Assembly: GCA_963766735.1 (NCBI GenBank)
Contig: CAVYBU010000003.1
Location: forward strand, 32,001-96,000
Source: an uncultured Chloroflexia bacterium
Lineage (GTDB): Bacteria > Chloroflexota > Limnocylindria > Limnocylindrales > CSP1-4
DNA length: 64,000 bases
Direction of reading: 5' to 3'
Part shown: positions 1-64,000 of the stretch, one piece after another
How the letters are laid out: the number at the start of each line of letters is the position of its first letter
Numbering within the stretch: position 1 is the stretch's first letter
Notes under the pieces: model-generated
Databases searched by the model: none
What the model was told of the DNA's origin: nothing
What the model saw: only the letters and a program-made list of their open reading frames with translations
Translations under genes and position numbers: made by a program

Positions 1-1
1 C

Positions 2-256
2 ATCCTGCCCAGGAAGAACGAGAAGGACCTCCGGGACATCCCCGAGGAGATCCGCAGGCAGCTCAAGCTGGTCCTCGTCGACACGATGGACCAGGTCCTC
101 GACGCCGCCCTGCGAAGGAGCCCGCAGCCGCTCGAGCCGGAGACCACCACGGTCGACGGCGGCGGCGGCGGATCTGAGACAGGCGGTGGATCCCGCGTCC
201 GCGCCCCGTTCCCGCCCGCCGACCACCCCGGGGTCGTCGTGCAGGGAACCCGCTAG
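2..256 (+). CDS. lon: ATP-dependent Lon protease, 3' end (partial)
   Basis: Frame 2 reads [37 protein letters not shown], the typical Lon C-terminus; TAG at 254-256; lies next to dnaJ and clpB. Confidence 0.85.
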
Positions 257-281
257 CAACCGGCGACGGCGGTCCGGTCCG

Positions 282-1418
282 ATGGAATACCGCGACTACT
301 ACGAGATCCTGGGCGTCCCTCGCTCGGCCACGCAGGCCGAGGTGAAGAAGGCGTTCCGGAAGCTCGCCCGCGAGCACCACCCGGACCGGAACCCCGGTGA
401 CGCCAAGGCAGAGCGCCGGTTCAAGGACGTCAACGAGGCCAACACGGTCCTCTCGGATCCCGACAAGCGCAAGCAGTACGACACCCTCGGCGCCCGATGG
501 GACCAGTTCCAGGGCGCCGGCGGGGGCCGTGGCGGCCCGGACCCGTTCGGGCCTGGCGGGCCGTTCGCCGCATGGGGGACGGGTGGTGGGACCGGTGGGG
601 CGGGCAGCGCGCGCTATGAGTTCCGGACCACCGGCGCCGGAGACCCCGGCTTCTCCGATTTCTTCCGCATGTTCTTCACTGGAGCGGCGGCCGGCGCGGG
701 AGCGGCGGGAAGCGGCACGAGCGGGACCCGGACCCGGGCGCGGGGGGCAACCGCCGGGCGCGGATCCGGGGCGGGAGCATCGTTCCAGGACATCCTGTCC
801 GGGATGGGCCTCGGGGGGAACGGCGGAGCGGGTACGACGTCCTCCGGTCCCTCGCCGACGGCGCGCACGCCGAGTGGCCGCGGCCCGCACCAGGGTGCAT
901 CAGGAACGAAGGCGGGCGTGCTCGAGGCCGCCACCGATCTCTCGCTGGAGGAGGCGTTCCATGGAACGAGCCGCCTGGTCGAGGTGGAGGGCAAGCGCTA
1001 CGAGGTCAAGGTCCCGCGCGGCGTGGACAGCGGGAGTCGGATTCGTCTCTCGGGCAAGGGTCCCGGCGGGCGGGATGTGGTCGTTGCCATCCGCGTCGTC
1101 CCGCACGGCGTGTACGTTCGCCGCGGAGCCGACCTGGAGCGAGAGCTCCCCGTCACCCTGGGAGAAGCCTTGCTGGGCGCCGAGATCCCGCTCGCCACGC
1201 TCAAGGGACGGATCCTCATGACGATCCCGCCCGGGACCCAGCCCGGGCGAATGATGCGCCTCAGGGGCCAGGGCATGCCCAAGGTGAAGGACGAGGGCGC
1301 CGGGGACCTGTACGTGAAGGTCCGCGTGGTGCTCCCGACCCCGCTCGAGGGAGATGCCGCGGATGCCGCTCGCACCTTCCTGGACCTCGCGAACCAGCCC
1401 GATCCCCGCACCACCTAG
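282..1418 (+). CDS. DnaJ-class co-chaperone (class B/CbpA-like, no Zn finger)
   Basis: [12 protein letters not shown]...[10 protein letters not shown]-domain with HPD, long G/F-rich linker, DnaJ C-terminal domain (GDLYV); ATG at 282. Confidence 0.92.
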
Positions 1419-1439
1419 CCACGACCACGGATACCGGAT

Positions 1440-4181
<2,742 letters not shown>

Positions 4182-4189
4182 CCCGCCCG

Positions 4190-4834
4190 ATGCGTTTCGA
4201 CGAGGTCCTCCGCCGGCTGGAGCCCCTGCCCGCGGTCCTGCCGGACGGCCCTGATGCCCTGATCCCCGTGTTCGCGGACACCGGCAGAGCCGGTCCTCGT
4301 CCGGCGTGGGAGGCTGCGGCGGGGTCCGCGCGTCCGGCGGCGGTGCTCGTCCTGCTCTTCCCGGATGACGAAGGAGAGGCGCGCCTGGTGCTCACCGAAC
4401 GCGCTGATCGCGGCGGCCACCATTCCGGCGAGGTCTCCTTCCCGGGCGGACGCACGGAGCCCGAGGACGCGGACATCGTGGCCACCGCCCTGCGAGAGGC
4501 GGCCGAGGAGATCGACCTGGACCCGGTCGCGGCGGGCGTGCGCGTGCTCGGGGCGCTCCCGGTCCAGTGGATCCCGGTCAGCAACTACTGCGTGACGCCG
4601 GTTGTGGCAGTGGCTGAGCGGCGGCCGGTGATGACCCCCCACGACGCCGAGGTCGCCGCGATCCTCGAGGCACCGGTCCGCGCGTTCCTGCCGGACGGGG
4701 AGCTCGTGAGCGTGGATCGAGAGATCCGCGGCTGGCGGATCCGCTACGCCGCCTACCCGGTCGATGGGCTGGCCGTGTGGGGGATGACCGCACGGGTGCT
4801 GGGCGGCCTTGGGGCATGGTTGGCGCGCGCCTGA
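4190..4834 (+). CDS. Nudix hydrolase, CoA pyrophosphatase type
   Basis: LTER..HSGEVSFPGG..TALREAAEEI Nudix box and VWGMTA motif. Confidence 0.88.
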   Translation: MRFDEVLRRLEPLPAVLPDGPDALIPVFADTGRAGPRPAWEAAAGSARPAAVLVLLFPDDEGEARLVLTERADRGGHHSGEVSFPGGRTEPEDADIVATALREAAEEIDLDPVAAGVRVLGALPVQWIPVSNYCVTPVVAVAERRPVMTPHDAEVAAILEAPVRAFLPDGELVSVDREIRGWRIRYAAYPVDGLAVWGMTARVLGGLGAWLARA

Positions 4835-4874
4835 ACCGGCCGGCCGGCCGCGGCCTCCTGAGCAGACCTCCGCC

Positions 4875-5363
4875 TCAGAGCGGCTCGCCCTCGGTGGCGT
4901 CCGGATCCCCGGCGCGTCGATCCGCGTCCACGGGACGCGGTGACAGCCGCCCCTCGCCACGGGCGACAGGATGGGCACCCGGAGCGATGGACCGCGCCAC
5001 CCCCTCCACCACGCCCGATCCGAGGGCCTTGGGGGGCTCCGCGAACTCCACGACGATCGCCCGCATCGGTGCTCCATCCGTCCATGCCGCGTGCAGCACG
5101 TCAGGCGGCCAGACAGCGGCCTCGCCAGCCTGGACGCGGCATCGCTCGTCGCCTACGCCCACCCAACCGCCGCCCTCGATCACCACGAAGTACGTCCAGT
5201 TGGGGTTCGTGTGGGGCGAGACCCGGGCGTGCCGGTCGAAGGCGAGCTCGCTGATGACGCCGGTCGCCTCGCTGCGGATGACCTGGCCCTCGATGCCGGT
5301 CGTCCCCGGCGGCCCGTCAGGCCGCCGATGCCCCACCCCGAACCGCCTGACCTCGATCGGCAC
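4875..5363 (-). CDS. Cupin-domain protein
   Basis: PHTNP..FVVIEGGG..GEAAVWPPDVLHAA cupin motifs; GGAG before GTG. Confidence 0.75.
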   Translation of the reverse strand: MPIEVRRFGVGHRRPDGPPGTTGIEGQVIRSEATGVISELAFDRHARVSPHTNPNWTYFVVIEGGGWVGVGDERCRVQAGEAAVWPPDVLHAAWTDGAPMRAIVVEFAEPPKALGSGVVEGVARSIAPGAHPVARGEGRLSPRPVDADRRAGDPDATEGEPL

Positions 5364-5374
5364 GGGTTGCTCCG

Positions 5375-5800
5375 TCAGCGGCGCCGGCGGCGACGCGAGG
5401 ACTTGGTGCGAATCGTGCTCTCCGGATGCGCGAAGCGGTCGCGCGAGAAGTAGCGCTGCTTCGCGAGCTGGCGCTCATATGCGCGGAAGTACGGCGGGAA
5501 CCGGATGAAACGGATCCAGACGAAGGCGCCGAGACCCGCCACGAGGGTCGCCAGCACGAGGATCATGTCGAACCGGAAGATCCAGTAGACGATCATCAGG
5601 CTGTACAGCACGACGCCCGTCCAGAGCAGCCACTCGTACATCTGCAGGTAGACGGCGTGACGATGGAGCTGGCGCGTCCGGACGTTGTAGAAGATCACGG
5701 TCGCGATCAGCAGCACCACGGATGCCACGAAGATCTGGTTGTACAGCGACGGGAAGTCGCTGAACGGCTCGAACAGGTATTCCCAGGGCCAGAGCGTCAC
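5375..5800 (-). CDS. Hypothetical membrane protein (about 3 TM, Arg-rich C-tail)
   Basis: Hydrophobic helices; GGAGAAG SD before GTG 5800; coding-like codon usage. Confidence 0.7.
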   Translation of the reverse strand: MTLWPWEYLFEPFSDFPSLYNQIFVASVVLLIATVIFYNVRTRQLHRHAVYLQMYEWLLWTGVVLYSLMIVYWIFRFDMILVLATLVAGLGAFVWIRFIRFPPYFRAYERQLAKQRYFSRDRFAHPESTIRTKSSRRRRRR

Positions 5801-5980
5801 GCCAGTTCTTCTCCACACGGCCGGTGATGCCCGGCATCGCTGATGGGCGATCCGAGTATGCCACGGGGCCGCGGTATACTCGCCCGCAGGATCGCGCCTG
5901 CCCGGAGCGGTCGGGGATGCGTCCCCGGCCGGTGGATCCGCGGGGCGCCGGAGCTACCCACCGGAGGAGGACCCGCCCAG

Positions 5981-7528
5981 GTGCGTGCGCTGCTCTCGGT
6001 CGCCAGGCGCGAAGGGATCTCGGCCTTCGCGCGAGAGCTGCAGACCCTCGGCGTGGAGCTGTATGCCACCGACGGCACGCGCGAGCATCTCGCCGAGGAC
6101 GGCATCGAGGCGGCGTCGGTCAGCGACCTCACCGCGGTCGCCCCGCTCGTCGGCGGCCAGGTCCGAACCTTCCACCCCGCGATCTACGCCGGCATCCTGG
6201 CCCGTCGCGACGTCCCCGAGCAGCTCGAGGAGCTGGTCGAGCACGGCATCGGCCTCATCGACATCGTCGTCGTCAACGTCAAGCCGTTCGGGCCCGAGGT
6301 CGGCCGCCGCTACATCGGCATCGACGAGGCGATCGAGCTGATCGACGTCGCCGGTGCGGCACTCCTGGGCGCCGCCGCGCGCAACGCCGCCGGGGTCATC
6401 GCCATCTGCCGCCCGGAACACTACGCGACCGTGCTCGAGGAGCTGCGGACGCTCACTCAGGTTTCGGCTGATACGCGCTACCGACTGGCCGCGGACGCGT
6501 TCAGCACGGTCGCCGCGTACTACGCGGAGATCGCGGCCTACCTGAACCAGATCTCGAACAACGTGTACCCGCAACGCCTGGCGCTCGTGCTGGAGAAGGT
6601 TTCCGATCTGCCCTACGGCGAGAACCCGCACCAGCGTGCGGCGTTCTATCGCGAGACCACGCACAGGTCCAGCTCACTGGCCGACGCCTCGCTCCTGGCC
6701 GGGAACCAGCCCACGTTCAACAACCTGCTGGACCTGGATGCCGCATACGCGATCGCAGCCGACTACACGGCTCCGACCGTCGTGATCACCAAGCACACGG
6801 ATCCAGTCGGCATCGCCTCGTCCGAGGAGCTCGTGGAGGCATACCGGCGGGCGCTCGACACGGACCCCGTGGCGTCGTTCGGCGGCATCGTGGGCGTGAA
6901 CCGGGAGCTGGACGAGGCCACGGCGCGCGAGATCGCGTCCAACTCCTACGAGGCGGTGATCGCGCCCGGGTTCTCCGAGGCAGCGCTCGGAATCCTGCGC
7001 GCCAAGTCCGGGCTGGAGCTCCTCGCCGTTCCACCGACCCCCGGCGAGGGCATGCGCGACTACGGCATCGCCAGCCTGGACTTCAAGCGGGTCGGCGGCG
7101 GCCTGCTGGTCGAGGCGCTGGACACGCTGGACATCGACCGCGCCCAGCTGCAGGTCGTCACCCGCCGGCATCCGACGCTCGGCGAGCTGACGGACCTCCT
7201 GTTCGCCTGGCGCGCCGTGCGGCACGTCCGCTCCAACGCCATCGTCCTCGCGCGCAACGGCGCCAGCGTGGGGATCGGGGCGGCACAGGCCAGCCGGAGC
7301 GTCTCCGTGGACATCGCCCTCCGCCGGGCCGGCGGGCGCAGCAAGCTCGCCGTCATGGCCTCGGACGCCTACTTCCCGTTCCCGGACGGGATCCAGATCG
7401 CCGCCAACGCCGGCGTGACCGCGATCATCCAGCCCGGTGGCTCGATCCGGGACGAGATGGCGATCGAGGTCGCGGACCGGCATCATCTCGCGATGGTCTT
7501 CACCGGGAGACGCCACTTCCGTCACTGA
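5981..7528 (+). CDS. purH: PurH-family AICAR transformylase/IMP cyclohydrolase (cyclohydrolase motifs divergent)
   Basis: RALLSV, YGENPHQ, FNNLLDLDAA, SNAIV, ASDAYFPF, IIQPGGSIRD, FTGRRHFRH; GGAGG SD before GTG 5981. Confidence 0.9.
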   Translation: MRALLSVARREGISAFARELQTLGVELYATDGTREHLAEDGIEAASVSDLTAVAPLVGGQVRTFHPAIYAGILARRDVPEQLEELVEHGIGLIDIVVVNVKPFGPEVGRRYIGIDEAIELIDVAGAALLGAAARNAAGVIAICRPEHYATVLEELRTLTQVSADTRYRLAADAFSTVAAYYAEIAAYLNQISNNVYPQRLALVLEKVSDLPYGENPHQRAAFYRETTHRSSSLADASLLAGNQPTFNNLLDLDAAYAIAADYTAPTVVITKHTDPVGIASSEELVEAYRRALDTDPVASFGGIVGVNRELDEATAREIASNSYEAVIAPGFSEAALGILRAKSGLELLAVPPTPGEGMRDYGIASLDFKRVGGGLLVEALDTLDIDRAQLQVVTRRHPTLGELTDLLFAWRAVRHVRSNAIVLARNGASVGIGAAQASRSVSVDIALRRAGGRSKLAVMASDAYFPFPDGIQIAANAGVTAIIQPGGSIRDEMAIEVADRHHLAMVFTGRRHFRH

Positions 7529-7588
7529 ACCCATGTGGCCTCCCGCATGGGACGCGCCGCCGCCACCCTGACTGTCCTGGAGGAAGCG

Positions 7589-8566
7589 ATGGAACAGCTG
7601 CTCGCGCTGGAGATGGTCCGGGTCACCGAGGCTGCCGCGATCGCCTCGGCGCGGTTCATGGGTCGCGGCATGCGCGACGAAGCGGACCTGGCGGCCACCG
7701 AGGCCATGCGGCGCACCATGGACGAGGCCGACATCGCGGGCACCATCGTCATCGGCGAGGGCGAGCGCGACGAGGCCCCGATGCTGTACATCGGCGAGCG
7801 GGTTGGCCGCCGCGAAGGGGCCTCCGAGGCGGTGGACATAGCCGTTGACCCGCTGGAGGGCACGAACCTGGTCGCCACCGGCCAGGACGGTGCGCTCACG
7901 GTGCTGGCCGCGTCCGAGCGGGGAGGCCTGACCCACGCCCCGGACACCTATCTCGAGAAGCTTGCCGTGGGACCGGTGGCGGCGGGATGCGTGGACATCA
8001 GGTTGTCGCCCAGCGAGAACTGCCATCGAATCGCCGAGGCGCTGCGCCGCGAGGTCTCCGACATCACGGTCATCATCCTGGACCGTGAGCGGCATGCCGA
8101 CCTGATCGCCGAGGTGCGGGGAACCGGAGCCCGGATCAAGCTGATCACCGACGGCGATGTCTCGGCCGCGATCAGCTGCGCCGTCCAGGGCACGGGTGTC
8201 CATGCCGTGATGGGCACCGGCGGAGCACCCGAGGGCGTCATCACGGCCGCGGCGCTCCGGTGCCTGGGCGGGGAACTCCAGGCCCGGTTCCGCTTCCGCA
8301 GCAGCGAGGAGCGCGAACGCGCGCTGGGCATGCTGGGCCACGTGGACGAGGAGAAGGTCTTCATGACCGAGGACCTCGCATCGGGCGACAACCTGGTGTT
8401 CGCGGCGACGGGCGTCACGCCCGGCGACCTGCTCCAGGGGGTGCGCTTCTTCGGCGGTGGAGCGCGGACGCACAGCCTCGTGATGGCCTACCAGGCGAAG
8501 CAGGTCCGGTTCGTGGACACCGTCCACATGTTCGACCGGGACCGGCCGCCCGCCGTCCGGCTGTAG
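7589..8566 (+). CDS. glpX: Fructose-1,6-bisphosphatase class II
   Basis: RVTEAAA, VIGEGERDEAPMLYIGE, AVDPLEGT, DGDV, GGAPEGV motifs; GGAGG SD. Confidence 0.95.
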   Translation: MEQLLALEMVRVTEAAAIASARFMGRGMRDEADLAATEAMRRTMDEADIAGTIVIGEGERDEAPMLYIGERVGRREGASEAVDIAVDPLEGTNLVATGQDGALTVLAASERGGLTHAPDTYLEKLAVGPVAAGCVDIRLSPSENCHRIAEALRREVSDITVIILDRERHADLIAEVRGTGARIKLITDGDVSAAISCAVQGTGVHAVMGTGGAPEGVITAAALRCLGGELQARFRFRSSEERERALGMLGHVDEEKVFMTEDLASGDNLVFAATGVTPGDLLQGVRFFGGGARTHSLVMAYQAKQVRFVDTVHMFDRDRPPAVRL

Positions 8567-8568
8567 CG

Positions 8569-9270
8569 ATGGTCCCGCGCATCGTGGCGATGGGCGGCGG
8601 GGGTTTCAGCCAGGAGCCGGACAACCCGCTGCTGGACGATTACGTGCTCTCGCTCACGGGTCGGAGCCGGCCCCGGGTCTGCTTCCTGCCCACCGCGGCC
8701 GGCGACGATCTCGACTACGTCGCGGGCTTCTACGACGCCTTCGCGCGGCGAGCCGAGGCGACATGGATGCCACTGTTCGCGCGCCGGCACGCCGACCTTC
8801 GCGGATTGCTCCTGGACCAGGATGTCATCTATGTGGGCGGCGGCAACACCGCGAACATGCTGGCGATCTGGAAGGCTCACGGCGTGGACGGCGTTCTCCG
8901 CGACGCGTGGCAGGCAGGCATCGTCCTGGCCGGGCTGTCGGCCGGCGCCATCTGCTGGTTCAGCCACGGAGTCACGGACTCGTTTGGGACGGACCTCGCC
9001 CCGCTCGACGGCACGCTGGGGTTCCTCGACGGCAGCTTCTGCCCGCACTACGACGGCGAGGCGCTGAGGCGGCCCCGCTACCAGACGCTGCTGGCAACCG
9101 GGCTCCCCGGCGGCTGGGGCTGCGACGACGGCGCCGCACTGGTGTTCGAGGGCGAGGTGCTCCGGGAGGTCGTCGCATCGCGCTCGGGAGCCGCAGCCTA
9201 CCGGGTTGACCTCGTCGGCGGGCAGGTCCGCGAGGTCATCGTGCCGGCCCGGTTCCTCGGGGATTCCTGA
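8569..9270 (+). CDS. Peptidase E (S51 family)
   Basis: FLPTA, IYVGGGNT, GLSAGA nucleophile elbow, CPHYD. Confidence 0.88.
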   Translation: MVPRIVAMGGGGFSQEPDNPLLDDYVLSLTGRSRPRVCFLPTAAGDDLDYVAGFYDAFARRAEATWMPLFARRHADLRGLLLDQDVIYVGGGNTANMLAIWKAHGVDGVLRDAWQAGIVLAGLSAGAICWFSHGVTDSFGTDLAPLDGTLGFLDGSFCPHYDGEALRRPRYQTLLATGLPGGWGCDDGAALVFEGEVLREVVASRSGAAAYRVDLVGGQVREVIVPARFLGDS

Positions 9271-9871
9271 CGGGGTCGAGCAACGGGCTCCAGCCCTCGC
9301 CGTCCCAGGTCGCGATCGGGCGGGCCGCGTCCTCCGCCTCAACGGACCGCTGCCGGGCGACCGCCGACGCCACCGTCTCACCCCAGCCCGGCGGCGCCAG
9401 CCCGGGCGCCAGGTCCGCGAGCGGAGCCAGGACGAACAGTCGCCGTTGCGCCTCCCGGTGCGGAACCCTGAGCGGTAGCGCGGCCTTGGCCGGATCCCGG
9501 CTCCGGCCGGCCCCGGGTCGCTCCACGTCCACCTGGTGCCGCCCGAACACCAGCAGGTCCAGGTCCACCTCGCGCGGCCCCCACCGCTCGCGCGCCTGCC
9601 TGCCGAACGCCCGCTCCAGCTCCTTGAGCGCAATCAGCAGGGCCGATGCTCCGGTCGCGGCGTCGGGACCGCCGGGCACCTCCAGCGCCACGCAGGCGTT
9701 CCGGAACTCGGGCTGGTCCACGACGCCCACCGGGTCCGTCGCATAGAGGCGGGACACGCCGCGCAGGCTGACCCCCGGCAGCGCCGCCAGGGCATGGACC
9801 GCCGCCGAGAGCGTTCCGGCCGCGTCACCCACGTTGGCCCCCAGCCCGATGTACGCCCGCACACGACCCAC
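9236..9871 (-). CDS. folK: 2-amino-4-hydroxy-6-hydroxymethyldihydropteridine diphosphokinase
   Basis: AYIGLGANVG, YATDPVG..DQPEFRNA, RWGPREVDLDLL, VPH..RRLFVLAPL; GGGAGG SD before GTG 9871. Confidence 0.92.
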   Translation of the reverse strand: MGRVRAYIGLGANVGDAAGTLSAAVHALAALPGVSLRGVSRLYATDPVGVVDQPEFRNACVALEVPGGPDAATGASALLIALKELERAFGRQARERWGPREVDLDLLVFGRHQVDVERPGAGRSRDPAKAALPLRVPHREAQRRLFVLAPLADLAPGLAPPGWGETVASAVARQRSVEAEDAARPIATWDGEGWSPLLDPVRNPRGTGPAR

Positions 9872-9904
9872 GGCCCATCGCCTCCCGATCGCTAGACTCC
9901 GGGG

Positions 9905-10990
9905 ATGCCCCCGGTCACGGTCCTCATCCTCGCCCCGGCACTCGCGCCCGACGCCGGTCCTCTCGAACACGCCCTCGACACGGCGCGCGGCGCGCTCGCG
10001 GACCACCACCAGCGAGGCTTCCTGGAGGCCGGAGCGGCGAGAGCCGTGATCCGCCGGGAGCCGCCCGACGATACCCCATTCGGGGCGCGCCTCCGCCGTC
10101 TCGCCGAGGAGCTCCGACCCGCGGGCCTGATCGTCCTCGGCGCCGGCTCCCTCCCCCTCGCGAGCCACGCGGACCGCCGTGCGTTCGTCGAGGCCGCCGC
10201 GGGGATGCGGCCGTCGGCCCTCGCCAATCACCGGTACTCGGCGGATGCGATCGCCCTCGCGCGGGCGGACCTGGTGCTCCCGGACCTCCCGGAGGAGCTC
10301 GCCTCCGACAACGCGTTCCCCCGCTGGCTGGCGGAGGTGGCCTCGGTCCCGGTCGCGGACCTGCGGGCTCGGCGCTGGCTGGCCATGGACGTTGACTCGC
10401 CGCTGGACCTCCTCCTCCTGGATGGAGCCTGGGGCGCCCCGACCGGCCTGCCGCTCCCCGGGGACGCCGATACGGAGCTGGTCCGCGTCCGCCTGGCGGC
10501 GCTCCGGGAGCTGGCGGCGGACCCCGGCGCCGAGCTCCTGGTCTCGGGCCGGATGGCGTCGGCCGACCTTCGCTGGCTGGAACGCGAGACCCGGTCCCGG
10601 ACCCGCGCGCTCATCGAGGAGCGGGGCCTCCGCACCGCCGCAGCCGGGGCCCTGGTCGGCCGCCCGAACCGCAGGCCGGCGCGCAGCATCCTGGGCACGG
10701 TCCTGGAGCGGGACGGTGCCGGCAGTCTCGGCCGGCACGTCGCGGGGCTCGCGGACGGTGCGCTCCTGGACAGCCGCGTCCTGATGGCCCACCACATGGG
10801 CGCCGACGAGAGCGGCTGGCCGTCCGCGGAAGACCGATTCGCGAGCGATCTCCTCCTCGCGGACCGCGTCCGTGACCCATGGCTGGCGGAGCTCACGGCG
10901 TCGGCGGCCGGGGCGAGCGTGCCGATCGTGCTGGGCGGGCACGGCCTGGTGGGACCAGGAGCCCGACTGGCGCTGGGCGACCGGCAGTGA
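9905..10990 (+). CDS. Hypothetical protein, possibly GT-A/CofC-like N-terminal domain
   Basis: 361-aa ORF; LAMDVDSPLDL resembles the DVDTPxDL motif; TAGACT -10 lies 6 nt before the ATG. Confidence 0.6.
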   Translation: MPPVTVLILAPALAPDAGPLEHALDTARGALADHHQRGFLEAGAARAVIRREPPDDTPFGARLRRLAEELRPAGLIVLGAGSLPLASHADRRAFVEAAAGMRPSALANHRYSADAIALARADLVLPDLPEELASDNAFPRWLAEVASVPVADLRARRWLAMDVDSPLDLLLLDGAWGAPTGLPLPGDADTELVRVRLAALRELAADPGAELLVSGRMASADLRWLERETRSRTRALIEERGLRTAAAGALVGRPNRRPARSILGTVLERDGAGSLGRHVAGLADGALLDSRVLMAHHMGADESGWPSAEDRFASDLLLADRVRDPWLAELTASAAGASVPIVLGGHGLVGPGARLALGDRQ

Positions 10991-12225
10991 CGGATCCCCC
11001 GGACCGCCCGTCGCCGGCGCTTGCCCAGCCCGGATATCGGCGCGAGGCACTGCCGGACCCGGAGGCCGTGGGCGAGGACGAGGTGCTGGTGGCGGCGATA
11101 CGGGCCGAGATCGAGACCGGCGGACCGATCACGTTCGCGCGGTTCATGGAGCGGGCGCTGTACGAGCCGGGACGCGGCTACTACCGTCGGCCCGAGCCGG
11201 GGCCGGGGCGCACGGGCGACTTCCTGACGGCCCCCGAGACACATCCGATCTTCGGCGCGGCGGTCGGCCTGCTGCTCGAGCAGGCCTGGGACGCGATGGG
11301 GCGGCCCCGCCCGTTCGTGGTCACGGAACCGGGCGCAGGGAGCGGCGCGCTGGCGGCCGGGCTGCTGGGCGGTCTGCGTGACCTTCGCTCGCCAATGCTG
11401 GACGCCATCCGGTACCGCCCGGTCGAGGTCGAGGCGGCGCGGGTTGCGGTGTTCCAGGAACGCCTCACCTCCGAGGGCTTCGCCGGGCAGCTGGAGACGG
11501 GCAGTCCCCCAGCGACCCCGCTCGAGTCGGGTGCCGTAGTGGCCAACGAGGTGGTCGACGCGCTTCCGGTGCACCGTGTGGTCGGTCGAGCCGTCGGGAT
11601 CCGGGAGCTGCTGGTCGGCGTTGGAGGGGACGGCGGGTTCGAGACGGTCGAAGCCGAGCCAACGACGCGGGCGCTGGCCGAGCGCCTGGCGACCGAGGGC
11701 GTGACGCTCGCAGACGGGCAGGTTACCGAGGTCTGCCTCGCCACGGACGGGTGGCTGGCGGGCGCGGTCCGTCACCTGGCCAGGGGCATCGTCGTTCTGA
11801 TCGACTACGCCGCTGAACCCGCCACACTCCATGGACCCGACCACCGCACCGGCACCCTGCGGGCCTTCGCGCGGCACGCGGTGGGCGGCGACCCGTTCCG
11901 GCACGTCGGGCGCCAGGACCTGACGGCGACCGTGGACCTCGCCGCCGTCCGGACGGCGGCGGACCGGGCCGGGCTGGACGCCCTGGGCGAGACGACCCAG
12001 GCCGAGTTGCTCGCGGCGGTCGGCAGCGCGGAGCTGACCGGGGCCTGGCTCAGACGGCCGGGCGCGGACCTCCAGGACGTGCTGCTGCTCCGATCCGCGC
12101 TCATGCGGCTCATGGACACGCGTGGCATGGGTGGCTTCCGGGTGCTCGCCTTCGGCCGCGGCCTCCGTCCGGGGACAATGCTGCCCGGGCTGGCGCGGGC
12201 GCTTCGCCCTGGCTCAGGCCGCTGA
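10987..12225 (+). CDS. SAM-dependent methyltransferase, MidA/NDUFAF7 family
   Basis: GPITFARFMERALY..GYY, GDFLTAPE, EPGAGSG, ANEVVDALP, IDY, QDLTATVD; GTGA overlap with the upstream gene. Confidence 0.88.
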   Translation: MTDPPDRPSPALAQPGYRREALPDPEAVGEDEVLVAAIRAEIETGGPITFARFMERALYEPGRGYYRRPEPGPGRTGDFLTAPETHPIFGAAVGLLLEQAWDAMGRPRPFVVTEPGAGSGALAAGLLGGLRDLRSPMLDAIRYRPVEVEAARVAVFQERLTSEGFAGQLETGSPPATPLESGAVVANEVVDALPVHRVVGRAVGIRELLVGVGGDGGFETVEAEPTTRALAERLATEGVTLADGQVTEVCLATDGWLAGAVRHLARGIVVLIDYAAEPATLHGPDHRTGTLRAFARHAVGGDPFRHVGRQDLTATVDLAAVRTAADRAGLDALGETTQAELLAAVGSAELTGAWLRRPGADLQDVLLLRSALMRLMDTRGMGGFRVLAFGRGLRPGTMLPGLARALRPGSGR

Positions 12226-12396
12226 TGCCGTCCGTGCCGGATCGGCCGGGAACTCCCGGGACCAGCCGGGGACCGCACCGGATGCGTACATCGCACGGCC
12301 GAAGCACGCCGCCAACACCGCGCGAAGGGCCGGATGGACGGCGATCCACGCCATGCGGACCGGGCCGTCCGGACCGGGTCCCGGGGTCGGGGCCGC

Positions 12397-12405
12397 TGCT
12401 AGAAT
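12397..12405 (+). promoter_or_regulatory. Candidate extended -10 promoter (TGcTAGAAT) for the nuo operon
   Basis: TGnTAGAAT about 107 nt upstream of nuoA in GC-rich intergenic DNA. Confidence 0.5.
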
Positions 12406-12511
12406 GGCCTCGCTGCGCTGGAAGATTCGGCGGCGCGGCATGCCCACTGCCATCAAGCGCGAACGCGGGTCGGCCGTCCCCGTACCGGCCCCGCTCGACC
12501 TCGAGGACCAC

Positions 12512-12868
12512 GTGACCGGGATCTGGTACGTCGTCGGGTTTGCCCTCGTCGGAGTCCTGTTCGTGTTCGGCGTGATCGGGCTCGCATGGCTGATCACCCA
12601 TCGCACCCGCGGCGACGTCCACAAGGGCTACCCGTACGAGTCGGGCATCGACACCTACGGCGACACCCACGCCCGGTTCGGCATCTCGTTCTACATCTAC
12701 GCCCTGATGTTCGTCGCCTTCGACATCGAGGTGATCTTCATCTTCCTGTGGGCCCTGGTGTTCCAGGATCTCCTGCTGGGCGGGTTCATCACCATGTTGA
12801 TCTTCGTCGGCATCCTGATGCTCGGCCTCGCGTACGCGTGGCGCAAGGGGGTGTTGTCGTGGCGCTGA
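12512..12868 (+). CDS. nuoA: NADH-quinone oxidoreductase subunit A
   Basis: [32 protein letters not shown]; GAGG SD before GTG. Confidence 0.93.
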
Positions 12869-13608
12869 CCCCGGATGGTCCCGGCGAGCCCGTCATCCCC
12901 GACGCCGCCGCGGCGGACGTGCCCTCCGCCGCGGATGCCAGGTCGGCGCTCGTCGAAGCCTCACCCAGGGACCTGACCCAGCCCATCGTCGTCCCAAACA
13001 CCCTCTGGACCTCGATCCGGTCGGACGCGTACCGCTCCGAGGCGCCGGCATTCACGCACCTGCGCGAGCTTGAGGGGTCGGACCTCGTTCTCTCCGACAC
13101 CGCCCGCTGGGGCCAGCTGGAGGTGATCCCCACCAAGGCCGACCTCGTCGTGGACCTGATCCGGATGAACAGTCTCTGGCCGCTGCTCTCGGGCCTCGCC
13201 TGCTGCGCGATCGAGATGATGTCCGCGGCCACGTCCAAGAACGACATGGACCGCTGGGGCATGTTCCCGTTCCGTGCCTCTCCGCGCCAGGCCGACGTCC
13301 TGATCGTCGCCGGCACCCTGACCACCAAGATGGCCGGCCCGCTCATCCGGCTCTGGGAGCAGATGCCGGAGCCCAAGTGGTGCGTCGCGATGGGCGACTG
13401 CACCTGCTCCGGGGGCCGCTACAAGCGCAGCTACTCCACCATCGAGGGCATCGACCGTGTCATGCCCGTGGACGTCTACGTGCCGGGCTGTCCGCCGCGG
13501 CCGGAAGGCCTGATCTACGGGATGATGAAGCTCGGCCAGCTGGTCAAGGAACAGCGCGGCCACTGGCCCGAGCGCAAGATCGGCCCGAACGTGCCGACGG
13601 ACGTCTAG
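12859..13608 (+). CDS. nuoB: NADH-quinone oxidoreductase subunit B
   Basis: [37 protein letters not shown] (N2 ligands intact). Confidence 0.95.
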
Positions 13609-13611
13609 GCG

Positions 13612-14160
13612 ATGGACCGCTCGCTCCGCATCCTGCTCGAGGCCCGCTTTGCGGACAGGCTGACCGGTCCCGTCCGACAGCGCCACGACACCACCGAGAT
13701 CCGGATCCGCCCGGCGGACGTGATCGAGGTACTGCGCACGCTCCACGATGACCCGGATCTGGAGTTCGTCGTCCTCGCGGACCTGTGCGGCGTGGACACC
13801 GGGACGCACATGCAGGTCGTGTACCACCTGTGGTCGATGAAGACGCCGGACTGGCTCCGCATCGTGGCGGACGGCATGCCCCGGGATGACCCGCGCTGTC
13901 CCTCGCTCACCGGCCTGTGGCCCGGCGCCGAGTGGATGGAACGCGAGACGTACGACATGTTCGGGATCATCTTCGAAGGCAACCGGGACCTCCGGCGCAT
14001 CTACATGCCGCCCGACTACACGAGCTTCCCGCTGCGGAAGGACTTCTACCTGGCCGATGACGCCGCCCGCTCCCCGGGTGGCGGCGTGCGCCACATGGAA
14101 CAGACCCAGGCGCCGAACCAGGCGACGCCGGGCGTGCTCCGCCGGACCATGAAGGCCTGA
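13612..14160 (+). CDS. nuoC: NADH-quinone oxidoreductase subunit C
   Basis: DLCGVD, WMERETYDMFGIIFEG, FPLRKDF. Confidence 0.93.
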   Translation: MDRSLRILLEARFADRLTGPVRQRHDTTEIRIRPADVIEVLRTLHDDPDLEFVVLADLCGVDTGTHMQVVYHLWSMKTPDWLRIVADGMPRDDPRCPSLTGLWPGAEWMERETYDMFGIIFEGNRDLRRIYMPPDYTSFPLRKDFYLADDAARSPGGGVRHMEQTQAPNQATPGVLRRTMKA

Positions 14161-14162
14161 CG

Positions 14163-15398
14163 ATGACAACCGCCAAGCCCCACCAGCACCCCTCCCTCGA
14201 TGATCCCCGGATCCTGCTCGACGACCAGATCGGGCAGTTCGAGGCCGTCCCGCCGTACCCGCCGCGCACCGAGCGCGAGGCCGAGTTCTACACCCTCCGC
14301 GACGGCGAGATGTTCGTCAACATGGGGCCGCAGCACCCGTCCACGCACGGCGTGCTCCGCGTCGTGCTCAAGATCAACGGCGAGCGCGTCGTGGACCTGG
14401 ACCCGGTCCTCGGCTACCTCCACCGCGGGGTGGAGAAGCTGTGCGAGAACTCGGACTACCACCACATCATCAGCCAGGTCGATCCGCTGGAGTACGTGAG
14501 CTCGCTGTTCATGGAGTGGTCGCCGGTAATGGCGTTCGAGAAGCTCCTTGACGTCGAGGTCCCGCGCCGCGCCGAGTACATCCGCGTGCTCACCGGGGAG
14601 CTCCTCCGCGTGTCGAGCCACGCGCTGTTCCAGGGCTGGATGGCGCTGGACCTGGGCGGTCTCGCCCCGATCCTGTACAGCTTCATCGAGCGCGACGAGA
14701 TCGTGGAGATGCTGGCTGCGGTCACTGGCCAGCGGATGCTGTTCAACTACTTCCGGATCGGCGGCGTCAACGGGGACCTGAACCACGAGTTCATGTCCCG
14801 CCTCGGCGACTGGATGAGCCGCGCCACCAAGCAGGTCGAGGCGAACATCGGCCTGCTCAACGAGAACGAGATCTTCGTCCGCCGCATGCGCGGCATCGGC
14901 GTCCTGGACGGGGCAACTGCCCTCCGGATGGGCGCCAGCGGCCCCAACCTGCGGGCTTCGGGCGTCGCGTTCGACGTCCGCCGGGCGCACCCGTACTCCA
15001 TCTATCCGGAGCTCGAGTTCGACATCCCGACCCGGGGCGTCGAGCGAGGCGGGGACAGCCTGGACCGCTACCTGCTGCGCCAGGACGAGATCCGTCAGAG
15101 CCTGCGGATCATCGACCAGTGCCTGCACAACATGCCGGACGGTCCGGTCATGGCCCGTCTCCCGCGCCTGCTGCGCCCGCGCCCGGGTCGCGCCTGGGCG
15201 GCGGTCGAGGCTCCGCGCGGGCTGTACGGCACATACGCCATCTCGGATGGCACGGACCAGCCCTTCCGCATGAAGATCCACGACCCGTCATTCGTGCATC
15301 TGCAGCTCGTGGGGCTGCTCATGAAGGACAACCTGATCGCGGACACGATGGCCGTGATGGCGTCCCTGGATCCGGTCATGGGCGGGATCGACAAGTGA
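14163..15398 (+). CDS. nuoD: NADH-quinone oxidoreductase subunit D
   Basis: NMGPQHPSTHGVLR, GYLHRGVEK, EAPRG; no Ni-binding CxxC pairs. Confidence 0.95.
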   Translation: MTTAKPHQHPSLDDPRILLDDQIGQFEAVPPYPPRTEREAEFYTLRDGEMFVNMGPQHPSTHGVLRVVLKINGERVVDLDPVLGYLHRGVEKLCENSDYHHIISQVDPLEYVSSLFMEWSPVMAFEKLLDVEVPRRAEYIRVLTGELLRVSSHALFQGWMALDLGGLAPILYSFIERDEIVEMLAAVTGQRMLFNYFRIGGVNGDLNHEFMSRLGDWMSRATKQVEANIGLLNENEIFVRRMRGIGVLDGATALRMGASGPNLRASGVAFDVRRAHPYSIYPELEFDIPTRGVERGGDSLDRYLLRQDEIRQSLRIIDQCLHNMPDGPVMARLPRLLRPRPGRAWAAVEAPRGLYGTYAISDGTDQPFRMKIHDPSFVHLQLVGLLMKDNLIADTMAVMASLDPVMGGIDK

Positions 15399-15462
15399 CG
15401 CCCACCAAACGACGACCGATCCCCGCGCCCGAGCGCGATCGGCGCCGGCTGAGGTTCGTGCG

Positions 15463-16803
15463 ATGACAACGCCCAACCGCACCTGGGGCCACCTCACCCC
15501 CGCCGGGAAGGTGCTGATCCCCCTGCTGTTCCTGCTCCTGGTTGTGGCGCCGGTCCTGACGATCCTGCTGGTCACCATCGTCGTCCCGTGGCTGATCGAC
15601 GTGCTCAACTCGAATCTGGGCATCGTCCGGTTCGTGGTCGCGATCGGCGGGGTCCTGCTGTTCAGCATCCCGGCCGCATTCATCATCATCTACATGGAGC
15701 TGAAGGTCATCGCCTTCATGAACCTCCGGGTCGGGCCCAACCGCATCGGTCCGGGCGGGGCGCTCATGTCGGTGGTCCACGGCCTCAAGGTCCTCACCAA
15801 GGAGGACTTCACTCCCACCGGCGCGGACCGGATCGTGTTCACCTGGGCTCCGGTGATCGTGTTCCTCACCGCGGTGATGACCTTCCTCGTCATCCCGTTC
15901 GGGCCCGGCCTGGTGGGCCAGGACCTCAACATCGGCCTCCTGTACCTGTTCGCTGTCGGCGGCATGTCGGTGATCGGGCTGATGCTCGCCGGCTGGGCCA
16001 GCTTCAACAAGTACTCGCTGCTGGGCGGCCTCCGGGCCGCGGCCCAGATGGTCAGCTACGAGATCCCGCTCACGCTCTCCGTGGTCGGCCTGATCCTGCT
16101 GGCCGGGACCATGAGCCTGAACCAGATCGCGGAGGCCCAGGCCGGCTGGTTCACGGACTGGTACGTCTTCCGCCAGCCGCTGGGTGCCCTCATCTTCTTC
16201 ATCGCCGCCACCGCCGAGGCCAACCGGACGCCGTTCGACATGGCCGAGGCGGACAGCGAGATCGTGGCGGGGTTCGCCACCGAGTATTCGGGGATGCGCT
16301 TCGGCTTCCTGTTCTTCGCCGAGTACGTGAACGTGTTCATCATCTCGGCGCTGATGGTCACGCTGTTCTTCGGCAGCTGGAACGCCCCGTTCCCGTTCCC
16401 GGAGATCACGCTGGCGCTGGACCCGGGCTCGCTGGGCATCGGCCTGCCGATCCTGCTGCTGGCGGTGCCGGTCGTGCTCACCCTGGTGTTTGCCGCGCCG
16501 TTCTACCTCGCCCGGAGCTCCAGGCCGGCCTGGCAGGCCCTGCTCCTCGGCTTCGTGGCGTTCAACCTGGTCGGCTTCGCCGCCCTGGGCCTGCTGGCCT
16601 ACATCGGCTGGCCGTGGCTGGCCGGTCTCGTCTGGTTCATGCTCAAGTCGTTCGGCTTCGTCTACGTGTTCGTGTGGATGCGCGGCACCTTCCCCCGCGT
16701 GCGCATCGACCAGCTGATGGGGTTCGCCTGGAAGTGGCTCCTGCCCGCCGCCCTCCTGAACCTCTTCGTCACGGCCGCAGCCATCATCATCGTGAAGTCG
16801 TGA
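15463..16803 (+). CDS. nuoH: NADH-quinone oxidoreductase subunit H (extended, 446 aa)
   Basis: RVGPNRIG, KYSLLGGLRAAAQMVSYE, AEANRTPFDMAEADSEIVAGFATEYSG, PRVRIDQLM. Confidence 0.93.
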   Translation: MTTPNRTWGHLTPAGKVLIPLLFLLLVVAPVLTILLVTIVVPWLIDVLNSNLGIVRFVVAIGGVLLFSIPAAFIIIYMELKVIAFMNLRVGPNRIGPGGALMSVVHGLKVLTKEDFTPTGADRIVFTWAPVIVFLTAVMTFLVIPFGPGLVGQDLNIGLLYLFAVGGMSVIGLMLAGWASFNKYSLLGGLRAAAQMVSYEIPLTLSVVGLILLAGTMSLNQIAEAQAGWFTDWYVFRQPLGALIFFIAATAEANRTPFDMAEADSEIVAGFATEYSGMRFGFLFFAEYVNVFIISALMVTLFFGSWNAPFPFPEITLALDPGSLGIGLPILLLAVPVVLTLVFAAPFYLARSSRPAWQALLLGFVAFNLVGFAALGLLAYIGWPWLAGLVWFMLKSFGFVYVFVWMRGTFPRVRIDQLMGFAWKWLLPAALLNLFVTAAAIIIVKS

Positions 16804-16810
16804 GCACCCC

Positions 16811-17476
16811 ATGAGCTTCATCCCCGGCATCGGCCTCGTCCGCGGCATGGGCCTGACCCTGCGCCGGTTCTTCCAGCCCAAGGCAACCATCCAGTGGCCG
16901 GAACAGAAGGCCGACGTCGCTCCCAAGTTCCGCGGTCGTCTCCAGCTGCTGTACGACGAGTACGGCTCGCTCAAGTGCGAGACGTGCTTCCAGTGCGCCC
17001 AGGCCTGCCCGATCGAGTGCATCGACATGGGTGGCATGGACACCAAGGGCCGCTTCCACGTCCACTGGGGCCCGTCCGAGACGTACTCCGAGCGGCGAGA
17101 GGAGTCCGCACTCCGCCGGTCCGGCCGCCCGGTGGCAGACCCGGCGTTCGCCAGCTTCGAGGCCCTGGACGTCGCCGCCGTGGACGAGATCCTCGAGGCC
17201 CACGACTACGACCCCGGAGACCTGCTGGCGATCCTCGAGGAGACGCAGGCGGCCTACGGGTATCTCCCTGTCGCGGCGCTCAAGCACATCTCGCGGATCA
17301 CCGGGGCGTGGTACGCCACGATCTACGGCGCCGCCACCTCGTACCGCCACCTCCGGTTCGAGCCGCCTGCGGTCGCTTCGGCCGCGCCGGCGGGCGAGGG
17401 CCAGCGGGTGCAGGAGGCCGGCTACCGCTCCGCGCTGGACGCGGCGCTGGGCTACGGCGGGGAGCGCCCGAACTGA
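16811..17476 (+). CDS. Fusion of NuoI N-terminal half (one CxxCxxCxxxCP) and NuoE-like N-terminal helical domain lacking [2Fe-2S] cysteines
   Basis: GMGLTLRRFF..TIQWPE..FRGR..CETCFQCAQACP, then LLAILEETQAAYGYLP..IYGAATSY; TGA follows with no further Cys. Confidence 0.88.
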   Translation: MSFIPGIGLVRGMGLTLRRFFQPKATIQWPEQKADVAPKFRGRLQLLYDEYGSLKCETCFQCAQACPIECIDMGGMDTKGRFHVHWGPSETYSERREESALRRSGRPVADPAFASFEALDVAAVDEILEAHDYDPGDLLAILEETQAAYGYLPVAALKHISRITGAWYATIYGAATSYRHLRFEPPAVASAAPAGEGQRVQEAGYRSALDAALGYGGERPN

Positions 17477-18834
17477 TGAGCACCTTCCTCACGGTCCCCA
17501 AGGATTGGCCGCTCGTCATCACCGGACGCGCAGGGGCCATCGCAGCGGATCCCGCGGACCTGGACGCGGCCGTCGCCGCGGGCGCGTTCGAGGCGCTCCG
17601 CGTGGTCGTCCGTGACCTGGGCGCTACCGGCACCATCGCCACGATCGCCGCCTCGGGCCTGCGCGGACGCGGCGGCGCGGGCCTCCCCACCGGTGAGAAG
17701 TGGCGCGCCGCAGCCGCGCACGAGGCGGACCAGCGCTACGTGGTCGCCAACGCCTACGACGCGGACCCGGGTGTCCAGATCGGAAGCGCGCTGCTGGCGG
17801 CAGACCCCTGGGTCGTCATCGAGGGCCTCGTGATCGCCGCGTTCACCGCCGGTGCCACGGAGGCGATCCTCGCCCTCCGGGCGGATGACACGGCCCTGGT
17901 CACGATGCTCGAGGGCGCCGTCCTCGCGGCGGGGGAGGCCGGGTTCCTCGGCGACGACGTCATGGGCTCCGGCCACCGCGTCACCGTCACGGTCAGGCCG
18001 GTGCAGGGCGCCTACATGCTGGGCGAGGAGACCGTCCTGCTCAGGGCTCTCGAGGGCAAGCGAGGCCAGCCCGAGCAGCAGCCGCCGTATCCCACCGAAC
18101 GCGGCCTGTGGGACAAGCCCACCGTCGTCAACAACGTCCAGACCCTGGCCGCCGTGCCCTGGATCATCCGCGAGGGCGCGGACCGCTTCGCCGCGATCGG
18201 CGGCGGGAACGGCCAGACAGGCGGGACATCCACCGGAACCGCCCTGGTCCAGCTCCGCGGTCCCGAGGGTGCGGGCATCGCCGAGGTGCCCCTGGGCACG
18301 TCTCTGCGGACCCTGGTGGATCTCGCGGGCGGCAGCGGCACACGACCGCTCAAGGCGCTCCTGGTCGGCGGGCCCACCGGAGGCATCCTGCCCGCGGACC
18401 TCCTGGACACCCCGTACGACTTCGACCCGCTCCGCGATGCCGGCGCCCACATCGGATCCGGTTCCGTGGTGATCGCGGACGAGCGGGCGTGCGTCGTGGA
18501 TCTCGCCCGGCTCCTCACCCGCTTCGCCGCCGACCAGGCGTGCGGCAAGACGATCCCCTGCCGGATCGGCCTGCGCCGTCTCTCGGAGATCGGCGACCGC
18601 ATCGCCGAGGGCCATCCCCGGCCGACGGATCCGGCGCTCATCGGGGACCTCGCCCACGACATCGCGGCGAGCGCCCTGTGCGACCACGAGCGCCTTGCCG
18701 TCCTGCCGCTCACCAGCGTGATGCGATACTTCCGTCCCGAGATCGACGACCACCTCCTCCGCTCCACCTGTCCCGCCGGCGTCTGCGCGCCGATTGCGGT
18801 GGCGGCGGGCGCAGCGACACCAGGACCCCGCTGA
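17476..18834 (+). CDS. NuoF/HydB-like flavoprotein with degenerate motifs
   Basis: GLRGRGGAG.PTGEKW, GAYMLGEET, PTVVNNVQTL, GGPTGG, CGKTIPC, CPAGVC; TGATG coupling. Confidence 0.88.
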   Translation: MSTFLTVPKDWPLVITGRAGAIAADPADLDAAVAAGAFEALRVVVRDLGATGTIATIAASGLRGRGGAGLPTGEKWRAAAAHEADQRYVVANAYDADPGVQIGSALLAADPWVVIEGLVIAAFTAGATEAILALRADDTALVTMLEGAVLAAGEAGFLGDDVMGSGHRVTVTVRPVQGAYMLGEETVLLRALEGKRGQPEQQPPYPTERGLWDKPTVVNNVQTLAAVPWIIREGADRFAAIGGGNGQTGGTSTGTALVQLRGPEGAGIAEVPLGTSLRTLVDLAGGSGTRPLKALLVGGPTGGILPADLLDTPYDFDPLRDAGAHIGSGSVVIADERACVVDLARLLTRFAADQACGKTIPCRIGLRRLSEIGDRIAEGHPRPTDPALIGDLAHDIAASALCDHERLAVLPLTSVMRYFRPEIDDHLLRSTCPAGVCAPIAVAAGAATPGPR

Positions 18835-21491
18835 TGGCCGACCTCATCGTGCGCCCCGACAGCCCCGTCCAGAGCCGGGTCGAGTCACGCCCGGACACGC
18901 CCGCAGTCCTCGACACGGTCACGGCGCGGGATGACTCCCTCGCCGAGCGGCTGATCACCACCCAGTCACCGCAGCGCCCGCAGAGCACGCCACGTATCCG
19001 CCTGGAGGTGGACGGGCGCCTGATCGAGGGCTTCGAAGGCCAGACGATCCTCGAGGTCTGCCGCGACAACGGGATCGAGATCCCCACCCTCTGCTACGAA
19101 CCCAAGCTGCCGGGCTTCGGCGCCTGCCGGATGTGCGTGGTCGAGGTGGAGGGCGAGGACGCCCCGCCGATCTCCTGCTCGCGCGAGGCCGAGGCGGACA
19201 TGGTTGTCCGCACCCAGACGGACGAGTTGCGCCGGATCCGGCGGACCAACCTCGAGTTGATCTTCTCGGACCACAACGCGTACTGCCTGCCGCCGTGCCA
19301 GAACAAGTGCCCCAGCCACATCGACATCCCGGGCTTCCTGAAGGCCAACGCGGAGGCCAACTGGACCGAGTCCGTGCGCACCTTCAAGCGCACGATCCCG
19401 TTCCCCAGCATCCTGGGACGCGTCTGCCCCGCCCCCTGCGAGGAGCACTGCCGACGGGACGAGGTGGACGAGGCGATCGCCATCCGGGACAGCCACCGCT
19501 ACGCCGGCGACCAGGTCCTGCGGGCCATGCTTGACGAGGGCATCGACCCACCGCTCCCGTTCGAGAAGCAGGCCCCATCCGGGCGCCGGGCGGCTGTCAT
19601 CGGCTCGGGACCGGCCGGCATGAGCGCAGCGTTCTACCTGCTGCTGGCCGGCCACGACGTGACGATCTTCGAGCGGGACCCCGCACCCGGCGGCATGCTC
19701 CGGTACGGCATCCCGCAGTACCGGCTGCCCAAGGTCGAGGTCCTCGAGGCCGAGTACGAGTCGGTGACCCGCCTGGGCGGCAGGATGGTCTGCAACCAGG
19801 AGCTGGGCAGGGACTTCACGCTGGACGACCTGCAGAACCAGGGCTTCGATGCCGTCCTGGTTGCCATCGGCTGCTACGACACCAACAAGCTCGGCATCCC
19901 CGACGAGGACGCCGACGGCGTCATCGACGGCCTCGACTACCTGCGCACGGCCACGCTGGGCCTGGAGTACCCGGGCCACGCCGCCGCGCGCATCGTGGTC
20001 GTGGGCGGCGGCTTCTCCGCGATGGACTGCGTCCGCACCTCCGTCCGCCAGGGCTCGAAGGACGTCACGCTCGTCTACCGCCGCGACATGAAGGACATGC
20101 CGGCCGCCTCCGAGGTCCACGAGGCCATCGAGGAGGGTGTCACCACCATCTTCCAGGCCGGTCCCACGCGTGTCGTCAAGGACGCGAACACGGGCAAGGT
20201 CACCGGCATCGAGTTCATCCGCATGAAGCTCGGTGAGCCCGACGCGTCAGGGCGGCGACGCCCGGAGCCCGCTCCCGATACCGAGTTCATCATCCCCTGC
20301 GACCGCGTGCTGCTGGCCATCGGCCAGGGCCCGGACCTGCGCTGGTTCGGCGCCGGCAACGACGGCGTCACCGCGAACCGCCAGCGCCGCCTCAAGGCCG
20401 ACGCCGTCACGTTCGAGACGGACCGGCCCGGCGTGTTCGCAGCCGGAGACGTCCGGATCGGCGCCGCGACGGTCGTCCAGGCCATCGCCGAGGGCCGCCG
20501 CTCCGCCTACGCCGTGGACGCATACCTGCGCGGCAACGACCTGGCCGCCATCCGGACCCGGCAGACACTCGCCGAGCCGCAACCCGAGTTCCTCTCGATC
20601 GTGCCGTTCACCGGCGAGGTCAAGGAACCGCGCTACCGCCTCCGGGCCCTGGAGCCCGAGGCCCGCAGCGACAGCTACCTCGAGTACGAGATCCCGTACA
20701 CCCGGGACGAGGCCGTCGCGGAGTCCACCCGCTGCCTCCAGTGCACCTGCGAGGCGATCGGCTTCTGCGACCTGCGCCGGCTGGGCATCGAGTACGGCAC
20801 CACCCTGAAGACGCTCGAGAAGGGCTTCCACCAGGGTGCCGGATACCGCTCCGTCACCGAGAACCGGTTCACGGGGCTGAACCACGACTACGTCCGGGAC
20901 GACAGCCACGCGTTCATCCTGCGGGAGCCCGCCCGGTGCATCGACTGCGGCCGCTGCGCCAACGTCTGCGCCGAGGTGGTCGGCGCTGCCTGCTACGACT
21001 TCATGCGGATCGGCTTCGACACCCTGGTGACCACGCCGCTCGACATGAGCCTCAACGACACGCCGTGCGTGTCCTGCGGCCGCTGCGCGGAGACGTGCCC
21101 GACGGGGGCGCTGATGCCCAAGCCCCGGATCCTGCAGAAGTACGAGGTCGACGAGAGCCGCTGCATCCTGTGCGGCATCTGCGTCGACGCCTGCCCCTAC
21201 GACGCCGTCCGCGACAGCGACCAGTTCGAGCTCAGCCACACGTCCCGCGAGGAGCCGTCCATCGATCTCCTCGCGCTGGCCGCGGTCGAGCGCGAGACGG
21301 AGATGAGCTACATCCGCCGCGAGCGCGACTGGGCGGAGCGAGCCCGGGCCGAGGGACGCGTCCTCGACCGGTCCCGGCTCCTGCCCGTGCTCCCCGCCTC
21401 ACTCGCCAATGGGAACGGGAACGGGAACGGGCACCAGGATGCGCCCGCGAACGACCCGGCCAAGTCCATCAACGCTGAGAGGGACGCGTGA
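18834..21491 (+). CDS. 885-aa multidomain Fe-S flavoprotein: NuoG-like N-terminus, GltD/NfnB-like FAD/NAD(P)H domain, 2x[4Fe-4S], NuoI C-terminal half
   Basis: IPTLCY..GACRMCVVE..ISC; PCQNKCP..GRVCPAPCEEHCRR; GSGPAG; GGGFSAMD..VYRR; CIDCGRC/CVSCGRCAETCP; YEVDESRCILCGICVDACPYDA..FELSHTSREE. Confidence 0.88.
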   Translation: MADLIVRPDSPVQSRVESRPDTPAVLDTVTARDDSLAERLITTQSPQRPQSTPRIRLEVDGRLIEGFEGQTILEVCRDNGIEIPTLCYEPKLPGFGACRMCVVEVEGEDAPPISCSREAEADMVVRTQTDELRRIRRTNLELIFSDHNAYCLPPCQNKCPSHIDIPGFLKANAEANWTESVRTFKRTIPFPSILGRVCPAPCEEHCRRDEVDEAIAIRDSHRYAGDQVLRAMLDEGIDPPLPFEKQAPSGRRAAVIGSGPAGMSAAFYLLLAGHDVTIFERDPAPGGMLRYGIPQYRLPKVEVLEAEYESVTRLGGRMVCNQELGRDFTLDDLQNQGFDAVLVAIGCYDTNKLGIPDEDADGVIDGLDYLRTATLGLEYPGHAAARIVVVGGGFSAMDCVRTSVRQGSKDVTLVYRRDMKDMPAASEVHEAIEEGVTTIFQAGPTRVVKDANTGKVTGIEFIRMKLGEPDASGRRRPEPAPDTEFIIPCDRVLLAIGQGPDLRWFGAGNDGVTANRQRRLKADAVTFETDRPGVFAAGDVRIGAATVVQAIAEGRRSAYAVDAYLRGNDLAAIRTRQTLAEPQPEFLSIVPFTGEVKEPRYRLRALEPEARSDSYLEYEIPYTRDEAVAESTRCLQCTCEAIGFCDLRRLGIEYGTTLKTLEKGFHQGAGYRSVTENRFTGLNHDYVRDDSHAFILREPARCIDCGRCANVCAEVVGAACYDFMRIGFDTLVTTPLDMSLNDTPCVSCGRCAETCPTGALMPKPRILQKYEVDESRCILCGICVDACPYDAVRDSDQFELSHTSREEPSIDLLALAAVERETEMSYIRRERDWAERARAEGRVLDRSRLLPVLPASLANGNGNGNGHQDAPANDPAKSINAERDA

Positions 21492-22024
21492 CGCTGCCGG
21501 AGACGATCCCGCTGCTCGGGTTCGGGTGGGATGACCTGCTGTTCATGATTCTGGCCGGGATCATGGTCGGGTCGGCGCTGCTGGTCGTGACCATGAAGGA
21601 CATCATCCGCTGCGGCCTGGCGATGATCGTGTGCTTCGCGGCACTCGCGGGGCTGTACGTGTTCGCGGGCGCACCACTGGTCGCCGGTGCCCAGGTGCTG
21701 GTCTACATCGGTGCCATCAGCGTCCTTGTCCTGTTCGCGATCATGCTGACCCAGACGAAGGCCGGTCCCGCAGCGCTCGTGTTCCAGACGCAGGCCATCC
21801 CGGCCGCGATCGCGGCCGTGGTGCTGGCGCTGCTGATCGCCGTCTCAGTTGCGTCCACCGACTGGCCGGAGGCCGGCGCCCGGATCTGGACGGACACGAC
21901 CGCGATGGCGACGACGCTGTTCGCGGACTTCACGCTCCCGTTCGAGGTCGTGAGCGTGCTGCTCCTGGCCGCGGTCGTCGGTGCCGTGTACATCGCCAGG
22001 CGCGAGCCGGGAGGGAGCGACTGA
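21488..22024 (+). CDS. nuoJ: NADH-quinone oxidoreductase subunit J
   Basis: QVLVYIGAISVLVLFAIML, LPFEVVSVLLLAAVVGA. Confidence 0.93.
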   Translation: MTLPETIPLLGFGWDDLLFMILAGIMVGSALLVVTMKDIIRCGLAMIVCFAALAGLYVFAGAPLVAGAQVLVYIGAISVLVLFAIMLTQTKAGPAALVFQTQAIPAAIAAVVLALLIAVSVASTDWPEAGARIWTDTTAMATTLFADFTLPFEVVSVLLLAAVVGAVYIARREPGGSD

Positions 22025-22356
22025 TGTTCTCCTTCCTCGACAACGTCTCGCAGAGCCTGGACGCCTACCTGGTCCTGGCCGGCCTGCTGTTCGCCATCGG
22101 CGCGTTCGGCTTCCTGGCCCGCCGGAACGCGATCAGCATGCTGATGTCCATCGAGCTGATGCTCAACGCGGTGAACCTCTCGATCATCGCGTTCGGGGCA
22201 TTCACCACCTCGCTGCGCGAGAGCGCCTCCGTGATCGCGCTGATCGTCATTGCGGCCGCGGCGGCCGAGGCGACGATCGGCCTGGCGATCGTGATCGCGA
22301 TCTACCGCAACCGGAAGACGCCGCTCGTCGACGAGTACGACGCGATGCGGCAGTAG
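22024..22356 (+). CDS. nuoK: NADH-quinone oxidoreductase subunit K
   Basis: RRNAISMLMSIELMLNAVNL, AAAEATIGLAIVIAIYR. Confidence 0.94.
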   Translation: MFSFLDNVSQSLDAYLVLAGLLFAIGAFGFLARRNAISMLMSIELMLNAVNLSIIAFGAFTTSLRESASVIALIVIAAAAAEATIGLAIVIAIYRNRKTPLVDEYDAMRQ

Positions 22357-22368
22357 GCGGCGATCACG

Positions 22369-24419
22369 ATGTACCCCCTCCTGAACACCTTGTTCGCCTC
22401 CGAGGGAGAGGCCGTCGTCACCGGAGCGGTGGATCCGGGGATCTACCCCCTGCTGATCGCGCTGATCCCGTTGCTGCCTATCCTCGGCTTCGCCTTCACC
22501 GCCCTGTTCGGGCGCCGGCTGCAGGCGAAGGGGGGCGGACCGCCGCCGAGATCGTGCCGGTGGGCATCGTCATCGCGGTCTGGGTGATCGCGATGATGGT
22601 CATCGTCCCGGCGCTGACCCACGCGGAGCCCTTCGGCGAGCACGGCCTGGACGTCACGCTCTGGACGTGGATCCCCGCCGGGGACTTCGTGGTGAACATG
22701 GGATTCCACGTGGATGCCCTGACCGCGGCGCTCCTGATCGTCGTCACGACCATCGGCATGCTCGTGCACATCTACTCGATCGGGTACATGGCGCACGACC
22801 CGGGCACGTGGCGGTTCTTCGCCTACCTCAACCTGTTCATGTTCTCGATGCTCGTGCTCGTGCTGGCGGACAACTGGGTGCTGGTGTTCGCGGGCTGGGA
22901 GCTGGTGGGCCTGTCCTCGTACTCGCTGATCGGGTTCTGGTACCCGAAGCGGTCCGCGGCGCTGGCCGCCAAGAAGGCGTTCATCGTGAACCGCGTCGGC
23001 GACGTGGGCTTCGCGCTCGGGATCATGGCGATCTGGGTCAATACCGGGACGCTGAACATCCAGGAATTGCTTGCCAGGCTGATCGAGATGCCGGCCGCAG
23101 AGCTGACGATCCCGCTCGTGGTCGTCGCGCTGCTCGTGTTCGCAGGCGCGATGGGCAAGAGCGCCCAGTTCCCGCTGCACGTCTGGCTCCCGGACGCGAT
23201 GGAGGGCCCGACCCCGGTCTCCGCCCTGATCCACGCTGCCACCATGGTCAACGCCGGCGTCTACCTCGTCGCGCGCGCCAACCCGCTGTTCGCGCACGCG
23301 CAGGAAGCGATGGTCGTCGTTGCGGCGATCGGCATCTTCACCGCCATCCTCGCGGCGTCGATCGCGTTCACCCAGACCGACATCAAGCGCGTGCTCGCGT
23401 ACTCCACCCTCTCGCAGCTGGGCTACATGTTCGCCGCGCTGGGCGTGGGCGCCTACGTCGCGGCCATCTTCCACCTCATGACCCACGGCTTCTTCAAGGG
23501 CCTCCTGTTCCTCGGGTCGGGCTCGGTCATCCACGCGGTGGACGGCGAGCAGGACATGAACCGGATGGGAAGGCTGTGGCGGAAGATCCCGATCACGCAC
23601 TGGACGATGCTCGTGGGCACGATCGCGATCGCGGGCATCCCGCCGCTCGCGGGCTTCTTCTCCAAGGACGAGATCCTGGGCGAGGCGTTCAAGTTCGGGT
23701 TCTACTGGGTCTGGGGTATCGGCCTGGTGGTCGCGGCGATGACCGCGTTCTACATGTGGCGCCTGATGGGCAAGACGTTCTACGGCGAGTCCCACGTGGA
23801 CCCGAGCGTGGAGCCCAAGGTCCACGAGTCGCCGTGGACCATGACCCTGCCGCTCGTCCTGCTCGCGATCCCGGCCGCGTTGCTGGGCATCGCCCTGGGC
23901 ACGCCGCTCGGTGCCTCGACCCTCAAGGGCTGGCTGGAGCCGGTCTTCGTCGAGTCCGAGGAGTACCTCTACGGCGAGCCGCACGCGTACGAGCTGTTCG
24001 GCATCGACGGGTACCTGATCCTGGCCAGCGTCGCCGTGGCAACCCTCGGCCTGATCCTCGGGATCTGGCTGTTCGGCGCCTTCAAGCGCCGGGGCAAGCC
24101 GGAGCGCGTCCGGCAGCTGACCAACGCGAACGGCGCGACGCGGTTCCTCTACCGCGCGACGCTCAACAAGTGGTGGTTCGACGAGCTCAACGACCTGCTG
24201 TTCATCCGCATCGGCGGGCGCATCGCCGCCGCCATGTGGTGGTTCGACCGATCCATCGTGGACGGTGCCGTCAACGGCGTCGGCAGCGTGACCCGCGGCG
24301 CGGGCGGCGGGCTGCGTCAGATCCAGACGGGGCGTGTCCAGAACTACGCGCTGGGCATCGCGATCGGGTTGATCGTGATGGCGGCCTCGTTCCTCCTGAT
24401 CGTGGGGCAGCCCCGATGA
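22369..24419 (+). CDS. nuoL: NADH-quinone oxidoreductase subunit L, with a 1-nt frameshift in the G6 run at 22530-22535
   Basis: N-terminus LIPLLPILGF in one frame; the rest (WELVG, GKSAQFPLHVWLPDAMEGPTPVSALIHAATMV, YSTLSQLG) in the -1 frame; one extra G restores the ORF. Confidence 0.9.
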
Positions 24420-25963
24420 TCGACCTCTCCGGGCTGCACCTGGTGACCCTGGTCACCTTCCTGCCCCTGCTGGGCGCTCTCGTGATCGCGTTCACGCCGA
24501 CCAGCCGGCCGAACGTCGCGCGCTACACCGCGCTCGGTTTCGCCCTCCTCGCGTGGGTCGCCTCGCTCGCGCTGCTGGTCGCCTTCGTGGCCGGTGCGGA
24601 TGGCTTCCAGTTCGTCGACCAGGTCGACTGGATCCCGATGTTCGGCATCCAGTACAAGGTGGGCGTGGACGGGCTCTCGCTCGTGCTCGTGGTCCTCACC
24701 ACGACCCTCACCTGGATCAGCATCCTCGCCTCCTTCGGCCCGATCCAGAACCGGGTGAAGGAGTACATGATCTCGTTCCTCGTCCTCGAGGTGGGGATGA
24801 CGGGCGTGTTCGTTGCGATGGACCTGTTCCTGTTCTACATCTTCTGGGAGCTGGTCCTCGTCCCGATGTACCTGATCATCGGGATCTGGGGCGGCAAGAA
24901 CCGCATCTACGCCACCATCAAGTTCGTCCTCTACACCCTGGTCGGGTCGCTGCTGATGCTGGTCGCGATCCTGGCCGCCGCCTTCACCTACCAGACCACC
25001 AACGGGTGGGCAGGGGCGTTCGACGTCGGGAAGCTCACCGAGTTCGCGGCCGCCGGCAACTTCGACGGCACCTTCGGCTTCTTCGCGTTCGCGGCATTCG
25101 CGCTCGCCTTTGCGATCAAGGTCCCGATGTTCCCGTTCCACACCTGGCTCCCGGACGCCCACGTGGAGGCGCCCACGGCGGGCTCCGTCATCCTGGCCGG
25201 CGTCCTGCTGAAGCTGGGTGGCTACGGGTTCATCCGGTTCGCGATCCCGCTGTTCCCGGAGGCGGCGCAGACCTGGGCCCCGCTGATCATCGTGATGAGC
25301 CTGATCGCGATCATCTACGGCGCGATCGTCGCCCTGGTCCAGCCAGACCTCAAGAAGCTGGTCGCCTATTCGTCGGTCAGCCACATGGGCTTCGTGACCC
25401 TGGGCATCTTCGTGTTCCAGGAACAGGGCATGCAGGGGGCCATCCTCCAGATGGTCAACCACGGGCTCATCACCGGCGCACTCTTCCTCCTCGTGGGCGT
25501 GATCTACGAGCGCACCCACGATCGGACGATCGCCAAGATGGGCGGGCTGGGGTCGAAGACCCCTGTGTACGCCGCCGCGTTCGGGTTCTTCGTCTTCGCC
25601 TCGGTCGGCCTGCCGGGCCTGTCCGGGTTCGTGGGCGAGTTCCTGGTCCTGGTCGGAACGTTCGCCTTCAACCCCGCCGCCGCCGCGATCGCGACCTTCG
25701 TGATGATCCTTGCCGCCGGGTACCTGCTCTGGATGTTCCAGCGAGTGGCCTTCGGCGAGCTGTCGGGGTTCCTCAAGGGTCTCGGCGACCACCTCACCGA
25801 CCTCCGCCCTGTCGAGGCACTCACGCTTGTGCCGCTGGGCGCGCTGGTCGTGGTGTTCGGCCTCTTCCCGGGCCTGCTCCTGGACCTGATCGCCGGTTCC
25901 GTGACGAACGCACTCGCCGCGGTGCAACAGGCTGCACCCATCGCCCTCGGCCTGTGGCGGTAG
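24416..25963 (+). CDS. nuoM: NADH-quinone oxidoreductase subunit M
   Basis: FYIFWELVLVPMY, KVPMFPFHTWLPDAHVEAPT, KKLVAYSSVSHMG; ATGA overlap. Confidence 0.95.
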   Translation: MIDLSGLHLVTLVTFLPLLGALVIAFTPTSRPNVARYTALGFALLAWVASLALLVAFVAGADGFQFVDQVDWIPMFGIQYKVGVDGLSLVLVVLTTTLTWISILASFGPIQNRVKEYMISFLVLEVGMTGVFVAMDLFLFYIFWELVLVPMYLIIGIWGGKNRIYATIKFVLYTLVGSLLMLVAILAAAFTYQTTNGWAGAFDVGKLTEFAAAGNFDGTFGFFAFAAFALAFAIKVPMFPFHTWLPDAHVEAPTAGSVILAGVLLKLGGYGFIRFAIPLFPEAAQTWAPLIIVMSLIAIIYGAIVALVQPDLKKLVAYSSVSHMGFVTLGIFVFQEQGMQGAILQMVNHGLITGALFLLVGVIYERTHDRTIAKMGGLGSKTPVYAAAFGFFVFASVGLPGLSGFVGEFLVLVGTFAFNPAAAAIATFVMILAAGYLLWMFQRVAFGELSGFLKGLGDHLTDLRPVEALTLVPLGALVVVFGLFPGLLLDLIAGSVTNALAAVQQAAPIALGLWR

Positions 25964-25973
25964 GAGGACACCC

Positions 25974-27437
25974 GTGATCTTCTCCGACGCCGTCACGCTG
26001 GCGCCGTTCATCGCCGCGGTGCTGCTGGCAGCCGCGATCATCGTCGTCGACTTCATCGTGCCCGGCCGCAAGGTCCCGGTGCTCGCGGTGACGTTTGTCG
26101 GCCTTGCGCTCGTCGCCGGGCTGATCGTCCTCACGGGCCAGACCGGATCCACGGCCTTCAACGGCTCCTACGTGGTGGACCCGCTGACCACGTTCCTGGA
26201 CGTGCTGTTCGTGGCGATCGTCGCGCTGAGCGTCGCGTTCGCGCCGGACTACATGGAGGAGCGCGGCCTGCCGGTGGCCGAGTTCAGCGCGATCCTCGTG
26301 TTCGCGATGTCGGGCGCCATGCTCCTTGCCGGGTCGGCGGACCTGCTGCTGCTGTTCCTGGGCCTGGAGCTCATGGTCCTGCCCGGGTACATCCTGGCCG
26401 GCTACCACAAGTCGGACGGCTTCTCGACCGAGGGCGCGATCAAGTACTTCCTGCTCGGGTCCTTCTCCTCCGCCATCTTCCTGTTCGGGCTCGCGTTCGT
26501 GTGGGGCATGACCGGCACCACCCGGATCGATGGCGTGGCGCAATCCCTGGCCGCGCTCGTGAGCGGCACCGCGGCGCTCTCGCCGGGCCTGGCCCTTGGC
26601 CTCGCGTTCATGACCACGGGCGTGGCATTCAAGATCGCCGCCGTCCCGTTCCACTACTGGACGCCGGATGCGTACCAGGGCTCCCCGACCCCGGTCACCG
26701 GCTATCTGTCGGTCGGGCCGAAGATCGGGGCGTTCGCACTGATCATCCGGCTCTTCGGCGAAGCGCTCGGTCCCCTCGCGCTGGACTGGAACATCGTGAT
26801 CATGGTGCTGGCGGCCCTGACGATGACCCTTGGCAACCTGGTCGCGCTGACCCAGGACAACGTCAAGCGGATGCTCGCGTACTCCTCGATCGCACACACC
26901 GGCTACATGCTGGTCGGGTTCGCGGCGTTCGCGGCCGGTGAGATCCAGGGCCTCGAGGGGCTGCTCTTCTACAGCGCCGCGTACGCGTTCATGAACCTGG
27001 GCGCATTCGCCGTGATCGCGGCCCTCCAGAAGCGCCGTGCGGTGACCAGCAACCTGTCCACCTTCGCGGGCCTCATCCGCCGTGAGCCGGTCCTGGCGTT
27101 GATGATGACCCTGTTCATGCTGTCCCTCACGGGCATCCCGCCCACGGCCGGGTTCTTCGGCAAGTTCTACGTGATCCTCTCGGCGGTCCAGGCCGGTGGG
27201 TGGCTGACCGCCCTCGCGATCCTTGCGGTGCTCAACGCGGCGGTGGCGGCGTTCTACTACCTGCGCGTCGTGGTCTACATGTTCATGCGGGAACCGGAGG
27301 GCGAGATCCCGGTGATGCCGCACGGGCGCCTCGTCTGGGCCGGACTGGTGGTGGCAACGGTGTTGACGGTGGCGCTGGGCCTGTTCCCCAACGCCCTGCT
27401 GGACATCGTCGAGGGCGCGGCCGCGGCGATCGGCTAG
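25974..27437 (+). CDS. nuoN: NADH-quinone oxidoreductase subunit N
   Basis: EGAIKYFLLG, FKIAAVPFHYWTPDAYQGSPTP, KRMLAYSSIAHTGY; AGGAGG SD. Confidence 0.95.
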   Translation: MIFSDAVTLAPFIAAVLLAAAIIVVDFIVPGRKVPVLAVTFVGLALVAGLIVLTGQTGSTAFNGSYVVDPLTTFLDVLFVAIVALSVAFAPDYMEERGLPVAEFSAILVFAMSGAMLLAGSADLLLLFLGLELMVLPGYILAGYHKSDGFSTEGAIKYFLLGSFSSAIFLFGLAFVWGMTGTTRIDGVAQSLAALVSGTAALSPGLALGLAFMTTGVAFKIAAVPFHYWTPDAYQGSPTPVTGYLSVGPKIGAFALIIRLFGEALGPLALDWNIVIMVLAALTMTLGNLVALTQDNVKRMLAYSSIAHTGYMLVGFAAFAAGEIQGLEGLLFYSAAYAFMNLGAFAVIAALQKRRAVTSNLSTFAGLIRREPVLALMMTLFMLSLTGIPPTAGFFGKFYVILSAVQAGGWLTALAILAVLNAAVAAFYYLRVVVYMFMREPEGEIPVMPHGRLVWAGLVVATVLTVALGLFPNALLDIVEGAAAAIG

Positions 27438-27486
27438 GTCCGGGCCCGGAACACATGGGGACTGGGGCCAGCCTCCCCGCGACACC

Positions 27487-28113
27487 ATGATCGACGCGCT
27501 TGCCACGGGCGCCCTGTTCGGGCTGTCGGCCGGCCTCGCCCCGGGTCCGCTGCTCGCGCTTGTCATCTCACAGACCGTGCGCCACGGCCTTGGCCAGGGA
27601 GTGCGGGTGGCGCTCGCCCCGCTGGTCACGGACCTGCCGATCGTCATTGTCTCCGCGCTCCTCGTGGGAACCGTGGCCGGCGCGTCCGGGCCGCTGACGG
27701 TCATCGCCCTGGCAGGTGCCGCCTTCGTCTCGTGGCTGGCCTGGGACACCTGGCGGGCACAGCCGCCGGGCATGCTCCTCGAGGGCGAGACGCCACCGGC
27801 GCCGCGATCGTGGACCCGTGGGGTCGTGGCCAACGGGCTCAGCCCGCATCCCTGGCTGTTCTGGATCGTCGTTGGCGCACCGACGCTGCTCTCCGCGTAC
27901 TCCAGCGGCGGGGTGCCGACAGCAGCCGCGTTCCTGCTCGGGTTCTACGGATGCCTCCTCGGGTCGAAGCTGGGCATCGCGCTGGCGGTCGGGCGGACGC
28001 GAGGTCGTGTCGCCGGGCGCGGCTACCGGTTGACCATGCGCGTGCTGGCGGTGCTGCTGGTCGCGTTCGCCGTCGGGCTGCTGCGCGAGGGACTGCTCCT
28101 GGTGACCGGCTGA
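27487..28113 (+). CDS. LysE-family translocator
   Basis: GLSAGLAPGP..SQTVRHG, NGLSPHPWLFW; about 6 TM. Confidence 0.82.
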   Translation: MIDALATGALFGLSAGLAPGPLLALVISQTVRHGLGQGVRVALAPLVTDLPIVIVSALLVGTVAGASGPLTVIALAGAAFVSWLAWDTWRAQPPGMLLEGETPPAPRSWTRGVVANGLSPHPWLFWIVVGAPTLLSAYSSGGVPTAAAFLLGFYGCLLGSKLGIALAVGRTRGRVAGRGYRLTMRVLAVLLVAFAVGLLREGLLLVTG

Positions 28114-28128
28114 CGGCCACGCGCGGCG

Positions 28129-28794
28129 TCAGGGAGTGACGGTCACCCCTGGCAGGATCGACCCGAGGCCGGCGGCCATCACATCCGGACCGATCCCACC
28201 CAGCGCACCGTCGCGCACGATCCCATCCTTGTCGATCCAGAAGTGGACTGGAAGGGCAAGGGCACCCCACGCGGCCTGCGCGGTGCCGTCCGTGTCCAGC
28301 CCGACCGGGAAGGTCATGCCCACCTCGGCGGCAAACGCGGCAACCGCGGCCTCGTCCTCGCGCACGTCCACGGGGACGACGACGATGTCCGTGTCCTCGT
28401 AGCGTGCTGCGAAACCGGCCATGAGCGGCAGTTCGTCCACGCAAGACGGGCACCACGTGGCCATGAAGTTGACCCAGACCGGCTTGCCCCTGAGCGCGGC
28501 GAGGTCGATCGTGCCGCCTCCGACCTTCGGGACCACCAGCGGCGGCGCCGGCTGTCCGACGCCAAACGCCTCGGAGCCGGCGGTGGCCGACGGCTCTGCG
28601 GGAGTTGGAGTGGCCGGCGATGCCGTGGGAGTGGGGGCGGGTGACGGGAACGGCGTTGGCTCCGCGGTCGGTGTCGGCGCGGGTGAGGCCGCGGGTGCGG
28701 GCCCCGGCAGGAACGCGACCAGCCCACCAATGATGAGGCCTCCCACGACGACGCCCGTGACAAGCCCCAGTGCGATGACAGTCCTCCCACCCAT
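28129..28794 (-). CDS. Membrane-anchored TlpA/ResA-like thiol-disulfide oxidoreductase
   Basis: N-terminal TM, Pro/Thr/Ser linker, GKPVWVNFMATWCPSC..ELP, cis-Pro loop LPVHFWIDKDG. Confidence 0.9.
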   Translation of the reverse strand: MGGRTVIALGLVTGVVVGGLIIGGLVAFLPGPAPAASPAPTPTAEPTPFPSPAPTPTASPATPTPAEPSATAGSEAFGVGQPAPPLVVPKVGGGTIDLAALRGKPVWVNFMATWCPSCVDELPLMAGFAARYEDTDIVVVPVDVREDEAAVAAFAAEVGMTFPVGLDTDGTAQAAWGALALPVHFWIDKDGIVRDGALGGIGPDVMAAGLGSILPGVTVTP

Positions 28795-28861
28795 CTGGCG
28801 AGCGTACCAGCACTAACGGGGAGAGGCACGTTCCTCCGGAGTCAACTAGGATTCGCGCGCC

Positions 28862-29596
28862 ATGGTCGCCACCCTGCTCACCGCACTCCGCACGCGGCTC
28901 CTGCCTGCGCTCGTGACCGCGATGGGCGTCATGCTGGTCACGGCCGGCCTGCTCTCGTACGCGGACCCCGCCACAGCCGGCACCGCGGTCGTGGAGACGC
29001 CGAGCATCGAGACCCTCGCGCCGACCGAGGAGCCCACGCCGACGATCGAGGTGGCGTCTCCATCGGTGAACCCGTCCACAACGGCATCGGCTGAGCCGAC
29101 GGCAGAGGCAACGCCGCCACCCGCCGGGCGGGCTGTTGCCACCCGCGTGGTTGTCCCGGCGCTCAAGATCGACATGCCGATCGTCGAGGGCAACGCCAGC
29201 TACCCATACTGCAACGTCGCGATGTACATCAAGGAGCTGGGCCAGCCCGGCGAGGACCGCGCCACGTACCTCTACGCCCATGCGCGCGACGGCATGTTCG
29301 GCCCGATCTACGAGCTCGCGATCCCGAAGAAGAACGGCAAGAAGATGCTGGGGATGGTCGTGCAGGTCTACACCAGCGACGACAAGCTCTACCTGTACGA
29401 GATCCGCGAGGTGCGGCTCCACCAGCTGGACCTGGACGACGCGCTGGGGGCCACCTCAGAGGAGCTCTGGCTCCAGACCTCGGAGGGACCCAAGGGCACG
29501 CCGGGCAAGACCCAGGTCCGCGCCCTCCCGATCTCGGTCGGCCAGGCGGACCCGGCGGACGCGCATCCCAAGGCGAAGCCCGTCGCCTGCGGGTAG
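28862..29596 (+). CDS. Sortase-fold protein with LQTS in place of catalytic LxTC
   Basis: N-terminal TM, S/T/P stalk, RVVVPALKIDMPIVEG, PGE..TYLYAHA..GMFGP, YLYEIREV, LWLQTS. Confidence 0.72.
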   Translation: MVATLLTALRTRLLPALVTAMGVMLVTAGLLSYADPATAGTAVVETPSIETLAPTEEPTPTIEVASPSVNPSTTASAEPTAEATPPPAGRAVATRVVVPALKIDMPIVEGNASYPYCNVAMYIKELGQPGEDRATYLYAHARDGMFGPIYELAIPKKNGKKMLGMVVQVYTSDDKLYLYEIREVRLHQLDLDDALGATSEELWLQTSEGPKGTPGKTQVRALPISVGQADPADAHPKAKPVACG

Positions 29597-29681
29597 GAGC
29601 TCAGATCCCGGTCGATCCGCCGCAGCAGGATCGCGGCCGGCGCCGCGCCCGCGGATCAGCGCCTCCTGCCTGGCTGCGCGG

Positions 29682-31415
29682 TCAGGTGGCTCCCCCTGGG
29701 CCGGCCGCAGGGGGTCCGGGCGCGCGGTCGGGGTGGGGCCCGCCGGGTTCGGCACGTTCGACCGCTCCATCGGCACCAGGCGCTGTGGCGGGGGCCGGGA
29801 CCGGCTCCCGCGGCGCGAGCCTGCGTCGCCGCCGGTCCAGCAGCAGGGCCGGCGGCACCGCCGCTGCCGTCACGGCCGCGGCGACCAGGAAGATGCCGAC
29901 CATGATCCGCGCGGCCTCGCCTGCCGCCCAGGCCTCCAGGGCCTCGACCACCAGCGGGTCCTTCAGCTGCCGCCCATGGAGGGCCTCCGGGACGTACTGC
30001 AGGTAGGCGTCCGACGAGGCGTAGACCTGGTCGTACAGACGGTCGATGGTCGTGGAGCCGTATGCCGTGAGGATCGCGAGGCCCACGGCCATACCGATCA
30101 TCCGTGCAACGGTCACGGTGGACGATGCGATGCCGTACTGCTCCACGGCTACCGCTTCCACGGCCGCCGTCGAGCGCGGCGTCACCGTGAGCCCGAAGCC
30201 AGCCCCGAATAGCGCCAGCGCCGCCGCCGCGCCCTGAACCGAGGTCTCCGGGGTCCAGCCCGCCATGAGCACGAGGCCGACGATCGACGCCGAGAGGCCC
30301 GCCACCGTGACCAGGCGCAGCGAGAAGATCCGCACCGCGAAACCAGACAGCAGGGCCGCGACCGCGGTTGCGGCCGCGAGCGAACCGAGCGCGACCTGCT
30401 GCTCGGCTGGGCCGCCATACAGAACGCGGTCCACGAACACCGCCGCGCCCACGATCGCCGTCGCCAGGCCGTAGCCGGTCAGGACGGAGACGAGCGCCGC
30501 CGAGGCGAACCCCGCGTGCCGGAAGAGCCGCGGGTCGAGGAAGGGGTCCTGGACGCGCAGGCCCCGGATGATGGAGACCGGCCCGGCAACAGCGGCGATG
30601 CCGGCCAGGACCAGCCCGATCGTCGAGGGGTCCGGCCCGCTCCCGAGGCCGGTCGCGTCGCCGCCCTCCGCCCGACTGCCGAGCAGCGTCAACGCGCCCA
30701 GGGCTCCGACCAGGAACGCGGAGAACAGAAGCGCGCCGACCACGTCGACACGCCCGCTGCGGCGCGGCGTCTCCCAGCCGCTGCTGGCCGCCCAGGCCAG
30801 CGCCAGCGCGCCGATGCCGACCGGCACATTGACGTAGAAGACCCAGCGCCACGCGGGCGCCAGCGCATCCGCCAGGACCGAGCCCGGCGCCACGCCCAGG
30901 CGCGCGAGGGCGACCTCCGGGTGGATGACATCGAGGATCGCCGCGCCGAGGAACGGCCCTGCGGCCATCCCCAGGAACGTGAGCGCACCGATGACGCCCA
31001 GGGCTCGCGATCTGCCAGAGCCCGGGAACAGGTGGGACGCCGCGGACGTGGCCACGGGCACCAGCGCCCCGCCGCCGGCCGCCTGGACCAGTCGCGCGAC
31101 GATCAGCAATTCGAGCGTCGGCGCGGCACCGGCGAGCGCAGAGCCAACCGTGAACAGTCCGAGAGCCCCGAGGAACACGCGGCGGTTGCCCCACAGGTCC
31201 GCCAGTCGCCCGGCCAGCGGCATGGTGACGACGTAGACCAGCAGGTAGCCGTTGATGATCCAGGACGCCTCGCGGAGGCGGGCCCACGTGGCCAGGTCGG
31301 TGACGATCGCCGGCAGGGCGACCGCCGTGATCATCAGTTCGAGGCCGGCCAGGAAGACGCCCGTCCCCAGGACGGCGAGGAGCACGAGGGAATCTCGGCG
31401 CGGGAGCTGGTCCAC
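29682..31415 (-). CDS. MFS transporter (DHA2/EmrB-like)
   Basis: ALPAI, WIINGYLL, GRLADLWGNRR, ARLVQAAGGG, WRWVFYVNVPVG. Confidence 0.9.
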   Translation of the reverse strand: MDQLPRRDSLVLLAVLGTGVFLAGLELMITAVALPAIVTDLATWARLREASWIINGYLLVYVVTMPLAGRLADLWGNRRVFLGALGLFTVGSALAGAAPTLELLIVARLVQAAGGGALVPVATSAASHLFPGSGRSRALGVIGALTFLGMAAGPFLGAAILDVIHPEVALARLGVAPGSVLADALAPAWRWVFYVNVPVGIGALALAWAASSGWETPRRSGRVDVVGALLFSAFLVGALGALTLLGSRAEGGDATGLGSGPDPSTIGLVLAGIAAVAGPVSIIRGLRVQDPFLDPRLFRHAGFASAALVSVLTGYGLATAIVGAAVFVDRVLYGGPAEQQVALGSLAAATAVAALLSGFAVRIFSLRLVTVAGLSASIVGLVLMAGWTPETSVQGAAAALALFGAGFGLTVTPRSTAAVEAVAVEQYGIASSTVTVARMIGMAVGLAILTAYGSTTIDRLYDQVYASSDAYLQYVPEALHGRQLKDPLVVEALEAWAAGEAARIMVGIFLVAAAVTAAAVPPALLLDRRRRRLAPREPVPAPATAPGADGAVERAEPGGPHPDRAPGPPAAGPGGAT

Positions 31416-31466
31416 GCCCCGAGTTTAGGCGGTGCCGGCCCATGAGCGGTGGCGTGTCGAGGGGTG

Positions 31467-31495
31467 TTGACAGGGGCTCGCTTCACTCCTAATAT
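31467..31495 (+). promoter_or_regulatory. Sigma70-type promoter of the ArsR-PI lipid operon
   Basis: TTGACA (31467-31472), 17-nt spacer, TAATAT (31490-31495). Confidence 0.75.
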
Positions 31496-31527
31496 CAACG
31501 CCCATTGATATAAATGGCGGTTGATCC
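31492..31527. promoter_or_regulatory. Tandem palindromic operator, probably for the ArsR regulator
   Basis: ATATCAA-N6-TTGATAT (31492-31511) and an overlapping ATATAAA-N6-TTGATCC; AT-rich and covering the -10/+1 region. Confidence 0.6.
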
Positions 31528-31563
31528 TTCGGCGTCTCCCAAGTTGCAGGTTGCCTGACCGAC

Positions 31564-31938
31564 GTGTCTCCTTCCCCCGCGCGCTTCCGCAGCACCCTCG
31601 CCGCCGCCGTGGACCAGCCCGACGACCTCCGCGAGCTGCGACGCTTCCACAAGGTCCTGGCGGACGTGAACCGGCTGCGCATCGTGCGCCGGCTCGCGGA
31701 CGGCCCGGCGACGGTCTCGGAGCTGATCGAGCACGTCGGGTTGTCGCAGCCCCTGGTCTCGTGGCACCTGGGCAAGCTGCGCGAGGTGGGCCTGGTGGCC
31801 GCGCGTCGCCGCGGCCGGGAGGTCGTCCACACGATCGTTCCGGAGGCGTTCGCGACCTTTGCCCAACGTGAGGCCCGGGTCCTTGGCCTGGAGCCCGACG
31901 CCGCAGCCGCGGCCGACCTGAAGGGAGCCATCTCGTGA
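31564..31938 (+). CDS. ArsR/SmtB-family transcriptional regulator
   Basis: KVLADVNRLRIV..TVSEL..GLSQPLVSWHLGKLREVGLV..RRGREV; no Cys. Confidence 0.9.
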   Translation: MSPSPARFRSTLAAAVDQPDDLRELRRFHKVLADVNRLRIVRRLADGPATVSELIEHVGLSQPLVSWHLGKLREVGLVAARRRGREVVHTIVPEAFATFAQREARVLGLEPDAAAAADLKGAIS

Positions 31939-32618
31939 GCGGTGCCATCGTCAGCCCTGAGCTGCGGGCGAAGATCCGCGGCATGGTCACGCCGATCGCC
32001 CTCGCCATGGCCCGGGTGGGGCTCACCCCCAATGCGCTGACCCTCATCGGCTTTGCCATCGCGTGCGTCGCGGCCGTCGCGGCCGGCGCGCAGGCCTGGC
32101 TCATCGCCGGGTTCCTCGTCGTCTTTGGCGGCATCTTCGACCTGTTCGACGGTGCCGTGGCCCGGGCAACAGGCAAGGTCAGCAAGCTCGGAGCGTTCCT
32201 CGACTCCACCTTCGACCGGTGGGGCGAGGGTGTCGTCTACGTCGGCATCGCCTGGGGTGCGCTCGCGGCCGGATTCGACCTCGGCGCGGTCCTGGCTGCG
32301 GCGGCGATGACCTCCGCGTTCATGGTCAGCTATACGCGTGCCAAGGCCGAGAACATGGGCTTCACGTCCGGTTCGGGCATGGCGGCCGTCGGACTCGCCC
32401 CGCGTGAGGTCCGGATCGTCATCCTCACGATCGGCCTCGTTGCCGCCGGGTTGCTGCCGGGCTCCTATGCGGACATGGACGCGTCCGGCGCCATGGCCTA
32501 TCCGCCGTCCGCAATCGCGCTCGAGCTCTCGCTCGGGCTGATTGCCGTCCTCGCCACCATCACCACCATCCAGCGAATCCTCCACACCGTCCGCCAGGCG
32601 GACGACCAGCAGGGGTAG
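31935..32618 (+). CDS. CDP-alcohol phosphatidyltransferase (phosphatidylinositol-phosphate synthase-like)
   Basis: [34 protein letters not shown]; adjacent to ino1. Confidence 0.9.
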
Positions 32619-32689
32619 TCCCGGGGCAACCGGCTGCGGCCGATTGCTGCCCGGGCAGCAGGGCTCATAGCAAGGAAAGGGAACGCACA

Positions 32690-33895
32690 TTGGACCAGCA
32701 GGAGACCACGAACGGGGCTGCCCCGGTGGCGCGTGATCGGAAGATCCGCGTCGCCATCGTCGGCGTTGGCAACTGCGCCAGCAGCCTCGTCCAGGGCCGC
32801 TACTACTACGAGAACGCCAAGCCCGAAGACTTCGTTCCGGGGCTGATGCACGTCAAGCTGGGCGACTACCACATCAGCGACGTGGAGTTCGTGGCCGCGT
32901 TCGACGTGGACAAGGAGAAGGTCGGCAAGGACATCTCCGAGGCGATCTTCTCGGGCCAGAACAACACCTTCAAGTTCATGGACGTCCCGCACATGGGCGT
33001 GACCGTGGACCGGGGAATGACCCACGACGGCCTGGGCAAGTACCTGTCCCAGGTGATCGAGAAGGCACCCGGACCCACGGCCGACGTCGTCGGGATCCTC
33101 AAGGAGCGCAAGGTCGACATGGTCGTCTCCTACCTCCCCGTCGGGAGCGAGGAGGCGACGAAGTGGTACGTGGAGCAGGCGCTGCAGGCCGGCGTCGGTT
33201 TCATCAACGCCATCCCGGTGTTCATCGGCCGTGAGCCCTACTGGCAGCGCAGGTTCGCCGAGAAGGGCCTGCCGGTCATCGGGGACGACATCAAGAGCCA
33301 GGTCGGCGCGACCATCTCGCACCGCGTGCTCACCCGCCTGTTCATGGACCGCGGTGTCCGCGTGGACCGCACCTACCAGCTGAACTTCGGCGGCAACACG
33401 GACTTCATGAACATGCTCGAGCGCGAGCGCCTGGAGTCGAAGAAGATCTCCAAGACCAACGCCGTCACGTCCATGCTCGACTACGAGCTGGAGGCGGGGA
33501 ACGTCCACGTCGGGCCGTCGGATTACGTGCCGTGGCTCCAGGACCGCAAGTACTGCTACATCGTGATGGAGGGGACGACCTTCGGTGACGTGCCGCTCAA
33601 GGCGGAGCTCAAATTGGAGGTCTGGGACAGCCCCAACAGCGCAGGTGTCATCATTGACGCCATCCGGTGTCTCCGGATCGGCCTCGACCGGGGCCTGAAG
33701 GGGACCCTGGTGGCACCGTCCAGCTACTTCATGAAGAGCCCGCCGCTCCAGGTCCACGACGACATCGCGTACAACCGCGTGGAGGCGTTCATCAGGGGCG
33801 ACGACAACGAGACGCTCGTGGGCAACGAGGAGTCGAAGAAGGACTCCAAGGCGCTCGCGACGGCAGCCCGCACGAAGGTGACCGCCACCAAGTGA
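32690..33895 (+). CDS. ino1: myo-inositol-1-phosphate synthase
   Basis: [58 protein letters not shown]; TTG start after AAGGAAAGGG. Confidence 0.95.
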
Positions 33896-34902
33896 CGCAA
33901 CCCCAGCGACGGCTCGAGGCGCCCCACCGGCGCCTCGAATCCTCCCCGCGCCTGCTCGAGAAGGCGGCGGTCGTCGGCTACAAAGCCACGGCGGCCGCCC
34001 TTGCGCACCTGCCACCCCGGCTCTCGAGGGAGGTCATCGGCGGGTTCTCCCAGCTTGGCTACCTCGTCCTGCCGTCGAAGCGACGCTGGTCGAACCAGAA
34101 CTTCGGGCACGTGCTCGGCCTGCCACCCGAGCACCCGCGGGTGCGGCGCATGGCCCTCCGCGCGTACAGGGAGTACGCGACCTACATGGTGGAGCTGATG
34201 CGTCTGCCGTCCCGCCCGAAGGGCGAGGTCTCGATGCTGGTTGACGGCGGCGGCATCGACCGCATCATCGATGGCTGGCGGGCGTCCGGCCGGGCGGCGA
34301 TCGTGGTCGCCGGCCACGTCGGCAACAACGAAGCGGTGGCGGCTGCCGTGGCCTGGCGGGGGCTCCCCGCGAACGTCGTCGCGGACGACTCCTCGTTTCC
34401 CGAGATCTTCGAGATCCTCCGCCAGCAACGCGAGTCGTGGGGTGTCCACGTCGTACCGTGGCGCAACCTGCGCGAGATCTTCAAGGTCCTGCGCAACAAC
34501 GAGATCATGGCGCTCCTCGTGGACTGGGGCTACCGCAGCGACGGCATCCCGGTGAAGCTGTTCGGCGCCTGGACAACGCTTCCGGCAGGTCCGGCAACGC
34601 TCGCCGCCAAGACCGGCGCCGTGATCGCCCCGATGGCGGTCCGTCGCACGGTGGACGGCCGCTTCCGGGTGGATGGCGACGAGGTGTTCGCAGTTCCGTC
34701 TTCGAGCCCGGCCGATCTCCAGCGGGCCACCCAGCGGATCGCGGACGCGCTCCAGCGGACGATTGCCGCCGCGCCGGAGCAGTGGTACAGCTTCAAGCCG
34801 ATGTGGCCGTCGGACCCGGCGGAGGGGGTGGGGCTGGAGGCGCGCGCGGCCGCGATGCTCGCCGGCGATGCGGCCGAGACCAAAGGGGACGGGCGGCCGT
34901 GA
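33892..34902 (+). CDS. PatA/LpxL-family lipid acyltransferase 1
   Basis: [30 protein letters not shown]; GTGA overlap. Confidence 0.85.
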
Positions 34903-35999
34903 CCGCTGCGCCGGCGATGCGCGACGTTGACGGCGTCACTGCCGATCCCGGGGCGACTGCGGGCACCGGCGGGTCGCCGGGCGCCGGCGGGACACCGCAG
35001 CGGGCTCCGCGGGCAGGCCTCCGCGGATCGCTGCTGCTGGCCGCGGCCCGCGTTCTCACCTGGCTGCCCGAGGCGCCGCTGGTCGCTGCGGCCGAAGCCA
35101 TCGGCGAGGTCTGGTACCGCGCCACCCCGCGTCGGGCCGCCCAGGCGCGCGCGAACCTGCGTCGGGCCTGCGAGGGGCTGGCGGCCCAGGGCCGCGGCAC
35201 GAGCCTCGCCCGTCGCGCGGCCACCGACCCGGATGCGCTGGAGCGGATCGTCCGCCGTTCGTATCGCCACGCCGTCCGCTACTACCTGGAGGTCGCCCGG
35301 ACCGGCGGGCTGACGGTCGAATCCGCTGCCGCGCGCATCGACGTCGACACCCCGGACGAGGTCCGGGACGCGCTGATGACGGGCCAGCCCGTGGTCATCG
35401 TGGGCATGCACTTCGGGGCCATCGAGCTGCCGACGGTCATCATCTCCAGCCTCGTTGGCCACAGGGTCACGGCGCCCATGGAGACGGTCGCGGACCCTGG
35501 CCTCCAGCGCTGGTTCGTCGAGTCCCGCAGCCGGGTCGGCGTCAACATCGTGCCGATCCGCGACGCCCGCCGCGCCCTCATGCGCGCGCTGCGCCGCCAC
35601 GAGTCCGTGGGGATGGTGGCCGACAGGGACATGCTGGGCAACGGTCTCCTGGTCCCCTTCTTCGGTCACCCGACCCCCATCTCGGCCGGCCCGGCGCTCC
35701 TGGCCATCGAGGCGGGGGTGCCGGTGTACGCGGGCTCCGCGCGCCGGGCGAGGGGCGGGCGGTATCGCGGGCGACTGATGCTGGTGCCCACCCCGGCGGA
35801 GGGATCGCGACGGGAGCGGATCGCGGCGCTGACAGCCTCGATCGCCGTGGCGTTCGAGTCCATCCTCGCCGACGGACCCGAGCAGTGGTGGGGGGCCTTT
35901 CACCCGATCTGGCCTGATCTCGTGCTGCATGACGCGGAGGCGGCAGATACGCCGACGTCCGTCGGGGGTCCGCCCGCATCCCGGGAGGGATCCGCGTGA
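34899..35999 (+). CDS. PatA/LpxL-family lipid acyltransferase 2
   Basis: MHFGAIE, VADRD..VPFFG..AGPALLA, PEQW..HPIWPDL. Confidence 0.85.
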   Translation: MTAAPAMRDVDGVTADPGATAGTGGSPGAGGTPQRAPRAGLRGSLLLAAARVLTWLPEAPLVAAAEAIGEVWYRATPRRAAQARANLRRACEGLAAQGRGTSLARRAATDPDALERIVRRSYRHAVRYYLEVARTGGLTVESAAARIDVDTPDEVRDALMTGQPVVIVGMHFGAIELPTVIISSLVGHRVTAPMETVADPGLQRWFVESRSRVGVNIVPIRDARRALMRALRRHESVGMVADRDMLGNGLLVPFFGHPTPISAGPALLAIEAGVPVYAGSARRARGGRYRGRLMLVPTPAEGSRRERIAALTASIAVAFESILADGPEQWWGAFHPIWPDLVLHDAEAADTPTSVGGPPASREGSA

Positions 36000-36817
36000 C
36001 CGCCGAACCGCTCGACCGGCTGGGCCGCGCCGACCTGCACATCCATACCTGGGCATCGGATGGGACTGCCTCGGTGGTCGAGGTCCTTGACCACGTGGAG
36101 CGCGAGGGCGTCCTTGACGTCATCGCCATCACCGATCATGAGCGGATCGACGCGGCCCTCGCGGGCCGGCAGATGGCGGCGGACCGGGGTCTCGGGTTCT
36201 CCGTGGTCGTGGGCGAGGAGATCTCCACGCGCGGCGGCCACCTCCTCGGGCTGTTCCTGGAGCGGCCGGTGCCCGCGCTCAAGAGCCTGCGCTGGTCGAT
36301 CGAGGCCGTTCATGACCAGGGTGGCCTCGCGATCCCGGCCCATCCGCTGGCCCCGCACCCGATGTCCGCCCAGGGCTTCGTGCTCAGACGGTTGCTTGCC
36401 TCGGATGACCCGGTCGTCCATCCGGACGCGATCGAGACGTTCAACCCCACGGCCTTTGGGCGGTACCGCCACGGCAACGTCGTCCGCACCGCGGCCGAGC
36501 TCGGCCTCCCTGAGTTCGGGGCCAGCGACGCCCACGCCCTGGCGGCCGTGGGAAGCGCCTGGACCACGTACCCGGGCCGCACTCCCGACGACATCCGCGC
36601 TGCGCTCCTCGCCCGGACCACGCGCCACCACGGGACCTTCCACGGCAGCGTGGGGCAGCTGGGCGTCTACGGCAACCAGCTGCGCAAGTACGGGCGGGGC
36701 TGGCGGGACGAGATCCTCGGCCGGGTGCGGCGGGACGGAACCGGCCGCGACCACGGCTACCCGGGCGGTCAGCTCCGGCCGCCGCGGTTCCCGGGGCCCG
36801 GGGAGTCGACGCGGTGA
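35996..36817 (+). CDS. PHP-family metal-dependent phosphoesterase
   Basis: DLHIHT..SDG, ITDHE, GEEIST..GHL, AHP, GASDAH (complete PHP metal ligand set). Confidence 0.9.
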   Translation: MTAEPLDRLGRADLHIHTWASDGTASVVEVLDHVEREGVLDVIAITDHERIDAALAGRQMAADRGLGFSVVVGEEISTRGGHLLGLFLERPVPALKSLRWSIEAVHDQGGLAIPAHPLAPHPMSAQGFVLRRLLASDDPVVHPDAIETFNPTAFGRYRHGNVVRTAAELGLPEFGASDAHALAAVGSAWTTYPGRTPDDIRAALLARTTRHHGTFHGSVGQLGVYGNQLRKYGRGWRDEILGRVRRDGTGRDHGYPGGQLRPPRFPGPGESTR

Positions 36818-38031
36818 AGATCGGCCTCGTCAGCCCGTACGTGTACCCGCTCCCGGGCGGCGTCACGCAGCACGTCCGGTACCTGTACGAGAACCTGCGC
36901 ATCCGCGGCCACGACGTCCGGATCCTGACTTCGTCCCACGGCCTGCAGCGCAGCTCCGAGGGTGACGTCATCCGGCTGGGCAAGGGCTTCTCGATGCCCG
37001 CCAACGGTTCGGTGGGAACGGTCACCGTCTCGCCCCGCTACATCTCGCAGGTCCGCGGGGTGCTCGAGCGCGAGAGGTTCGACGTCCTCCACTTCCACGA
37101 GCCGTTCGTGCCCTTCCTCTCGCTCGTCATCCTCCGCGAGTCGCAGAGCGTGAACGTGGCCACGTTCCACGCGTTCGGCGGCTGGTCGCCCGCCTACGAG
37201 TTCGGCAGCAGGGCGCTGCGTGGGTACGCGGATCGCCTCCACGGCCGGATCGCGGTCTCCGCGGCTGCCCGCCACTTCATCGACCGCTACTTTCCGGGCT
37301 ACTACAAGGTCATCCCCAACGGAGTCGACGTGGAGCGGTTCCAGCGGTCCGTGCCGCTGGCGCGCTGGCAGGACGGCACGCGGAACATCCTCTTCGTCGG
37401 GCGGTTCGAGCCCCGGAAGGGGCTGCTGGACCTGCTCAAGGCGTACCGGATCCTCCGCAAGATCGACAGCGGTTGCCGCCTGCTCGTGGTTGGCGGCGGG
37501 CCCCAGGAGCGCGAGGCGCGCCGCTACGTGGCCACCCGCCGCCTGGTCGGGGTGGAGTTCCTCGGGCGCGTCTCCGATGACGAGAAGGCCCAACTCTTCC
37601 GGACCACGGATGTCTACGTCTCGCCGGCGACGGGCGGGGAATCCTTCGGGATCGTCCTGCTGGAGGCGATGGCCTCCGGGGCCCCCATCGTGGCCTCGGA
37701 CATCCACGGCTACAAGGGCGTGGTTCGACGCGGACGCGAGGGCCTGCTGGTCCCGCCGCGGGAGCCCAAGCAGCTCGCGGCTGCGATGGCGCGCCTGTTG
37801 CGGGACCACGAGCTGGCCGCCCAGATGTCCGCCGCAGGTCCCCTGCGGGCGGAGGACTTCAGCTGGCCGCGGGTGACGGCCAAGGTGGACGACTACTACG
37901 GGTTCGTGATCCGACGGCTCGCGGCCACGGGCTCGCTTCCGCCTCACTTCACCGCCGACATCCCGCCGTCGCCGAGACAGGCGGCGACAGGCGGCGACGG
38001 GCCCGCCTCCTCCTCACCCAACGACGGGTAG
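36814..38031 (+). CDS. GT4 glycosyltransferase, PimA-like phosphatidylinositol mannosyltransferase
   Basis: MKIGLVSPY..PGGV..HV, PANGSV, LHFHEP, EPRKG, GGESFGIVLLEAMA closely follow PimA motifs. Confidence 0.85.
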   Translation: MKIGLVSPYVYPLPGGVTQHVRYLYENLRIRGHDVRILTSSHGLQRSSEGDVIRLGKGFSMPANGSVGTVTVSPRYISQVRGVLERERFDVLHFHEPFVPFLSLVILRESQSVNVATFHAFGGWSPAYEFGSRALRGYADRLHGRIAVSAAARHFIDRYFPGYYKVIPNGVDVERFQRSVPLARWQDGTRNILFVGRFEPRKGLLDLLKAYRILRKIDSGCRLLVVGGGPQEREARRYVATRRLVGVEFLGRVSDDEKAQLFRTTDVYVSPATGGESFGIVLLEAMASGAPIVASDIHGYKGVVRRGREGLLVPPREPKQLAAAMARLLRDHELAAQMSAAGPLRAEDFSWPRVTAKVDDYYGFVIRRLAATGSLPPHFTADIPPSPRQAATGGDGPASSSPNDG

Positions 38032-38038
38032 CGGTCGA

Positions 38039-41000
38039 TCAGGCGGTTCCTGATCCCCCAGCAGGGCTGCCGGCGTCCCCTGACGCATCGCCGTCCTGCA
38101 GACCGTTGGCCGGCCCGTCCTCCGGCCCGTCCGCGAGCGACTGGCGCCAGACCCAGGCGGAGTAGGCGACCACGCAGCAGGCGATGGTGAGGAAGACGAC
38201 CAGCAGCGCGAGCTTCGGGTCCGCGAAGGAGATCGCCCCGGCGCGGTCCACGGTGTTCACGGAGAACTGGAACGCGTAGATGTACGTCGGCAGCAGGCCC
38301 TGGTAGGCGTTGACCATCGCGGCCGGGAGGGGCAGCGCCGAGATGTTCGGGTAGAGGATCACGAACCAGACCGCCGCCGCCGCCAGGAGTCCTGCAACGA
38401 ACCGCCGACCGTCCCGGGCGGTGACCACCTGGAGGGCGACCAACCCCAGCGGGATCGCGACGACCAGGGCGATGACCTCCGGGATGAGCCCCGGGATTGA
38501 GAGCAGTGGATCGGTCGCTGGCAGGAGCCAGGCGAGAACGAGCGCCGCGACGCCAACGGCCGCCGCAACGCCGAGGGACACGAAGTTCCGTGGCTCCGTT
38601 GTCCGCCCATCGGCGGCTGGCCGGCCGAGGACGAGGAGGAGGCGGACCAGCACGATCACGATGACGAGAATCCCGGTCACCAGCGCGGCCGCCGACGGGG
38701 TCACCACAAGATTGCCGGGATTGCCGTTGCAGGCCTGGGAACCCGCGTTGACGGACTCGACGCCCGCCAGGGCACACAGCGGCAGCCGCAGCACCCACAG
38801 GATCACGGGCCCCATGAGGGCCACGGCGGCGGCCACCCTCGCCAGCTGCCAGGTGCGCCGCGACGCCCCGTGCCAGACCTCGGCGACGAAATAGGCGAGC
38901 GCCGCGACTGCGAACGGCAGGCTCGTGTAGTAGTGGTACTGGAATGCGGCACGGTCGATACGCGCCCAGGAGACCCACTGGGCCAGGAACGCGATCAGGA
39001 TCAGCGCCAGCGCGAGGCTCCGGCGCCTGAACGCCTGGTAGGCCACGAAGACCATCGCCGGGATGCTCATCCACCAGATCACCATGTTGCCGGCGTCGTA
39101 GATGGCGCCCGCGGTATCCCCGGCGAAGCTGCCCTGATAGAACCAGACCGGCTTGAGGTTGAGCGGCCATGCCCACCACGGAGAGCTGGCTGCATGGGCC
39201 GCCGTGAGGTTGTTGTGGTAGCGATACATCTCGCCGGTGAGCGCGACGAGCGTCTGGCCGTCGTTGCCGGCCGGCCACCCGGCCACGATCTGGTGGCCCT
39301 CGATGAATGCCCATGGCAGATACGACGCGACGTAGACGCCCAGCGGGATCGCCAGCAGACAGACCACCATCCAGACGACCGGCAGGCCGAGGCCCGCGCC
39401 CAGGCGTGGCCAGCCCTCCGCCGGCGGGGAAGCCTTGGGGACCCGGCTTCGGACGTCACCGCGGTCGGATGTCGGCGCCGTCGGCCCGAAGCCGAACCGG
39501 GCGGCCAGCTGGAACGCCCCGTAGGCGACCAGGCCCACGGCGACCAGCGCGAACCCAACCGCGAGCGGCGTGACCACGAACGGCCCCGCGACGATCTCCG
39601 CATCGGCCATGCCCAGCGCGATGGCGGTGAATGCGACGAGGATCCCCAGAACGGGCGGGCCGCCGATCGCCAGGCGCACCTCGTCGTCTGACCACGAGAT
39701 CGGGTGGTAGACCGTCACCACCACCGTACTCAGCGTGAGCCCGATCATGACCAGCGCGAACACGAGGTTGCCGGAGGCCGTGCTGCCTTCGGGGACCGCG
39801 AGGCCCATCCAGCCCAGCACGCACGTCAGGGCGATCATGGCCACGATGAGCAGCAGGCGGCCCAGCGCGGAGCGGATCAGCACCAGGATCCCGAGCGCCC
39901 CGATCGCATACGCCGCCACCCACTTGGACGACAGTGCGAGCCCCAGCAGCACCCCGACCACGGGCATCAGGAGCACAAACGCCCGCCACGAACGCTGCCG
40001 GATCCAGAGCCAGGCGAAGACGAGGTACGCCGCGAGGATGAAGAAGCCGGTGAAGACGTCGTTCATCGCGATCCGGCTCTGCACGAAGAACATCCCGTCC
40101 AGGAGCACGAACAGCCCGACCAGGACCCCGACCGTGCGGCGCCGGAACAGGATCCGGCCCAGCAGGAACAGCACGCCGACGGTGAGGGCCCCGAAGATCA
40201 CGCCCGGCAGACGCCAGGCGAACGGGTAGCTGCCCACGTCGACCGAGGCGGCCTCGCCCCCGGAGCCGAACGCGAGGATCGCACCCCGGCTGGTGGCGGG
40301 GTAGTCCCCGTTGTGGTCGAGGACCCACGCCGCGGATGAGAACGCGAGCCGGTGATCGGCAAAGACCGCCTTGCCGTGCGGCTCCACCACGTAGATGGTC
40401 TGCCCCGAACCGTCCGGGGCCGTGCCCAAAACTTCCACGAGCTCGGCGGCCGCATCGAAGACGAGCCGCGTCCCGGCGCCCGGCAGCTGGAAGGTGGTCG
40501 TGACAGTCGGCCCGTCCTTCGCCTGGTCGCCGGAGACCGCGACGACGGCCACCTGCGGGTCGCCGGTCCCGACGTCGGTGGTGGTGACGTAGAGCTGGTT
40601 GCCCTCGTCCACGCCTGTCACCAGCACCGACGACGTGGCGCCGCCTTCCAGGGGGATCGACCCGGCACGGGTCCCGCCTACAGTCACGAGCTCCACGCCG
40701 GCAGAGGCCGCTGCGGCAATGAGCGGCGTGCCGGCGACCTGGACGCCGGGGACCCGGCCGTCGTCGATCGCCGCCTGCAGGTCCGTCCGAAGCTGGTCCG
40801 TGAGCGTGATGTCCAGGACGACCGTCTCGGCGTCGACCTCCGAGAGGGCGCCGACGAAGCGAGCGGCGTCGGTGCCGGTGATCGTGGCCAGCTCGTCAGC
40901 CACGGCGGCCGGGTCCGTGACGTCGATCGGCGTGGCCACGACGGCGTCACCGTCGCCCATCGGGGCCATGTCGGCCACCCCGGCCACGACGAGCGAGCCG

Positions 41001-43396
41001 GTCACCGCTCCCGTCCCGCCGTCGAAGACGGTCACGGTGTCACCGGGCAGCATCGCCGCGAGGTGCTGGCCGTCGCCGAAGGACGCCAGCCGGCGGATCG
41101 GGCCGTCCGCCGTGGCCACGGGATCAACGGTCGCCGGCGGCTGCGATGCTTCATAGGAACCCGGGGCATCAAGGGCCGTCGCGTCCACCGCGAACAGCTC
41201 GCCGCCATCCGTGCCGGTGTAGACCTGGAGGCCGGTTTCGTCAAAGGCGACGGCGGATGCGCCGGGCACGGACCAGCGGGCGACGAGCTTGCGCGTGGCC
41301 AGGTCGAAGGCCACGAGCTCGGATCCGGTGGCGATCCAGACCCGGTCTCCGGCCCGGTCCGCCTCGCCAAAAGGGTCCTCGCGACGAGGCTCGATGACCG
41401 CATCCCGCACGGGGACCCCGAGGTTGCTGGCGGAGCTGGCGTCGTGGCCGGCGAAGGTGACGATACCGCCGGCCATCGCGTACTTCGCGAGGTGGGGGTG
41501 GGTCCACTCGTAGATGTTGTGCGAGATCCCGTATCGCCAGGCCTGGAGGAACTCCGTGGACGTGCGGGCGTGGTAGACCTCGTCGAAGTGCATGCGCGCA
41601 GGCTCGTCCAGCCGGAAGGTCCGCAGCCCGAGGGAGGCGACCACGAGCACCACCAGGATCCAGATGTCCAGGCGACCAAGGCGACCGCCGCCCTCGCGGG
41701 CCAGATCCCCGGAACGGTCGGGGCGAATGGGCGTCTCGCGCATCCGGGCACGGATCCAGCCGATCGGGCCCAGCTCACCCCAGCCTGGACGGTCGTACCA
41801 GGCAGGCACGCGGCGCACGACAGGCGAGGACGCATCGGCTGTCGGGGGAGGTGCCCCCGAGACCGCGAGCGATGCCGGCGCGGCGGCTGCGACGGCGGCG
41901 GGTGCCGGCGGCTGCGACCCCGGGGGCTCCGTGCCAGGTGCCTGCGCCTCGAGCTCGTCCGGGGTCGGTCGCGCTCGCTCGAGCCGCCCGTCCGCAAGCT
42001 CCAGGGCGAGGGTGCCGCGCGCCCGTGAACGCAGCTGCATGACGCCCCACGCGAAGGCGGCTGCGTGCATCACCGCCACCAGCGCCACCCCTGGGAACGA
42101 GCGGATCGCCGGTCCGATGCCCAGCCAGTCCGACACGCTCGGGTTGTCCGGGTAGATCGTGGTGAGGACCACGTACATGTTGAGGAACGTCGCCAGCCCG
42201 GCCACCACGTACGCGATCCGCCATCGCCACGAGAACGCGAACAGGATCGCGGCGAGCCCGAAGAACGGGAACAGGTATCGCTCATGGACCCGCGTGGGCA
42301 CCGCGAAGAACGCCAGGGCGAGGACGCAGACGCCCACCAGGATGGTCAGCCGGTCCGGACGCCTCGCCACCACGAGCGATACGATCGCCGCCAGGCCCAG
42401 CAGGAGGACCGCACCAACCATGGCCGCCGGGACTGGCCCGAGCGCCGCCCAGGCAGTCGCATCCGGCACCGGCGCGTCATGGATCCAGAGGCCACTCGTG
42501 GCCAGGCTCGCGCCGTCCAGCGGGAACAGCGCCCACAGGTTGTAGGCGTTGACCGACACATACGAGTACTGGGCCGCGGTGCTGAACACCAGGCGCAGCA
42601 GGGACGACTCGAGGTAGGGGGCCGTCGCCGTGAAGGACACGACCGAGAGACCGAACGGTGCCGCCACCGCGATGGCGGTCACCAGGCCGGCGAACCCGGT
42701 GGTCAGGATCCGGACGGGGCCCAGGGTGCGCCGCTCCCAGGCGAGACCTCCTGGGCGTGGCGGGTCCTCGTCGCCCCAGCCTCCGGCCGGCCATAGCGCC
42801 CGGCGGATCGTGACCACAGCCACGATCGGGACCAGAATCGCCAGCTGCGGCTTGATGAGGGCCGCGACAACGGCCAGGATCGCCGATCGCTCGCTCCTGC
42901 CGCGCCACAGCTCCCGGACGGCGAGCAGCAGGAACACCGTGCCGAAGCTGTCCACCTGCCCCCAGACAACCGAATCGAACCATGTGATCGGGTTGAAGAT
43001 GACCACGGCGCCGGCGATGGTCGCCCGTCGCTCGGTCACGCCCAGCTCGCGGACCATCGAGTACACGATGTAGCCGAGCGCGATGTCCGCGAGGATCGCC
43101 GGGAGCTTGATCAGGTCCCCGATCCCGCCGATCAGGTGGCCCACGACGCCGACGACCCACAGCGCGTACAGGTAGCCCGGGGTGTAGTCCGCGAACGAGG
43201 CATTCTCGTAGAAGCCGGGGGGGCCGTATGTCGCGAGCGTGTCGGCCCAGTACCTGAACAGGTCCAGATCGTTCCCGAACCCGGAGCCCCGGAGCGGTTC
43301 GTAGGCGTATGCCATGATGAGGCGGAAGACCAGCCCGATCAGCATGATCGTGGCGATCTGCCTGCCGATACCTCGCCGGGGGGTCTCGTCCGTCAT
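38039..43396 (-). CDS. Giant (~1,785 aa) double GT-C protein: N-terminal GT-C module plus PMT-like module with a large extracytoplasmic insertion
   Basis: Module 1: DYTPGY, WGQVDS, IKPQ, HERYLFP. Module 2: FDEVYH, HPHLAK, FAWR, QSRIAM, SKW, H..SSPWWAWP, GN..IWW, F.YHY. Confidence 0.85.
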   Translation of the reverse strand: MTDETPRRGIGRQIATIMLIGLVFRLIMAYAYEPLRGSGFGNDLDLFRYWADTLATYGPPGFYENASFADYTPGYLYALWVVGVVGHLIGGIGDLIKLPAILADIALGYIVYSMVRELGVTERRATIAGAVVIFNPITWFDSVVWGQVDSFGTVFLLLAVRELWRGRSERSAILAVVAALIKPQLAILVPIVAVVTIRRALWPAGGWGDEDPPRPGGLAWERRTLGPVRILTTGFAGLVTAIAVAAPFGLSVVSFTATAPYLESSLLRLVFSTAAQYSYVSVNAYNLWALFPLDGASLATSGLWIHDAPVPDATAWAALGPVPAAMVGAVLLLGLAAIVSLVVARRPDRLTILVGVCVLALAFFAVPTRVHERYLFPFFGLAAILFAFSWRWRIAYVVAGLATFLNMYVVLTTIYPDNPSVSDWLGIGPAIRSFPGVALVAVMHAAAFAWGVMQLRSRARGTLALELADGRLERARPTPDELEAQAPGTEPPGSQPPAPAAVAAAAPASLAVSGAPPPTADASSPVVRRVPAWYDRPGWGELGPIGWIRARMRETPIRPDRSGDLAREGGGRLGRLDIWILVVLVVASLGLRTFRLDEPARMHFDEVYHARTSTEFLQAWRYGISHNIYEWTHPHLAKYAMAGGIVTFAGHDASSASNLGVPVRDAVIEPRREDPFGEADRAGDRVWIATGSELVAFDLATRKLVARWSVPGASAVAFDETGLQVYTGTDGGELFAVDATALDAPGSYEASQPPATVDPVATADGPIRRLASFGDGQHLAAMLPGDTVTVFDGGTGAVTGSLVVAGVADMAPMGDGDAVVATPIDVTDPAAVADELATITGTDAARFVGALSEVDAETVVLDITLTDQLRTDLQAAIDDGRVPGVQVAGTPLIAAAASAGVELVTVGGTRAGSIPLEGGATSSVLVTGVDEGNQLYVTTTDVGTGDPQVAVVAVSGDQAKDGPTVTTTFQLPGAGTRLVFDAAAELVEVLGTAPDGSGQTIYVVEPHGKAVFADHRLAFSSAAWVLDHNGDYPATSRGAILAFGSGGEAASVDVGSYPFAWRLPGVIFGALTVGVLFLLGRILFRRRTVGVLVGLFVLLDGMFFVQSRIAMNDVFTGFFILAAYLVFAWLWIRQRSWRAFVLLMPVVGVLLGLALSSKWVAAYAIGALGILVLIRSALGRLLLIVAMIALTCVLGWMGLAVPEGSTASGNLVFALVMIGLTLSTVVVTVYHPISWSDDEVRLAIGGPPVLGILVAFTAIALGMADAEIVAGPFVVTPLAVGFALVAVGLVAYGAFQLAARFGFGPTAPTSDRGDVRSRVPKASPPAEGWPRLGAGLGLPVVWMVVCLLAIPLGVYVASYLPWAFIEGHQIVAGWPAGNDGQTLVALTGEMYRYHNNLTAAHAASSPWWAWPLNLKPVWFYQGSFAGDTAGAIYDAGNMVIWWMSIPAMVFVAYQAFRRRSLALALILIAFLAQWVSWARIDRAAFQYHYYTSLPFAVAALAYFVAEVWHGASRRTWQLARVAAAVALMGPVILWVLRLPLCALAGVESVNAGSQACNGNPGNLVVTPSAAALVTGILVIVIVLVRLLLVLGRPAADGRTTEPRNFVSLGVAAAVGVAALVLAWLLPATDPLLSIPGLIPEVIALVVAIPLGLVALQVVTARDGRRFVAGLLAAAAVWFVILYPNISALPLPAAMVNAYQGLLPTYIYAFQFSVNTVDRAGAISFADPKLALLVVFLTIACCVVAYSAWVWRQSLADGPEDGPANGLQDGDASGDAGSPAGGSGTA

Positions 43397-43487
43397 CGTC
43401 TCCCGGCCGGGCATACCCGAACCAGAGCGGTCACGGGGAGCCTCCTACGCAGCGTTGAAGGTGGACCGGAGTATAGCCGAGGGCCCG

Positions 43488-44954
43488 GTGTCGGCCCCCC
43501 TCCCCGCCCCCGCGAACAGCCGCGCCGCGACGATCATCGTCGGGGCGCTGCTCGCGTCGGTCGCACTCCTCGTCTACTGGTGGTCCAACCCCGTCCACTC
43601 GAACCAGTACACCCACTTCGTATGGCAGGCGGACGCGTTCCTCAACGGCCGTGCGTGGTTCCCCTACCCGGTCCCGTCCGGCGCGGCGTTGCCCCAGAAC
43701 GACTACTTCCAGGACGTCTACCCGCTGCGTGACGCGGCGGGTAACCCGGACGGCCGGGCTCTGCTCCCGTTCCCGCCCCTGCCCGCGGTCGTCCTGGCGC
43801 CGTTCGTGTTCATGTTCGGGCTGGCGACGGATCAGGAGACGCTCGCGATCGGCCTCGCCGCCCTGGGCGTGGCGCTCGCGTGGTGGATGCTCGGCAGCCT
43901 GGGCCTGCGGTCCTCCGTCCGCGCCGCCGGGACGATCATCTTCGCCACCGGCACGGCCTGGTGGTGGGCAGCCGCCGCGGGCAGCACGTGGTACCTGGCG
44001 CACCTTGTCGCAGTCGACCTGGCGCTGGTTGCCGTGGGCATCGCACTCCGGAACGATCCCGGGGCCGTCACGGAGCACCCCTGGGACGAGGACGAACGGG
44101 AGGCGGGGCGCCTGGAGGCGGAGGGCCGCGCCGGGACGATCATCGACCGCATCCGCGGGTCCCTCTGGCCGCTGGATCGCTCACAGGTCCTGGCCGGCTT
44201 CGTGCTGGGCCTCGCCGTGACTGCACGCCTGCCGCTGATCTTCGCGGCGCCCTTCTTCGTGTTCACGGGCGGTGGCGGCTCCCGGCTCCGGCGCACGGTG
44301 TCGGCGGCCGTCGGCGGGTTCCCTCCGGTGGCCGCGCTGCTGCTGTTCACGTTCCTCACGACCGGCTCACCGATGCACCCCGGCTACGAGTACCAATACC
44401 AGCTGGAGGCGAACGGCTACACCACGTTCGGCTACCACCCGGACTGGTCTGTGGAGGACACGCGCTACATCCCCCAGAACCTCGGGATCATGTTCGGCTC
44501 GCTGCCGGCCGTCGCACCGGTGATCAAGCCGGACACCCTTGGCTACGACAGCCCCGTGCGGCTGTGCACGGAGCCTGGGGCCGTCCGGTCCCTGTTCGAT
44601 GCCGACTGTCCGCTGCTGATCCCGGTGGATATCGGGACGAGCATCCTGCTCAGCGCCCCTGGCCTCCTGCTGGCGCTGTTCGCGTTCCGCCGACATGCCC
44701 GTGCGCGCCTCTCGATCGGCACCGCGCTTGCGGTCGTGCTCATCGCCACGTTCAACCTGGCCCACTTCAGCCAGGGCTGGGTGCAGTGGGGCTACCGCTT
44801 CTCGCTGGACTTCGTCCCGTTCCTCCTGCCGATGGTGGCGCTGGGCGCGGCCCGCGACGACGGGCGCCTCCGGGTCGTGGCGGCCGTGCTCATCGCGGCC
44901 GGGGCGGCGATCAACCTGTGGGGCGTCGCCTGGGGCCAGATCCTTGGGTGGTAG
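43488..44954 (+). CDS. Multi-pass membrane protein, probable GT-C glycosyltransferase
   Basis: QADAFLNGR, PFPPLPA, WYLAH, WGYRFSLD; many TM segments; start position uncertain. Confidence 0.7.
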   Translation: MSAPLPAPANSRAATIIVGALLASVALLVYWWSNPVHSNQYTHFVWQADAFLNGRAWFPYPVPSGAALPQNDYFQDVYPLRDAAGNPDGRALLPFPPLPAVVLAPFVFMFGLATDQETLAIGLAALGVALAWWMLGSLGLRSSVRAAGTIIFATGTAWWWAAAAGSTWYLAHLVAVDLALVAVGIALRNDPGAVTEHPWDEDEREAGRLEAEGRAGTIIDRIRGSLWPLDRSQVLAGFVLGLAVTARLPLIFAAPFFVFTGGGGSRLRRTVSAAVGGFPPVAALLLFTFLTTGSPMHPGYEYQYQLEANGYTTFGYHPDWSVEDTRYIPQNLGIMFGSLPAVAPVIKPDTLGYDSPVRLCTEPGAVRSLFDADCPLLIPVDIGTSILLSAPGLLLALFAFRRHARARLSIGTALAVVLIATFNLAHFSQGWVQWGYRFSLDFVPFLLPMVALGAARDDGRLRVVAAVLIAAGAAINLWGVAWGQILGW

Positions 44955-44961
44955 TGGCCGC

Positions 44962-46566
44962 GTGGCGTCGGCCGTGATCCGGCGTCGGCCCGACGCGGCC
45001 GTCCTCGCCGCCCTGGTCACGGGCATGACGGCGATCGCCGTCTACCGGACCACCCTCCTGCCTGGGCTCGGTGCCTGGGACACCGGTGAGGCCCAGGTGG
45101 TGCTGCCCGTGATGGGCACCCTGCACCCGACCGGTTCCCCCGCCTACGTCCTTCTGGGCTGGTTCGCCTCGGTCGTCCTCGGGCCGCTCGGGTCGCCGGC
45201 ATTCGTCATCAACCTCCTCTCGGCGATCCTCGCCGGCGTCGCGGTCGGCATGAGCGTCCTGGTGATGCGCCGCCTCGCCGTGCCGCTCCCGATCGCGGTC
45301 GCGGTCGCGGTCGGTTTCGCGCTCACGCCCATCGTCTGGAGGATCGGCTCCGCTGCCGATGCCCACGCCCTGCACCTGGCGTTGGTCGTCGCCGTCACGC
45401 TGTCGCTTCTCCGGTGGGGCGCCCTCGTGGCAGAGCGCCGCAGCCGTCCCGACGACCCGGCCGCGCGGGCCCGCGCGGATCGCGCCATCGTGCTCACGGC
45501 CGTCGTCTTTGGCGTCGCTGTTGCCAACCACGCCCTGTCGCTGCTGCTGGTGCCCGCCGTGGGCCTGTACGTGCTGGCGGTGGAGCCGGGGATCCTGCAC
45601 AGGCCGCGGCTGGTGCTGGCCGCATTGGGTTCCTTCGCCGGCACGACCGCCCTGCTGTACCTGGAGATGCCGCTCCGCGGCGGACCGTTCCGCGCCCCGC
45701 TCGTCTACGGTCATCCCGAGACGTGGGACGGCTTCTGGGGGATCGTCCTGGCCCGCCAGTTCCTGGGCGACGTGGTCGAGCCGCGGCCGGACCTCGGGGG
45801 AGAGGTGGCCCGCCTTGTCGGGCAGGCGGGCCCGCTGCTTGGCCCGCTGCTCATCCTGGTCGCTGCAGGGCTCGTGGTGACCGCCGTCCGCCAGCCGCGT
45901 TACGCCCTCTTCTCCGTGACGGCCACCCTGGTCACGTGCGTGTTCGCGGCCTTCTACGCCAACGCCGCCATCGAGCGCTACTACCTGGGGCCGGCGTTCT
46001 TCGCCTGGACGTGGGTGGCGGTGCTGGCCGCGGCGGTGGCGGCCCGGCTGGCCGCGCTGCGCGGGCCGGACGGGGAGCCGGGGGAGGATGACGTAGCCGG
46101 GCCCCTGTTCAGGCATGCCCCGAGAGTCTCCGCGTCAGCGGCCGTTGCGACGATGATCGGTCTTGTGCTGCTGGTGCCCACGCTCCTCGACCTCGATGCC
46201 CGGTGGGGCGCCGCGGACCGCTCGCGGGAGGTCTGGGCGGCCGACTGGCTCGACCAGGTGTTCGACTCGGTGGCGCCCGGTGCCGTGATCGTGTCATGGT
46301 GGTCGTACTCCACGCCCCTGTGGTATGGCCAGCTCGTGGAGGGCCGGCGGCGCGACATCCTCGTCGTGGACGATCGGACGCGCGAGGACGAGGAGATGGG
46401 CGAGGTGGAAGACGTCATCGACAGGTTCCTGGGAGCGCGACCCGTGTACGTCATCCGCGCGCAAGGATCGAGCGTCAAGCTTCTCGCAGAGCAATACGCG
46501 ATCGAGGCCGTCGATCGTCCGGACAACCTCTTCCGTGTGACGAACCGCCTGGAGGCCCAGCCGTGA
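44962..46566 (+). CDS. DUF2723/TMEM260-like GT-C glycosyltransferase
   Basis: WDTGE.Q..GTLHPTG.P.Y.LLG signature, NLLSA, ANH, ERYY. Confidence 0.8.
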   Translation: MASAVIRRRPDAAVLAALVTGMTAIAVYRTTLLPGLGAWDTGEAQVVLPVMGTLHPTGSPAYVLLGWFASVVLGPLGSPAFVINLLSAILAGVAVGMSVLVMRRLAVPLPIAVAVAVGFALTPIVWRIGSAADAHALHLALVVAVTLSLLRWGALVAERRSRPDDPAARARADRAIVLTAVVFGVAVANHALSLLLVPAVGLYVLAVEPGILHRPRLVLAALGSFAGTTALLYLEMPLRGGPFRAPLVYGHPETWDGFWGIVLARQFLGDVVEPRPDLGGEVARLVGQAGPLLGPLLILVAAGLVVTAVRQPRYALFSVTATLVTCVFAAFYANAAIERYYLGPAFFAWTWVAVLAAAVAARLAALRGPDGEPGEDDVAGPLFRHAPRVSASAAVATMIGLVLLVPTLLDLDARWGAADRSREVWAADWLDQVFDSVAPGAVIVSWWSYSTPLWYGQLVEGRRRDILVVDDRTREDEEMGEVEDVIDRFLGARPVYVIRAQGSSVKLLAEQYAIEAVDRPDNLFRVTNRLEAQP

Positions 46567-47348
46567 CCGTACCCGACGCCGGGGCGGGGACGCCCGTCAG
46601 GGTGGCCCGCCTGTCGTACTTCTTCCCGGCCCACAACGAGGAGGCCAACCTCGAGGGGCTCGTCGAGGAGGCGCTGGACGCCCTGCCCTCGATCGCCGAG
46701 ACCTTCGAGATCATCGCCGTGAACGACGGCTCCAGGGACCGGACCCGGGAGATCGCAGACCGCCTGGCGGCCGCGCACCCGGGCGTCGTGCGTGCCATTC
46801 ACCACGATGTCAACCGCGGGTACGGCGGCGCGCTCCGATCCGGCTTCGAGGCTTCGCAGTACGAGCTCCTGGCCTTCACGGACGGGGACCGCCAGTTCCG
46901 GGTCGCGGATCTCGGCCTCCTCACGGCACGCCTCGCGCAGGAAGACCGCCCCGACGTCGTGGTCGGGTACCGGATCAGGCGCGCGGATCCCATCATCCGG
47001 ATCGTCTACGCCCGAAGCTACAAGCTGGCGAACCGCATCTTCTTCGGTCTCCGCGTCCGGGACGTCGACTGCGCCTGCAAGCTGTTCCGGCGCGAGGCCC
47101 TCGACGGCGTCCGCGTGGAGTCGGGCGGCGCGTTCTTCTCCGCGGAGCTCCTGATCAAGATCCTCAAGGCAGGCCGCTCCATCGCCGAGGTGGGCGTGCC
47201 CCATTACGCGCGCACGGCCGGCTCCCCCACCGGAGCGAAGCCGTCGGTCATCTGGCGGGCCGTGAAGGACTTCTGGGGCCTGCGCCTGCGGTTGTGGGCG
47301 AATCGAGCGCGGGCAATGCGACGGGGACGGCCGATCCTGGGTGACTGA
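46563..47348 (+). CDS. GT2 glycosyltransferase, polyprenol-phosphate sugar synthase-like
   Basis: FFPAHNEE, VNDGSRD, NRGYGGAL, FTDGDRQF, DVDCACKLFRR. Confidence 0.88.
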   Translation: MTVPDAGAGTPVRVARLSYFFPAHNEEANLEGLVEEALDALPSIAETFEIIAVNDGSRDRTREIADRLAAAHPGVVRAIHHDVNRGYGGALRSGFEASQYELLAFTDGDRQFRVADLGLLTARLAQEDRPDVVVGYRIRRADPIIRIVYARSYKLANRIFFGLRVRDVDCACKLFRREALDGVRVESGGAFFSAELLIKILKAGRSIAEVGVPHYARTAGSPTGAKPSVIWRAVKDFWGLRLRLWANRARAMRRGRPILGD

Positions 47349-47364
47349 TCGGCGGCCGGCAGCG

Positions 47365-47985
47365 TCAGCGCTGCGAGCCGCCGCCCCGGGCATCGCCCTC
47401 CGGATCCAGCGAGTTCACGAACTCGCGGAAGATGTCCAGCCGCGTCATGTCGATGTGCTCGCCGGTCGTCTCGAGCGCCGCGGCAGCTGAGCGGCTCCGG
47501 CGCGTCCCGGATCCCGCCGGCGCGCCGGCCTCCTCGTCTTCCTCGTCTTCCTCGTCGTCCGCTCCGTCCGGGAGGGCCGCGGCCCTGTCCAGCACGTCGC
47601 CCGTGGCGAAGATCGGCGCGTCAAGGCGGATCGCAAGGGCGATCGCATCCGACGGTCGTGCGTCCACCTCGTGACGGGCATCGGCGGTCACCAGGAGCAG
47701 CGTGGCGTGGAAGGTCTCCTCGGACAGGCTGACGATCATGACCCGGTCGAGGCGCACGCCCGTCTCGCGCAGGACGCCGGCGAACAGGTCGTGGGTCAGG
47801 GGGCGTTCCGGCTCCACGCCCTGGAGATGCGCCGCGATCGCGCTGGCCTCCCAGGGGCCGATCCAGATGGGAAGGATCCGGCCGAGGCCGATCTCCTTGA
47901 GCAGCAGGACGTGGCGCCCTGTCGGCATGTGCACGCGCACGCTCTCGACGATCATGGCGATGTCCTGCTCTCGGTCCTCTGCCAT
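47365..47985 (-). CDS. Bifunctional nuclease family protein (DUF151)
   Basis: LPIWIGPWEA, RPLTHDL, DARPSDAIALA. Confidence 0.9.
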   Translation of the reverse strand: MAEDREQDIAMIVESVRVHMPTGRHVLLLKEIGLGRILPIWIGPWEASAIAAHLQGVEPERPLTHDLFAGVLRETGVRLDRVMIVSLSEETFHATLLLVTADARHEVDARPSDAIALAIRLDAPIFATGDVLDRAAALPDGADDEEDEEDEEAGAPAGSGTRRSRSAAAALETTGEHIDMTRLDIFREFVNSLDPEGDARGGGSQR

Positions 47986-47992
47986 GGGGGGA

Positions 47993-48691
47993 TTATCCCA
48001 CGCGGGCGCCACGCAGCCGGAACGGCAGGGCCAGCAGCGCGCCGGCGACGAAGCCGCCGATGTGGGCGAAGAACGCCACGCCGCCGTCCACGCCCGTTGT
48101 CGCCCCCAGCGCGCCGATCCCGTCCACCACCTGGAGCAGGAACCAGAAGCCGAGGACGATCACTGCCGGCACCGCGACCAGCTGGTAGAAGAAGCCCAGG
48201 AAGACGAGTGACTGGATCCGCGCCCGCGGGAACAGCACGAGGTAGGCGCCGAGCACCGCGGAGATGGCCCCCGACGCGCCGATCATCGGGACCTCGGACG
48301 CGGGGTCCACCAGGACCTGTGCGATGGCGGCGACCACCCCGCCCGCGAGGTACACGAGCAGGAACCTGGCGTGGCCCATCCGGCCTTCCACGTTGATCCC
48401 GAAGATCCAGAGGAAGAGCAGGTTCCCCAACAGGTGCAGCCACCCGGCGTGGAGGAACATGCCGGTGAACACGTCCAGCACGGGCTCGGACAGGATGTCG
48501 CCGCTGCCGAGCACGGCCACGAGATCCGCCGGCACAGAGCCGTGCTCCCGGAAGAGCTCCTCCAGGGCGGCGGCACCGCCCTGCGCCATCACCACCAGCT
48601 CCAGCCCGAACGCGGCGACGCAGATCACGACGATCGCCAGCGTGACGACGGGCGCGCGACGGGTGGGGTTGGCGTCCCGGAGGGGGATCAC
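47993..48691 (-). CDS. Rhomboid intramembrane serine protease
   Basis: MFLHAGWLHLLGN, GASGAIS, AHIGGF. Confidence 0.93.
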   Translation of the reverse strand: MIPLRDANPTRRAPVVTLAIVVICVAAFGLELVVMAQGGAAALEELFREHGSVPADLVAVLGSGDILSEPVLDVFTGMFLHAGWLHLLGNLLFLWIFGINVEGRMGHARFLLVYLAGGVVAAIAQVLVDPASEVPMIGASGAISAVLGAYLVLFPRARIQSLVFLGFFYQLVAVPAVIVLGFWFLLQVVDGIGALGATTGVDGGVAFFAHIGGFVAGALLALPFRLRGARVG

Positions 48692-48721
48692 CGGAGCGGC
48701 ATCAGCGGCGGACGCCCCGGA

Positions 48722-51020
48722 TCACGACTTGGGCGTCTTGGAGGGCTTCGGGGTCTTGGAGGGCTTCGGGGTGGGAGACGGCTCGTCCGAGGGCGAGGCC
48801 GAGGGCGACGGCGACGCGGCCGATCCGTCCGGGGCCGCCTCGAGCGGCGCGGAATGGAGCCCCGTGCCGGAGATCCACCAGAGCGTGGCGGGGCTGGTCT
48901 CGTCGAGCGCCGGCAGCACCGTCATGCCCTTCAGGCCGGTCCAGGCGGCGTCGTCGCCGGCGAGCTGGTACTGGGCGACGTACGCGCCGTCCGCCTTGTT
49001 GAACGCGACGATGCGGTGGTTGGTGGCGTCGAACGCGTACAACGCGCCCTTCCGGCGGCTGGAGGAGCCATCCGACTGGTCGGGCGATGACAGCAGCGTG
49101 TAGCTCGAGGTCGGGCGCACGCGGGTGTCCTCCGGCAGCTGGGGCTTCCAGCCGGCGGCCGGGATAACCCGGGCCACCGCGCCGTCCTCCGCAACGTAGA
49201 TGTCGCCGTCGATGAGCAGGTCGGTGATCCCGTCCACCGGCCGGTCCGTGGGGAGTCTCGGCAGCGGGTCGTTCAGGTAGCCGGATCCGTCGCTGGAGGG
49301 CGACATCACCATGATGTTCTGCTCGGACGGGATCCACGATGTAGAGCTTGTAGAGCGCGGCGTCGAAGTTGGCGACGAACGTGGCGATGTCGCGGATGTC
49401 GTCGCCCCATGAGGCCGAGCCCTTGGTCTTGATCTTGACCAGCGTGCCCTTGCCGTCGGCGTTGGCCGGGCTCCAGCGCCAGAGCACGTTCTTCGAATCG
49501 AGGATCAGGACGTGCGGCCCGCCAGTGGTGATGAGCTTCGGCTCGGCAACCTTTGTGCCCGAGGCCTTCTGGCCGGCCTTGGCGATCGCCTTGGCCGTCT
49601 TCTTGGCCAGGTCGATGCGCCAGACCGTCTGGCCGGCAGTGTCCAGGACATAGGGCGCGCCGTCGGAACCGCGGACCAGGCCTGCCAGGGCGACCGGCGC
49701 CTCCTCCTCCGGGAAGGTGAACAGGTCGGTCGTCGCCACGTTGACCACGCCGTACAGGCGGTCGAGGCCCTCGAGCGCGGTCTGGCGCAGCGGCGCAACC
49801 TGGGCCCGCGGGTAGCCCGCCTCCTCCGCCTTGGCCAGTTCGTCAAACGCGGTGGACAGCAGTTCGAGCGCGCGCTCCGGATCGTCGTTGATGAGGTCGA
49901 TCCCCGGGCCGCTGACGGCATCGAGGGCCTCCTGGGCGGCCTGGAACGCCTCCTGGGCGGCCGTAATCGACCTGATGGCCTCGGTGGGCTGCCGCTGACC
50001 GCCGACGGCGTACACGCCCAGCGCGAGGGCGCCTCCGACGGCGACGAACGCGAGCAGCGCGACGGCGCCCCGCCGCTGCGTTTCCATGCGGGAGGAGGCG
50101 GTGCTCACGCGCCGCTCTCCGGGCCTTCGGTGCGGAAGGTGGTCCTGGATGCGCCAGACGAAGCGCTGGAAGCCATTGCCGGCGGCATCCCGGGCGCGGG
50201 TGGCGCCGGCACCAAGCGCCGCGGCCCCGGCGGTGACGGAGTCCGCGAGCGGGATCGGGGAGCGGTCCGGTGCTCCCGCGAGCGGCTCGGCCGGGCGGAC
50301 CGGGACCAGCGTCCGTGCCTTCTGGGTGGCGCCAACCTCGGTGGCCTCGAAGGCGAAGGCGCCGTCGCTGCCGTGGCCGTCCGCGGCCACGAACCGCGCG
50401 TGGAGGTGCTCGATCGCCGATTGCGGGTGGAGCGTGACCAGGGCGTCCTTCAGGGTGTCCGTTCCGACCCGGGCGACCACGTTGGCCGACACGAGGCAGA
50501 GCGAATCGCCCACGGACAGCTCGCCTCGCCACACCTCGGGCTCCAGGTCCGCCACCGGGAGACCGCGCTCGCCGTTGGGGTCCGGGAGCGTCGACAGCCG
50601 CGCCTGGCGGATGAGGTATGCCTCGGCCGGGCCGACGGTCGCGACGTAGAGCTCGCGGCCCCGGACGACGGCGACCGCCACGCCGATCGGGCCCGCTCCG
50701 TCCGCCTGGTGGCCCAGCCCGTATCGTTCCCGCTGATGGGAGAGGCGCTTGTTGGCGACGCCGAGCACCTTGGTGAGGCACTGGCGGATGCCCGCGGACT
50801 CGTCGTAGTAGTACTCGTTGCGGATCGTGTCGGCGACGACCCGGGTCGCCTCCCGGGCGCGTGGACCGCTCAGCCGCGATGTGACGAGCAGGTACAGGTT
50901 GCCCTTGGTGCGCCCGACCGACCCAACCGACGGCTCCACGACCACGACCGAGTCGGGCGAATCCGGAAGCCGATCCTGCTCCGTAACGGCGCCGAGCTTC
51001 AGCTGGAGGCGGACGGCCAA
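48722..51020 (-). CDS. Membrane protein with degenerate PP2C-like N-domain, TM and probable beta-propeller ectodomain; 1-nt frameshift near 49330
   Basis: TTG 51020; ANKRL..VAVAVVRGRELYVATVG..AYLIR..GD.LCLVS; TM; LYIVDP joins SEQNIMVM in another frame if one base is removed. Confidence 0.65.
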
Positions 51021-51101
51021 TGGGCGACCCTCGTGGGTGGAACGGCATGCGTCGGGGCCATCGGGTGGCGCGACAGCCTCCCCCTCCGCAGCGGGACCCG
51101 G

Positions 51102-51107
51102 ATTATA
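51102..51107 (-). promoter_or_regulatory. -10 element (TATAAT) upstream of the PP2C-like gene
   Basis: Perfect TATAAT on the minus strand in GC-rich intergenic DNA. Confidence 0.5.
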
Positions 51108-51114
51108 CCCGCGG

Positions 51115-51468
51115 TCACCGGCGGGACCCGGGATCCCGATCCGCACCCAGCAGCTGGAGGTGCCTGACCCGCGAGCCGCCGGGGGCCGCCGCGAACGCCT
51201 CGAGCAGCTCCAGCGCCCTCATGCGCAGCTCCGCCGCGACGATTGGCTCGTCCACGGCGACGACGACCGCGTCGGCCTCCAGGCGGACCAGGCGGCACGC
51301 ACCGACGGCCGGCGGCACGCGCTCGGCGACCAGCGCGTCCCAGGTGGTGATCGCCCTGGCGAGGCGCAGCTCCGTCTCCAGCCCCAGCTGTCGGGCAGCA
51401 TCGGGCAGCAGGTCGCCGATCCGGTCCGGGCGGCGTCGGCGGCCGGGGGACTCGGGGTCGTGGGTCAT
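51115..51468 (-). CDS. DUF721/DciA family protein
   Basis: RIGDLLP..LGL..WDALV..LVV..AAELR pattern; directly downstream of recF. Confidence 0.75.
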   Translation of the reverse strand: MTHDPESPGRRRRPDRIGDLLPDAARQLGLETELRLARAITTWDALVAERVPPAVGACRLVRLEADAVVVAVDEPIVAAELRMRALELLEAFAAAPGGSRVRHLQLLGADRDPGSRR

Positions 51469-51478
51469 CGGGGCACCC

Positions 51479-52690
51479 TCAGCCCTCGCGCCGGAGGTGG
51501 GCGGTCCCGTCGGCGGCGGCGGTCACCGCCCAGGCCGTCCCGACCGAGCGCAGGGCGGGATCGAGGTCGTCCAGGGTCGTCGTGGTGACGAACGCCTGCG
51601 GCAGGTCCGCGATCCGGCGCACGAGGTGGGAGCGCCTCTCGGGGTCCAGCTCCGAGAAGACGTCGTCCAGGAGGAGGAGTGGCGGCCGGCCGTCGAGGAT
51701 GGTGAGCAGGTCGAGCTCGGCCAGCTTGAACGCGAGGATCGCCGTGCGCTGCTGGCCGCGGGATGCGAACGACGCCAGGGGCCGCCCGCCCAGCTCGAAC
51801 ATGAGGTCGTCCCGGTGCGGCCCGATCAGGGTCGATCCGTTCCAAACCTCCTTGTCGGCGGTCTCCGCGAGGCGCCGGACGAGCGCATCCCGCACGGACT
51901 CGCCGGGCAGCTGGGGCGCATTGGTCGCGTAGGCCAGCGCCAGCGGCCCGGCCGCGGCCTCGTCGGGGGCAATCTCCGCGTGGGCGGCGGCCAGCGGGCC
52001 CGACAGGGCCTCGAGCACTCGTGCGCGCTCCTCGCGGACGGCCGCTCCGGCCTCGACGAGCGTGCCATCCCAGAACCGGAGCTCCGCGCGGGTCGCCTCC
52101 TCCTCGCGGATCCGGCGCAGCAGGCCGTTCCGCTGCTGGAGGGCTCGGCCGTACGTGGAGAGAGATCGGACATAGGCCGGTGATCGCTCGCCGGCGAGGC
52201 GATCCAGCGCCTCGCGCCGCAGTGACGGTGAGCCTGCGATCAGCAGCATGTCCTCGGGCGCGAACATCACGGTGCGCAGCACGCCCGCCAGTGACGCGGC
52301 CCGCCGAGCCACCCCGTTCACCCGGATCCGCTTTCGCGCTCCGCCACCGGCAGTCCTCACGAGCGCCACCTCGACAGCGTCCCGCGCCTCGGGCTGCGTC
52401 TCGGGGCGGCCGACCCGGGCTTCGGCGCGGGCCAGCTCCTGTCCCCACCGGACGAGCTCCCCGTCCGCGGACGTGCGGTGGGACCGCCCCCAGGCCAGGA
52501 GGACGATCGCCTCGAGCAGGCTGGTCTTCCCGGCGGCGTTGGGTCCCCAGACAAGCTGCGGGCCGGGATCGAATACGGCGTCGAGCGCCGCGTACCCGCG
52601 GAGGTCGCGGATCGACAGCGCGTGGAGAACCGGCGTCGACCGCCTCGCCGGGGTCGAATCGAGCAGCAGGTCCGCTGCCGCGTCCGTCAG
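51479..52690 (-). CDS. recF: DNA replication and repair protein RecF (probable CTG start)
   Basis: Continuous frame with LSIRDLRGY, GPNAAGKTSLLEAI, GRSHR, FAPED, GPHRDDL, ASRGQQR, LLLDDVFSELD; no ATG/GTG/TTG upstream of Walker A. Confidence 0.92.
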   Translation of the reverse strand: MTDAAADLLLDSTPARRSTPVLHALSIRDLRGYAALDAVFDPGPQLVWGPNAAGKTSLLEAIVLLAWGRSHRTSADGELVRWGQELARAEARVGRPETQPEARDAVEVALVRTAGGGARKRIRVNGVARRAASLAGVLRTVMFAPEDMLLIAGSPSLRREALDRLAGERSPAYVRSLSTYGRALQQRNGLLRRIREEEATRAELRFWDGTLVEAGAAVREERARVLEALSGPLAAAHAEIAPDEAAAGPLALAYATNAPQLPGESVRDALVRRLAETADKEVWNGSTLIGPHRDDLMFELGGRPLASFASRGQQRTAILAFKLAELDLLTILDGRPPLLLLDDVFSELDPERRSHLVRRIADLPQAFVTTTTLDDLDPALRSVGTAWAVTAAADGTAHLRREG

Positions 52691-53802
52691 GAGGTGGTCC
52701 GGACGGGCATCACGACGTGGACGTACGCGTCATCACCGACCGGGCGGAACACGCCCGGCGAGAGGGGTCCGTTGAGCTCCAGCGAGAAGCGGTCCGCGGT
52801 CACGTTGCTCAGGACGTCGTTGAGGTAGCGGGCGTTGAACGCGATCGTCGTCGGGTCACCCTCGATCGTGGCCTCCACGTCGCCGGTGTAGTCGCCCACC
52901 TCGGCGGTCGCCGTCACCGTGATGCCGGAACCCTCGTCGCCCACCTGGAGCTTGACGATGTTGGCCGACGAGCTGGCGATCAGCGCCGCCGGCCGCACCG
53001 CTCGCAGCAATTCCTCGCGATCGAACTCGGCTCGGCTTGCATGGCTCGCCGGCAGCACCTGCTGGTAGTTGGGGAACTGGCCATCGATCAGCCGCGACAC
53101 CAGGTCGATTCCGTCCAGGTGGAACAGGACCTGGTTGCGGGTCGTGGCGAGGACCAGCTCCACGGGGTCGTCCGTGTCGGACAGGATCCGCCCCAGCTCG
53201 TTGAGCGCGCGGGCGGGGATCACGACCGAGGTGGCCTCGACCGCGTCAAGGATGTCGATCGTCCGCACGGCGATCCGGTAGTTGTCGGCCGCGGCGAGGG
53301 TCAGCCGGCTGCCCTCGAACTTGGCCATGACGCCGGTGAGGATCGGCCGGGCCTCGTCGCTTGCGGCGGCGAAGGCCGTCTCGTCCAACGCCCGCTTCAG
53401 GACCTTCTGGGAGACCCTGGTGGTCGGTCGCTCGCCGGCGGTCTGGATCGTGGGGAACTCGTCGGCATCGATCCCCTTGACGTGCGTTGCGAAGCGGCCG
53501 CAGCGAAGGTGAAGCGTGTCGGCCCCCTGGAGCTCCAGGTCCACCTTCTCTGACCCCGGTAGCGAGCCGACGAGGTCCGTGAGGAGGCGTGCCGGGACCG
53601 TGGTGGCGCCGTCCGTCTCGATCTTGCCCGGCACCCAGTAGGTGATACCGATCTCGAGGTTCGTGGCAGTCAGCTTGAGACCGGCGTCCTCAGTCCGAAG
53701 GAGAACGTTTGCGAGCACGGGCAGGGTGCTCCGGCTTGAGACTGCCCGGGAGACCACGGACAGGCCGCGAGCCAGGTTCTCCTGCATGACCGAGAGTTTC
53801 AC
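52687..53802 (-). CDS. dnaN: DNA polymerase III beta sliding clamp
   Basis: LPVLANVLL, ATNLE, RPILTGV, DNYRI, SRLIDGQFPNY, FNARYL, VMPVR. Confidence 0.96.
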   Translation of the reverse strand: MKLSVMQENLARGLSVVSRAVSSRSTLPVLANVLLRTEDAGLKLTATNLEIGITYWVPGKIETDGATTVPARLLTDLVGSLPGSEKVDLELQGADTLHLRCGRFATHVKGIDADEFPTIQTAGERPTTRVSQKVLKRALDETAFAAASDEARPILTGVMAKFEGSRLTLAAADNYRIAVRTIDILDAVEATSVVIPARALNELGRILSDTDDPVELVLATTRNQVLFHLDGIDLVSRLIDGQFPNYQQVLPASHASRAEFDREELLRAVRPAALIASSSANIVKLQVGDEGSGITVTATAEVGDYTGDVEATIEGDPTTIAFNARYLNDVLSNVTADRFSLELNGPLSPGVFRPVGDDAYVHVVMPVRTTS

Positions 53803-54256
53803 GTTGGGTTGTCTCCAGCAGCACTATGGGCAGGCAATGCGGGCCACACTCCCGTGGGGCCGGGTGGGTGGATGATCGTCATATCTTCTCACTACATCAT
53901 CATCATCATCATGCCGTGGATCCGGTGGACGGACACGCTCGCCCGTGCGGGATCACGGTGTGCACAGCAGGGGCCCGGCCGTGGACCCGGGCGGGCGAAC
54001 CCGGGGATCGACCGGGGAAGGAGCGGTGGACGAAGCGGGAGAGCCACCGGAGATGTCCCCAGACCTCCCGCGACGGCCCCTGTTGTCCCCGCGGTCGTCC
54101 CCGGTACCGAGGCGGCGGACCCACCGGATCCGGGGCTTGTCCACGGGTTATCCCCGCAGAGTGGCGACGAGTGCCCGGGGCCCAGGGTGGCGCGGGTACT
54201 CGGGAGGCTGGGGCGCAAACAGCAGGAATGCCCCACGGCGAAGGAGCCCCAACGGC
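53803..54256. other. Probable oriC (dnaA-dnaN intergenic region)
   Basis: DnaA-box-like 9-mers (TTGTCCACG 54137, TTATCCCCG 54148, TTGTCCCCG 54083, TCGTCCCCG 54095); (CAT)6 trio array 53895-53912 next to an AT-richer patch. Confidence 0.8.
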
Positions 54257-55621
54257 TCACTCGGAGTAGATCAACTCCCGGACGGCGGCGACCTCACGGC
54301 GCATCTCGTCGTTCACCTGCATCTCGCGATTGATCTTGCTGCAGGCGTGCAGGACCGTGGAGTGATCTCGCCCACCCAGCTCTGCGCCGATGCGCAGCAG
54401 CGAGACGTCGGTCTCCTCGCGCATCAGGTACATGGCGATCTGGCGCGGCACGACGATGCTTCGCTCGCGCTTCTGTCCCTGGAGCGCGTCCATGCCGACG
54501 CCGTAGTAGTCGGAGACGGCCAGGGCGATCCGCTCCGGGGTGACCTGGCGCTTCTTGGGGTTGTAGAGCACGTTCGAGAGCACGGCCTGGGCCAGCTCGA
54601 TCGAGACGGGCATCGCGCCCATGGAGGCGTAGGCGACGATCCGGTTGAGTGCCCCCTCGAGCTCCCGGATGTTCGAGACCACCTTGCGAGCGACGAACTC
54701 GACGACGTCCGGGGTGATTGGCGTTCCCTGCTCCTCGGCCTTGGCGCGCAGGATCGCGATCCGGGTCTCGAGGTCTGGCGCCGTGAGATCCGCGATCAGG
54801 CCCCACTCGAAGCGGCTGCGGAGCCGTTCCTCGAGCGTGAGGATGCCCTTGGGCGGCCGGTCCGAGGACAGGACGATCTGCTTGCCGTCCTCGTGGATCG
54901 CGTTGAACGTGTGGAAGAACTCCTCCTGTGTCCGCTCCTTGTCCGCGATGAACTGGATGTCGTCGATCAGGAGCAGGTCGATCCGGCGATAGCGGGCGCG
55001 GAACTCGTCGATGCGGCCCTGCTGGATCGAGGTGATGAACTCGTTCGTGAACTTCTCGGACGTGGCGTAGACCACGCGCTTGCGCGGAAACTTCGCCACG
55101 ACCGCATTCCCGATGGCATGCATCAGGTGTGTCTTGCCCAGGCCCACCCCGCCGTACAGGAACAGCGGGTTGTAGGCGTGCCCCGGGCGCTCCGCAACGG
55201 ACAGCGAGGCCGCATGGGCCAGGCGATTGGCCGATCCGACGATGAAGTTGGAGAACGTGTAGCGCGCATTGAGGTACGTCGCGCCCCCGCCGGCGCCCTC
55301 CTGGGCCCCGACGCGCGTGGGCTCCACCCGCACGGGCTGCGCGGCGACGGTGGCGGCCTGCGCCTGCGCCTCGGTGCCCGCGGTCACGACGAACTCGACC
55401 TGGACGCTGTAGCCGACCACGCGCGCGAGCGTCTGGGAGATCAGCGATCGGTACCGCGACTCGAGCCAGTCCTTCGCAAAACCATTGGGAACCGCGATGC
55501 GGAACCGCTGGTCGTCGACGTCCACGAGATGGGTGTCACGAAGCCAGGTCTCGAAATTGGCGGGCGACAGGGAGACCTGCAGCTCTCCGAGCGCCGCGCG
55601 CCAGACCTGCTTCACGTCCAT
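54257..55621 (-). CDS. dnaA: Chromosomal replication initiator DnaA
   Basis: YNPLFLYGGVGLGKTHL, LLIDDIQF, QEEFFHTFN, RLRSRFEWGL, NIRELEGAL, GGRDHSTV. Confidence 0.97.
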   Translation of the reverse strand: MDVKQVWRAALGELQVSLSPANFETWLRDTHLVDVDDQRFRIAVPNGFAKDWLESRYRSLISQTLARVVGYSVQVEFVVTAGTEAQAQAATVAAQPVRVEPTRVGAQEGAGGGATYLNARYTFSNFIVGSANRLAHAASLSVAERPGHAYNPLFLYGGVGLGKTHLMHAIGNAVVAKFPRKRVVYATSEKFTNEFITSIQQGRIDEFRARYRRIDLLLIDDIQFIADKERTQEEFFHTFNAIHEDGKQIVLSSDRPPKGILTLEERLRSRFEWGLIADLTAPDLETRIAILRAKAEEQGTPITPDVVEFVARKVVSNIRELEGALNRIVAYASMGAMPVSIELAQAVLSNVLYNPKKRQVTPERIALAVSDYYGVGMDALQGQKRERSIVVPRQIAMYLMREETDVSLLRIGAELGGRDHSTVLHACSKINREMQVNDEMRREVAAVRELIYSE

Positions 55622-55988
55622 CTGCGATCGTGATCCTGGGCTGATAAGGCTTCGATGGGTAAAGACCGACCGCGGACGCGGACGATGAGACGGCTCCCGG
55701 CGCCGCGGACGAGATCTCGACACGGGCCCCTCGGTGCCCGGGAGCGATCCGTTCCCGGGACTCCGGCGGCGTCCCGACGCCTGAGGCTGCCGAACAATAC
55801 ACCGCCCCTCGGGGGCCCCGCAAGGCGATTCGCGCATACTCCCCATGGGTATCGTGCGGGCCACCGCAAAGGACGCATCGCGGCGGCGCCCCCTGTCCCG
55901 GACCGTGAGCCTCGCGCACGACGGCGGCCCCCCCGGGCGGCGGCCCCAGACCGGCGACCAGGAACGGCCCGGGACCACTGGCGCCCGT

Positions 55989-56018
55989 TTGACACCCCAT
56001 CGGATTCGGCCATATCAT
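55989..56018 (+). promoter_or_regulatory. Sigma70-type promoter for the rpmH operon
   Basis: TTGACA (55989-55994), 18-nt spacer, TATCAT (56013-56018). Confidence 0.65.
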
Positions 56019-56132
56019 CGGTCGGACGAACACGCGCCGCCGCGCTCCTGTGCGCTCGGCGCGTTTGCGTGCCTCTAGGGGTCGGAGCTTCCGGGTCCCA
56101 AGGCTGGATGGAGAGGATCACGGACAGTCCCG

Positions 56133-56270
56133 ATGGGCAAGCCGACATTTCAGCCCAAGAAGCGACACCGCGCCAAGGAACACGGGTTCCGCGCCCGCAT
56201 GAGAACGCCGGGCGGTCGACGCGTGCTCGCGACGCGGCGCGCGAAGCACCGGCAGAAGCTCTCGGCCTGA
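56133..56270 (+). CDS. rpmH: 50S ribosomal protein L34
   Basis: Manual translation [45 protein letters not shown]; too short for the ORF track. Confidence 0.95.
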
Positions 56271-56305
56271 CCGGCGAGCGCAGTCACAACACGCTGCGGC
56301 TCGTC

Positions 56306-56641
56306 ATGCTCTCCCGTCCGGGAGATTTTGCCCGGCTTGCGGAGGAAGGCGTTGCCAAGACGCACCCCCTGCTGGTCGGACGTTTCGCCCGGACCGACCT
56401 TGACCAGACCCGGTTCGGGCTCGCCACCGGCAAGCGGCTCGGAGGAGCCGTGATCCGGAACCGCGCCCGGCGCCGGATCCGAGAGGTCCTCAGGGTGATG
56501 GCGCCCGCGTTCCAGCCCGGCTGGGACGTCCTCATCATCGCCCGGCCTGCGATCGTCGGGGCTGACCACGACGCGCTGGTCGGGGCATTGCGCCGGGTCC
56601 TCCGTTCGGGAGGCGTGCTCGGAGGTCGAACGGAGTCGTGA
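56306..56641 (+). CDS. rnpA: Ribonuclease P protein component (start uncertain: ATG 56306, CTG 56267 or ATG 56108)
   Basis: [25 protein letters not shown] (RNR motif), DVLIIAR. Confidence 0.9.
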
Positions 56642-56856
56642 GACGGTTCGGGGTGTCGATCGGGGTAGGGCTTATCCGCCTGTACCGCATCGTCTTCGCC
56701 TGGCTGCCCTCGGGTTGCCGGTTCGAACCCTCGTGCTCGCGCTACACCGAGCAGGCGATCCAGAAATACGGGCTGCTGCGCGGATCCTGGATGGGCGCAA
56801 GACGCATCAGCCGGTGCCATCCCTGGAACCCGGGCGGCTATGACCCGGTCCGCTAA
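56638..56856 (+). CDS. yidD: Membrane protein insertion efficiency factor YidD
   Basis: [26 protein letters not shown]. Confidence 0.95.
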
Positions 56857-56875
56857 CGGATACGAGAACAACCGA

Positions 56876-58060
56876 GTGACCCGCCTTCAGCAGCTCCTCG
56901 TCCGGCTGGCGCCGGTCCTGTTCCTCGTGGCCGTGTTGCTGGTCGTGGCGGCCTGCGTGCCGGGCACGGGCATCGGCGGCGACGGCACCCCGAACCCGTC
57001 CCCCAGCTACAGCCAGGCTCCGCTGGAGCCTGCCAGCCCAGGGGCCAACCCGATGGACCTCCTGGCCTGGCTGTTCACGCCAATCTTCCAGGCCCTGTTC
57101 ATCGTGCTGGTGCTGCTCGACACGCTCGTGGGCGGCAACATCGCCATCGCGATCATCCTGCTCACGGTCGTCCTCAAGCTGGTCACGACCCCCTTCACCC
57201 GCAAGCAGCTCGTCTCCTCGCGGCAGGTGCAGATGCTCCAGCCCGAGGTCAAGGAGATCCAGCGCAAGTACAAGGGCGATCGCGCGAAGCAGCAGGCCGC
57301 CGTCTCCGAGTTCTACAAGCAGCGCGGCATCAACCCGGCCGGCGGCTGCCTGCCCACGATGCTCCAGATGTTCCTCCTCATCCCGATGTACTCGGTGATC
57401 AGCCAGGGCCTGACCAACTACGACATCACGCCGATGCTGCAGATCTTCGGCTTTGACCTTGCGGCGGCGCTCAAGATCACGTGCGATGCGGCGCCGGTCT
57501 TCAACGCAACCGGCCAGGTCATCAACCCCTGCCTCAACCCGATCGCCTTCGGGATCAACTGGAGCTATCCGGAGCCGGTGACCACCGGTCTCTACATCGC
57601 CGGCTTCGGCATCGCGATCCTGGCCCTCTTCTCATCGATGTTCCAGCTCGTGGCCTCGCGCCAGATGCTGCTGCCGGTCGATCCGCGGACGGCGGACGAC
57701 TCCAACGTCAAGGTCCAGCGGCAGATGGCCTACTTCCTGCCCCTGATCTCCATCCTGTACGGCGGCGTGATGCCGGCAGGCCTGTTCCTCTACTGGATTG
57801 CCTCGACGATCATCCAGATCGGCCAGCAGTTCCTTGTCCTCGGCTTCGGCGGGTTGTTCCCCCTGTTCGGCTGGCAACCCGCCTTCGTGCGCGAACATGC
57901 ACCGCGCTACCCGGTCAAGCTGCCCGAGCCGAAGCCCACAGCCCCCGGTCCAACCACGAGCGCGGCGGCGCGCTCGAAAGCCGTCGACCGTGACCTATCC
58001 GCACGATCGACGATCCGGCCCAACCGCTCACGCGGCGGCCGACGAGGGAGACGACGCTGA
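56876..58060 (+). CDS. yidC: Membrane protein insertase YidC (lipobox-like VAAC)
   Basis: AIILLT, LQPEVKEIQRKYK, INPAGGCLP, PAGLFLYW; conserved position after yidD. Confidence 0.92.
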   Translation: MTRLQQLLVRLAPVLFLVAVLLVVAACVPGTGIGGDGTPNPSPSYSQAPLEPASPGANPMDLLAWLFTPIFQALFIVLVLLDTLVGGNIAIAIILLTVVLKLVTTPFTRKQLVSSRQVQMLQPEVKEIQRKYKGDRAKQQAAVSEFYKQRGINPAGGCLPTMLQMFLLIPMYSVISQGLTNYDITPMLQIFGFDLAAALKITCDAAPVFNATGQVINPCLNPIAFGINWSYPEPVTTGLYIAGFGIAILALFSSMFQLVASRQMLLPVDPRTADDSNVKVQRQMAYFLPLISILYGGVMPAGLFLYWIASTIIQIGQQFLVLGFGGLFPLFGWQPAFVREHAPRYPVKLPEPKPTAPGPTTSAAARSKAVDRDLSARSTIRPNRSRGGRRGRRR

Positions 58061-58061
58061 C

Positions 58062-59063
58062 ATGAGCGAATACCAGGAGTTCACCGGCAAGTCGGTCGAG
58101 GAGGCGATCAAGCTCGCCTGCGACGAGTTCTCAGTGGGACTGGGCGACCTCGACTTCGAGATCCTCACGCCCGGCAGCCGCGGCGTGCTGGGTATGGGCG
58201 CCGAGCCCGCCCGGATCGTCGCTGCGCCGCGCAGCGCACTCGGCGGGGCTGCGCCCAAGCGGGAGGCGGCCCAGTCCAAGCCGCTTCCGGCGCCACCCCC
58301 CAGCGAGGATCGCGGCGGCGCCGAGGGCGGCCCGCGGCCGCCCGATCGTGACCGCGGCCCCCGGCGCGACGACCGCGGCCCCCGGCGCGACGATCGCCCG
58401 GCCGGCGGCAGGCCCCCGCGCCGCGACGACCGTGGACCCCGCCGCGACGACCGGCCCCCGCGCCGCGACGATCGCCCGGCCGACGTTCCCGCTCGCGGCC
58501 CCTCGGAGCTGACCGCTGCCGAGGCCGCGCAGGTCGCTTCGGCTCGCGGCTCGCTCGCGATGGAGCGGGCGGAGCTTGAGGCCGCAGAGGCCACGCCCGA
58601 GGCTCTCGCAGCCGGTCGCGAGATCCTCGAGACGCTCATGGGCCACCTCGGCTTCGAGGGCGTCACGGTGGAGATCCGCGAGGGCGAGACCAGCCGACTC
58701 AACGTCGTCGGCGACGGCGCCGACCGTGAGGCCCTGGGCTCCCTCATCGGCCGCAAGGGGGAGCGCCTGTCGGCACTCCAGCACCTCGTGAACCTGATGC
58801 TTTCCCGTCGCACGGGCCAGTGGACCCGCGTGCTCGTGGATGTCGAGGACTACCGCGGCCGCCGTGAGCGGCAGCTGGCGGATCTCGCGGAGCGCGCCGC
58901 CCAGCGTGTGGTCGAGACCGGCAAGATGCTCCAGCTGGACCCCATGCCCGCCCTCGAGCGGCGCTGGATCCACCTCGCCCTGCGCGACAACGCGGACGTG
59001 TCCACCCAGTCGATCGGCGAGGAGCCGAACCGTCGCGTGGTGGTCCTCCCGCGCAACGTCTAG
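58062..59063 (+). CDS. jag: Jag/KhpB RNA-binding protein (Jag_N, KH, R3H)
   Basis: TGKSVEEAI, LIGRKGERLSALQHL, PMPALERRWIH, SIGEEPNRRVV. Confidence 0.92.
   Translation: MSEYQEFTGKSVEEAIKLACDEFSVGLGDLDFEILTPGSRGVLGMGAEPARIVAAPRSALGGAAPKREAAQSKPLPAPPPSEDRGGAEGGPRPPDRDRGPRRDDRGPRRDDRPAGGRPPRRDDRGPRRDDRPPRRDDRPADVPARGPSELTAAEAAQVASARGSLAMERAELEAAEATPEALAAGREILETLMGHLGFEGVTVEIREGETSRLNVVGDGADREALGSLIGRKGERLSALQHLVNLMLSRRTGQWTRVLVDVEDYRGRRERQLADLAERAAQRVVETGKMLQLDPMPALERRWIHLALRDNADVSTQSIGEEPNRRVVVLPRNV
58350..58480 (+). repeat. Coding tandem repeats (RRDDRxP) in the jag linker
   Basis: Exact 21-nt duplication GACCGCGGCCCCCGGCGCGAC at 58350 and 58371, followed by degenerate copies. Confidence 0.8.
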
Positions 59064-59190
59064 CTGCCACTGGGCGTCACAACGGGGTCGGCCGGAACCA
59101 GGGGGTCAACGCGCGTGCGTTGATTCGCGACGATAATCCCCCGAGCCGACCACCCGTCCCGGTGACGACCCGCCGCATTCGAGAGTATCG

Positions 59191-61077
59191 ATGACCACAG
59201 AACCCACCCCTGCATCCCCCGGCCACGGCCGCTCCACTCGCCTCCGCTTCGCCGTCGCCTTCGTCCTGGGCGTGGCGCTCGTGGTCGGCGCCGGTGGTGG
59301 CGCCCTGTACGCCTATGGCCAGCAGTTCACCGGCAGGATCCTTCCCGGCGTCCATGTCGGCGACACGGATCTCTCCGGCCTCTCGCCGGAGGCGACGGTC
59401 GCGACCCTCGAGGCCGCCTACGGCTCGCTCGCGACGGGGCAGGTGCTGCTCGCCGGCCCGGACGGGGACCTCACGATCGGCTATGCCGAGCTGGGGCGGC
59501 GTCCCGATACCACCGCAATGGTGGAGGCCGCCCTCGCCGCGGGGCGCCGCGGGGAACCCGTCGCAGACCTGATCGGCGCACCGCAGACCGCCATCCGGGG
59601 CGTGACGCTCGAGCCCTCCGTCACCCACGATCCGGCGCGCCTCACCGAGGCGGTGGACGCCGTCGCGAAGGCCATCAACCGGACCCCGGTGAATGCGACC
59701 GTCGCCGTGGAGGATGACGGGACCTACACGACCACCCCGTCCGTGGAGGGCCGGGTCGTGGACCGCGCCGCCCTGACTGCCGCCATCGTCGCGGCGATCA
59801 GCACCCTCGGAGCCCCGGCTGCGCTCCGCCTCGAGGTGCCGCTCACGACCGGCGCACCCACCATCGAGACCGCTGAGGTGGAGGCTGCCACGGCCGCCGC
59901 CGACCGGATGGCCACCGATCTCGTGCTGACCCGCGGCGAGGAAGCCTGGACCATCCCGGCCGCCAGCATCCGCAAGCTCATCTCATTCGCCCCCACCTCC
60001 GACGGCGGCGTCGTCCCGGTGCTGGACGAGACCGGCATCGACCCTCTTCTCAAGCCCGTTGCCAAGACGGTCAACCAGAGCGCCAAGAGCGCCGGGTTGA
60101 AGGTCAGCGGCGACAAGATCGTCGCCGTCGGGTCGAGCCGGGAGGGCCGCAAGCTGGACACGGCGGCCACACGAGCGGTGGTCGTTGACGCGCTGGCGGC
60201 GCGTCAGGACGGTACGGAGGTGCCGGTGCTGGAGCCCGTCGTGGCAACCACGCAGCCCGGCTTGACCACCGCGGAGGCGAAGGCCGCTGCGCCGAAGATG
60301 AAGGTGGTCGGCCAGCACACGACCTGGTTCCAGATCTACGTCAACAATGGTTTCGGGGCCAACATCTGGATCCCGGCCAAGCTGATCAACGGGTACGTCG
60401 TCGAACCGGGCGAGACGTTCGACTTCTGGAAGGCCGTGGGCGACGTCACCCGGGCGCAGGGATTCAAGCAGGGCGGCGCGATCATCAACGGCAAGACGGA
60501 GCCCCAGGGCGCGCTCGCCGGCGGCATCTGCTCCTGCTCGACGACCCTGTTCAACGCGGCCCTCAAGGCCGGCATGAAGATGGGCGCTCGGCGAAACCAC
60601 TATTACTACATCGACCGCTACCCGACCGGCCTCGATGCCACCGTGTTCAAGTCCGACGGCGGCTCGACGCAGACGATGAGCTTCACGAACGACACGAAGC
60701 ACCCCGTCCTGATCCGCGGCATCAACACCCGCAGTGGCAGCAAGGGCTACGTCACCTTCAAGCTGTACAGCGTGCCGACCGGGCGCAGGGTCGTCATCTC
60801 CAAGCCCACCATCAAGAACCGGACCACCGCGACGGACACCCGCCAGCTCACGAGCAGCCTGCCGAGGGGGACCACCAAGCGCGTGGAGTACCCGGTCAAC
60901 GGCATGGACGTGTGGCGCACGGTCACGGTCTACGAGGGCGGCAACGTCCTGCGCAAGAAGACCTACTACTCGCACTACGCGACCATCACCGGGATCCTCC
61001 AGGTCGGTACGGCCGGCCCGGCTCCCAAGCCGGCCCCTGCCCCGACACCGACACCGACACCGACACCGGCCCCCTGA
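59191..61077 (+). CDS. VanW-family protein with N-terminal TM and probable peptidoglycan-binding repeats
   Basis: GRILPGVHVG.TDLSGL, INGYVVEPGETFDFW, GGICSCSTTLFNAAL, RRNHYY..YPTGLDATV; C-terminal (PT)n. Confidence 0.88.
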   Translation: MTTEPTPASPGHGRSTRLRFAVAFVLGVALVVGAGGGALYAYGQQFTGRILPGVHVGDTDLSGLSPEATVATLEAAYGSLATGQVLLAGPDGDLTIGYAELGRRPDTTAMVEAALAAGRRGEPVADLIGAPQTAIRGVTLEPSVTHDPARLTEAVDAVAKAINRTPVNATVAVEDDGTYTTTPSVEGRVVDRAALTAAIVAAISTLGAPAALRLEVPLTTGAPTIETAEVEAATAAADRMATDLVLTRGEEAWTIPAASIRKLISFAPTSDGGVVPVLDETGIDPLLKPVAKTVNQSAKSAGLKVSGDKIVAVGSSREGRKLDTAATRAVVVDALAARQDGTEVPVLEPVVATTQPGLTTAEAKAAAPKMKVVGQHTTWFQIYVNNGFGANIWIPAKLINGYVVEPGETFDFWKAVGDVTRAQGFKQGGAIINGKTEPQGALAGGICSCSTTLFNAALKAGMKMGARRNHYYYIDRYPTGLDATVFKSDGGSTQTMSFTNDTKHPVLIRGINTRSGSKGYVTFKLYSVPTGRRVVISKPTIKNRTTATDTRQLTSSLPRGTTKRVEYPVNGMDVWRTVTVYEGGNVLRKKTYYSHYATITGILQVGTAGPAPKPAPAPTPTPTPTPAP

Positions 61078-61703
61078 ACGCAGACCTCTTCGTCCGCGGT
61101 CTCGCGGTCGGCTTTGCCGTCGCGTTCGCACTCGGTCCGATCGGCCTGCTGGTCATCCGCCGGACCATCGATCGGGGCTGGGGGTACGGGTTCGTCTCGG
61201 GGCTCGGGGTCGCGACTGCCGACGCCGCGTACGGGGCGATCGCCGCGTTCGGGCTCACCGCGCTCACGGAGGCCCTGGTCGGGATCGACCGTGCGCTGGG
61301 GATCGTGGGCGGCGCGATCCTGGTCCTGATGGCCGTGCGCGCGCTCGGCTCGGCGTTGGGCAACCCGGCCGCTGAGGCGCAGCAGGACACCCACCGCCCC
61401 GGCGGCCCGGCGAGGGCCTTCGCGACGATGGTGGCCCTCACGCTCACCAACCCCGCGACGATCCTCTCGTTCGCGGCGCTGTTCGCGAGCATCGGGGCAG
61501 GCACGGGCGGCCCCACGGGGGCGCTCCTGGTCGTTGCCGGGGTCTTCATCGGGTCCGTGACCTGGTGGGCGATCCTCACGGGCGCTGTCGCCGGGCTGCG
61601 CGCCCGCCTCACGCCGGCCGTCGTCCGTGCGCTGAACGTGGGATCGGCGGTGATCATCGGGGCGTTCGGCGTTGCGGCCATGGCGTTCGGGATCGCCGGG
61701 TAG
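61074..61703 (+). CDS. LysE-family translocator (probable CTG start)
   Basis: LFVRGLAVGF..GPIGLLVIRRT..GF.SGLG.ATAD, LTLTNPATILSF; CTG overlaps the VanW stop. Confidence 0.82.
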   Translation: MNADLFVRGLAVGFAVAFALGPIGLLVIRRTIDRGWGYGFVSGLGVATADAAYGAIAAFGLTALTEALVGIDRALGIVGGAILVLMAVRALGSALGNPAAEAQQDTHRPGGPARAFATMVALTLTNPATILSFAALFASIGAGTGGPTGALLVVAGVFIGSVTWWAILTGAVAGLRARLTPAVVRALNVGSAVIIGAFGVAAMAFGIAG

Positions 61704-61741
61704 GGGACCCGCGCCGGCCCGGTCTCCCCTACGATCGGGAG

Positions 61742-62479
61742 GTGACGAAGCCGCACCTCCCCGATGCCGTCCTGTTCGACTGGGACGGCACGCTCGTCGA
61801 CACGATGTCGATGATCTATCGCGCCAACGTCGTGGCCCTTCGCGCCTACGGCATCGAGATGAGCCGCAGCTGGTTCCGGGAGCGCTACACGCCGGATTGG
61901 CGCCGCTCCTACCAGGAGCTCGGGATCCCGGAGCACCTGTGGGACGAGATGGCGGCCCGCTGGGCGGTCGAGATGGCCGGCATGCGGCCGCGAGCCATGC
62001 CCTGGGCACGAGGGGCGCTCCGGAGGCTCCGGTCGCACGGGATCCGGGTGGGCCTGGTGACCGCGTCCACGCGTGGCGTCGTGGAGCCGAGCATCGCTCG
62101 ACTGAACCTGGACGGGGTGTTCGAGGTGGCCCTCTACTCGGACGACGTCGCCCTGTCCAAGCCTCACCCTGAGGCGCTGCTCAGGGCCCTCGACGAGCTC
62201 GGGGTCGGACCCGCGGCCACGGTGTACGTGGGGGACACGCCGGTCGACCTGGAGATGACGCGTGCGGCTGGTGCGTCATTCGTGGCGGTCGGCACGACCA
62301 CGCCGGAGGAGGTCTTCCGGGCCGCGGGCGTGGACCACGTGTGGGGCGGCGTCGGCGAATGGACGGACGACCTCCTGGGCCCTGGCAATTCGAGCCGGGC
62401 GAAGGGCCGCCGCGACCCGGCACCCAGTCCGAGCGGCACGGTCGTGGACGCCGAGGCCGGGGATAGCATCGTGCGATGA
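61742..62479 (+). CDS. HAD-superfamily hydrolase
   Basis: LFDWDGTLVDT, LVT, KPHPE, YVGDTPVD. Confidence 0.9.
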   Translation: MTKPHLPDAVLFDWDGTLVDTMSMIYRANVVALRAYGIEMSRSWFRERYTPDWRRSYQELGIPEHLWDEMAARWAVEMAGMRPRAMPWARGALRRLRSHGIRVGLVTASTRGVVEPSIARLNLDGVFEVALYSDDVALSKPHPEALLRALDELGVGPAATVYVGDTPVDLEMTRAAGASFVAVGTTTPEEVFRAAGVDHVWGGVGEWTDDLLGPGNSSRAKGRRDPAPSPSGTVVDAEAGDSIVR

Positions 62480-64000
62480 CCCGGTTGCTCTCCGCTCTCG
62501 GCTCGCTGGCCGAGCGCGTCATGCTGCCCCTCACCCTCGGTGGGCTCATCCTCGGGCTGGTTGCGACGGCTGCCGGCCAGGACTCGCTGGCCTGGTGGGC
62601 ATGGACGGTTCCGGCAGCCATCGTCGGTGTCTGGCTGGTCGCGTCGATCATCGCGGACCTGCTCCGGCACGAGGCGGGCGTGGACGTCATCGCCGTCCTG
62701 GCGATCGGGGGTGCCCTGCTGCTCGGGGAGTCCCTGGCGGCCGCGGTCATCGCGGTGATGCTCGCGACCGGGGACTGGCTGGAGCGATACGCCGCCGGCC
62801 GGGCGCATCGCGAGCTCTCGGCGCTGATCTCCCGCGCCCCGCGCATCGTCCACCGCCACGAGGGAGGGTCCATCGTGGACCACCCGATCGCGGCGGTCGA
62901 GGTTGGCGACCGGATCCTGGTCAAGCCGGGCGAGGTGGTCCCGGTGGACGGCAACGTGACGGGCAGCCCGGCCGTGCTGGACGAGGCCGCGCTGACCGGC
63001 GAGGCGCGCCTGGTCACGCGCGAGGCCGGCGACCCGGTCAGCTCCGGCACAGTCAACGCCGGCGCCCCGTTCGACCTCCATGCAACTGCGACCGCGGAGC
63101 ACAGCACCTACGCCGGAATCGTCCGCCTGGTCGAGGAGGCGCAAGCATCGAAGGCTCCGTTCGTCCGGCTGGCAGACCGGTACGCCCTGCTGTTCGTCCC
63201 GCTTGCCCTCGGCATGGCGGGACTGGCCTGGCTCCTCTCCGGCGATCCCGTTCGAGCGCTGGCGGTCCTCGTGGTCGCGACGCCGTGCCCCCTGTTGCTC
63301 GCAGTGCCGATCGCGATCGTGGCCGGGATCAGCAGGGCGGCCCGCCGGGGGATCATCGTCAAGGGCGGTGGGGCGCTGGAGTCGCTCGCCCGGGCACGCG
63401 TCCTGCTGTTTGACAAGACCGGGACGCTGACGGCCGGCCGTCCTCACCTGACGGACGTGGTCACCGAGCCCGGCTGGACCCCGGACGAGGTGGTGGCCCT
63501 GGCCGCTTCCCTGGAACAGGTGTCGCCGCACGTGCTGGCCGCCTCGATCGTCGGGGGCGCCCGCGAGCGCGGCGTCGCCCTCGCCCTGCCCGAGGACGTC
63601 GTCGAGACACCCGGGTTCGGTGTCTCGGGTTGTGTCGGCGGCCGTGTGGTGATCGCCGGCACGTCCGACTTTGCCAGCGGGGGGGCCGGGCTGCCCGGCT
63701 GGGCGCGTGACATCCGGCGGCGCGTGAGCCTCGAGGGCGCCACCAGCGTGTTCGTGAGCGTGGACGGTGTGCTGGTGGGAGCACTCGTGCTCGAGGATCC
63801 GATCCGCCCCGAGTCGCCGAGGGTCATTCGCTCGCTCCGGCGCGCCGGTGTCCGGCGCACGGTCATGGTGACCGGGGATCACTACGGCGTCGCCGACATG
63901 GTCGCCGCGGCGATCGGCGTGGACGCCGTGCTGGCGGAGCGCACGCCGGCCGACAAGGTGGACGCGGTCGCCGATGAGCGCGCGGACGCCGACGGCATCC
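62476..64000 (+). CDS. Heavy-metal P1B-type ATPase (TPCP type), 5' part, runs off the window
   Basis: Manual frame from ATG 62476: GVDVIA, GEVVPVDG, LTGE, VVATPCPLLLAVP, FDKTGTLT, SPH, MVTGD. Confidence 0.92.
   Translation, partial: MTRLLSALGSLAERVMLPLTLGGLILGLVATAAGQDSLAWWAWTVPAAIVGVWLVASIIADLLRHEAGVDVIAVLAIGGALLLGESLAAAVIAVMLATGDWLERYAAGRAHRELSALISRAPRIVHRHEGGSIVDHPIAAVEVGDRILVKPGEVVPVDGNVTGSPAVLDEAALTGEARLVTREAGDPVSSGTVNAGAPFDLHATATAEHSTYAGIVRLVEEAQASKAPFVRLADRYALLFVPLALGMAGLAWLLSGDPVRALAVLVVATPCPLLLAVPIAIVAGISRAARRGIIVKGGGALESLARARVLLFDKTGTLTAGRPHLTDVVTEPGWTPDEVVALAASLEQVSPHVLAASIVGGARERGVALALPEDVVETPGFGVSGCVGGRVVIAGTSDFASGGAGLPGWARDIRRRVSLEGATSVFVSVDGVLVGALVLEDPIRPESPRVIRSLRRAGVRRTVMVTGDHYGVADMVAAAIGVDAVLAERTPADKVDAVADERADADGI

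Follow-up and report, generated by a model that had tools for sequence, protein, structure and literature searches.

The sole nuo operon of a Chloroflexota (Limnocylindrales-like) genome holds three translationally packed genes between nuoH and nuoJ, and within them the two ferredoxin motifs of NuoI lie in different polypeptides, 4.1 kb and one whole gene apart. On NuoI profiles, the matches of the two halves are complementary and collinear. We consider it likely, at roughly 0.7 for the explanation as a whole, that the operon encodes a respiratory complex I whose usual NuoEFG input has been replaced by a domesticated, non-bifurcating flavoprotein module of the NfnABC/StnABC type, and that a NuoI whose 2x[4Fe-4S] ferredoxin fold is divided at its pseudo-twofold junction hard-wires this module to the quinone module. 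Features are listed by position in the window, the whole stretch of 64,000 nucleotides that was analysed.

12443..12868, +: nuoA (start approximate, ATG at 12407 or 12443; ORF and tblastn to relatives' nuoA)
12853..13608, +: nuoB (start approximate, GTG run at ~12853; an N-terminal extension precedes the conserved core; Oxidored_q6 in homologues)
13612..14160, +: nuoC
14163..15398, +: nuoD
15463..16803, +: nuoH (PF00146, 351.2 bits)
16811..17476, +: ORF221, 221 aa, fusion of the NuoI N-half and a NuoE-like N-domain
16835..17059, +: NuoI N-half proper, ORF221 residues 9-83, docking segment and ferredoxin motif 1 (NF004536, TIGR01971, own profile)
16976..17011, +: ferredoxin motif 1, CxxCxxCxxxCP, C56-P67 (invariant in 16/16 aligned homologues)
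17159..17371, +: NuoE/NfnC/StnA-like N-terminal helical domain, ORF221 residues 117-187 (PF01257; 9bov_C, 8oh5_A, 9n5u_C)
17479..18834, +: NuoF/NfnB-like flavoprotein, 451 aa (PF01512, PF10589, TIGR01959)
18834..21491, +: ORF885, NfnA/StnC-like subunit without the Fdh-like domain, its C-terminal end being the NuoI C-half (9bov_A, 8oh5_C, Pfam, NCBIfam)
18993..19220, +: [2Fe-2S] domain at the ORF885 N-terminus, residues 54-129 (PF13510)
19284..20531, +: GltD/NfnL-like domain, ORF885 residues 151-566, with two Fe-S sites and FAD and NADPH sites (PF14691, PF07992, TIGR01318, NF009454, alignment to NfnA/StnC)
20916..21131, +: HydA/HoxU/Nqo3-type 2x[4Fe-4S] domain, ORF885 residues 695-766 (PF22117, TIGR02512, NF005745 (HoxU), alignment to T. 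maritima HydA)
21126..21257, +: NuoI C-half, ORF885 residues 765-808, motif 2 and the NuoI-specific segment behind it (TIGR01971, own profile)
21162..21197, +: ferredoxin motif 2 of NuoI, CxxCxxCxxxCP, C777-P788 (invariant in 15/15; Fer4-type Pfam matches only)
21488..22024, +: nuoJ (start overlaps the ORF885 stop)
22024..22356, +: nuoK
22360..24419, +: nuoL (start approximate)
24416..25963, +: nuoM
25974..27437, +: nuoN

Two parts of NuoI at one locus

The order at the locus is H, I-N/E, F-like, G/GltD/I-C, J, which is the slot where nuoI is normally encoded, and the Q- and P-module subunits A, B, C, D, H, J, K, L, M and N all lie within the one operon. Start and stop codons overlap both between the NuoF-like gene and ORF885 (start ATG) and between ORF885 and nuoJ (start GTG); nuoH is present in a single copy in the assembly, as the sole PF00146 match genome-wide. 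Inspection of the translations by eye found the tandem Cys-Cys and two further Cys stretches of NuoB and the conserved His- and Tyr-bearing stretches of NuoD, which we take to be the ligands of cluster N2 and the quinone site, respectively.

The first-pass annotation had read the gene at 16811 as a NuoI N-terminus with one ferredoxin motif and had placed the missing half in the tail of the 885-aa protein downstream, and profile searches bear out both assignments. In ORF221, the N-terminal segment of NuoI is accompanied by one CxxCxxCxxxCP motif only (C56, C59, C62, C66, P67); its residues 12-77 match positions 1-65 of the 121 in TIGR01971 (50.7 bits, below the cut-off of 113.05) and its residues 9-83 match positions 13-88 of the 180 in NF004536 (54.3 bits against a cut-off of 212). 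The third ferredoxin motif of ORF885 (C777, C780, C783, C787, P788) lies at its C-terminal end, where residues 765-808 match TIGR01971 positions 71-114 (44.1 bits, E = 1.3e-11; 43.2 bits in a six-frame scan of the genome). On NF004537 (204 positions) the N-half takes 23-98 and the tail 100-145. For the 131-aa tail of ORF885, the ten best NCBIfam families are all models of NuoI, NdhI or HycF-type subunit I, and a Pfam search of the motif 2 region gives Fer4-type matches only. The whole-protein cut-off of TIGR01971 is missed by each half and also by their scores summed (50.7 + 44.1 bits). On a profile of our own, of 163 positions, built from eight canonical Chloroflexota NuoI, the N-half scores 69.6 bits (positions 5-73) and the tail 40.8 bits (positions 85-130). 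Joined in silico, as had been proposed, the halves score 115.4 bits as one collinear domain spanning positions 5-129, compared with 141-262 bits for canonical NuoI in leave-one-out scoring.

An inserted module related to NfnABC and StnABC

Sequence comparison identifies the inserted module as a homologue of the NfnABC/StnABC transhydrogenase (Bfu family; structures PDB 9bov/9bp5, 8oh5/8oh9 and 9n5u, as described in PMC11829005, PMC10482914 and PMC7483475), with the native gene order kept. As set out in the description in PMC7483475, those enzymes are likewise encoded by three consecutive genes in the order NuoE-like, NuoF-like, and 2Fe-2S plus GltD-like plus HydA-type clusters. Over residues 55-787, ORF885 can be aligned with NfnA from C. 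saccharolyticus (9bov_A, E = 6.8e-157), and it also matches StnC (8oh5_C, E = 4.5e-140), with close alignment of the FAD- and NADPH-site stretches. ORF221 residues 117-186 align with NfnC and StnA (9bov_C, 8oh5_A, 9n5u_C), and residues 125-186 match positions 2-63 only of the 145 in PF01257 (NuoE family); the thioredoxin-like [2Fe-2S] part of NuoE is thus absent from ORF221, leaving a cluster-less N-domain, and relatives that keep a NuoE-type domain lack its second Cys pair. The identity of the module and the fusion of the N-half to the anchoring N-domain of a NuoE-like subunit both go beyond the first-pass annotation.

Several parts of the NfnABC/StnABC enzymes are missing here. ORF885 has 885 aa, compared with 1172-1178 aa for the A subunits, and the alignment stops at residues 787-789; the Fdh/NuoG-like C-terminal domain with its Cx2Cx3C cluster is absent, with no Molybdop_Fe4S4 match at E up to 1. 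The C1 [2Fe-2S] cluster is also missing, and in the NuoF-like protein, where PF01512 and PF10589 are the sole Pfam matches, the extra Fe-S domains (sites B2-B5) were not found. According to the account in PMC11829005, the bifurcation site is B1-FMN-C1, and B2-B5 are absent from non-bifurcating homologues. The loss of the Fdh-like domain, C1 and B2-B5 suggests that the module is probably non-bifurcating, and we regard electron bifurcation by it as unlikely. The NuoF-like protein scores 315.3 bits on TIGR01959 (cut-off 558.65) and has a nucleotide-site motif unlike that of the canonical NuoF of one relative (G165); in alignment, its N3-type motif has Thr in place of the second Cys, a loss shared within this class, so the FMN branch may be impaired. 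Homology would allow NADPH, NADH or both as the substrate. Pfam and NCBIfam profiles detect no full NuoE or NuoG in the operon, leaving the canonical N-module without representation, and the two further NuoF-like genes of the genome sit outside any nuo context. A last difference from NfnABC/StnABC is that the module here is joined to a membrane complex.

Proposed pairing of the halves and their conservation

An alternative that we consider unlikely is that the halves rebuild no two-cluster NuoI domain: each motif would then hold no more than a single cluster, whose fourth ligand is non-canonical, or motif 2 would pack in cis on the HydA-type domain of ORF885, and ORF221 would be a one-cluster or cluster-free adaptor. 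The Pfam dicluster model Fer4_7, matching residues 745-791 of ORF885, does pair its second ferredoxin motif (motif B) with the third (motif C), and structure prediction leaves room for such a reading. The predicted complex of the two halves, a model that the first-pass annotation had called for, is a weak pass at an ipSAE of 0.34 against a best of 0.00 in three controls, with runs agreeing in at least 80% of contacts and a partner pLDDT of at least 53; it speaks for the pairing but neither refutes nor proves the ferredoxin fold. Among solved complexes 58 of 80 reach the ipSAE mark, as do 2 of 110 mismatched pairs, but a pass at 0.60 or below describes just seven of those 80 and both passing mismatches, and according to the tool so weak a pass is more often wrong than right unless the prior is strong. 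Since solved complex I structures exist, the pass may also reflect likeness to them. The AlphaFold single-chain model of the ORF885 tail is uninformative.

Against this alternative, the first two motifs of ORF885 (A, C702-C712, and B, C745-P756) already make up, judged by homology to solved proteins, a whole two-cluster domain of the HydA/HoxU/Nqo3 type (PF22117, TIGR02512), with all eight Cys invariant in 15/15 tails. The third motif is thus unpaired in cis, as the first-pass annotation had held. The alignment with T. maritima HydA extends through motif B; at motif C, which together with the segment behind it occupies NuoI-specific profile positions, that protein lacks Cys. The fourth Cys-Pro is invariant in both orphan motifs, as would be expected only if each serves the cluster of the other, and a failure to rebuild the domain would leave a gap in the electron path from the module to N2.

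Conservation extends across the four motifs, whose 16 Cys are all invariant among 15-16 distant homologues: the four Cys of motif 1 and P67 in 16/16 N-halves (28-79% identity), and all 12 Cys of the three ORF885 motifs, along with the F, E and R residues behind motif 2, in 15/15 tails. The order I-N/E, F-like, G/GltD/I-C recurs in 15 of 16 fetched loci, and the arrangement is kept in several Chloroflexota classes. It also holds in independent assemblies: the best 120 database homologues of ORF221 (from JGI, ENA, NCBI and Logan; 77-99% identical) are all 213-237 aa long, and each gene junction is bridged by contigs from independent metagenome runs. An assembly artefact is ruled out as the source of the split. 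In one protein from a metagenome (P0204, 607 aa), NuoI-N, NuoE-N and NuoF are joined in one chain. The lineage with split NuoI is widespread in soil, water and sediment metagenomes.

Nuo clusters of relatives

A further alternative, which we think distinctly unlikely, is that the three genes (plus NuoB in other lineages) encode an NAD(P)H oxidoreductase in its own right, soluble or only loosely attached, that lies in the nuo operon by chance, with a complex I that lacks NuoI or uses another ferredoxin-like protein. In three families (f28, f46, f9), B-[I-N/E]-F-[G..I-C] is indeed a free-standing four-gene cluster; G165 and G361 (f28) and G129 (f46) additionally own a canonical 14-gene-type operon or an intact NuoI; and the genome studied here has other small two-motif ferredoxin-like matches, all below the cut-off. 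However, ORF221 keeps the NuoI-specific N-terminal docking segment, and the NuoI-specific positions 1-40 are covered by no other match in this genome; the genes occupy the exact nuoI slot and are translationally packed with nuoJ; and the same relatives hold complementary clusters without B and I (or B, D and I). For example, in one related family (G317) the clusters B-D-[I-N/E]-F-[G..I-C] and A-C-H-J-K-L-M-N are exact complements; its nuoH-nuoJ gap is just 175 nt, which leaves no room for nuoI, and no intact NuoI was found in its genome, so that the split NuoI is its sole "I". In G165, G129 and G361, the four-gene cluster complements a separate A-C-D-H cluster. The reading of a split NuoI is further supported by these complementary clusters (B, D, split-I, F, G and A, C, H, J, K, L, M, N) and by the invariant motif Cys. 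A canonical nuo operon exists beside the split set in families f28, f46 and f19, and J-N genes were not found adjoining the split set there; in these families the split-NuoI enzyme may be less than a complete proton-pumping complex I.

In a six-frame scan of the whole assembly, none of 36 matches passes the TIGR01971 cut-off for an intact NuoI, and the two best are the two split halves. An intact nuoI outside the assembly (35 contigs, 93.85% complete, so that a missing gene is possible), with the split copy as a decaying or accessory duplicate, is very improbable even though 4 of 81 genomes of the class do carry an intact NuoI as well, because the other 77 (including the unpublished G427), many of them >95% complete and among them all 23 other sampled genomes of its own family, have none over the cut-off, the halves and their invariant ligands are kept down to ~28% identity, which is not decay, and the lone nuoH adjoins the split gene. 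The interpretation given in the first-pass annotation is supported: the tail aligns with the C-half of NuoI, modelling does not refute the fold, and no intact NuoI over the cut-off was found, so that none of the three contrary outcomes it had named was observed.

Comparison with known systems and proposed electron path

The locus shares with NuoI/Nqo9/TYKY (NDUFS8) the N-terminal docking segment, the two CxxCxxCxxxCP motifs and the C-terminal segment, collinear with the family profile, as well as the gene position between nuoH and nuoJ, whereas here there are two polypeptides, split between the motifs and ~4 kb apart, neither reaching the family cut-off, with the N-half fused to a NuoE-like N-domain and the C-half to the end of an NfnA-like flavoprotein. 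Degli Esposti (2015, PMC4758237) describes Mbx-like complexes, from Thermotoga and some proteobacteria, in which a gltD-related flavoprotein reportedly substitutes for NuoI. There too, a GltD-type NAD(P)H flavoprotein sits in the place of NuoI within a complex-I-like operon; the cluster of one relative (G211) ends with a rubrerythrin, as that account also describes. That description gives the Thermotoga-type complex membrane subunits of the Mrp/Mbx type and a NuoD homologue whose NiFe cysteines are vestigial; in the passages concerned, it speaks of a substitution and mentions neither a split NuoI with a separate N-half gene nor NuoE/NuoF-like genes. The 11-subunit complex I also retains its Q and P modules with a swapped electron input, FpoF in methanogens and a NuoG-like 12th subunit in Campylobacter/Helicobacter, but in the description of PMC3144371 NuoI/FpoI is one polypeptide and the new module a separate subunit, whereas here the module is joined covalently to the two halves of NuoI. 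Semidoxins, designed half-ferredoxins that dimerise and bind two [4Fe-4S] clusters, offer a parallel for what is predicted here, in that one beta-alpha-beta half carries one CxxCxxCxxxCP motif and two halves yield two clusters (PMC12648291). These are free homodimers of ~30 residues, unlike the two different halves here, each part of a large subunit in a core respiratory enzyme; natural semidoxins are, in that account, rare and reported from thermophilic anaerobes only, with a putative function.

The split may have originated in a single insertion event. In the architecture that we propose, ORF221 residues 1 to ~100 would dock on NuoH/B/D as any NuoI N-terminus does, and the C-half would be delivered on the C-terminus of the NfnA-like subunit. 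Packed together as one ferredoxin-like domain, the two halves would share the ligation of N6a and N6b, each cluster drawing three Cys from one chain and its fourth from the partner chain; such ligation in trans, which we infer, means that the wire probably forms only once both proteins meet. The NuoE-like N-domain fused to the N-half would correspond to the NfnC NTD, which in the solved enzyme fastens NfnC to NfnA and NfnB and is described as occupying the cleft between the two (PMC11829005), and the module would thereby be tethered twice. We found no description of this arrangement in print and regard it as a new variant of complex I, in which electrons would enter at the GltD-like FAD (from NADPH) and/or the NuoF-like FMN (from NADH) and pass through NfnA-type clusters to N6a/N6b, to N2 in NuoB and on to quinone, whose reduction would be coupled to proton pumping by NuoL, M and N.

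Split NuoI and the genes between nuoH and nuoJ

In this genome of 70% G+C, three tightly packed genes lie between nuoH and nuoJ of the nuo operon, and the frames at either end of the trio each carry about half of NuoI:

12.4-16.8 kb, + strand: nuoA, B, C, D and H, the 5' part of the nuo operon
16811-17476, + strand: ORF221, NuoI N-half fused to a NuoE-like N-domain
17479-18834, + strand: NuoF-like gene, 451 aa, PF01512 and PF10589, TIGR01959 315 bits (cut-off 558.65)
18834-21491, + strand: ORF885, NfnA/StnC-like subunit followed by the NuoI C-half
ORF885 residues 54-129: [2Fe-2S] domain
ORF885 residues 151-566: GltD/NfnL-like Fe-S, FAD and NADPH part
ORF885 residues 695-766: HydA/HoxU/Nqo3-type two-cluster domain
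ORF885 residues 765-808: NuoI C-half, TIGR01971 positions 71-114 of 121 (44.1 bits, E 1.3e-11) and NF004537 positions 100-145 of 204
ORF885 end: about 75 further residues, poorly conserved
21.5-27.4 kb, + strand: nuoJ, K, L, M and N, the 3' part of the nuo operon

The distance from the end of nuoH to the start of ORF221 is 8 nt and that from the end of ORF221 to the NuoF-like gene 3 nt; the ATG of ORF885 overlaps the stop codon of the NuoF-like gene, and the GTG of nuoJ overlaps the stop of ORF885. Further upstream (12853-13180), NuoB has an apparent N-terminal extension of ~70-100 residues ahead of its conserved core, and its approximate start overlaps the end of nuoA.

Residues 12-77 of ORF221 match TIGR01971 positions 1-65 of 121 (50.7 bits, cut-off 113.05), residues 9-83 match NF004536 positions 13-88 of 180, and among solved structures this stretch aligns with the first half of NuoI/TYKY chains from many complex I entries. 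It contains a single CxxCxxCxxxCP (motif 1, C56-P67), whose four Cys and Pro are invariant in 16 of 16 N-halves. Behind it, residues 125-186 correspond to positions 2-63 only of the 145 in PF01257 (NuoE family), residues 117-186 align with the N-terminal parts of NfnC (9bov_C, 9n5u_C) and StnA (8oh5_A), and a Pfam search of ORF221 found no thioredoxin-like [2Fe-2S] part of NuoE. That whole C-domain is deleted from the fusion in the organism's own family; it is kept, without the second Cys pair of the [2Fe-2S] site, in two related families (L022:8384-9229, L023:9825-10649, L034:8475-9293). At the other end of the trio, the ten top-ranking NCBIfam families for the final 131 residues of ORF885 are all subunit-I models (complex I, NDH-1, formate hydrogenlyase), and in Pfam this tail matches ferredoxin-type Fer4 models only and no molybdopterin-type cluster model.

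The first-pass annotation had claimed that a ~4-kb insertion split NuoI in two, leaving N6a and N6b ligated in trans by two polypeptides. Profile and Pfam searches of ORF221 and ORF885 bear out its placement of the two frames and its motif count. Both halves score below curated NuoI cut-offs. On a profile that we built from eight intact NuoI of other Chloroflexota genomes (163 positions), the N-half scores 69.6 bits (positions 5-73) and the tail 40.8 bits (positions 85-130). Joined in silico, as the first-pass annotation had proposed, they form a single collinear domain that covers positions 5-129 with 115.4 bits; the reversed join breaks up into two domains, and leave-one-out scores of the intact NuoI are 141-262 bits. 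These complementary, collinear matches indicate that the two halves together make a single diverged NuoI whose break lies in the inter-motif loop.

An intact nuoI elsewhere, which would have served the complex in place of the halves, did not turn up. The entire assembly (3.62 Mb in 35 contigs, 93.85% complete), scanned in six frames with TIGR01971, gave 36 matches and none over the cut-off, the two best being the halves themselves (51.6 bits, positions 1-65; 43.2 bits, positions 71-114), and there is a single nuoH. Across the class, each of 81 genomes, this one included, has at least one NuoI match at E <=1e-9, the best of which covers only about half of the profile in nearly all. Intact NuoI is absent from 77 of the 81, counting the unpublished G427 (76 of 80 without it), and the four genomes with a match over the TIGR01971 cut-off also carry the halves. 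The other two NuoF-like genes of the genome, one a fused NuoE-F and one a lone gene of 415 aa, lie outside any nuo context. The fused NuoE-NuoF (639 aa; locus L043, G000:C8, 8940-12251, minus strand) adjoins a formamidase and an AmiS/UreI transporter gene and may belong to a route by which formamide or formate is oxidised.

An assembly artefact or pseudogene is ruled out by homologues from several sources (ORF221 has more than 100 database clusters at 77-99% identity), by the invariant motif residues and by contigs of independent metagenome studies, which, in a check of four runs as contigs, bridge each of the nuoH/ORF221, F-like/ORF885 and ORF885/nuoJ junctions. The confirmation in independent assemblies that the first-pass annotation had asked for is thereby in hand. 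Contigs of the RNA-library run X15 cover parts of the locus and are no gauge of transcription. Joints in these runs, for example from 18211 to 20454 in X1 and X15, were disregarded; their sides span 22-30 letters, and joints of this kind usually come from other organisms or repeats. An intein or trans-splicing was set aside because the intervening DNA consists of three ordinary conserved genes.

The third ferredoxin motif and proposed assembly of the halves

In folds of the clostridial ferredoxin type, each cluster is ligated by three Cys of one motif and the Cys-Pro of the other, and the loop between the motifs is the junction of two pseudo-symmetric beta-alpha-beta halves; the Nqo9 ligand lists, we assume, follow this three-plus-one pattern. 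ORF885 contains three motifs, and the generic Pfam dicluster model couples motif B (C745-P756) with motif C, or motif 2 (C777-P788). Despite this pairing, homology makes motifs A (C702-C712) and B a complete domain and leaves the third motif unpaired in cis, in agreement with the first-pass annotation: A and B span, in alignments, the whole two-cluster domain of [FeFe]-hydrogenase HydA, HoxU, NfnA and StnC, and the alignment with Thermotoga maritima HydA reaches through motif B, with no cysteines at the place of motif C. In NfnA and StnC, the Cx2Cx3C cluster of an Fdh-like domain occupies this position, ~20 residues past motif B; both the motif type and the domain are missing from ORF885, which has in their place a ferredoxin motif and then a NuoI-specific tail. 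Motif 2 as a remnant of the Fdh-type Cx2Cx3C was accordingly rejected, given its ferredoxin type, the exclusively Fer4 matches and the NuoI-specific segment behind it. All 12 Cys of the three motifs are invariant in 15 of 15 tails, as are F, E and R residues behind motif 2. The extreme C-terminus (21400-21488) is a low-complexity Asn-Gly repeat, in place of which relatives have Gly/His-rich tails of varying length or none.

Structure prediction for the ORF885 tail alone (AlphaFold2, 15-row alignment) gave a mean pLDDT of 36.4 and a pTM of 0.20, values too low to place motif 2. Modelling of the heterodimer, also proposed in the first-pass annotation, gave a weak pass and no proof: the predicted ORF221/ORF885 complex has an ipSAE of 0.34 (runs 0.34, 0.34 and 0.40) against a best of 0.00 in three controls, with runs agreeing in at least 80% of contacts and a partner pLDDT of at least 53. 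Of 80 solved complexes, 58 reached the mark that it passes, as did 2 of 110 mismatched pairs; with scores at or below 0.60, only 7 of the 80 and both passing mismatches did so. Since complex I has been solved many times, the pass may also reflect likeness to known structures. Designed half-ferredoxins dimerise and bind two clusters, according to the part of the report consulted (PMC12648291), which makes assembly in trans chemically feasible. From the profile, conservation and context arguments together with the weak prediction pass, we infer that the halves assemble in trans.

Occurrence and gene order in relatives

Our survey of the phylum covered 401 sampled genomes (150 matches listed, 391 further). 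All 24 sampled genomes of the organism's own family (23 others and this one) have the full-length fusion, and so do all 4 of a sister family; a third family contributes 16 genomes with it (41-48% identity) and a fourth two (about 30%). In other classes it occurs, among the 150 matches listed, in 17 genomes of four families at 29-35% identity. A profile search of 1.84 billion representative proteins gave 50 clusters at E <=1e-30, and a pattern scan of species genomes gave at least 519 relatives among at least 599 pattern matches. The best 80 of these at least 519 relatives, at >=67% identity, are nearly all titled Limnocylindrales or Chloroflexota, which has no bearing on occurrence outside Chloroflexota, and the three titles among them from other phyla (~71% identity) are probably binning labels. 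A feature search of the ESM Atlas returned only Chloroflexota clusters of the same protein. Chloroflexota of the Limnocylindrales type are present in many soil, freshwater and sediment metagenomes.

The fused N-half (I-N/E), the F-like gene and the fused C-half (G..I-C) follow one another in this order on one strand in 15 of 16 fetched loci. At the exception (L029, G066:C36, 9454-10713, minus strand), an extra nuoB and an I-N/E gene (255 aa) stand without F-like or G/GltD genes and adjoin a DUF1440 gene, the full four-gene set of that genome being at L028. In a third family of the class, 1.5-3 kb of extra sequence lies between the G/GltD/I-C gene and nuoJ (L022:12990-15996, L035:13151-14608).

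Arrangements of the split set in relatives
(a) full operon, as in the window
(b) genome G211: A-B-C-D-H-[I-N/E]-F-[G..I-C], then rubrerythrin
(c) genome G317: cluster B-D-[I-N/E]-F-[G..I-C] and cluster A-C-H-J-K-L-M-N, with a nuoH-nuoJ gap of 175 nt
(d) genomes G165, G361 and G129: four-gene B-[I-N/E]-F-[G..I-C] and a separate A-C-D-H cluster

The strongest argument from context is arrangement (c): G317 has one nuoH and no intact NuoI in its genome, and the gene contents of its two clusters are exactly complementary only when the split protein is counted as NuoI. From arrangement (d) it is clear that NuoB moves together with the split NuoI and the module, as one unit; no J-N genes were found beside this four-gene set. 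G165 has in addition a canonical operon whose NuoI is intact, and in both G361 and G129 an intact nuoI lies next to another nuoH. The free-standing nuoA-C-D-H clusters of these genomes (L038, L042 and L040 in G165, G361 and G129) lack B, I and J-N, contain no antiporter-like genes within their 19.9-kb loci and are presumably the partners of the four-gene clusters. Another sign that the NuoI-N, NuoE-N and NuoF parts belong together may be P0204, an unverified metagenome gene call, whose single chain of 607 aa combines a one-motif NuoI N-half with a NuoE-like N-domain and a NuoF-like part that is complete and retains every N3 cysteine.

Probable origin and possible function of the module

Residues 55-787 of ORF885 align with Caldicellulosiruptor saccharolyticus NfnA (9bov_A, E 6.8e-157), with Sporomusa ovata StnC (8oh5_C, E 4.5e-140) and with archaeal NfnA (9n5u_A); in the FAD- and NADPH-site stretches the match to NfnA and StnC is close. 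As far as described in the part of the NfnABC study consulted (PMC11829005), electrons of NADPH enter NfnA at FAD and pass along A7-A6-A3-A2-A1 to B1 and FMN, A2-A4-A5 is a dead-end branch that serves as a working path in formate dehydrogenases, B1-FMN-C1 is the bifurcation site, non-bifurcating homologues are without sites B2-B5, and the NfnC N-domain is wedged between NfnA and NfnB. Near residue 175-180 of ORF885 (19350-19370), a His is aligned to the Lys that ligates cluster A7 of NfnA (Lys-170; PMC11829005). Compared with NfnABC, the module has no C1 or B2-B5, the second B1 Cys is replaced in this class though kept in distant relatives, and the Fdh-like domain gives way to the NuoI C-half; with these losses it looks, at the level of sequence, like a stripped, non-bifurcating Nfn, and the former side branch now appears to lead into NuoI.

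The NuoF-like protein keeps the FMN loop by alignment and has, in a Pfam search, none of the extra Fe-S domains of bifurcating BfuB. The second Cys of its N3-type CxxCxxC (B1; 18490-18530, residues ~338-350) is Thr or Ala here and at L022, L023, L034, L036 and L037, in three families of this class with the full operon; all three Cys are kept in relatives from families f4, f19, f28, f46 and f9 and in the canonical NuoF of G165. The cluster with a replaced Cys may be ligated by three Cys, converted or lost. At 17700-17740, all split-set F-like proteins have a nucleotide-site motif of the Asn-Ala-Tyr-Asp-Ala-Asp-Pro type, instead of which the canonical NuoF of G165 has the Asp-Glu-Ser-Glu-Pro-Gly type, and this variant acidic motif could be relevant to NADH versus NADPH use. 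Nearly all also share a C-terminal Cys-Pro-x-Gly-x-Cys (18760-18800) that the canonical NuoF of G165 does not have.

The split protein is NuoI-like but would stand outside the NuoI family on two counts, occupying two chains and scoring under the cut-off, and the module is related to NfnABC/StnABC but departs from that family in four of its defining features. The closest idea in print is the Mbx-like operon of the Thermotoga type, likened here by description and not by sequence, in which, in the part of the source consulted (PMC4758237), a gltD-related flavoprotein is said to replace NuoI. Neither a split NuoI nor an Nfn/Stn-like module within a nuo operon is described in the literature that our search turned up; the supplements of PMC4758237 and 10.1101/2025.03.13.643058 may list such variants.

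A single insertion into nuoI is plausible from the gene order, from the position of both junctions in the inter-motif loop and from the native order of the cassette. In the proposed mechanism, the N-half would sit on NuoH, B and D, as is expected because the docking segment of NuoI is kept; the fused NuoE-like N-domain would grip the F-like and NfnA-like subunits; and the C-half would be delivered with the NfnA-like subunit. The halves would then rebuild the two-cluster domain, each cluster ligated three-plus-one by two polypeptides, and electrons from NADPH (through FAD) and/or NADH (through FMN) would pass to N2 and quinone. Taken jointly, to which we give a probability of roughly 40%, these elements would describe a proton-pumping, NADPH- and NADH-oxidising complex I whose input is a captured NfnABC/Stn without its bifurcation parts, brought in as a three-gene cassette inserted into nuoI in frame at both ends. 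N6a and N6b would lie on an obligate half-ferredoxin heterodimer, the first such natural working pair in a core respiratory enzyme, and the wire to N2 would be complete only after the module docks.

Complex I is thought to have arisen by the joining of ready-made modules to an 11-subunit core. If the joint reading is true, a module was here recruited not by loose docking but by cutting the connecting ferredoxin subunit and fusing one half to each end, which would provide a naturally occurring test of the tolerance of the N6a/N6b domain to fission, an equivalent in nature of the designed half-ferredoxins that model the origin of the ferredoxin fold, and a functional fate for the apparent dead-end cluster branch of NfnA. 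For annotation, the NuoI half of ORF221 is hidden under the pipeline names of its homologues ('ferredoxin' or 'NAD(P)H-dependent oxidoreductase subunit E [Candidatus Limnocylindrales]'), and as no gene here exceeds the cut-off of the nuoI model, these genomes would be counted as NuoI-less in surveys of complex I. For the organisms themselves, the complex would be a candidate respiratory enzyme that oxidises NADPH directly, which would alter models of redox balance in Limnocylindrales-type Chloroflexota.

Follow-up and report, generated by a model that had tools for sequence, protein, structure and literature searches.

Bacterial phosphatidylinositol (PI) is made via a phosphorylated intermediate. 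In mycobacteria and corynebacteria, the genes of the PI-PIM locus follow the order pgsA1-patA-pimA. How the intermediate, phosphatidylinositol phosphate (PIP), is dephosphorylated outside Bacteroides is given as unidentified in two papers (PMC9246714, 2022; bioRxiv 10.64898/2026.07.15.738315, July 2026), the more recent of which calls the mycobacterial PIP phosphatase ‘long-sought’ and proposes EphE for this role. Both sources agree with an earlier note on the DNA analysed here, which held that this phosphatase is not firmly identified in mycobacteria. The only supported bacterial PIP phosphatase is BT_1525 of Bacteroides thetaiotaomicron, a member of the PgpA family; it is encoded in an inositol-lipid cluster beside PIP synthase and MIP synthase, and its mutant accumulates PIP, which supports the assignment genetically (PMC9246714). 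Analogous chemistry is performed by PgpA, PgpB, PgpC and PgpP, which remove the phosphate that a CDP-alcohol transferase leaves on the head group. The PGP phosphatase step is filled by non-orthologous enzymes in different lineages, and a fifth, still unknown class is suggested for Actinobacteria and Chlamydiae; the words Chloroflexota and PHP have 0 occurrences each in the text of the paper (PMC11804483). Literature searches on PIP phosphatases and synthases, the PHP domain, lipid phosphatases and Chloroflexi lipids or PIM yielded no assignment of a PHP protein to PIP.

The locus presented below comes from a Limnocylindrales (Chloroflexota) MAG of a soil bacterium and lies in a stretch of 64,000 nucleotides analysed as a whole (the window). 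It shares with the mycobacterial PI-PIM locus the PIP-synthase-like, PatA-like and PimA-like genes and, unlike it, contains Ino1, two acyltransferases and a PHP gene. The step proposed for the latter, PIP to PI, is that of BT_1525, and the two genes are likewise found in clusters for inositol lipids. However, the PgpA fold is unrelated to the PHP barrel, and the role of BT_1525 is backed genetically whereas that of the PHP protein is read from gene context. The PGP phosphatases differ from it in both substrate and fold.

The PI operon of the window

The operon comprises six genes in the order PIP-synthase-like, Ino1, acyltransferase (AT), AT, PHP and PimA-like (Table 1). Four consecutive GTGA overlaps of 4 nt join Ino1 to AT1, AT1 to AT2, AT2 to PHP and PHP to the GT4 gene: the GTG starts of AT1 and AT2 overlap the stops of Ino1 and AT1, respectively, the GTG start of PHP overlaps the TGA of the acyltransferase upstream, and its own TGA stop overlaps the GTG of the GT4 gene downstream. 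Ino1 starts with TTG, preceded by GGAAAGGGAA.

Table 1. Genes of the PI operon, with their positions in the window and the profile or sequence matches supporting them
Feature	Position	Strand	Basis
PIP-synthase-like CDP-alcohol phosphatidyltransferase, 227 aa	31935..32618	+	Pfam CDP-OH_P_transf, E 2.9e-15
Ino1, myo-inositol-1-phosphate (inositol-3-phosphate) synthase	32690..33895	+	Pfam Inos-1-P_synth, E 5.7e-37
PatA-like (HtrB/LpxL family) acyltransferase 1 (AT1)	33892..34902	+	Pfam Lip_A_acyltrans, E 7.2e-33
PatA-like acyltransferase 2 (AT2)	34899..35999	+	Pfam Lip_A_acyltrans, E 5.7e-32
PHP/PHP_C metallophosphoesterase, candidate PIP to PI phosphatase	35996..36817	+	Pfam PHP_C, PHP
PimA-like GT4 mannosyltransferase	36814..38031	+	Pfam Glycos_transf_1, Glyco_transf_4; phmmer to PimA

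Among NCBIfam models, the first gene scores best with archaetidylinositol-phosphate synthase, at 141.9 bits, and PIP synthase, at 123.3 bits, in each case below the cut-off, versus 27 bits for the PgsA model; the motif D69xxD72G73xxA76R77...G86xxxD90xxxD94 is kept (35 sequences). Ino1 reaches 541.8 bits with TIGR03450, under the cut-off of 638. PIM acyltransferase NF005919 is the top NCBIfam model for AT1 (132.5 bits) and gives 114.7 bits with AT2, the more divergent of the two among relatives, both scores falling short of the cut-off of 209. The GT4 protein matches Mycobacterium smegmatis PimA (4n9w/2gej) over its full length (residues 1-362; phmmer E 1.5e-60); an MshA-type (mycothiol) assignment was rejected, the MshA-type protein 3c4q being the next-best match at E 6.6e-20. 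The description of the flanking genes in the earlier note as acyltransferase and pimA-like is borne out by these scores, as is that of an intact PHP enzyme overlapping both by 4 nt, with which the open reading frame, the GTGA junctions and the motif residues agree. By Pfam, NCBIfam and phmmer, the PHP gene is the sole member of the operon left without an assigned step.

Elsewhere in the host genome, which is 93.85% complete, three PAP2 and two IMPase-family genes are found as well as further PHP paralogues; there are no matches to the PgpA family (PF04608), and none to PgpP above the cut-off. The PgpA and PgpP results count in favour of the PHP gene as the PIP phosphatase candidate; the PAP2 or IMPase-family genes could serve as an alternative for PIP dephosphorylation.

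The PHP protein

The gene begins with GTG, ends with TGA and encodes 273 aa. Its product scores 45.9 bits with Pfam PHP_C (PF13263; cut-off 21.3) and 27.1 bits with Pfam PHP (PF02811), barely over the cut-off of 26.4. In an alignment of 89 sequences, H17 and H48 are invariant, and conservation reaches 90% or more at H15, D22, D47, E75, H82, H116, D178 and H180. The N-terminal motifs line up with RNase AM chains, and the conserved His, Asp and Glu residues, which we take to be metal ligands, occupy the positions of the PHP metal-site motifs. With its reading frame and motif residues, the enzyme looks intact.

An AF2 model (mean pLDDT 90.6, pTM 0.88) gave 42 Foldseek matches in the PDB at E<=0.001; among the matches listed, all but one are PHP-domain proteins, and the highest-ranking ones are PHP phosphoesterases throughout. 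The nearest structures, TM0559 of Thermotoga maritima (2anu) and BVU_3505 (3e38), with E about 4e-11 and TM 0.58-0.73, are structural-genomics entries whose titles give no function, and they are uninformative on substrate. Profile matches, motif residues and the modelled barrel each place the protein in the PHP superfamily, and metal-dependent phosphoester hydrolysis is predicted for it.

Several narrower assignments were tried and rejected. RNase AM (RNase RNM, NF047791; 46.3 bits against a cut-off of 375) and 3′,5′-nucleoside bisphosphate (pAp) phosphatase (NF041577; 34 bits against 400) match residues 12-95 only, and the CehA/McbA family metallohydrolase model NF038032 matches residues 11-152 with 60 bits against 80. 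No model of a PHP-type histidinol-phosphate phosphatase is present among the seven NCBIfam families found at E<=0.001, and the HolPase structure 2yxo ranks only 38th in Foldseek (E 9.5e-05, TM 0.42). Membership of the PgpA family (BT_1525 type, PF04608) was likewise discarded, the protein matching only PHP and PHP_C. With RNase AM/TrpH and the Cv1693-type 3′,5′-nucleoside bisphosphate phosphatase (7ug9, 9etk, 2yb1), the protein shares its PHP fold as well as an alignment of the motifs HxH, DH, E, H and H, but sequence likeness to RNase AM/TrpH is confined to the N-terminal third and the gene context differs.

The C-terminal tail is cationic (median net charge +5 versus -7 in the core), which fits contact with a membrane. 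An amphipathic helix was dropped as firm evidence of membrane binding, since the hydrophobic moment of the tail exceeds that of shuffled sequences in only 11 of 63 proteins.

Linkage of PHP to PI genes in Chloroflexota

Two sets of loci were compared: 80 Limnocylindrales loci, obtained by a scan of genome contigs and representing close relatives only, and 60 PHP loci of 59 Chloroflexota genomes, drawn from the whole phylum by separate genome sampling. PHP adjoins the PimA-like GT4 gene in all 80 Limnocylindrales loci; the order PIPS-INO1-AT-PHP-GT4 (PIPS, PIP synthase) is seen in 66, the remaining 14 being broken by contig ends. Across the phylum, 40 of the 60 loci, from 24 families, have PHP surrounded by or next to PI genes, most commonly in the order INO1-AT-AT-PHP-GT4-PIPS, with INO1-PHP-GT4-PIPS as a reduced form. 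In full clusters it is always immediately upstream of the PimA-like gene, and most such clusters outside Limnocylindrales have a second acyltransferase-like match between AT1 and PHP. Two acyltransferases co-occur with PHP in 31 of the 40 linked loci; clusters lacking acyltransferases account for 10 of the 40 (GPI, GP, G, I and P classes). Streamlined genomes of ~1.1 Mb also keep PHP in the operon (16 of 16 in one genus, g2).

In family f24, five loci read ArsR-PHP-PIPS-NYN, with neither PimA nor acyltransferase; their CDP-alcohol transferase scores 130-155 bits with the PIP/AIP synthase models versus about 30 bits with PgsA. Because these clusters shrink to PHP plus PIP synthase, PHP is tied to the product of the latter. 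In a phylogenetic tree, the 61 Chloroflexota PHPs (the 60 sampled and that of the window) form one group with 99/98 support, separate from the other PHP paralogues of the host genome, and the unlinked f24 sequences nest among linked ones. The genomic association with PIP synthase to be looked for in a PIP phosphatase is therefore present: the PHP gene, intact, with its metal-site motif residues kept and translationally coupled, travels with PIP synthase across many Chloroflexota families. According to the earlier note, its proposal would be refuted if linkage to genes of PI synthesis were not conserved; linkage is conserved in the 80 Limnocylindrales loci, the 40 of 60 phylum-wide loci and the five f24 pairs with PIPS only.

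The association is not without exceptions. Twenty of the 60 sampled PHP loci adjoin no PI gene (families f14, f53, f23, f5, f45, f33 and part of f24), and in four more families with weaker matches the best PHP match is unlinked in five of five genomes. Conversely, among 20 Ino1 loci sampled from families with no PHP match, eight have INO1-GT4-PIPS, one INO1-AT-GT4-PIPS and two INO1-PIPS, a weak PHP match occurring near only one of the 20, about 5.7 kb off; one further genome (L260) carries INO1-AT-AT-GT4-PIPS with no PHP. In a draw of 401 genomes, Ino1 was matched in 352 and PHP in 244 at E<=1e-25, a threshold that also lets in divergent homologues; a few genomes have a PHP match but no Ino1. 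PHP is not universal in the PI operons of Chloroflexota and, since operons devoid of it are common, PIP dephosphorylation must be done otherwise there. The standing of the gene as a candidate PIP phosphatase, claimed in the earlier note, is supported by the conserved linkage, and the many PI operons that carry no PHP have to be set beside it.

Proposed function and alternatives

Gene context points with moderate confidence to the conversion of PIP to PI as the function of the PHP gene. Ino1 would supply inositol phosphate, from which PIP synthase would form PIP with CDP-diacylglycerol; the PHP protein, acting as a cytoplasmic metal-dependent phosphomonoesterase, would take the ring phosphate off PIP to yield PI. 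The PimA-like GT4 enzyme would then mannosylate PI, and the two PatA-like acyltransferases would acylate the product to an acylated PIM-like glycolipid. In characterised PHP phosphatases, a hydroxide bridged by the metal cluster attacks the phosphomonoester, and the same attack is presumed here. Both PIP as the substrate and the order of the steps are, like this chemistry, predictions for the enzyme.

Conserved linkage to PI genes would also fit an enzyme of the same pathway acting on another phosphoester, either mannosyl-PIP (if PimA acts first), inositol phosphate, or CDP-diacylglycerol/GDP-mannose, in the last case as a regulator for which the Nudix hydrolase gene accompanying the mycobacterial pgsA1-patA-pimA operon would be a model. 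PHP enzymes include mono- and diesterases, RNase AM, the nucleotide phosphatase 2yb1 and EndoQ being among the Foldseek matches, and the invariable place of PHP directly 5′ of the PimA-like gene in full clusters would also suit this explanation. It is nevertheless considered unlikely: the f24 PHP-PIPS pairs speak against a substrate requiring PimA or GDP-mannose, and an enzyme dephosphorylating inositol phosphate would draw on the same substrate as the synthase, two IMPase-family genes being already present elsewhere. A housekeeping role on nucleotides or RNA, as a phosphoesterase of the RNase AM/TrpH or pAp-phosphatase type that is a mere passenger in the operon, appears quite improbable. The JGI annotation of relatives as ‘predicted metal-dependent phosphoesterase TrpH’, the best PDB sequence matches (RNase AM 9etk and 7ug9, with E 1e-07 and limited to the 80 residues at the N-terminus) and the third of sampled orthologues unlinked to PI genes argue for it, but NCBIfam scores fall well short of the cut-offs, other PHP paralogues exist in the host genome, and a passenger is not expected to show 4-nt coupling together with retention in the operon in 24 families, streamlined genomes included.

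Least probable is that the protein hydrolyses carboxyl or carbamate esters and would thereby remodel acyl chains on the acylated PIM-like glycolipid. The CehA/McbA domain, named for enzymes that cleave a carbamate ester, is the top NCBIfam model of the protein, and PHP accompanies both acyltransferases in most linked loci; however, the CehA/McbA score is below the cut-off, PHP is kept in the 10 linked loci lacking acyltransferases, and the nearest structures are all phosphoesterases. If the favoured PIP phosphatase function holds, it would be an argument for the presence of PIM-like glycolipids in this phylum, though the mycobacterial enzyme would still not be identified by that alone. Nothing connects the PHP protein to the latter, because the genome of Corynebacterium glutamicum, used as a control, yielded no PHP_C match. 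As a concrete candidate of a fold unrelated to that of BT_1525, it would make the PIP to PI step directly testable.

A second PHP lineage fused to a PimA-like domain

In another PHP subfamily, not orthologous to that of the window (P0325 family, about 575 aa), the phosphoesterase follows a PimA-like N-domain in one fusion protein, and its gene context counts independently in favour of the proposed function. Upstream sequence of 2500 nt or more is available for 47 fusion loci, of which 43 have Ino1 upstream and 39 PIPS; two members belong to Gaiellaceae (NCBI), in Actinomycetota. As with the PHP gene of the window, a phosphoesterase is thus tied to Ino1 and PIP synthase, but the PHP domain of the fusion has only 31-36% identity to that of the window, branches outside its group among the other paralogues of the host genome, and is joined to a GT4 domain often cut down to its N-terminal half. 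Operon conservation of the candidate extends through a large phylum, most of it uncultured, and the second lineage is present in soil Actinomycetota. A broader proposal, made tentatively and with somewhat less than even confidence, is that the PHP group represents a new class of phospholipid head-group phosphatase, a soluble PHP barrel that would work on PIP, and perhaps on PGP too, at the surface of the membrane, the fold having been recruited twice, as a stand-alone gene in Chloroflexota and as the Gaiellaceae fusion. PGP is considered as a possible second substrate because the host genome lacks PgpA and PgpP. If correct, this would add a class to the known lipid head-group phosphatases.

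Apparent AT::PHP and PHP::GT4 fusions are also encountered in Chloroflexota, nearly all as single-sequence clusters on single contigs. Since these genes overlap by 4 nt, such fusions may be assembly errors that merge the reading frames, and they were not used as evidence.

The PHP gene and its operon

The PHP phosphoesterase of the window (P0001, 273 aa) is encoded in a six-gene operon on the + strand, in DNA with a G+C content of 0.66–0.74. GTGA start/stop overlaps occur at all junctions from Ino1 to the PimA-like glycosyltransferase (GT4), four in succession, and the earlier description of an intact PHP gene overlapping both its acyltransferase and PimA-like neighbours by 4 nt is right throughout. 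PHP, a member of a phosphoesterase superfamily, is the sole gene of the operon without an assigned step; the earlier note had called it the one unassigned gene, and the other five could indeed be assigned by profile or sequence matches. For GT4, the full-length match to Mycobacterium smegmatis PimA (E 1.5e-60) is followed by an MshA-type enzyme as runner-up (6.6e-20).

Features of the PHP locus (window positions) and of the paralogous PHP loci in the same genome (G000)
Feature	Position	Strand	Basis or content
PIP-synthase-like CDP-alcohol transferase (PIPS)	31935-32618	+	Pfam / NCBIfam profile matches
Ino1	32690-33895	+	Pfam / NCBIfam profile matches
PatA-like acyltransferase 1	33892-34902	+	Pfam / NCBIfam profile matches
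PatA-like acyltransferase 2	34899-35999	+	Pfam / NCBIfam profile matches
PHP gene (P0001)	35996-36817	+	Pfam / NCBIfam profile matches
PimA-like GT4	36814-38031	+	sequence match to M. smegmatis PimA
Glycosylation neighbourhood	38039-47348		
1791-aa ORF	within 38039-47348		PMT + PMT_4TMC domains confined to C-terminal third
TMEM260-like O-mannosyltransferase ORF	44695-46566		
GT2	46203-47348		
Upstream genes	21981-29596		NADH dehydrogenase antiporter-like subunits (three Proton_antipo_M ORFs), LysE exporter, AhpC/TSA-redoxin protein, sortase-domain ORF
PHP paralogue copy (L193)	G000:C29:12500-23500		nearly syntenic with L194
PHP paralogue copy (L194)	G000:C19:31000-42000		nearly syntenic with L193

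Paired acyltransferase-like matches, here the two tandem PatA-like genes (33892-35999), recur in most full clusters of the phylum. We know of no mycobacterial enzyme assigned to the second PIM acylation, and the second PatA-like copy could be a candidate for a step of this kind. A large convergent PMT-like ORF faces the end of the operon, which is adjoined by a glycosylation neighbourhood; the long N-terminus of the 1791-aa ORF may be an artefact of ORF calling in G+C-rich DNA. The upstream genes listed appear unrelated to PHP.

P0001 matches Pfam PHP_C and, by a narrow margin, PHP, and none of the NCBIfam models scores at or above its own cut-off, the best being the CehA/McbA domain (60 bits, cut-off 80), RNase RNM (46, cut-off 375) and bisphosphate nucleotidase (34, cut-off 400). 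Its N-terminal motifs align with those of RNase AM chains; among 89 aligned relatives, H17 and H48 are invariant, and H15, D22, D47, E75, H82, H116, D178 and H180 are conserved in at least 90%. The AlphaFold2 model built from this alignment (mean pLDDT 90.6) has a long C-terminal helix (residues 218-240), and its top Foldseek matches (E ~4e-11 to 1e-09) are all PHP phosphoesterases, namely TM0559 (2anu) and BVU_3505 (3e38), the nearest two, whose entry titles state no function, RNase AM (7ug9, 9etk) and PsfC (7rty). In 63 proteins, the C-terminal 60 residues are positively charged (median net +5, core -7); the amphipathic moment there exceeds that of shuffles in just 11 of the 63, so that membrane contact of this end is only a suggestion.

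Linkage of PHP to phosphatidylinositol genes

Of 41 related genomes, 40 have a relative of P0001, among them all 16 streamlined ~1.1-Mb genomes of a sister genus. GT4 directly follows PHP in 80/80 Limnocylindrales loci, 66 of which show the order PIPS-INO1-AT-PHP-GT4 (AT, acyltransferase) while the other 14 end at contig edges, a conservation that weighs little by itself since these genomes are closely related. Among 401 evenly drawn Chloroflexota genomes, PHP matched in 244 (E<=1e-25) and Ino1 in 352 (E<=1e-40). Unpublished genomes (G078, G184, G212, G380, G310 and G266) enter these two tallies and support nothing else stated here. The former tally includes divergent homologues of uncertain orthology, since in four families with weaker matches (~1e-28) the best PHP match was unlinked in 5/5 genomes.

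Sixty PHP loci from 59 genomes, a non-random sample picked among the stronger matches listed so as to cover families, were inspected for the co-occurrence with phosphatidylinositol (PI) synthesis genes that the earlier note had set as a check. The linkage proved conserved, with PHP amid PI genes in 40 loci of 24 families. Its neighbours are acyltransferase and PimA-like genes with PIPS and Ino1 (19 loci), with PIPS without Ino1 (8) or with Ino1 (3); 5 loci without acyltransferases have INO1-PHP-GT4-PIPS or fragments thereof, and 5 have PIPS alone. Outside Limnocylindria the commonest order is INO1-AT-AT-PHP-GT4-PIPS. Most telling are the PIPS-only loci, all from family f24 (ArsR-PHP-PIPS-NYN), where PHP is kept with the synthase whose product is the proposed substrate and the rest of the cluster is gone; the f24 transferase scores 130–155 bits against PIP/AIP synthase models versus ~30 bits against PgsA.

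In f24 loci L204, L206 and L232, the PHP–PIPS pair is preceded by an ArsR-type regulator and followed by a large, ~800-aa protein that ends in an NYN domain; L106, also from f24, keeps the NYN gene next to PHP, and its synthase has relocated elsewhere.

PIP as the probable substrate

Bacterial-type synthases convert CDP-diacylglycerol and inositol phosphate into PIP, on which a phosphatase must act next (available text of PMC9246714, PMC4634129 and PMC6506517). Since Ino1 lies inside the operon and an IMPase does not, the product of its PIPS should be PIP, which PHP would dephosphorylate to PI for use by the PimA-like GT4. PI is the acceptor of PimA-type enzymes. We give slightly better than even chances to P0001 being this phosphatase. 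Against rival substrates, namely a later intermediate, nucleotide sugars or acyl esters, PIP is favoured by the conserved PHP–PIPS partnership.

The only supported bacterial PIP phosphatase found, BT_1525 of Bacteroides (available text of PMC9246714), belongs to the PgpA family, unlike the PHP protein of the window; a whole-genome profile search of G000 gave no PgpA match and no PgpP above cut-off, and three PAP2 and two IMPase-family genes lie elsewhere in that genome. For mycobacteria, EphE is proposed, biochemical evidence being stated as lacking in the available text of a July 2026 preprint (bioRxiv 10.64898/2026.07.15.738315), which bears out the earlier remark that their enzyme is not firmly identified. 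No paper tying a PHP enzyme to the PIP to PI step was found in a search that left subscription journals and supplements outside. The control genome, that of Corynebacterium glutamicum, gave no PHP_C match, so we see no grounds for applying the proposal to Corynebacteriales.

PHP and PI genes also occur apart. No PI gene lies near PHP in 20 of the 60 loci (f14; f53; f23 together with f5; f45 and an additional copy in G169; f33; some of f24). At E<=1e-40, three of the genomes concerned (G270, G272, G333) have no PimA-like gene, and their PIP-synthase-like gene lies elsewhere, a pattern compatible with, though no proof of, PI made without mannosylation. Conversely, 20 Ino1 loci (L238-L257) from families without a PHP match comprise eight compact INO1-GT4-PIPS clusters lacking acyltransferases, one INO1-AT-GT4-PIPS, two INO1-PIPS, four with Ino1 and acyltransferase only and four with Ino1 alone; one of the 20 has a weak PHP match 5.7 kb off. 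One further genome (L260) has INO1-AT-AT-GT4-PIPS without PHP. Many Chloroflexota would therefore perform the step, if needed, by another enzyme, which resembles the mutual substitution of the PGP phosphatases PgpA, PgpB, PgpC and PgpP (available text of PMC11804483).

Other PHP lineages

A 68-row IQ-TREE phylogeny places all 61 Chloroflexota PHPs (the window's gene and those of the 60 sampled loci) on one side of a branch with support 99/98 and the other PHP paralogues of G000 on the opposite side; unlinked f24 rows group with a linked row at 100/100. Outside the window's group, with these paralogues, falls the PHP part of a Gaiellaceae fusion protein (P0325, 560 aa) in which a PimA-like GT4 N-domain precedes PHP and PHP_C. 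Its family is large, 6917 of 8000 scored proteins reaching E<=1e-20, and two members are labelled Gaiellaceae by NCBI. The GT4 part is often cut down to its N-terminal half, the half that binds acceptor and membrane in PimA.

Eighty metagenome fusion loci were kept, mostly full-length matches, the others cut by contig ends, with 62–80% identity over the segment that aligns best. Immediately upstream is Ino1 in 64/80 and PIPS in 43/80; in the 47 loci whose upstream flank measures 2500 nt or more, Ino1 was present in 43, PIPS in 39 and neither in 4. With only 31–36% identity to the window's PHP, the fusion domain represents a separate, non-orthologous PHP subfamily that is associated with the same genes.

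L258 (G332) and L259 (G111) hold INO1-AT-GT4-PIPS operons without an in-operon PHP, and a PHP of the other subfamily lies on the opposite strand, 2.5 kb and 8.4 kb away, respectively; these PHPs are 42–43% identical to the Gaiellaceae fusion domain and 30–34% to the window's PHP. The other PHP paralogue of G000 (~40% identity) shares a 4-nt overlap with the gene downstream of it, which encodes a membrane protein of the LPG_synthase_TM family; the genes run MurA-like, MreB, PHP, LPG_synthase_TM. The two copies of this paralogue, on separate contigs, may be a true duplication or strain/contaminant redundancy (contamination 4.22%).
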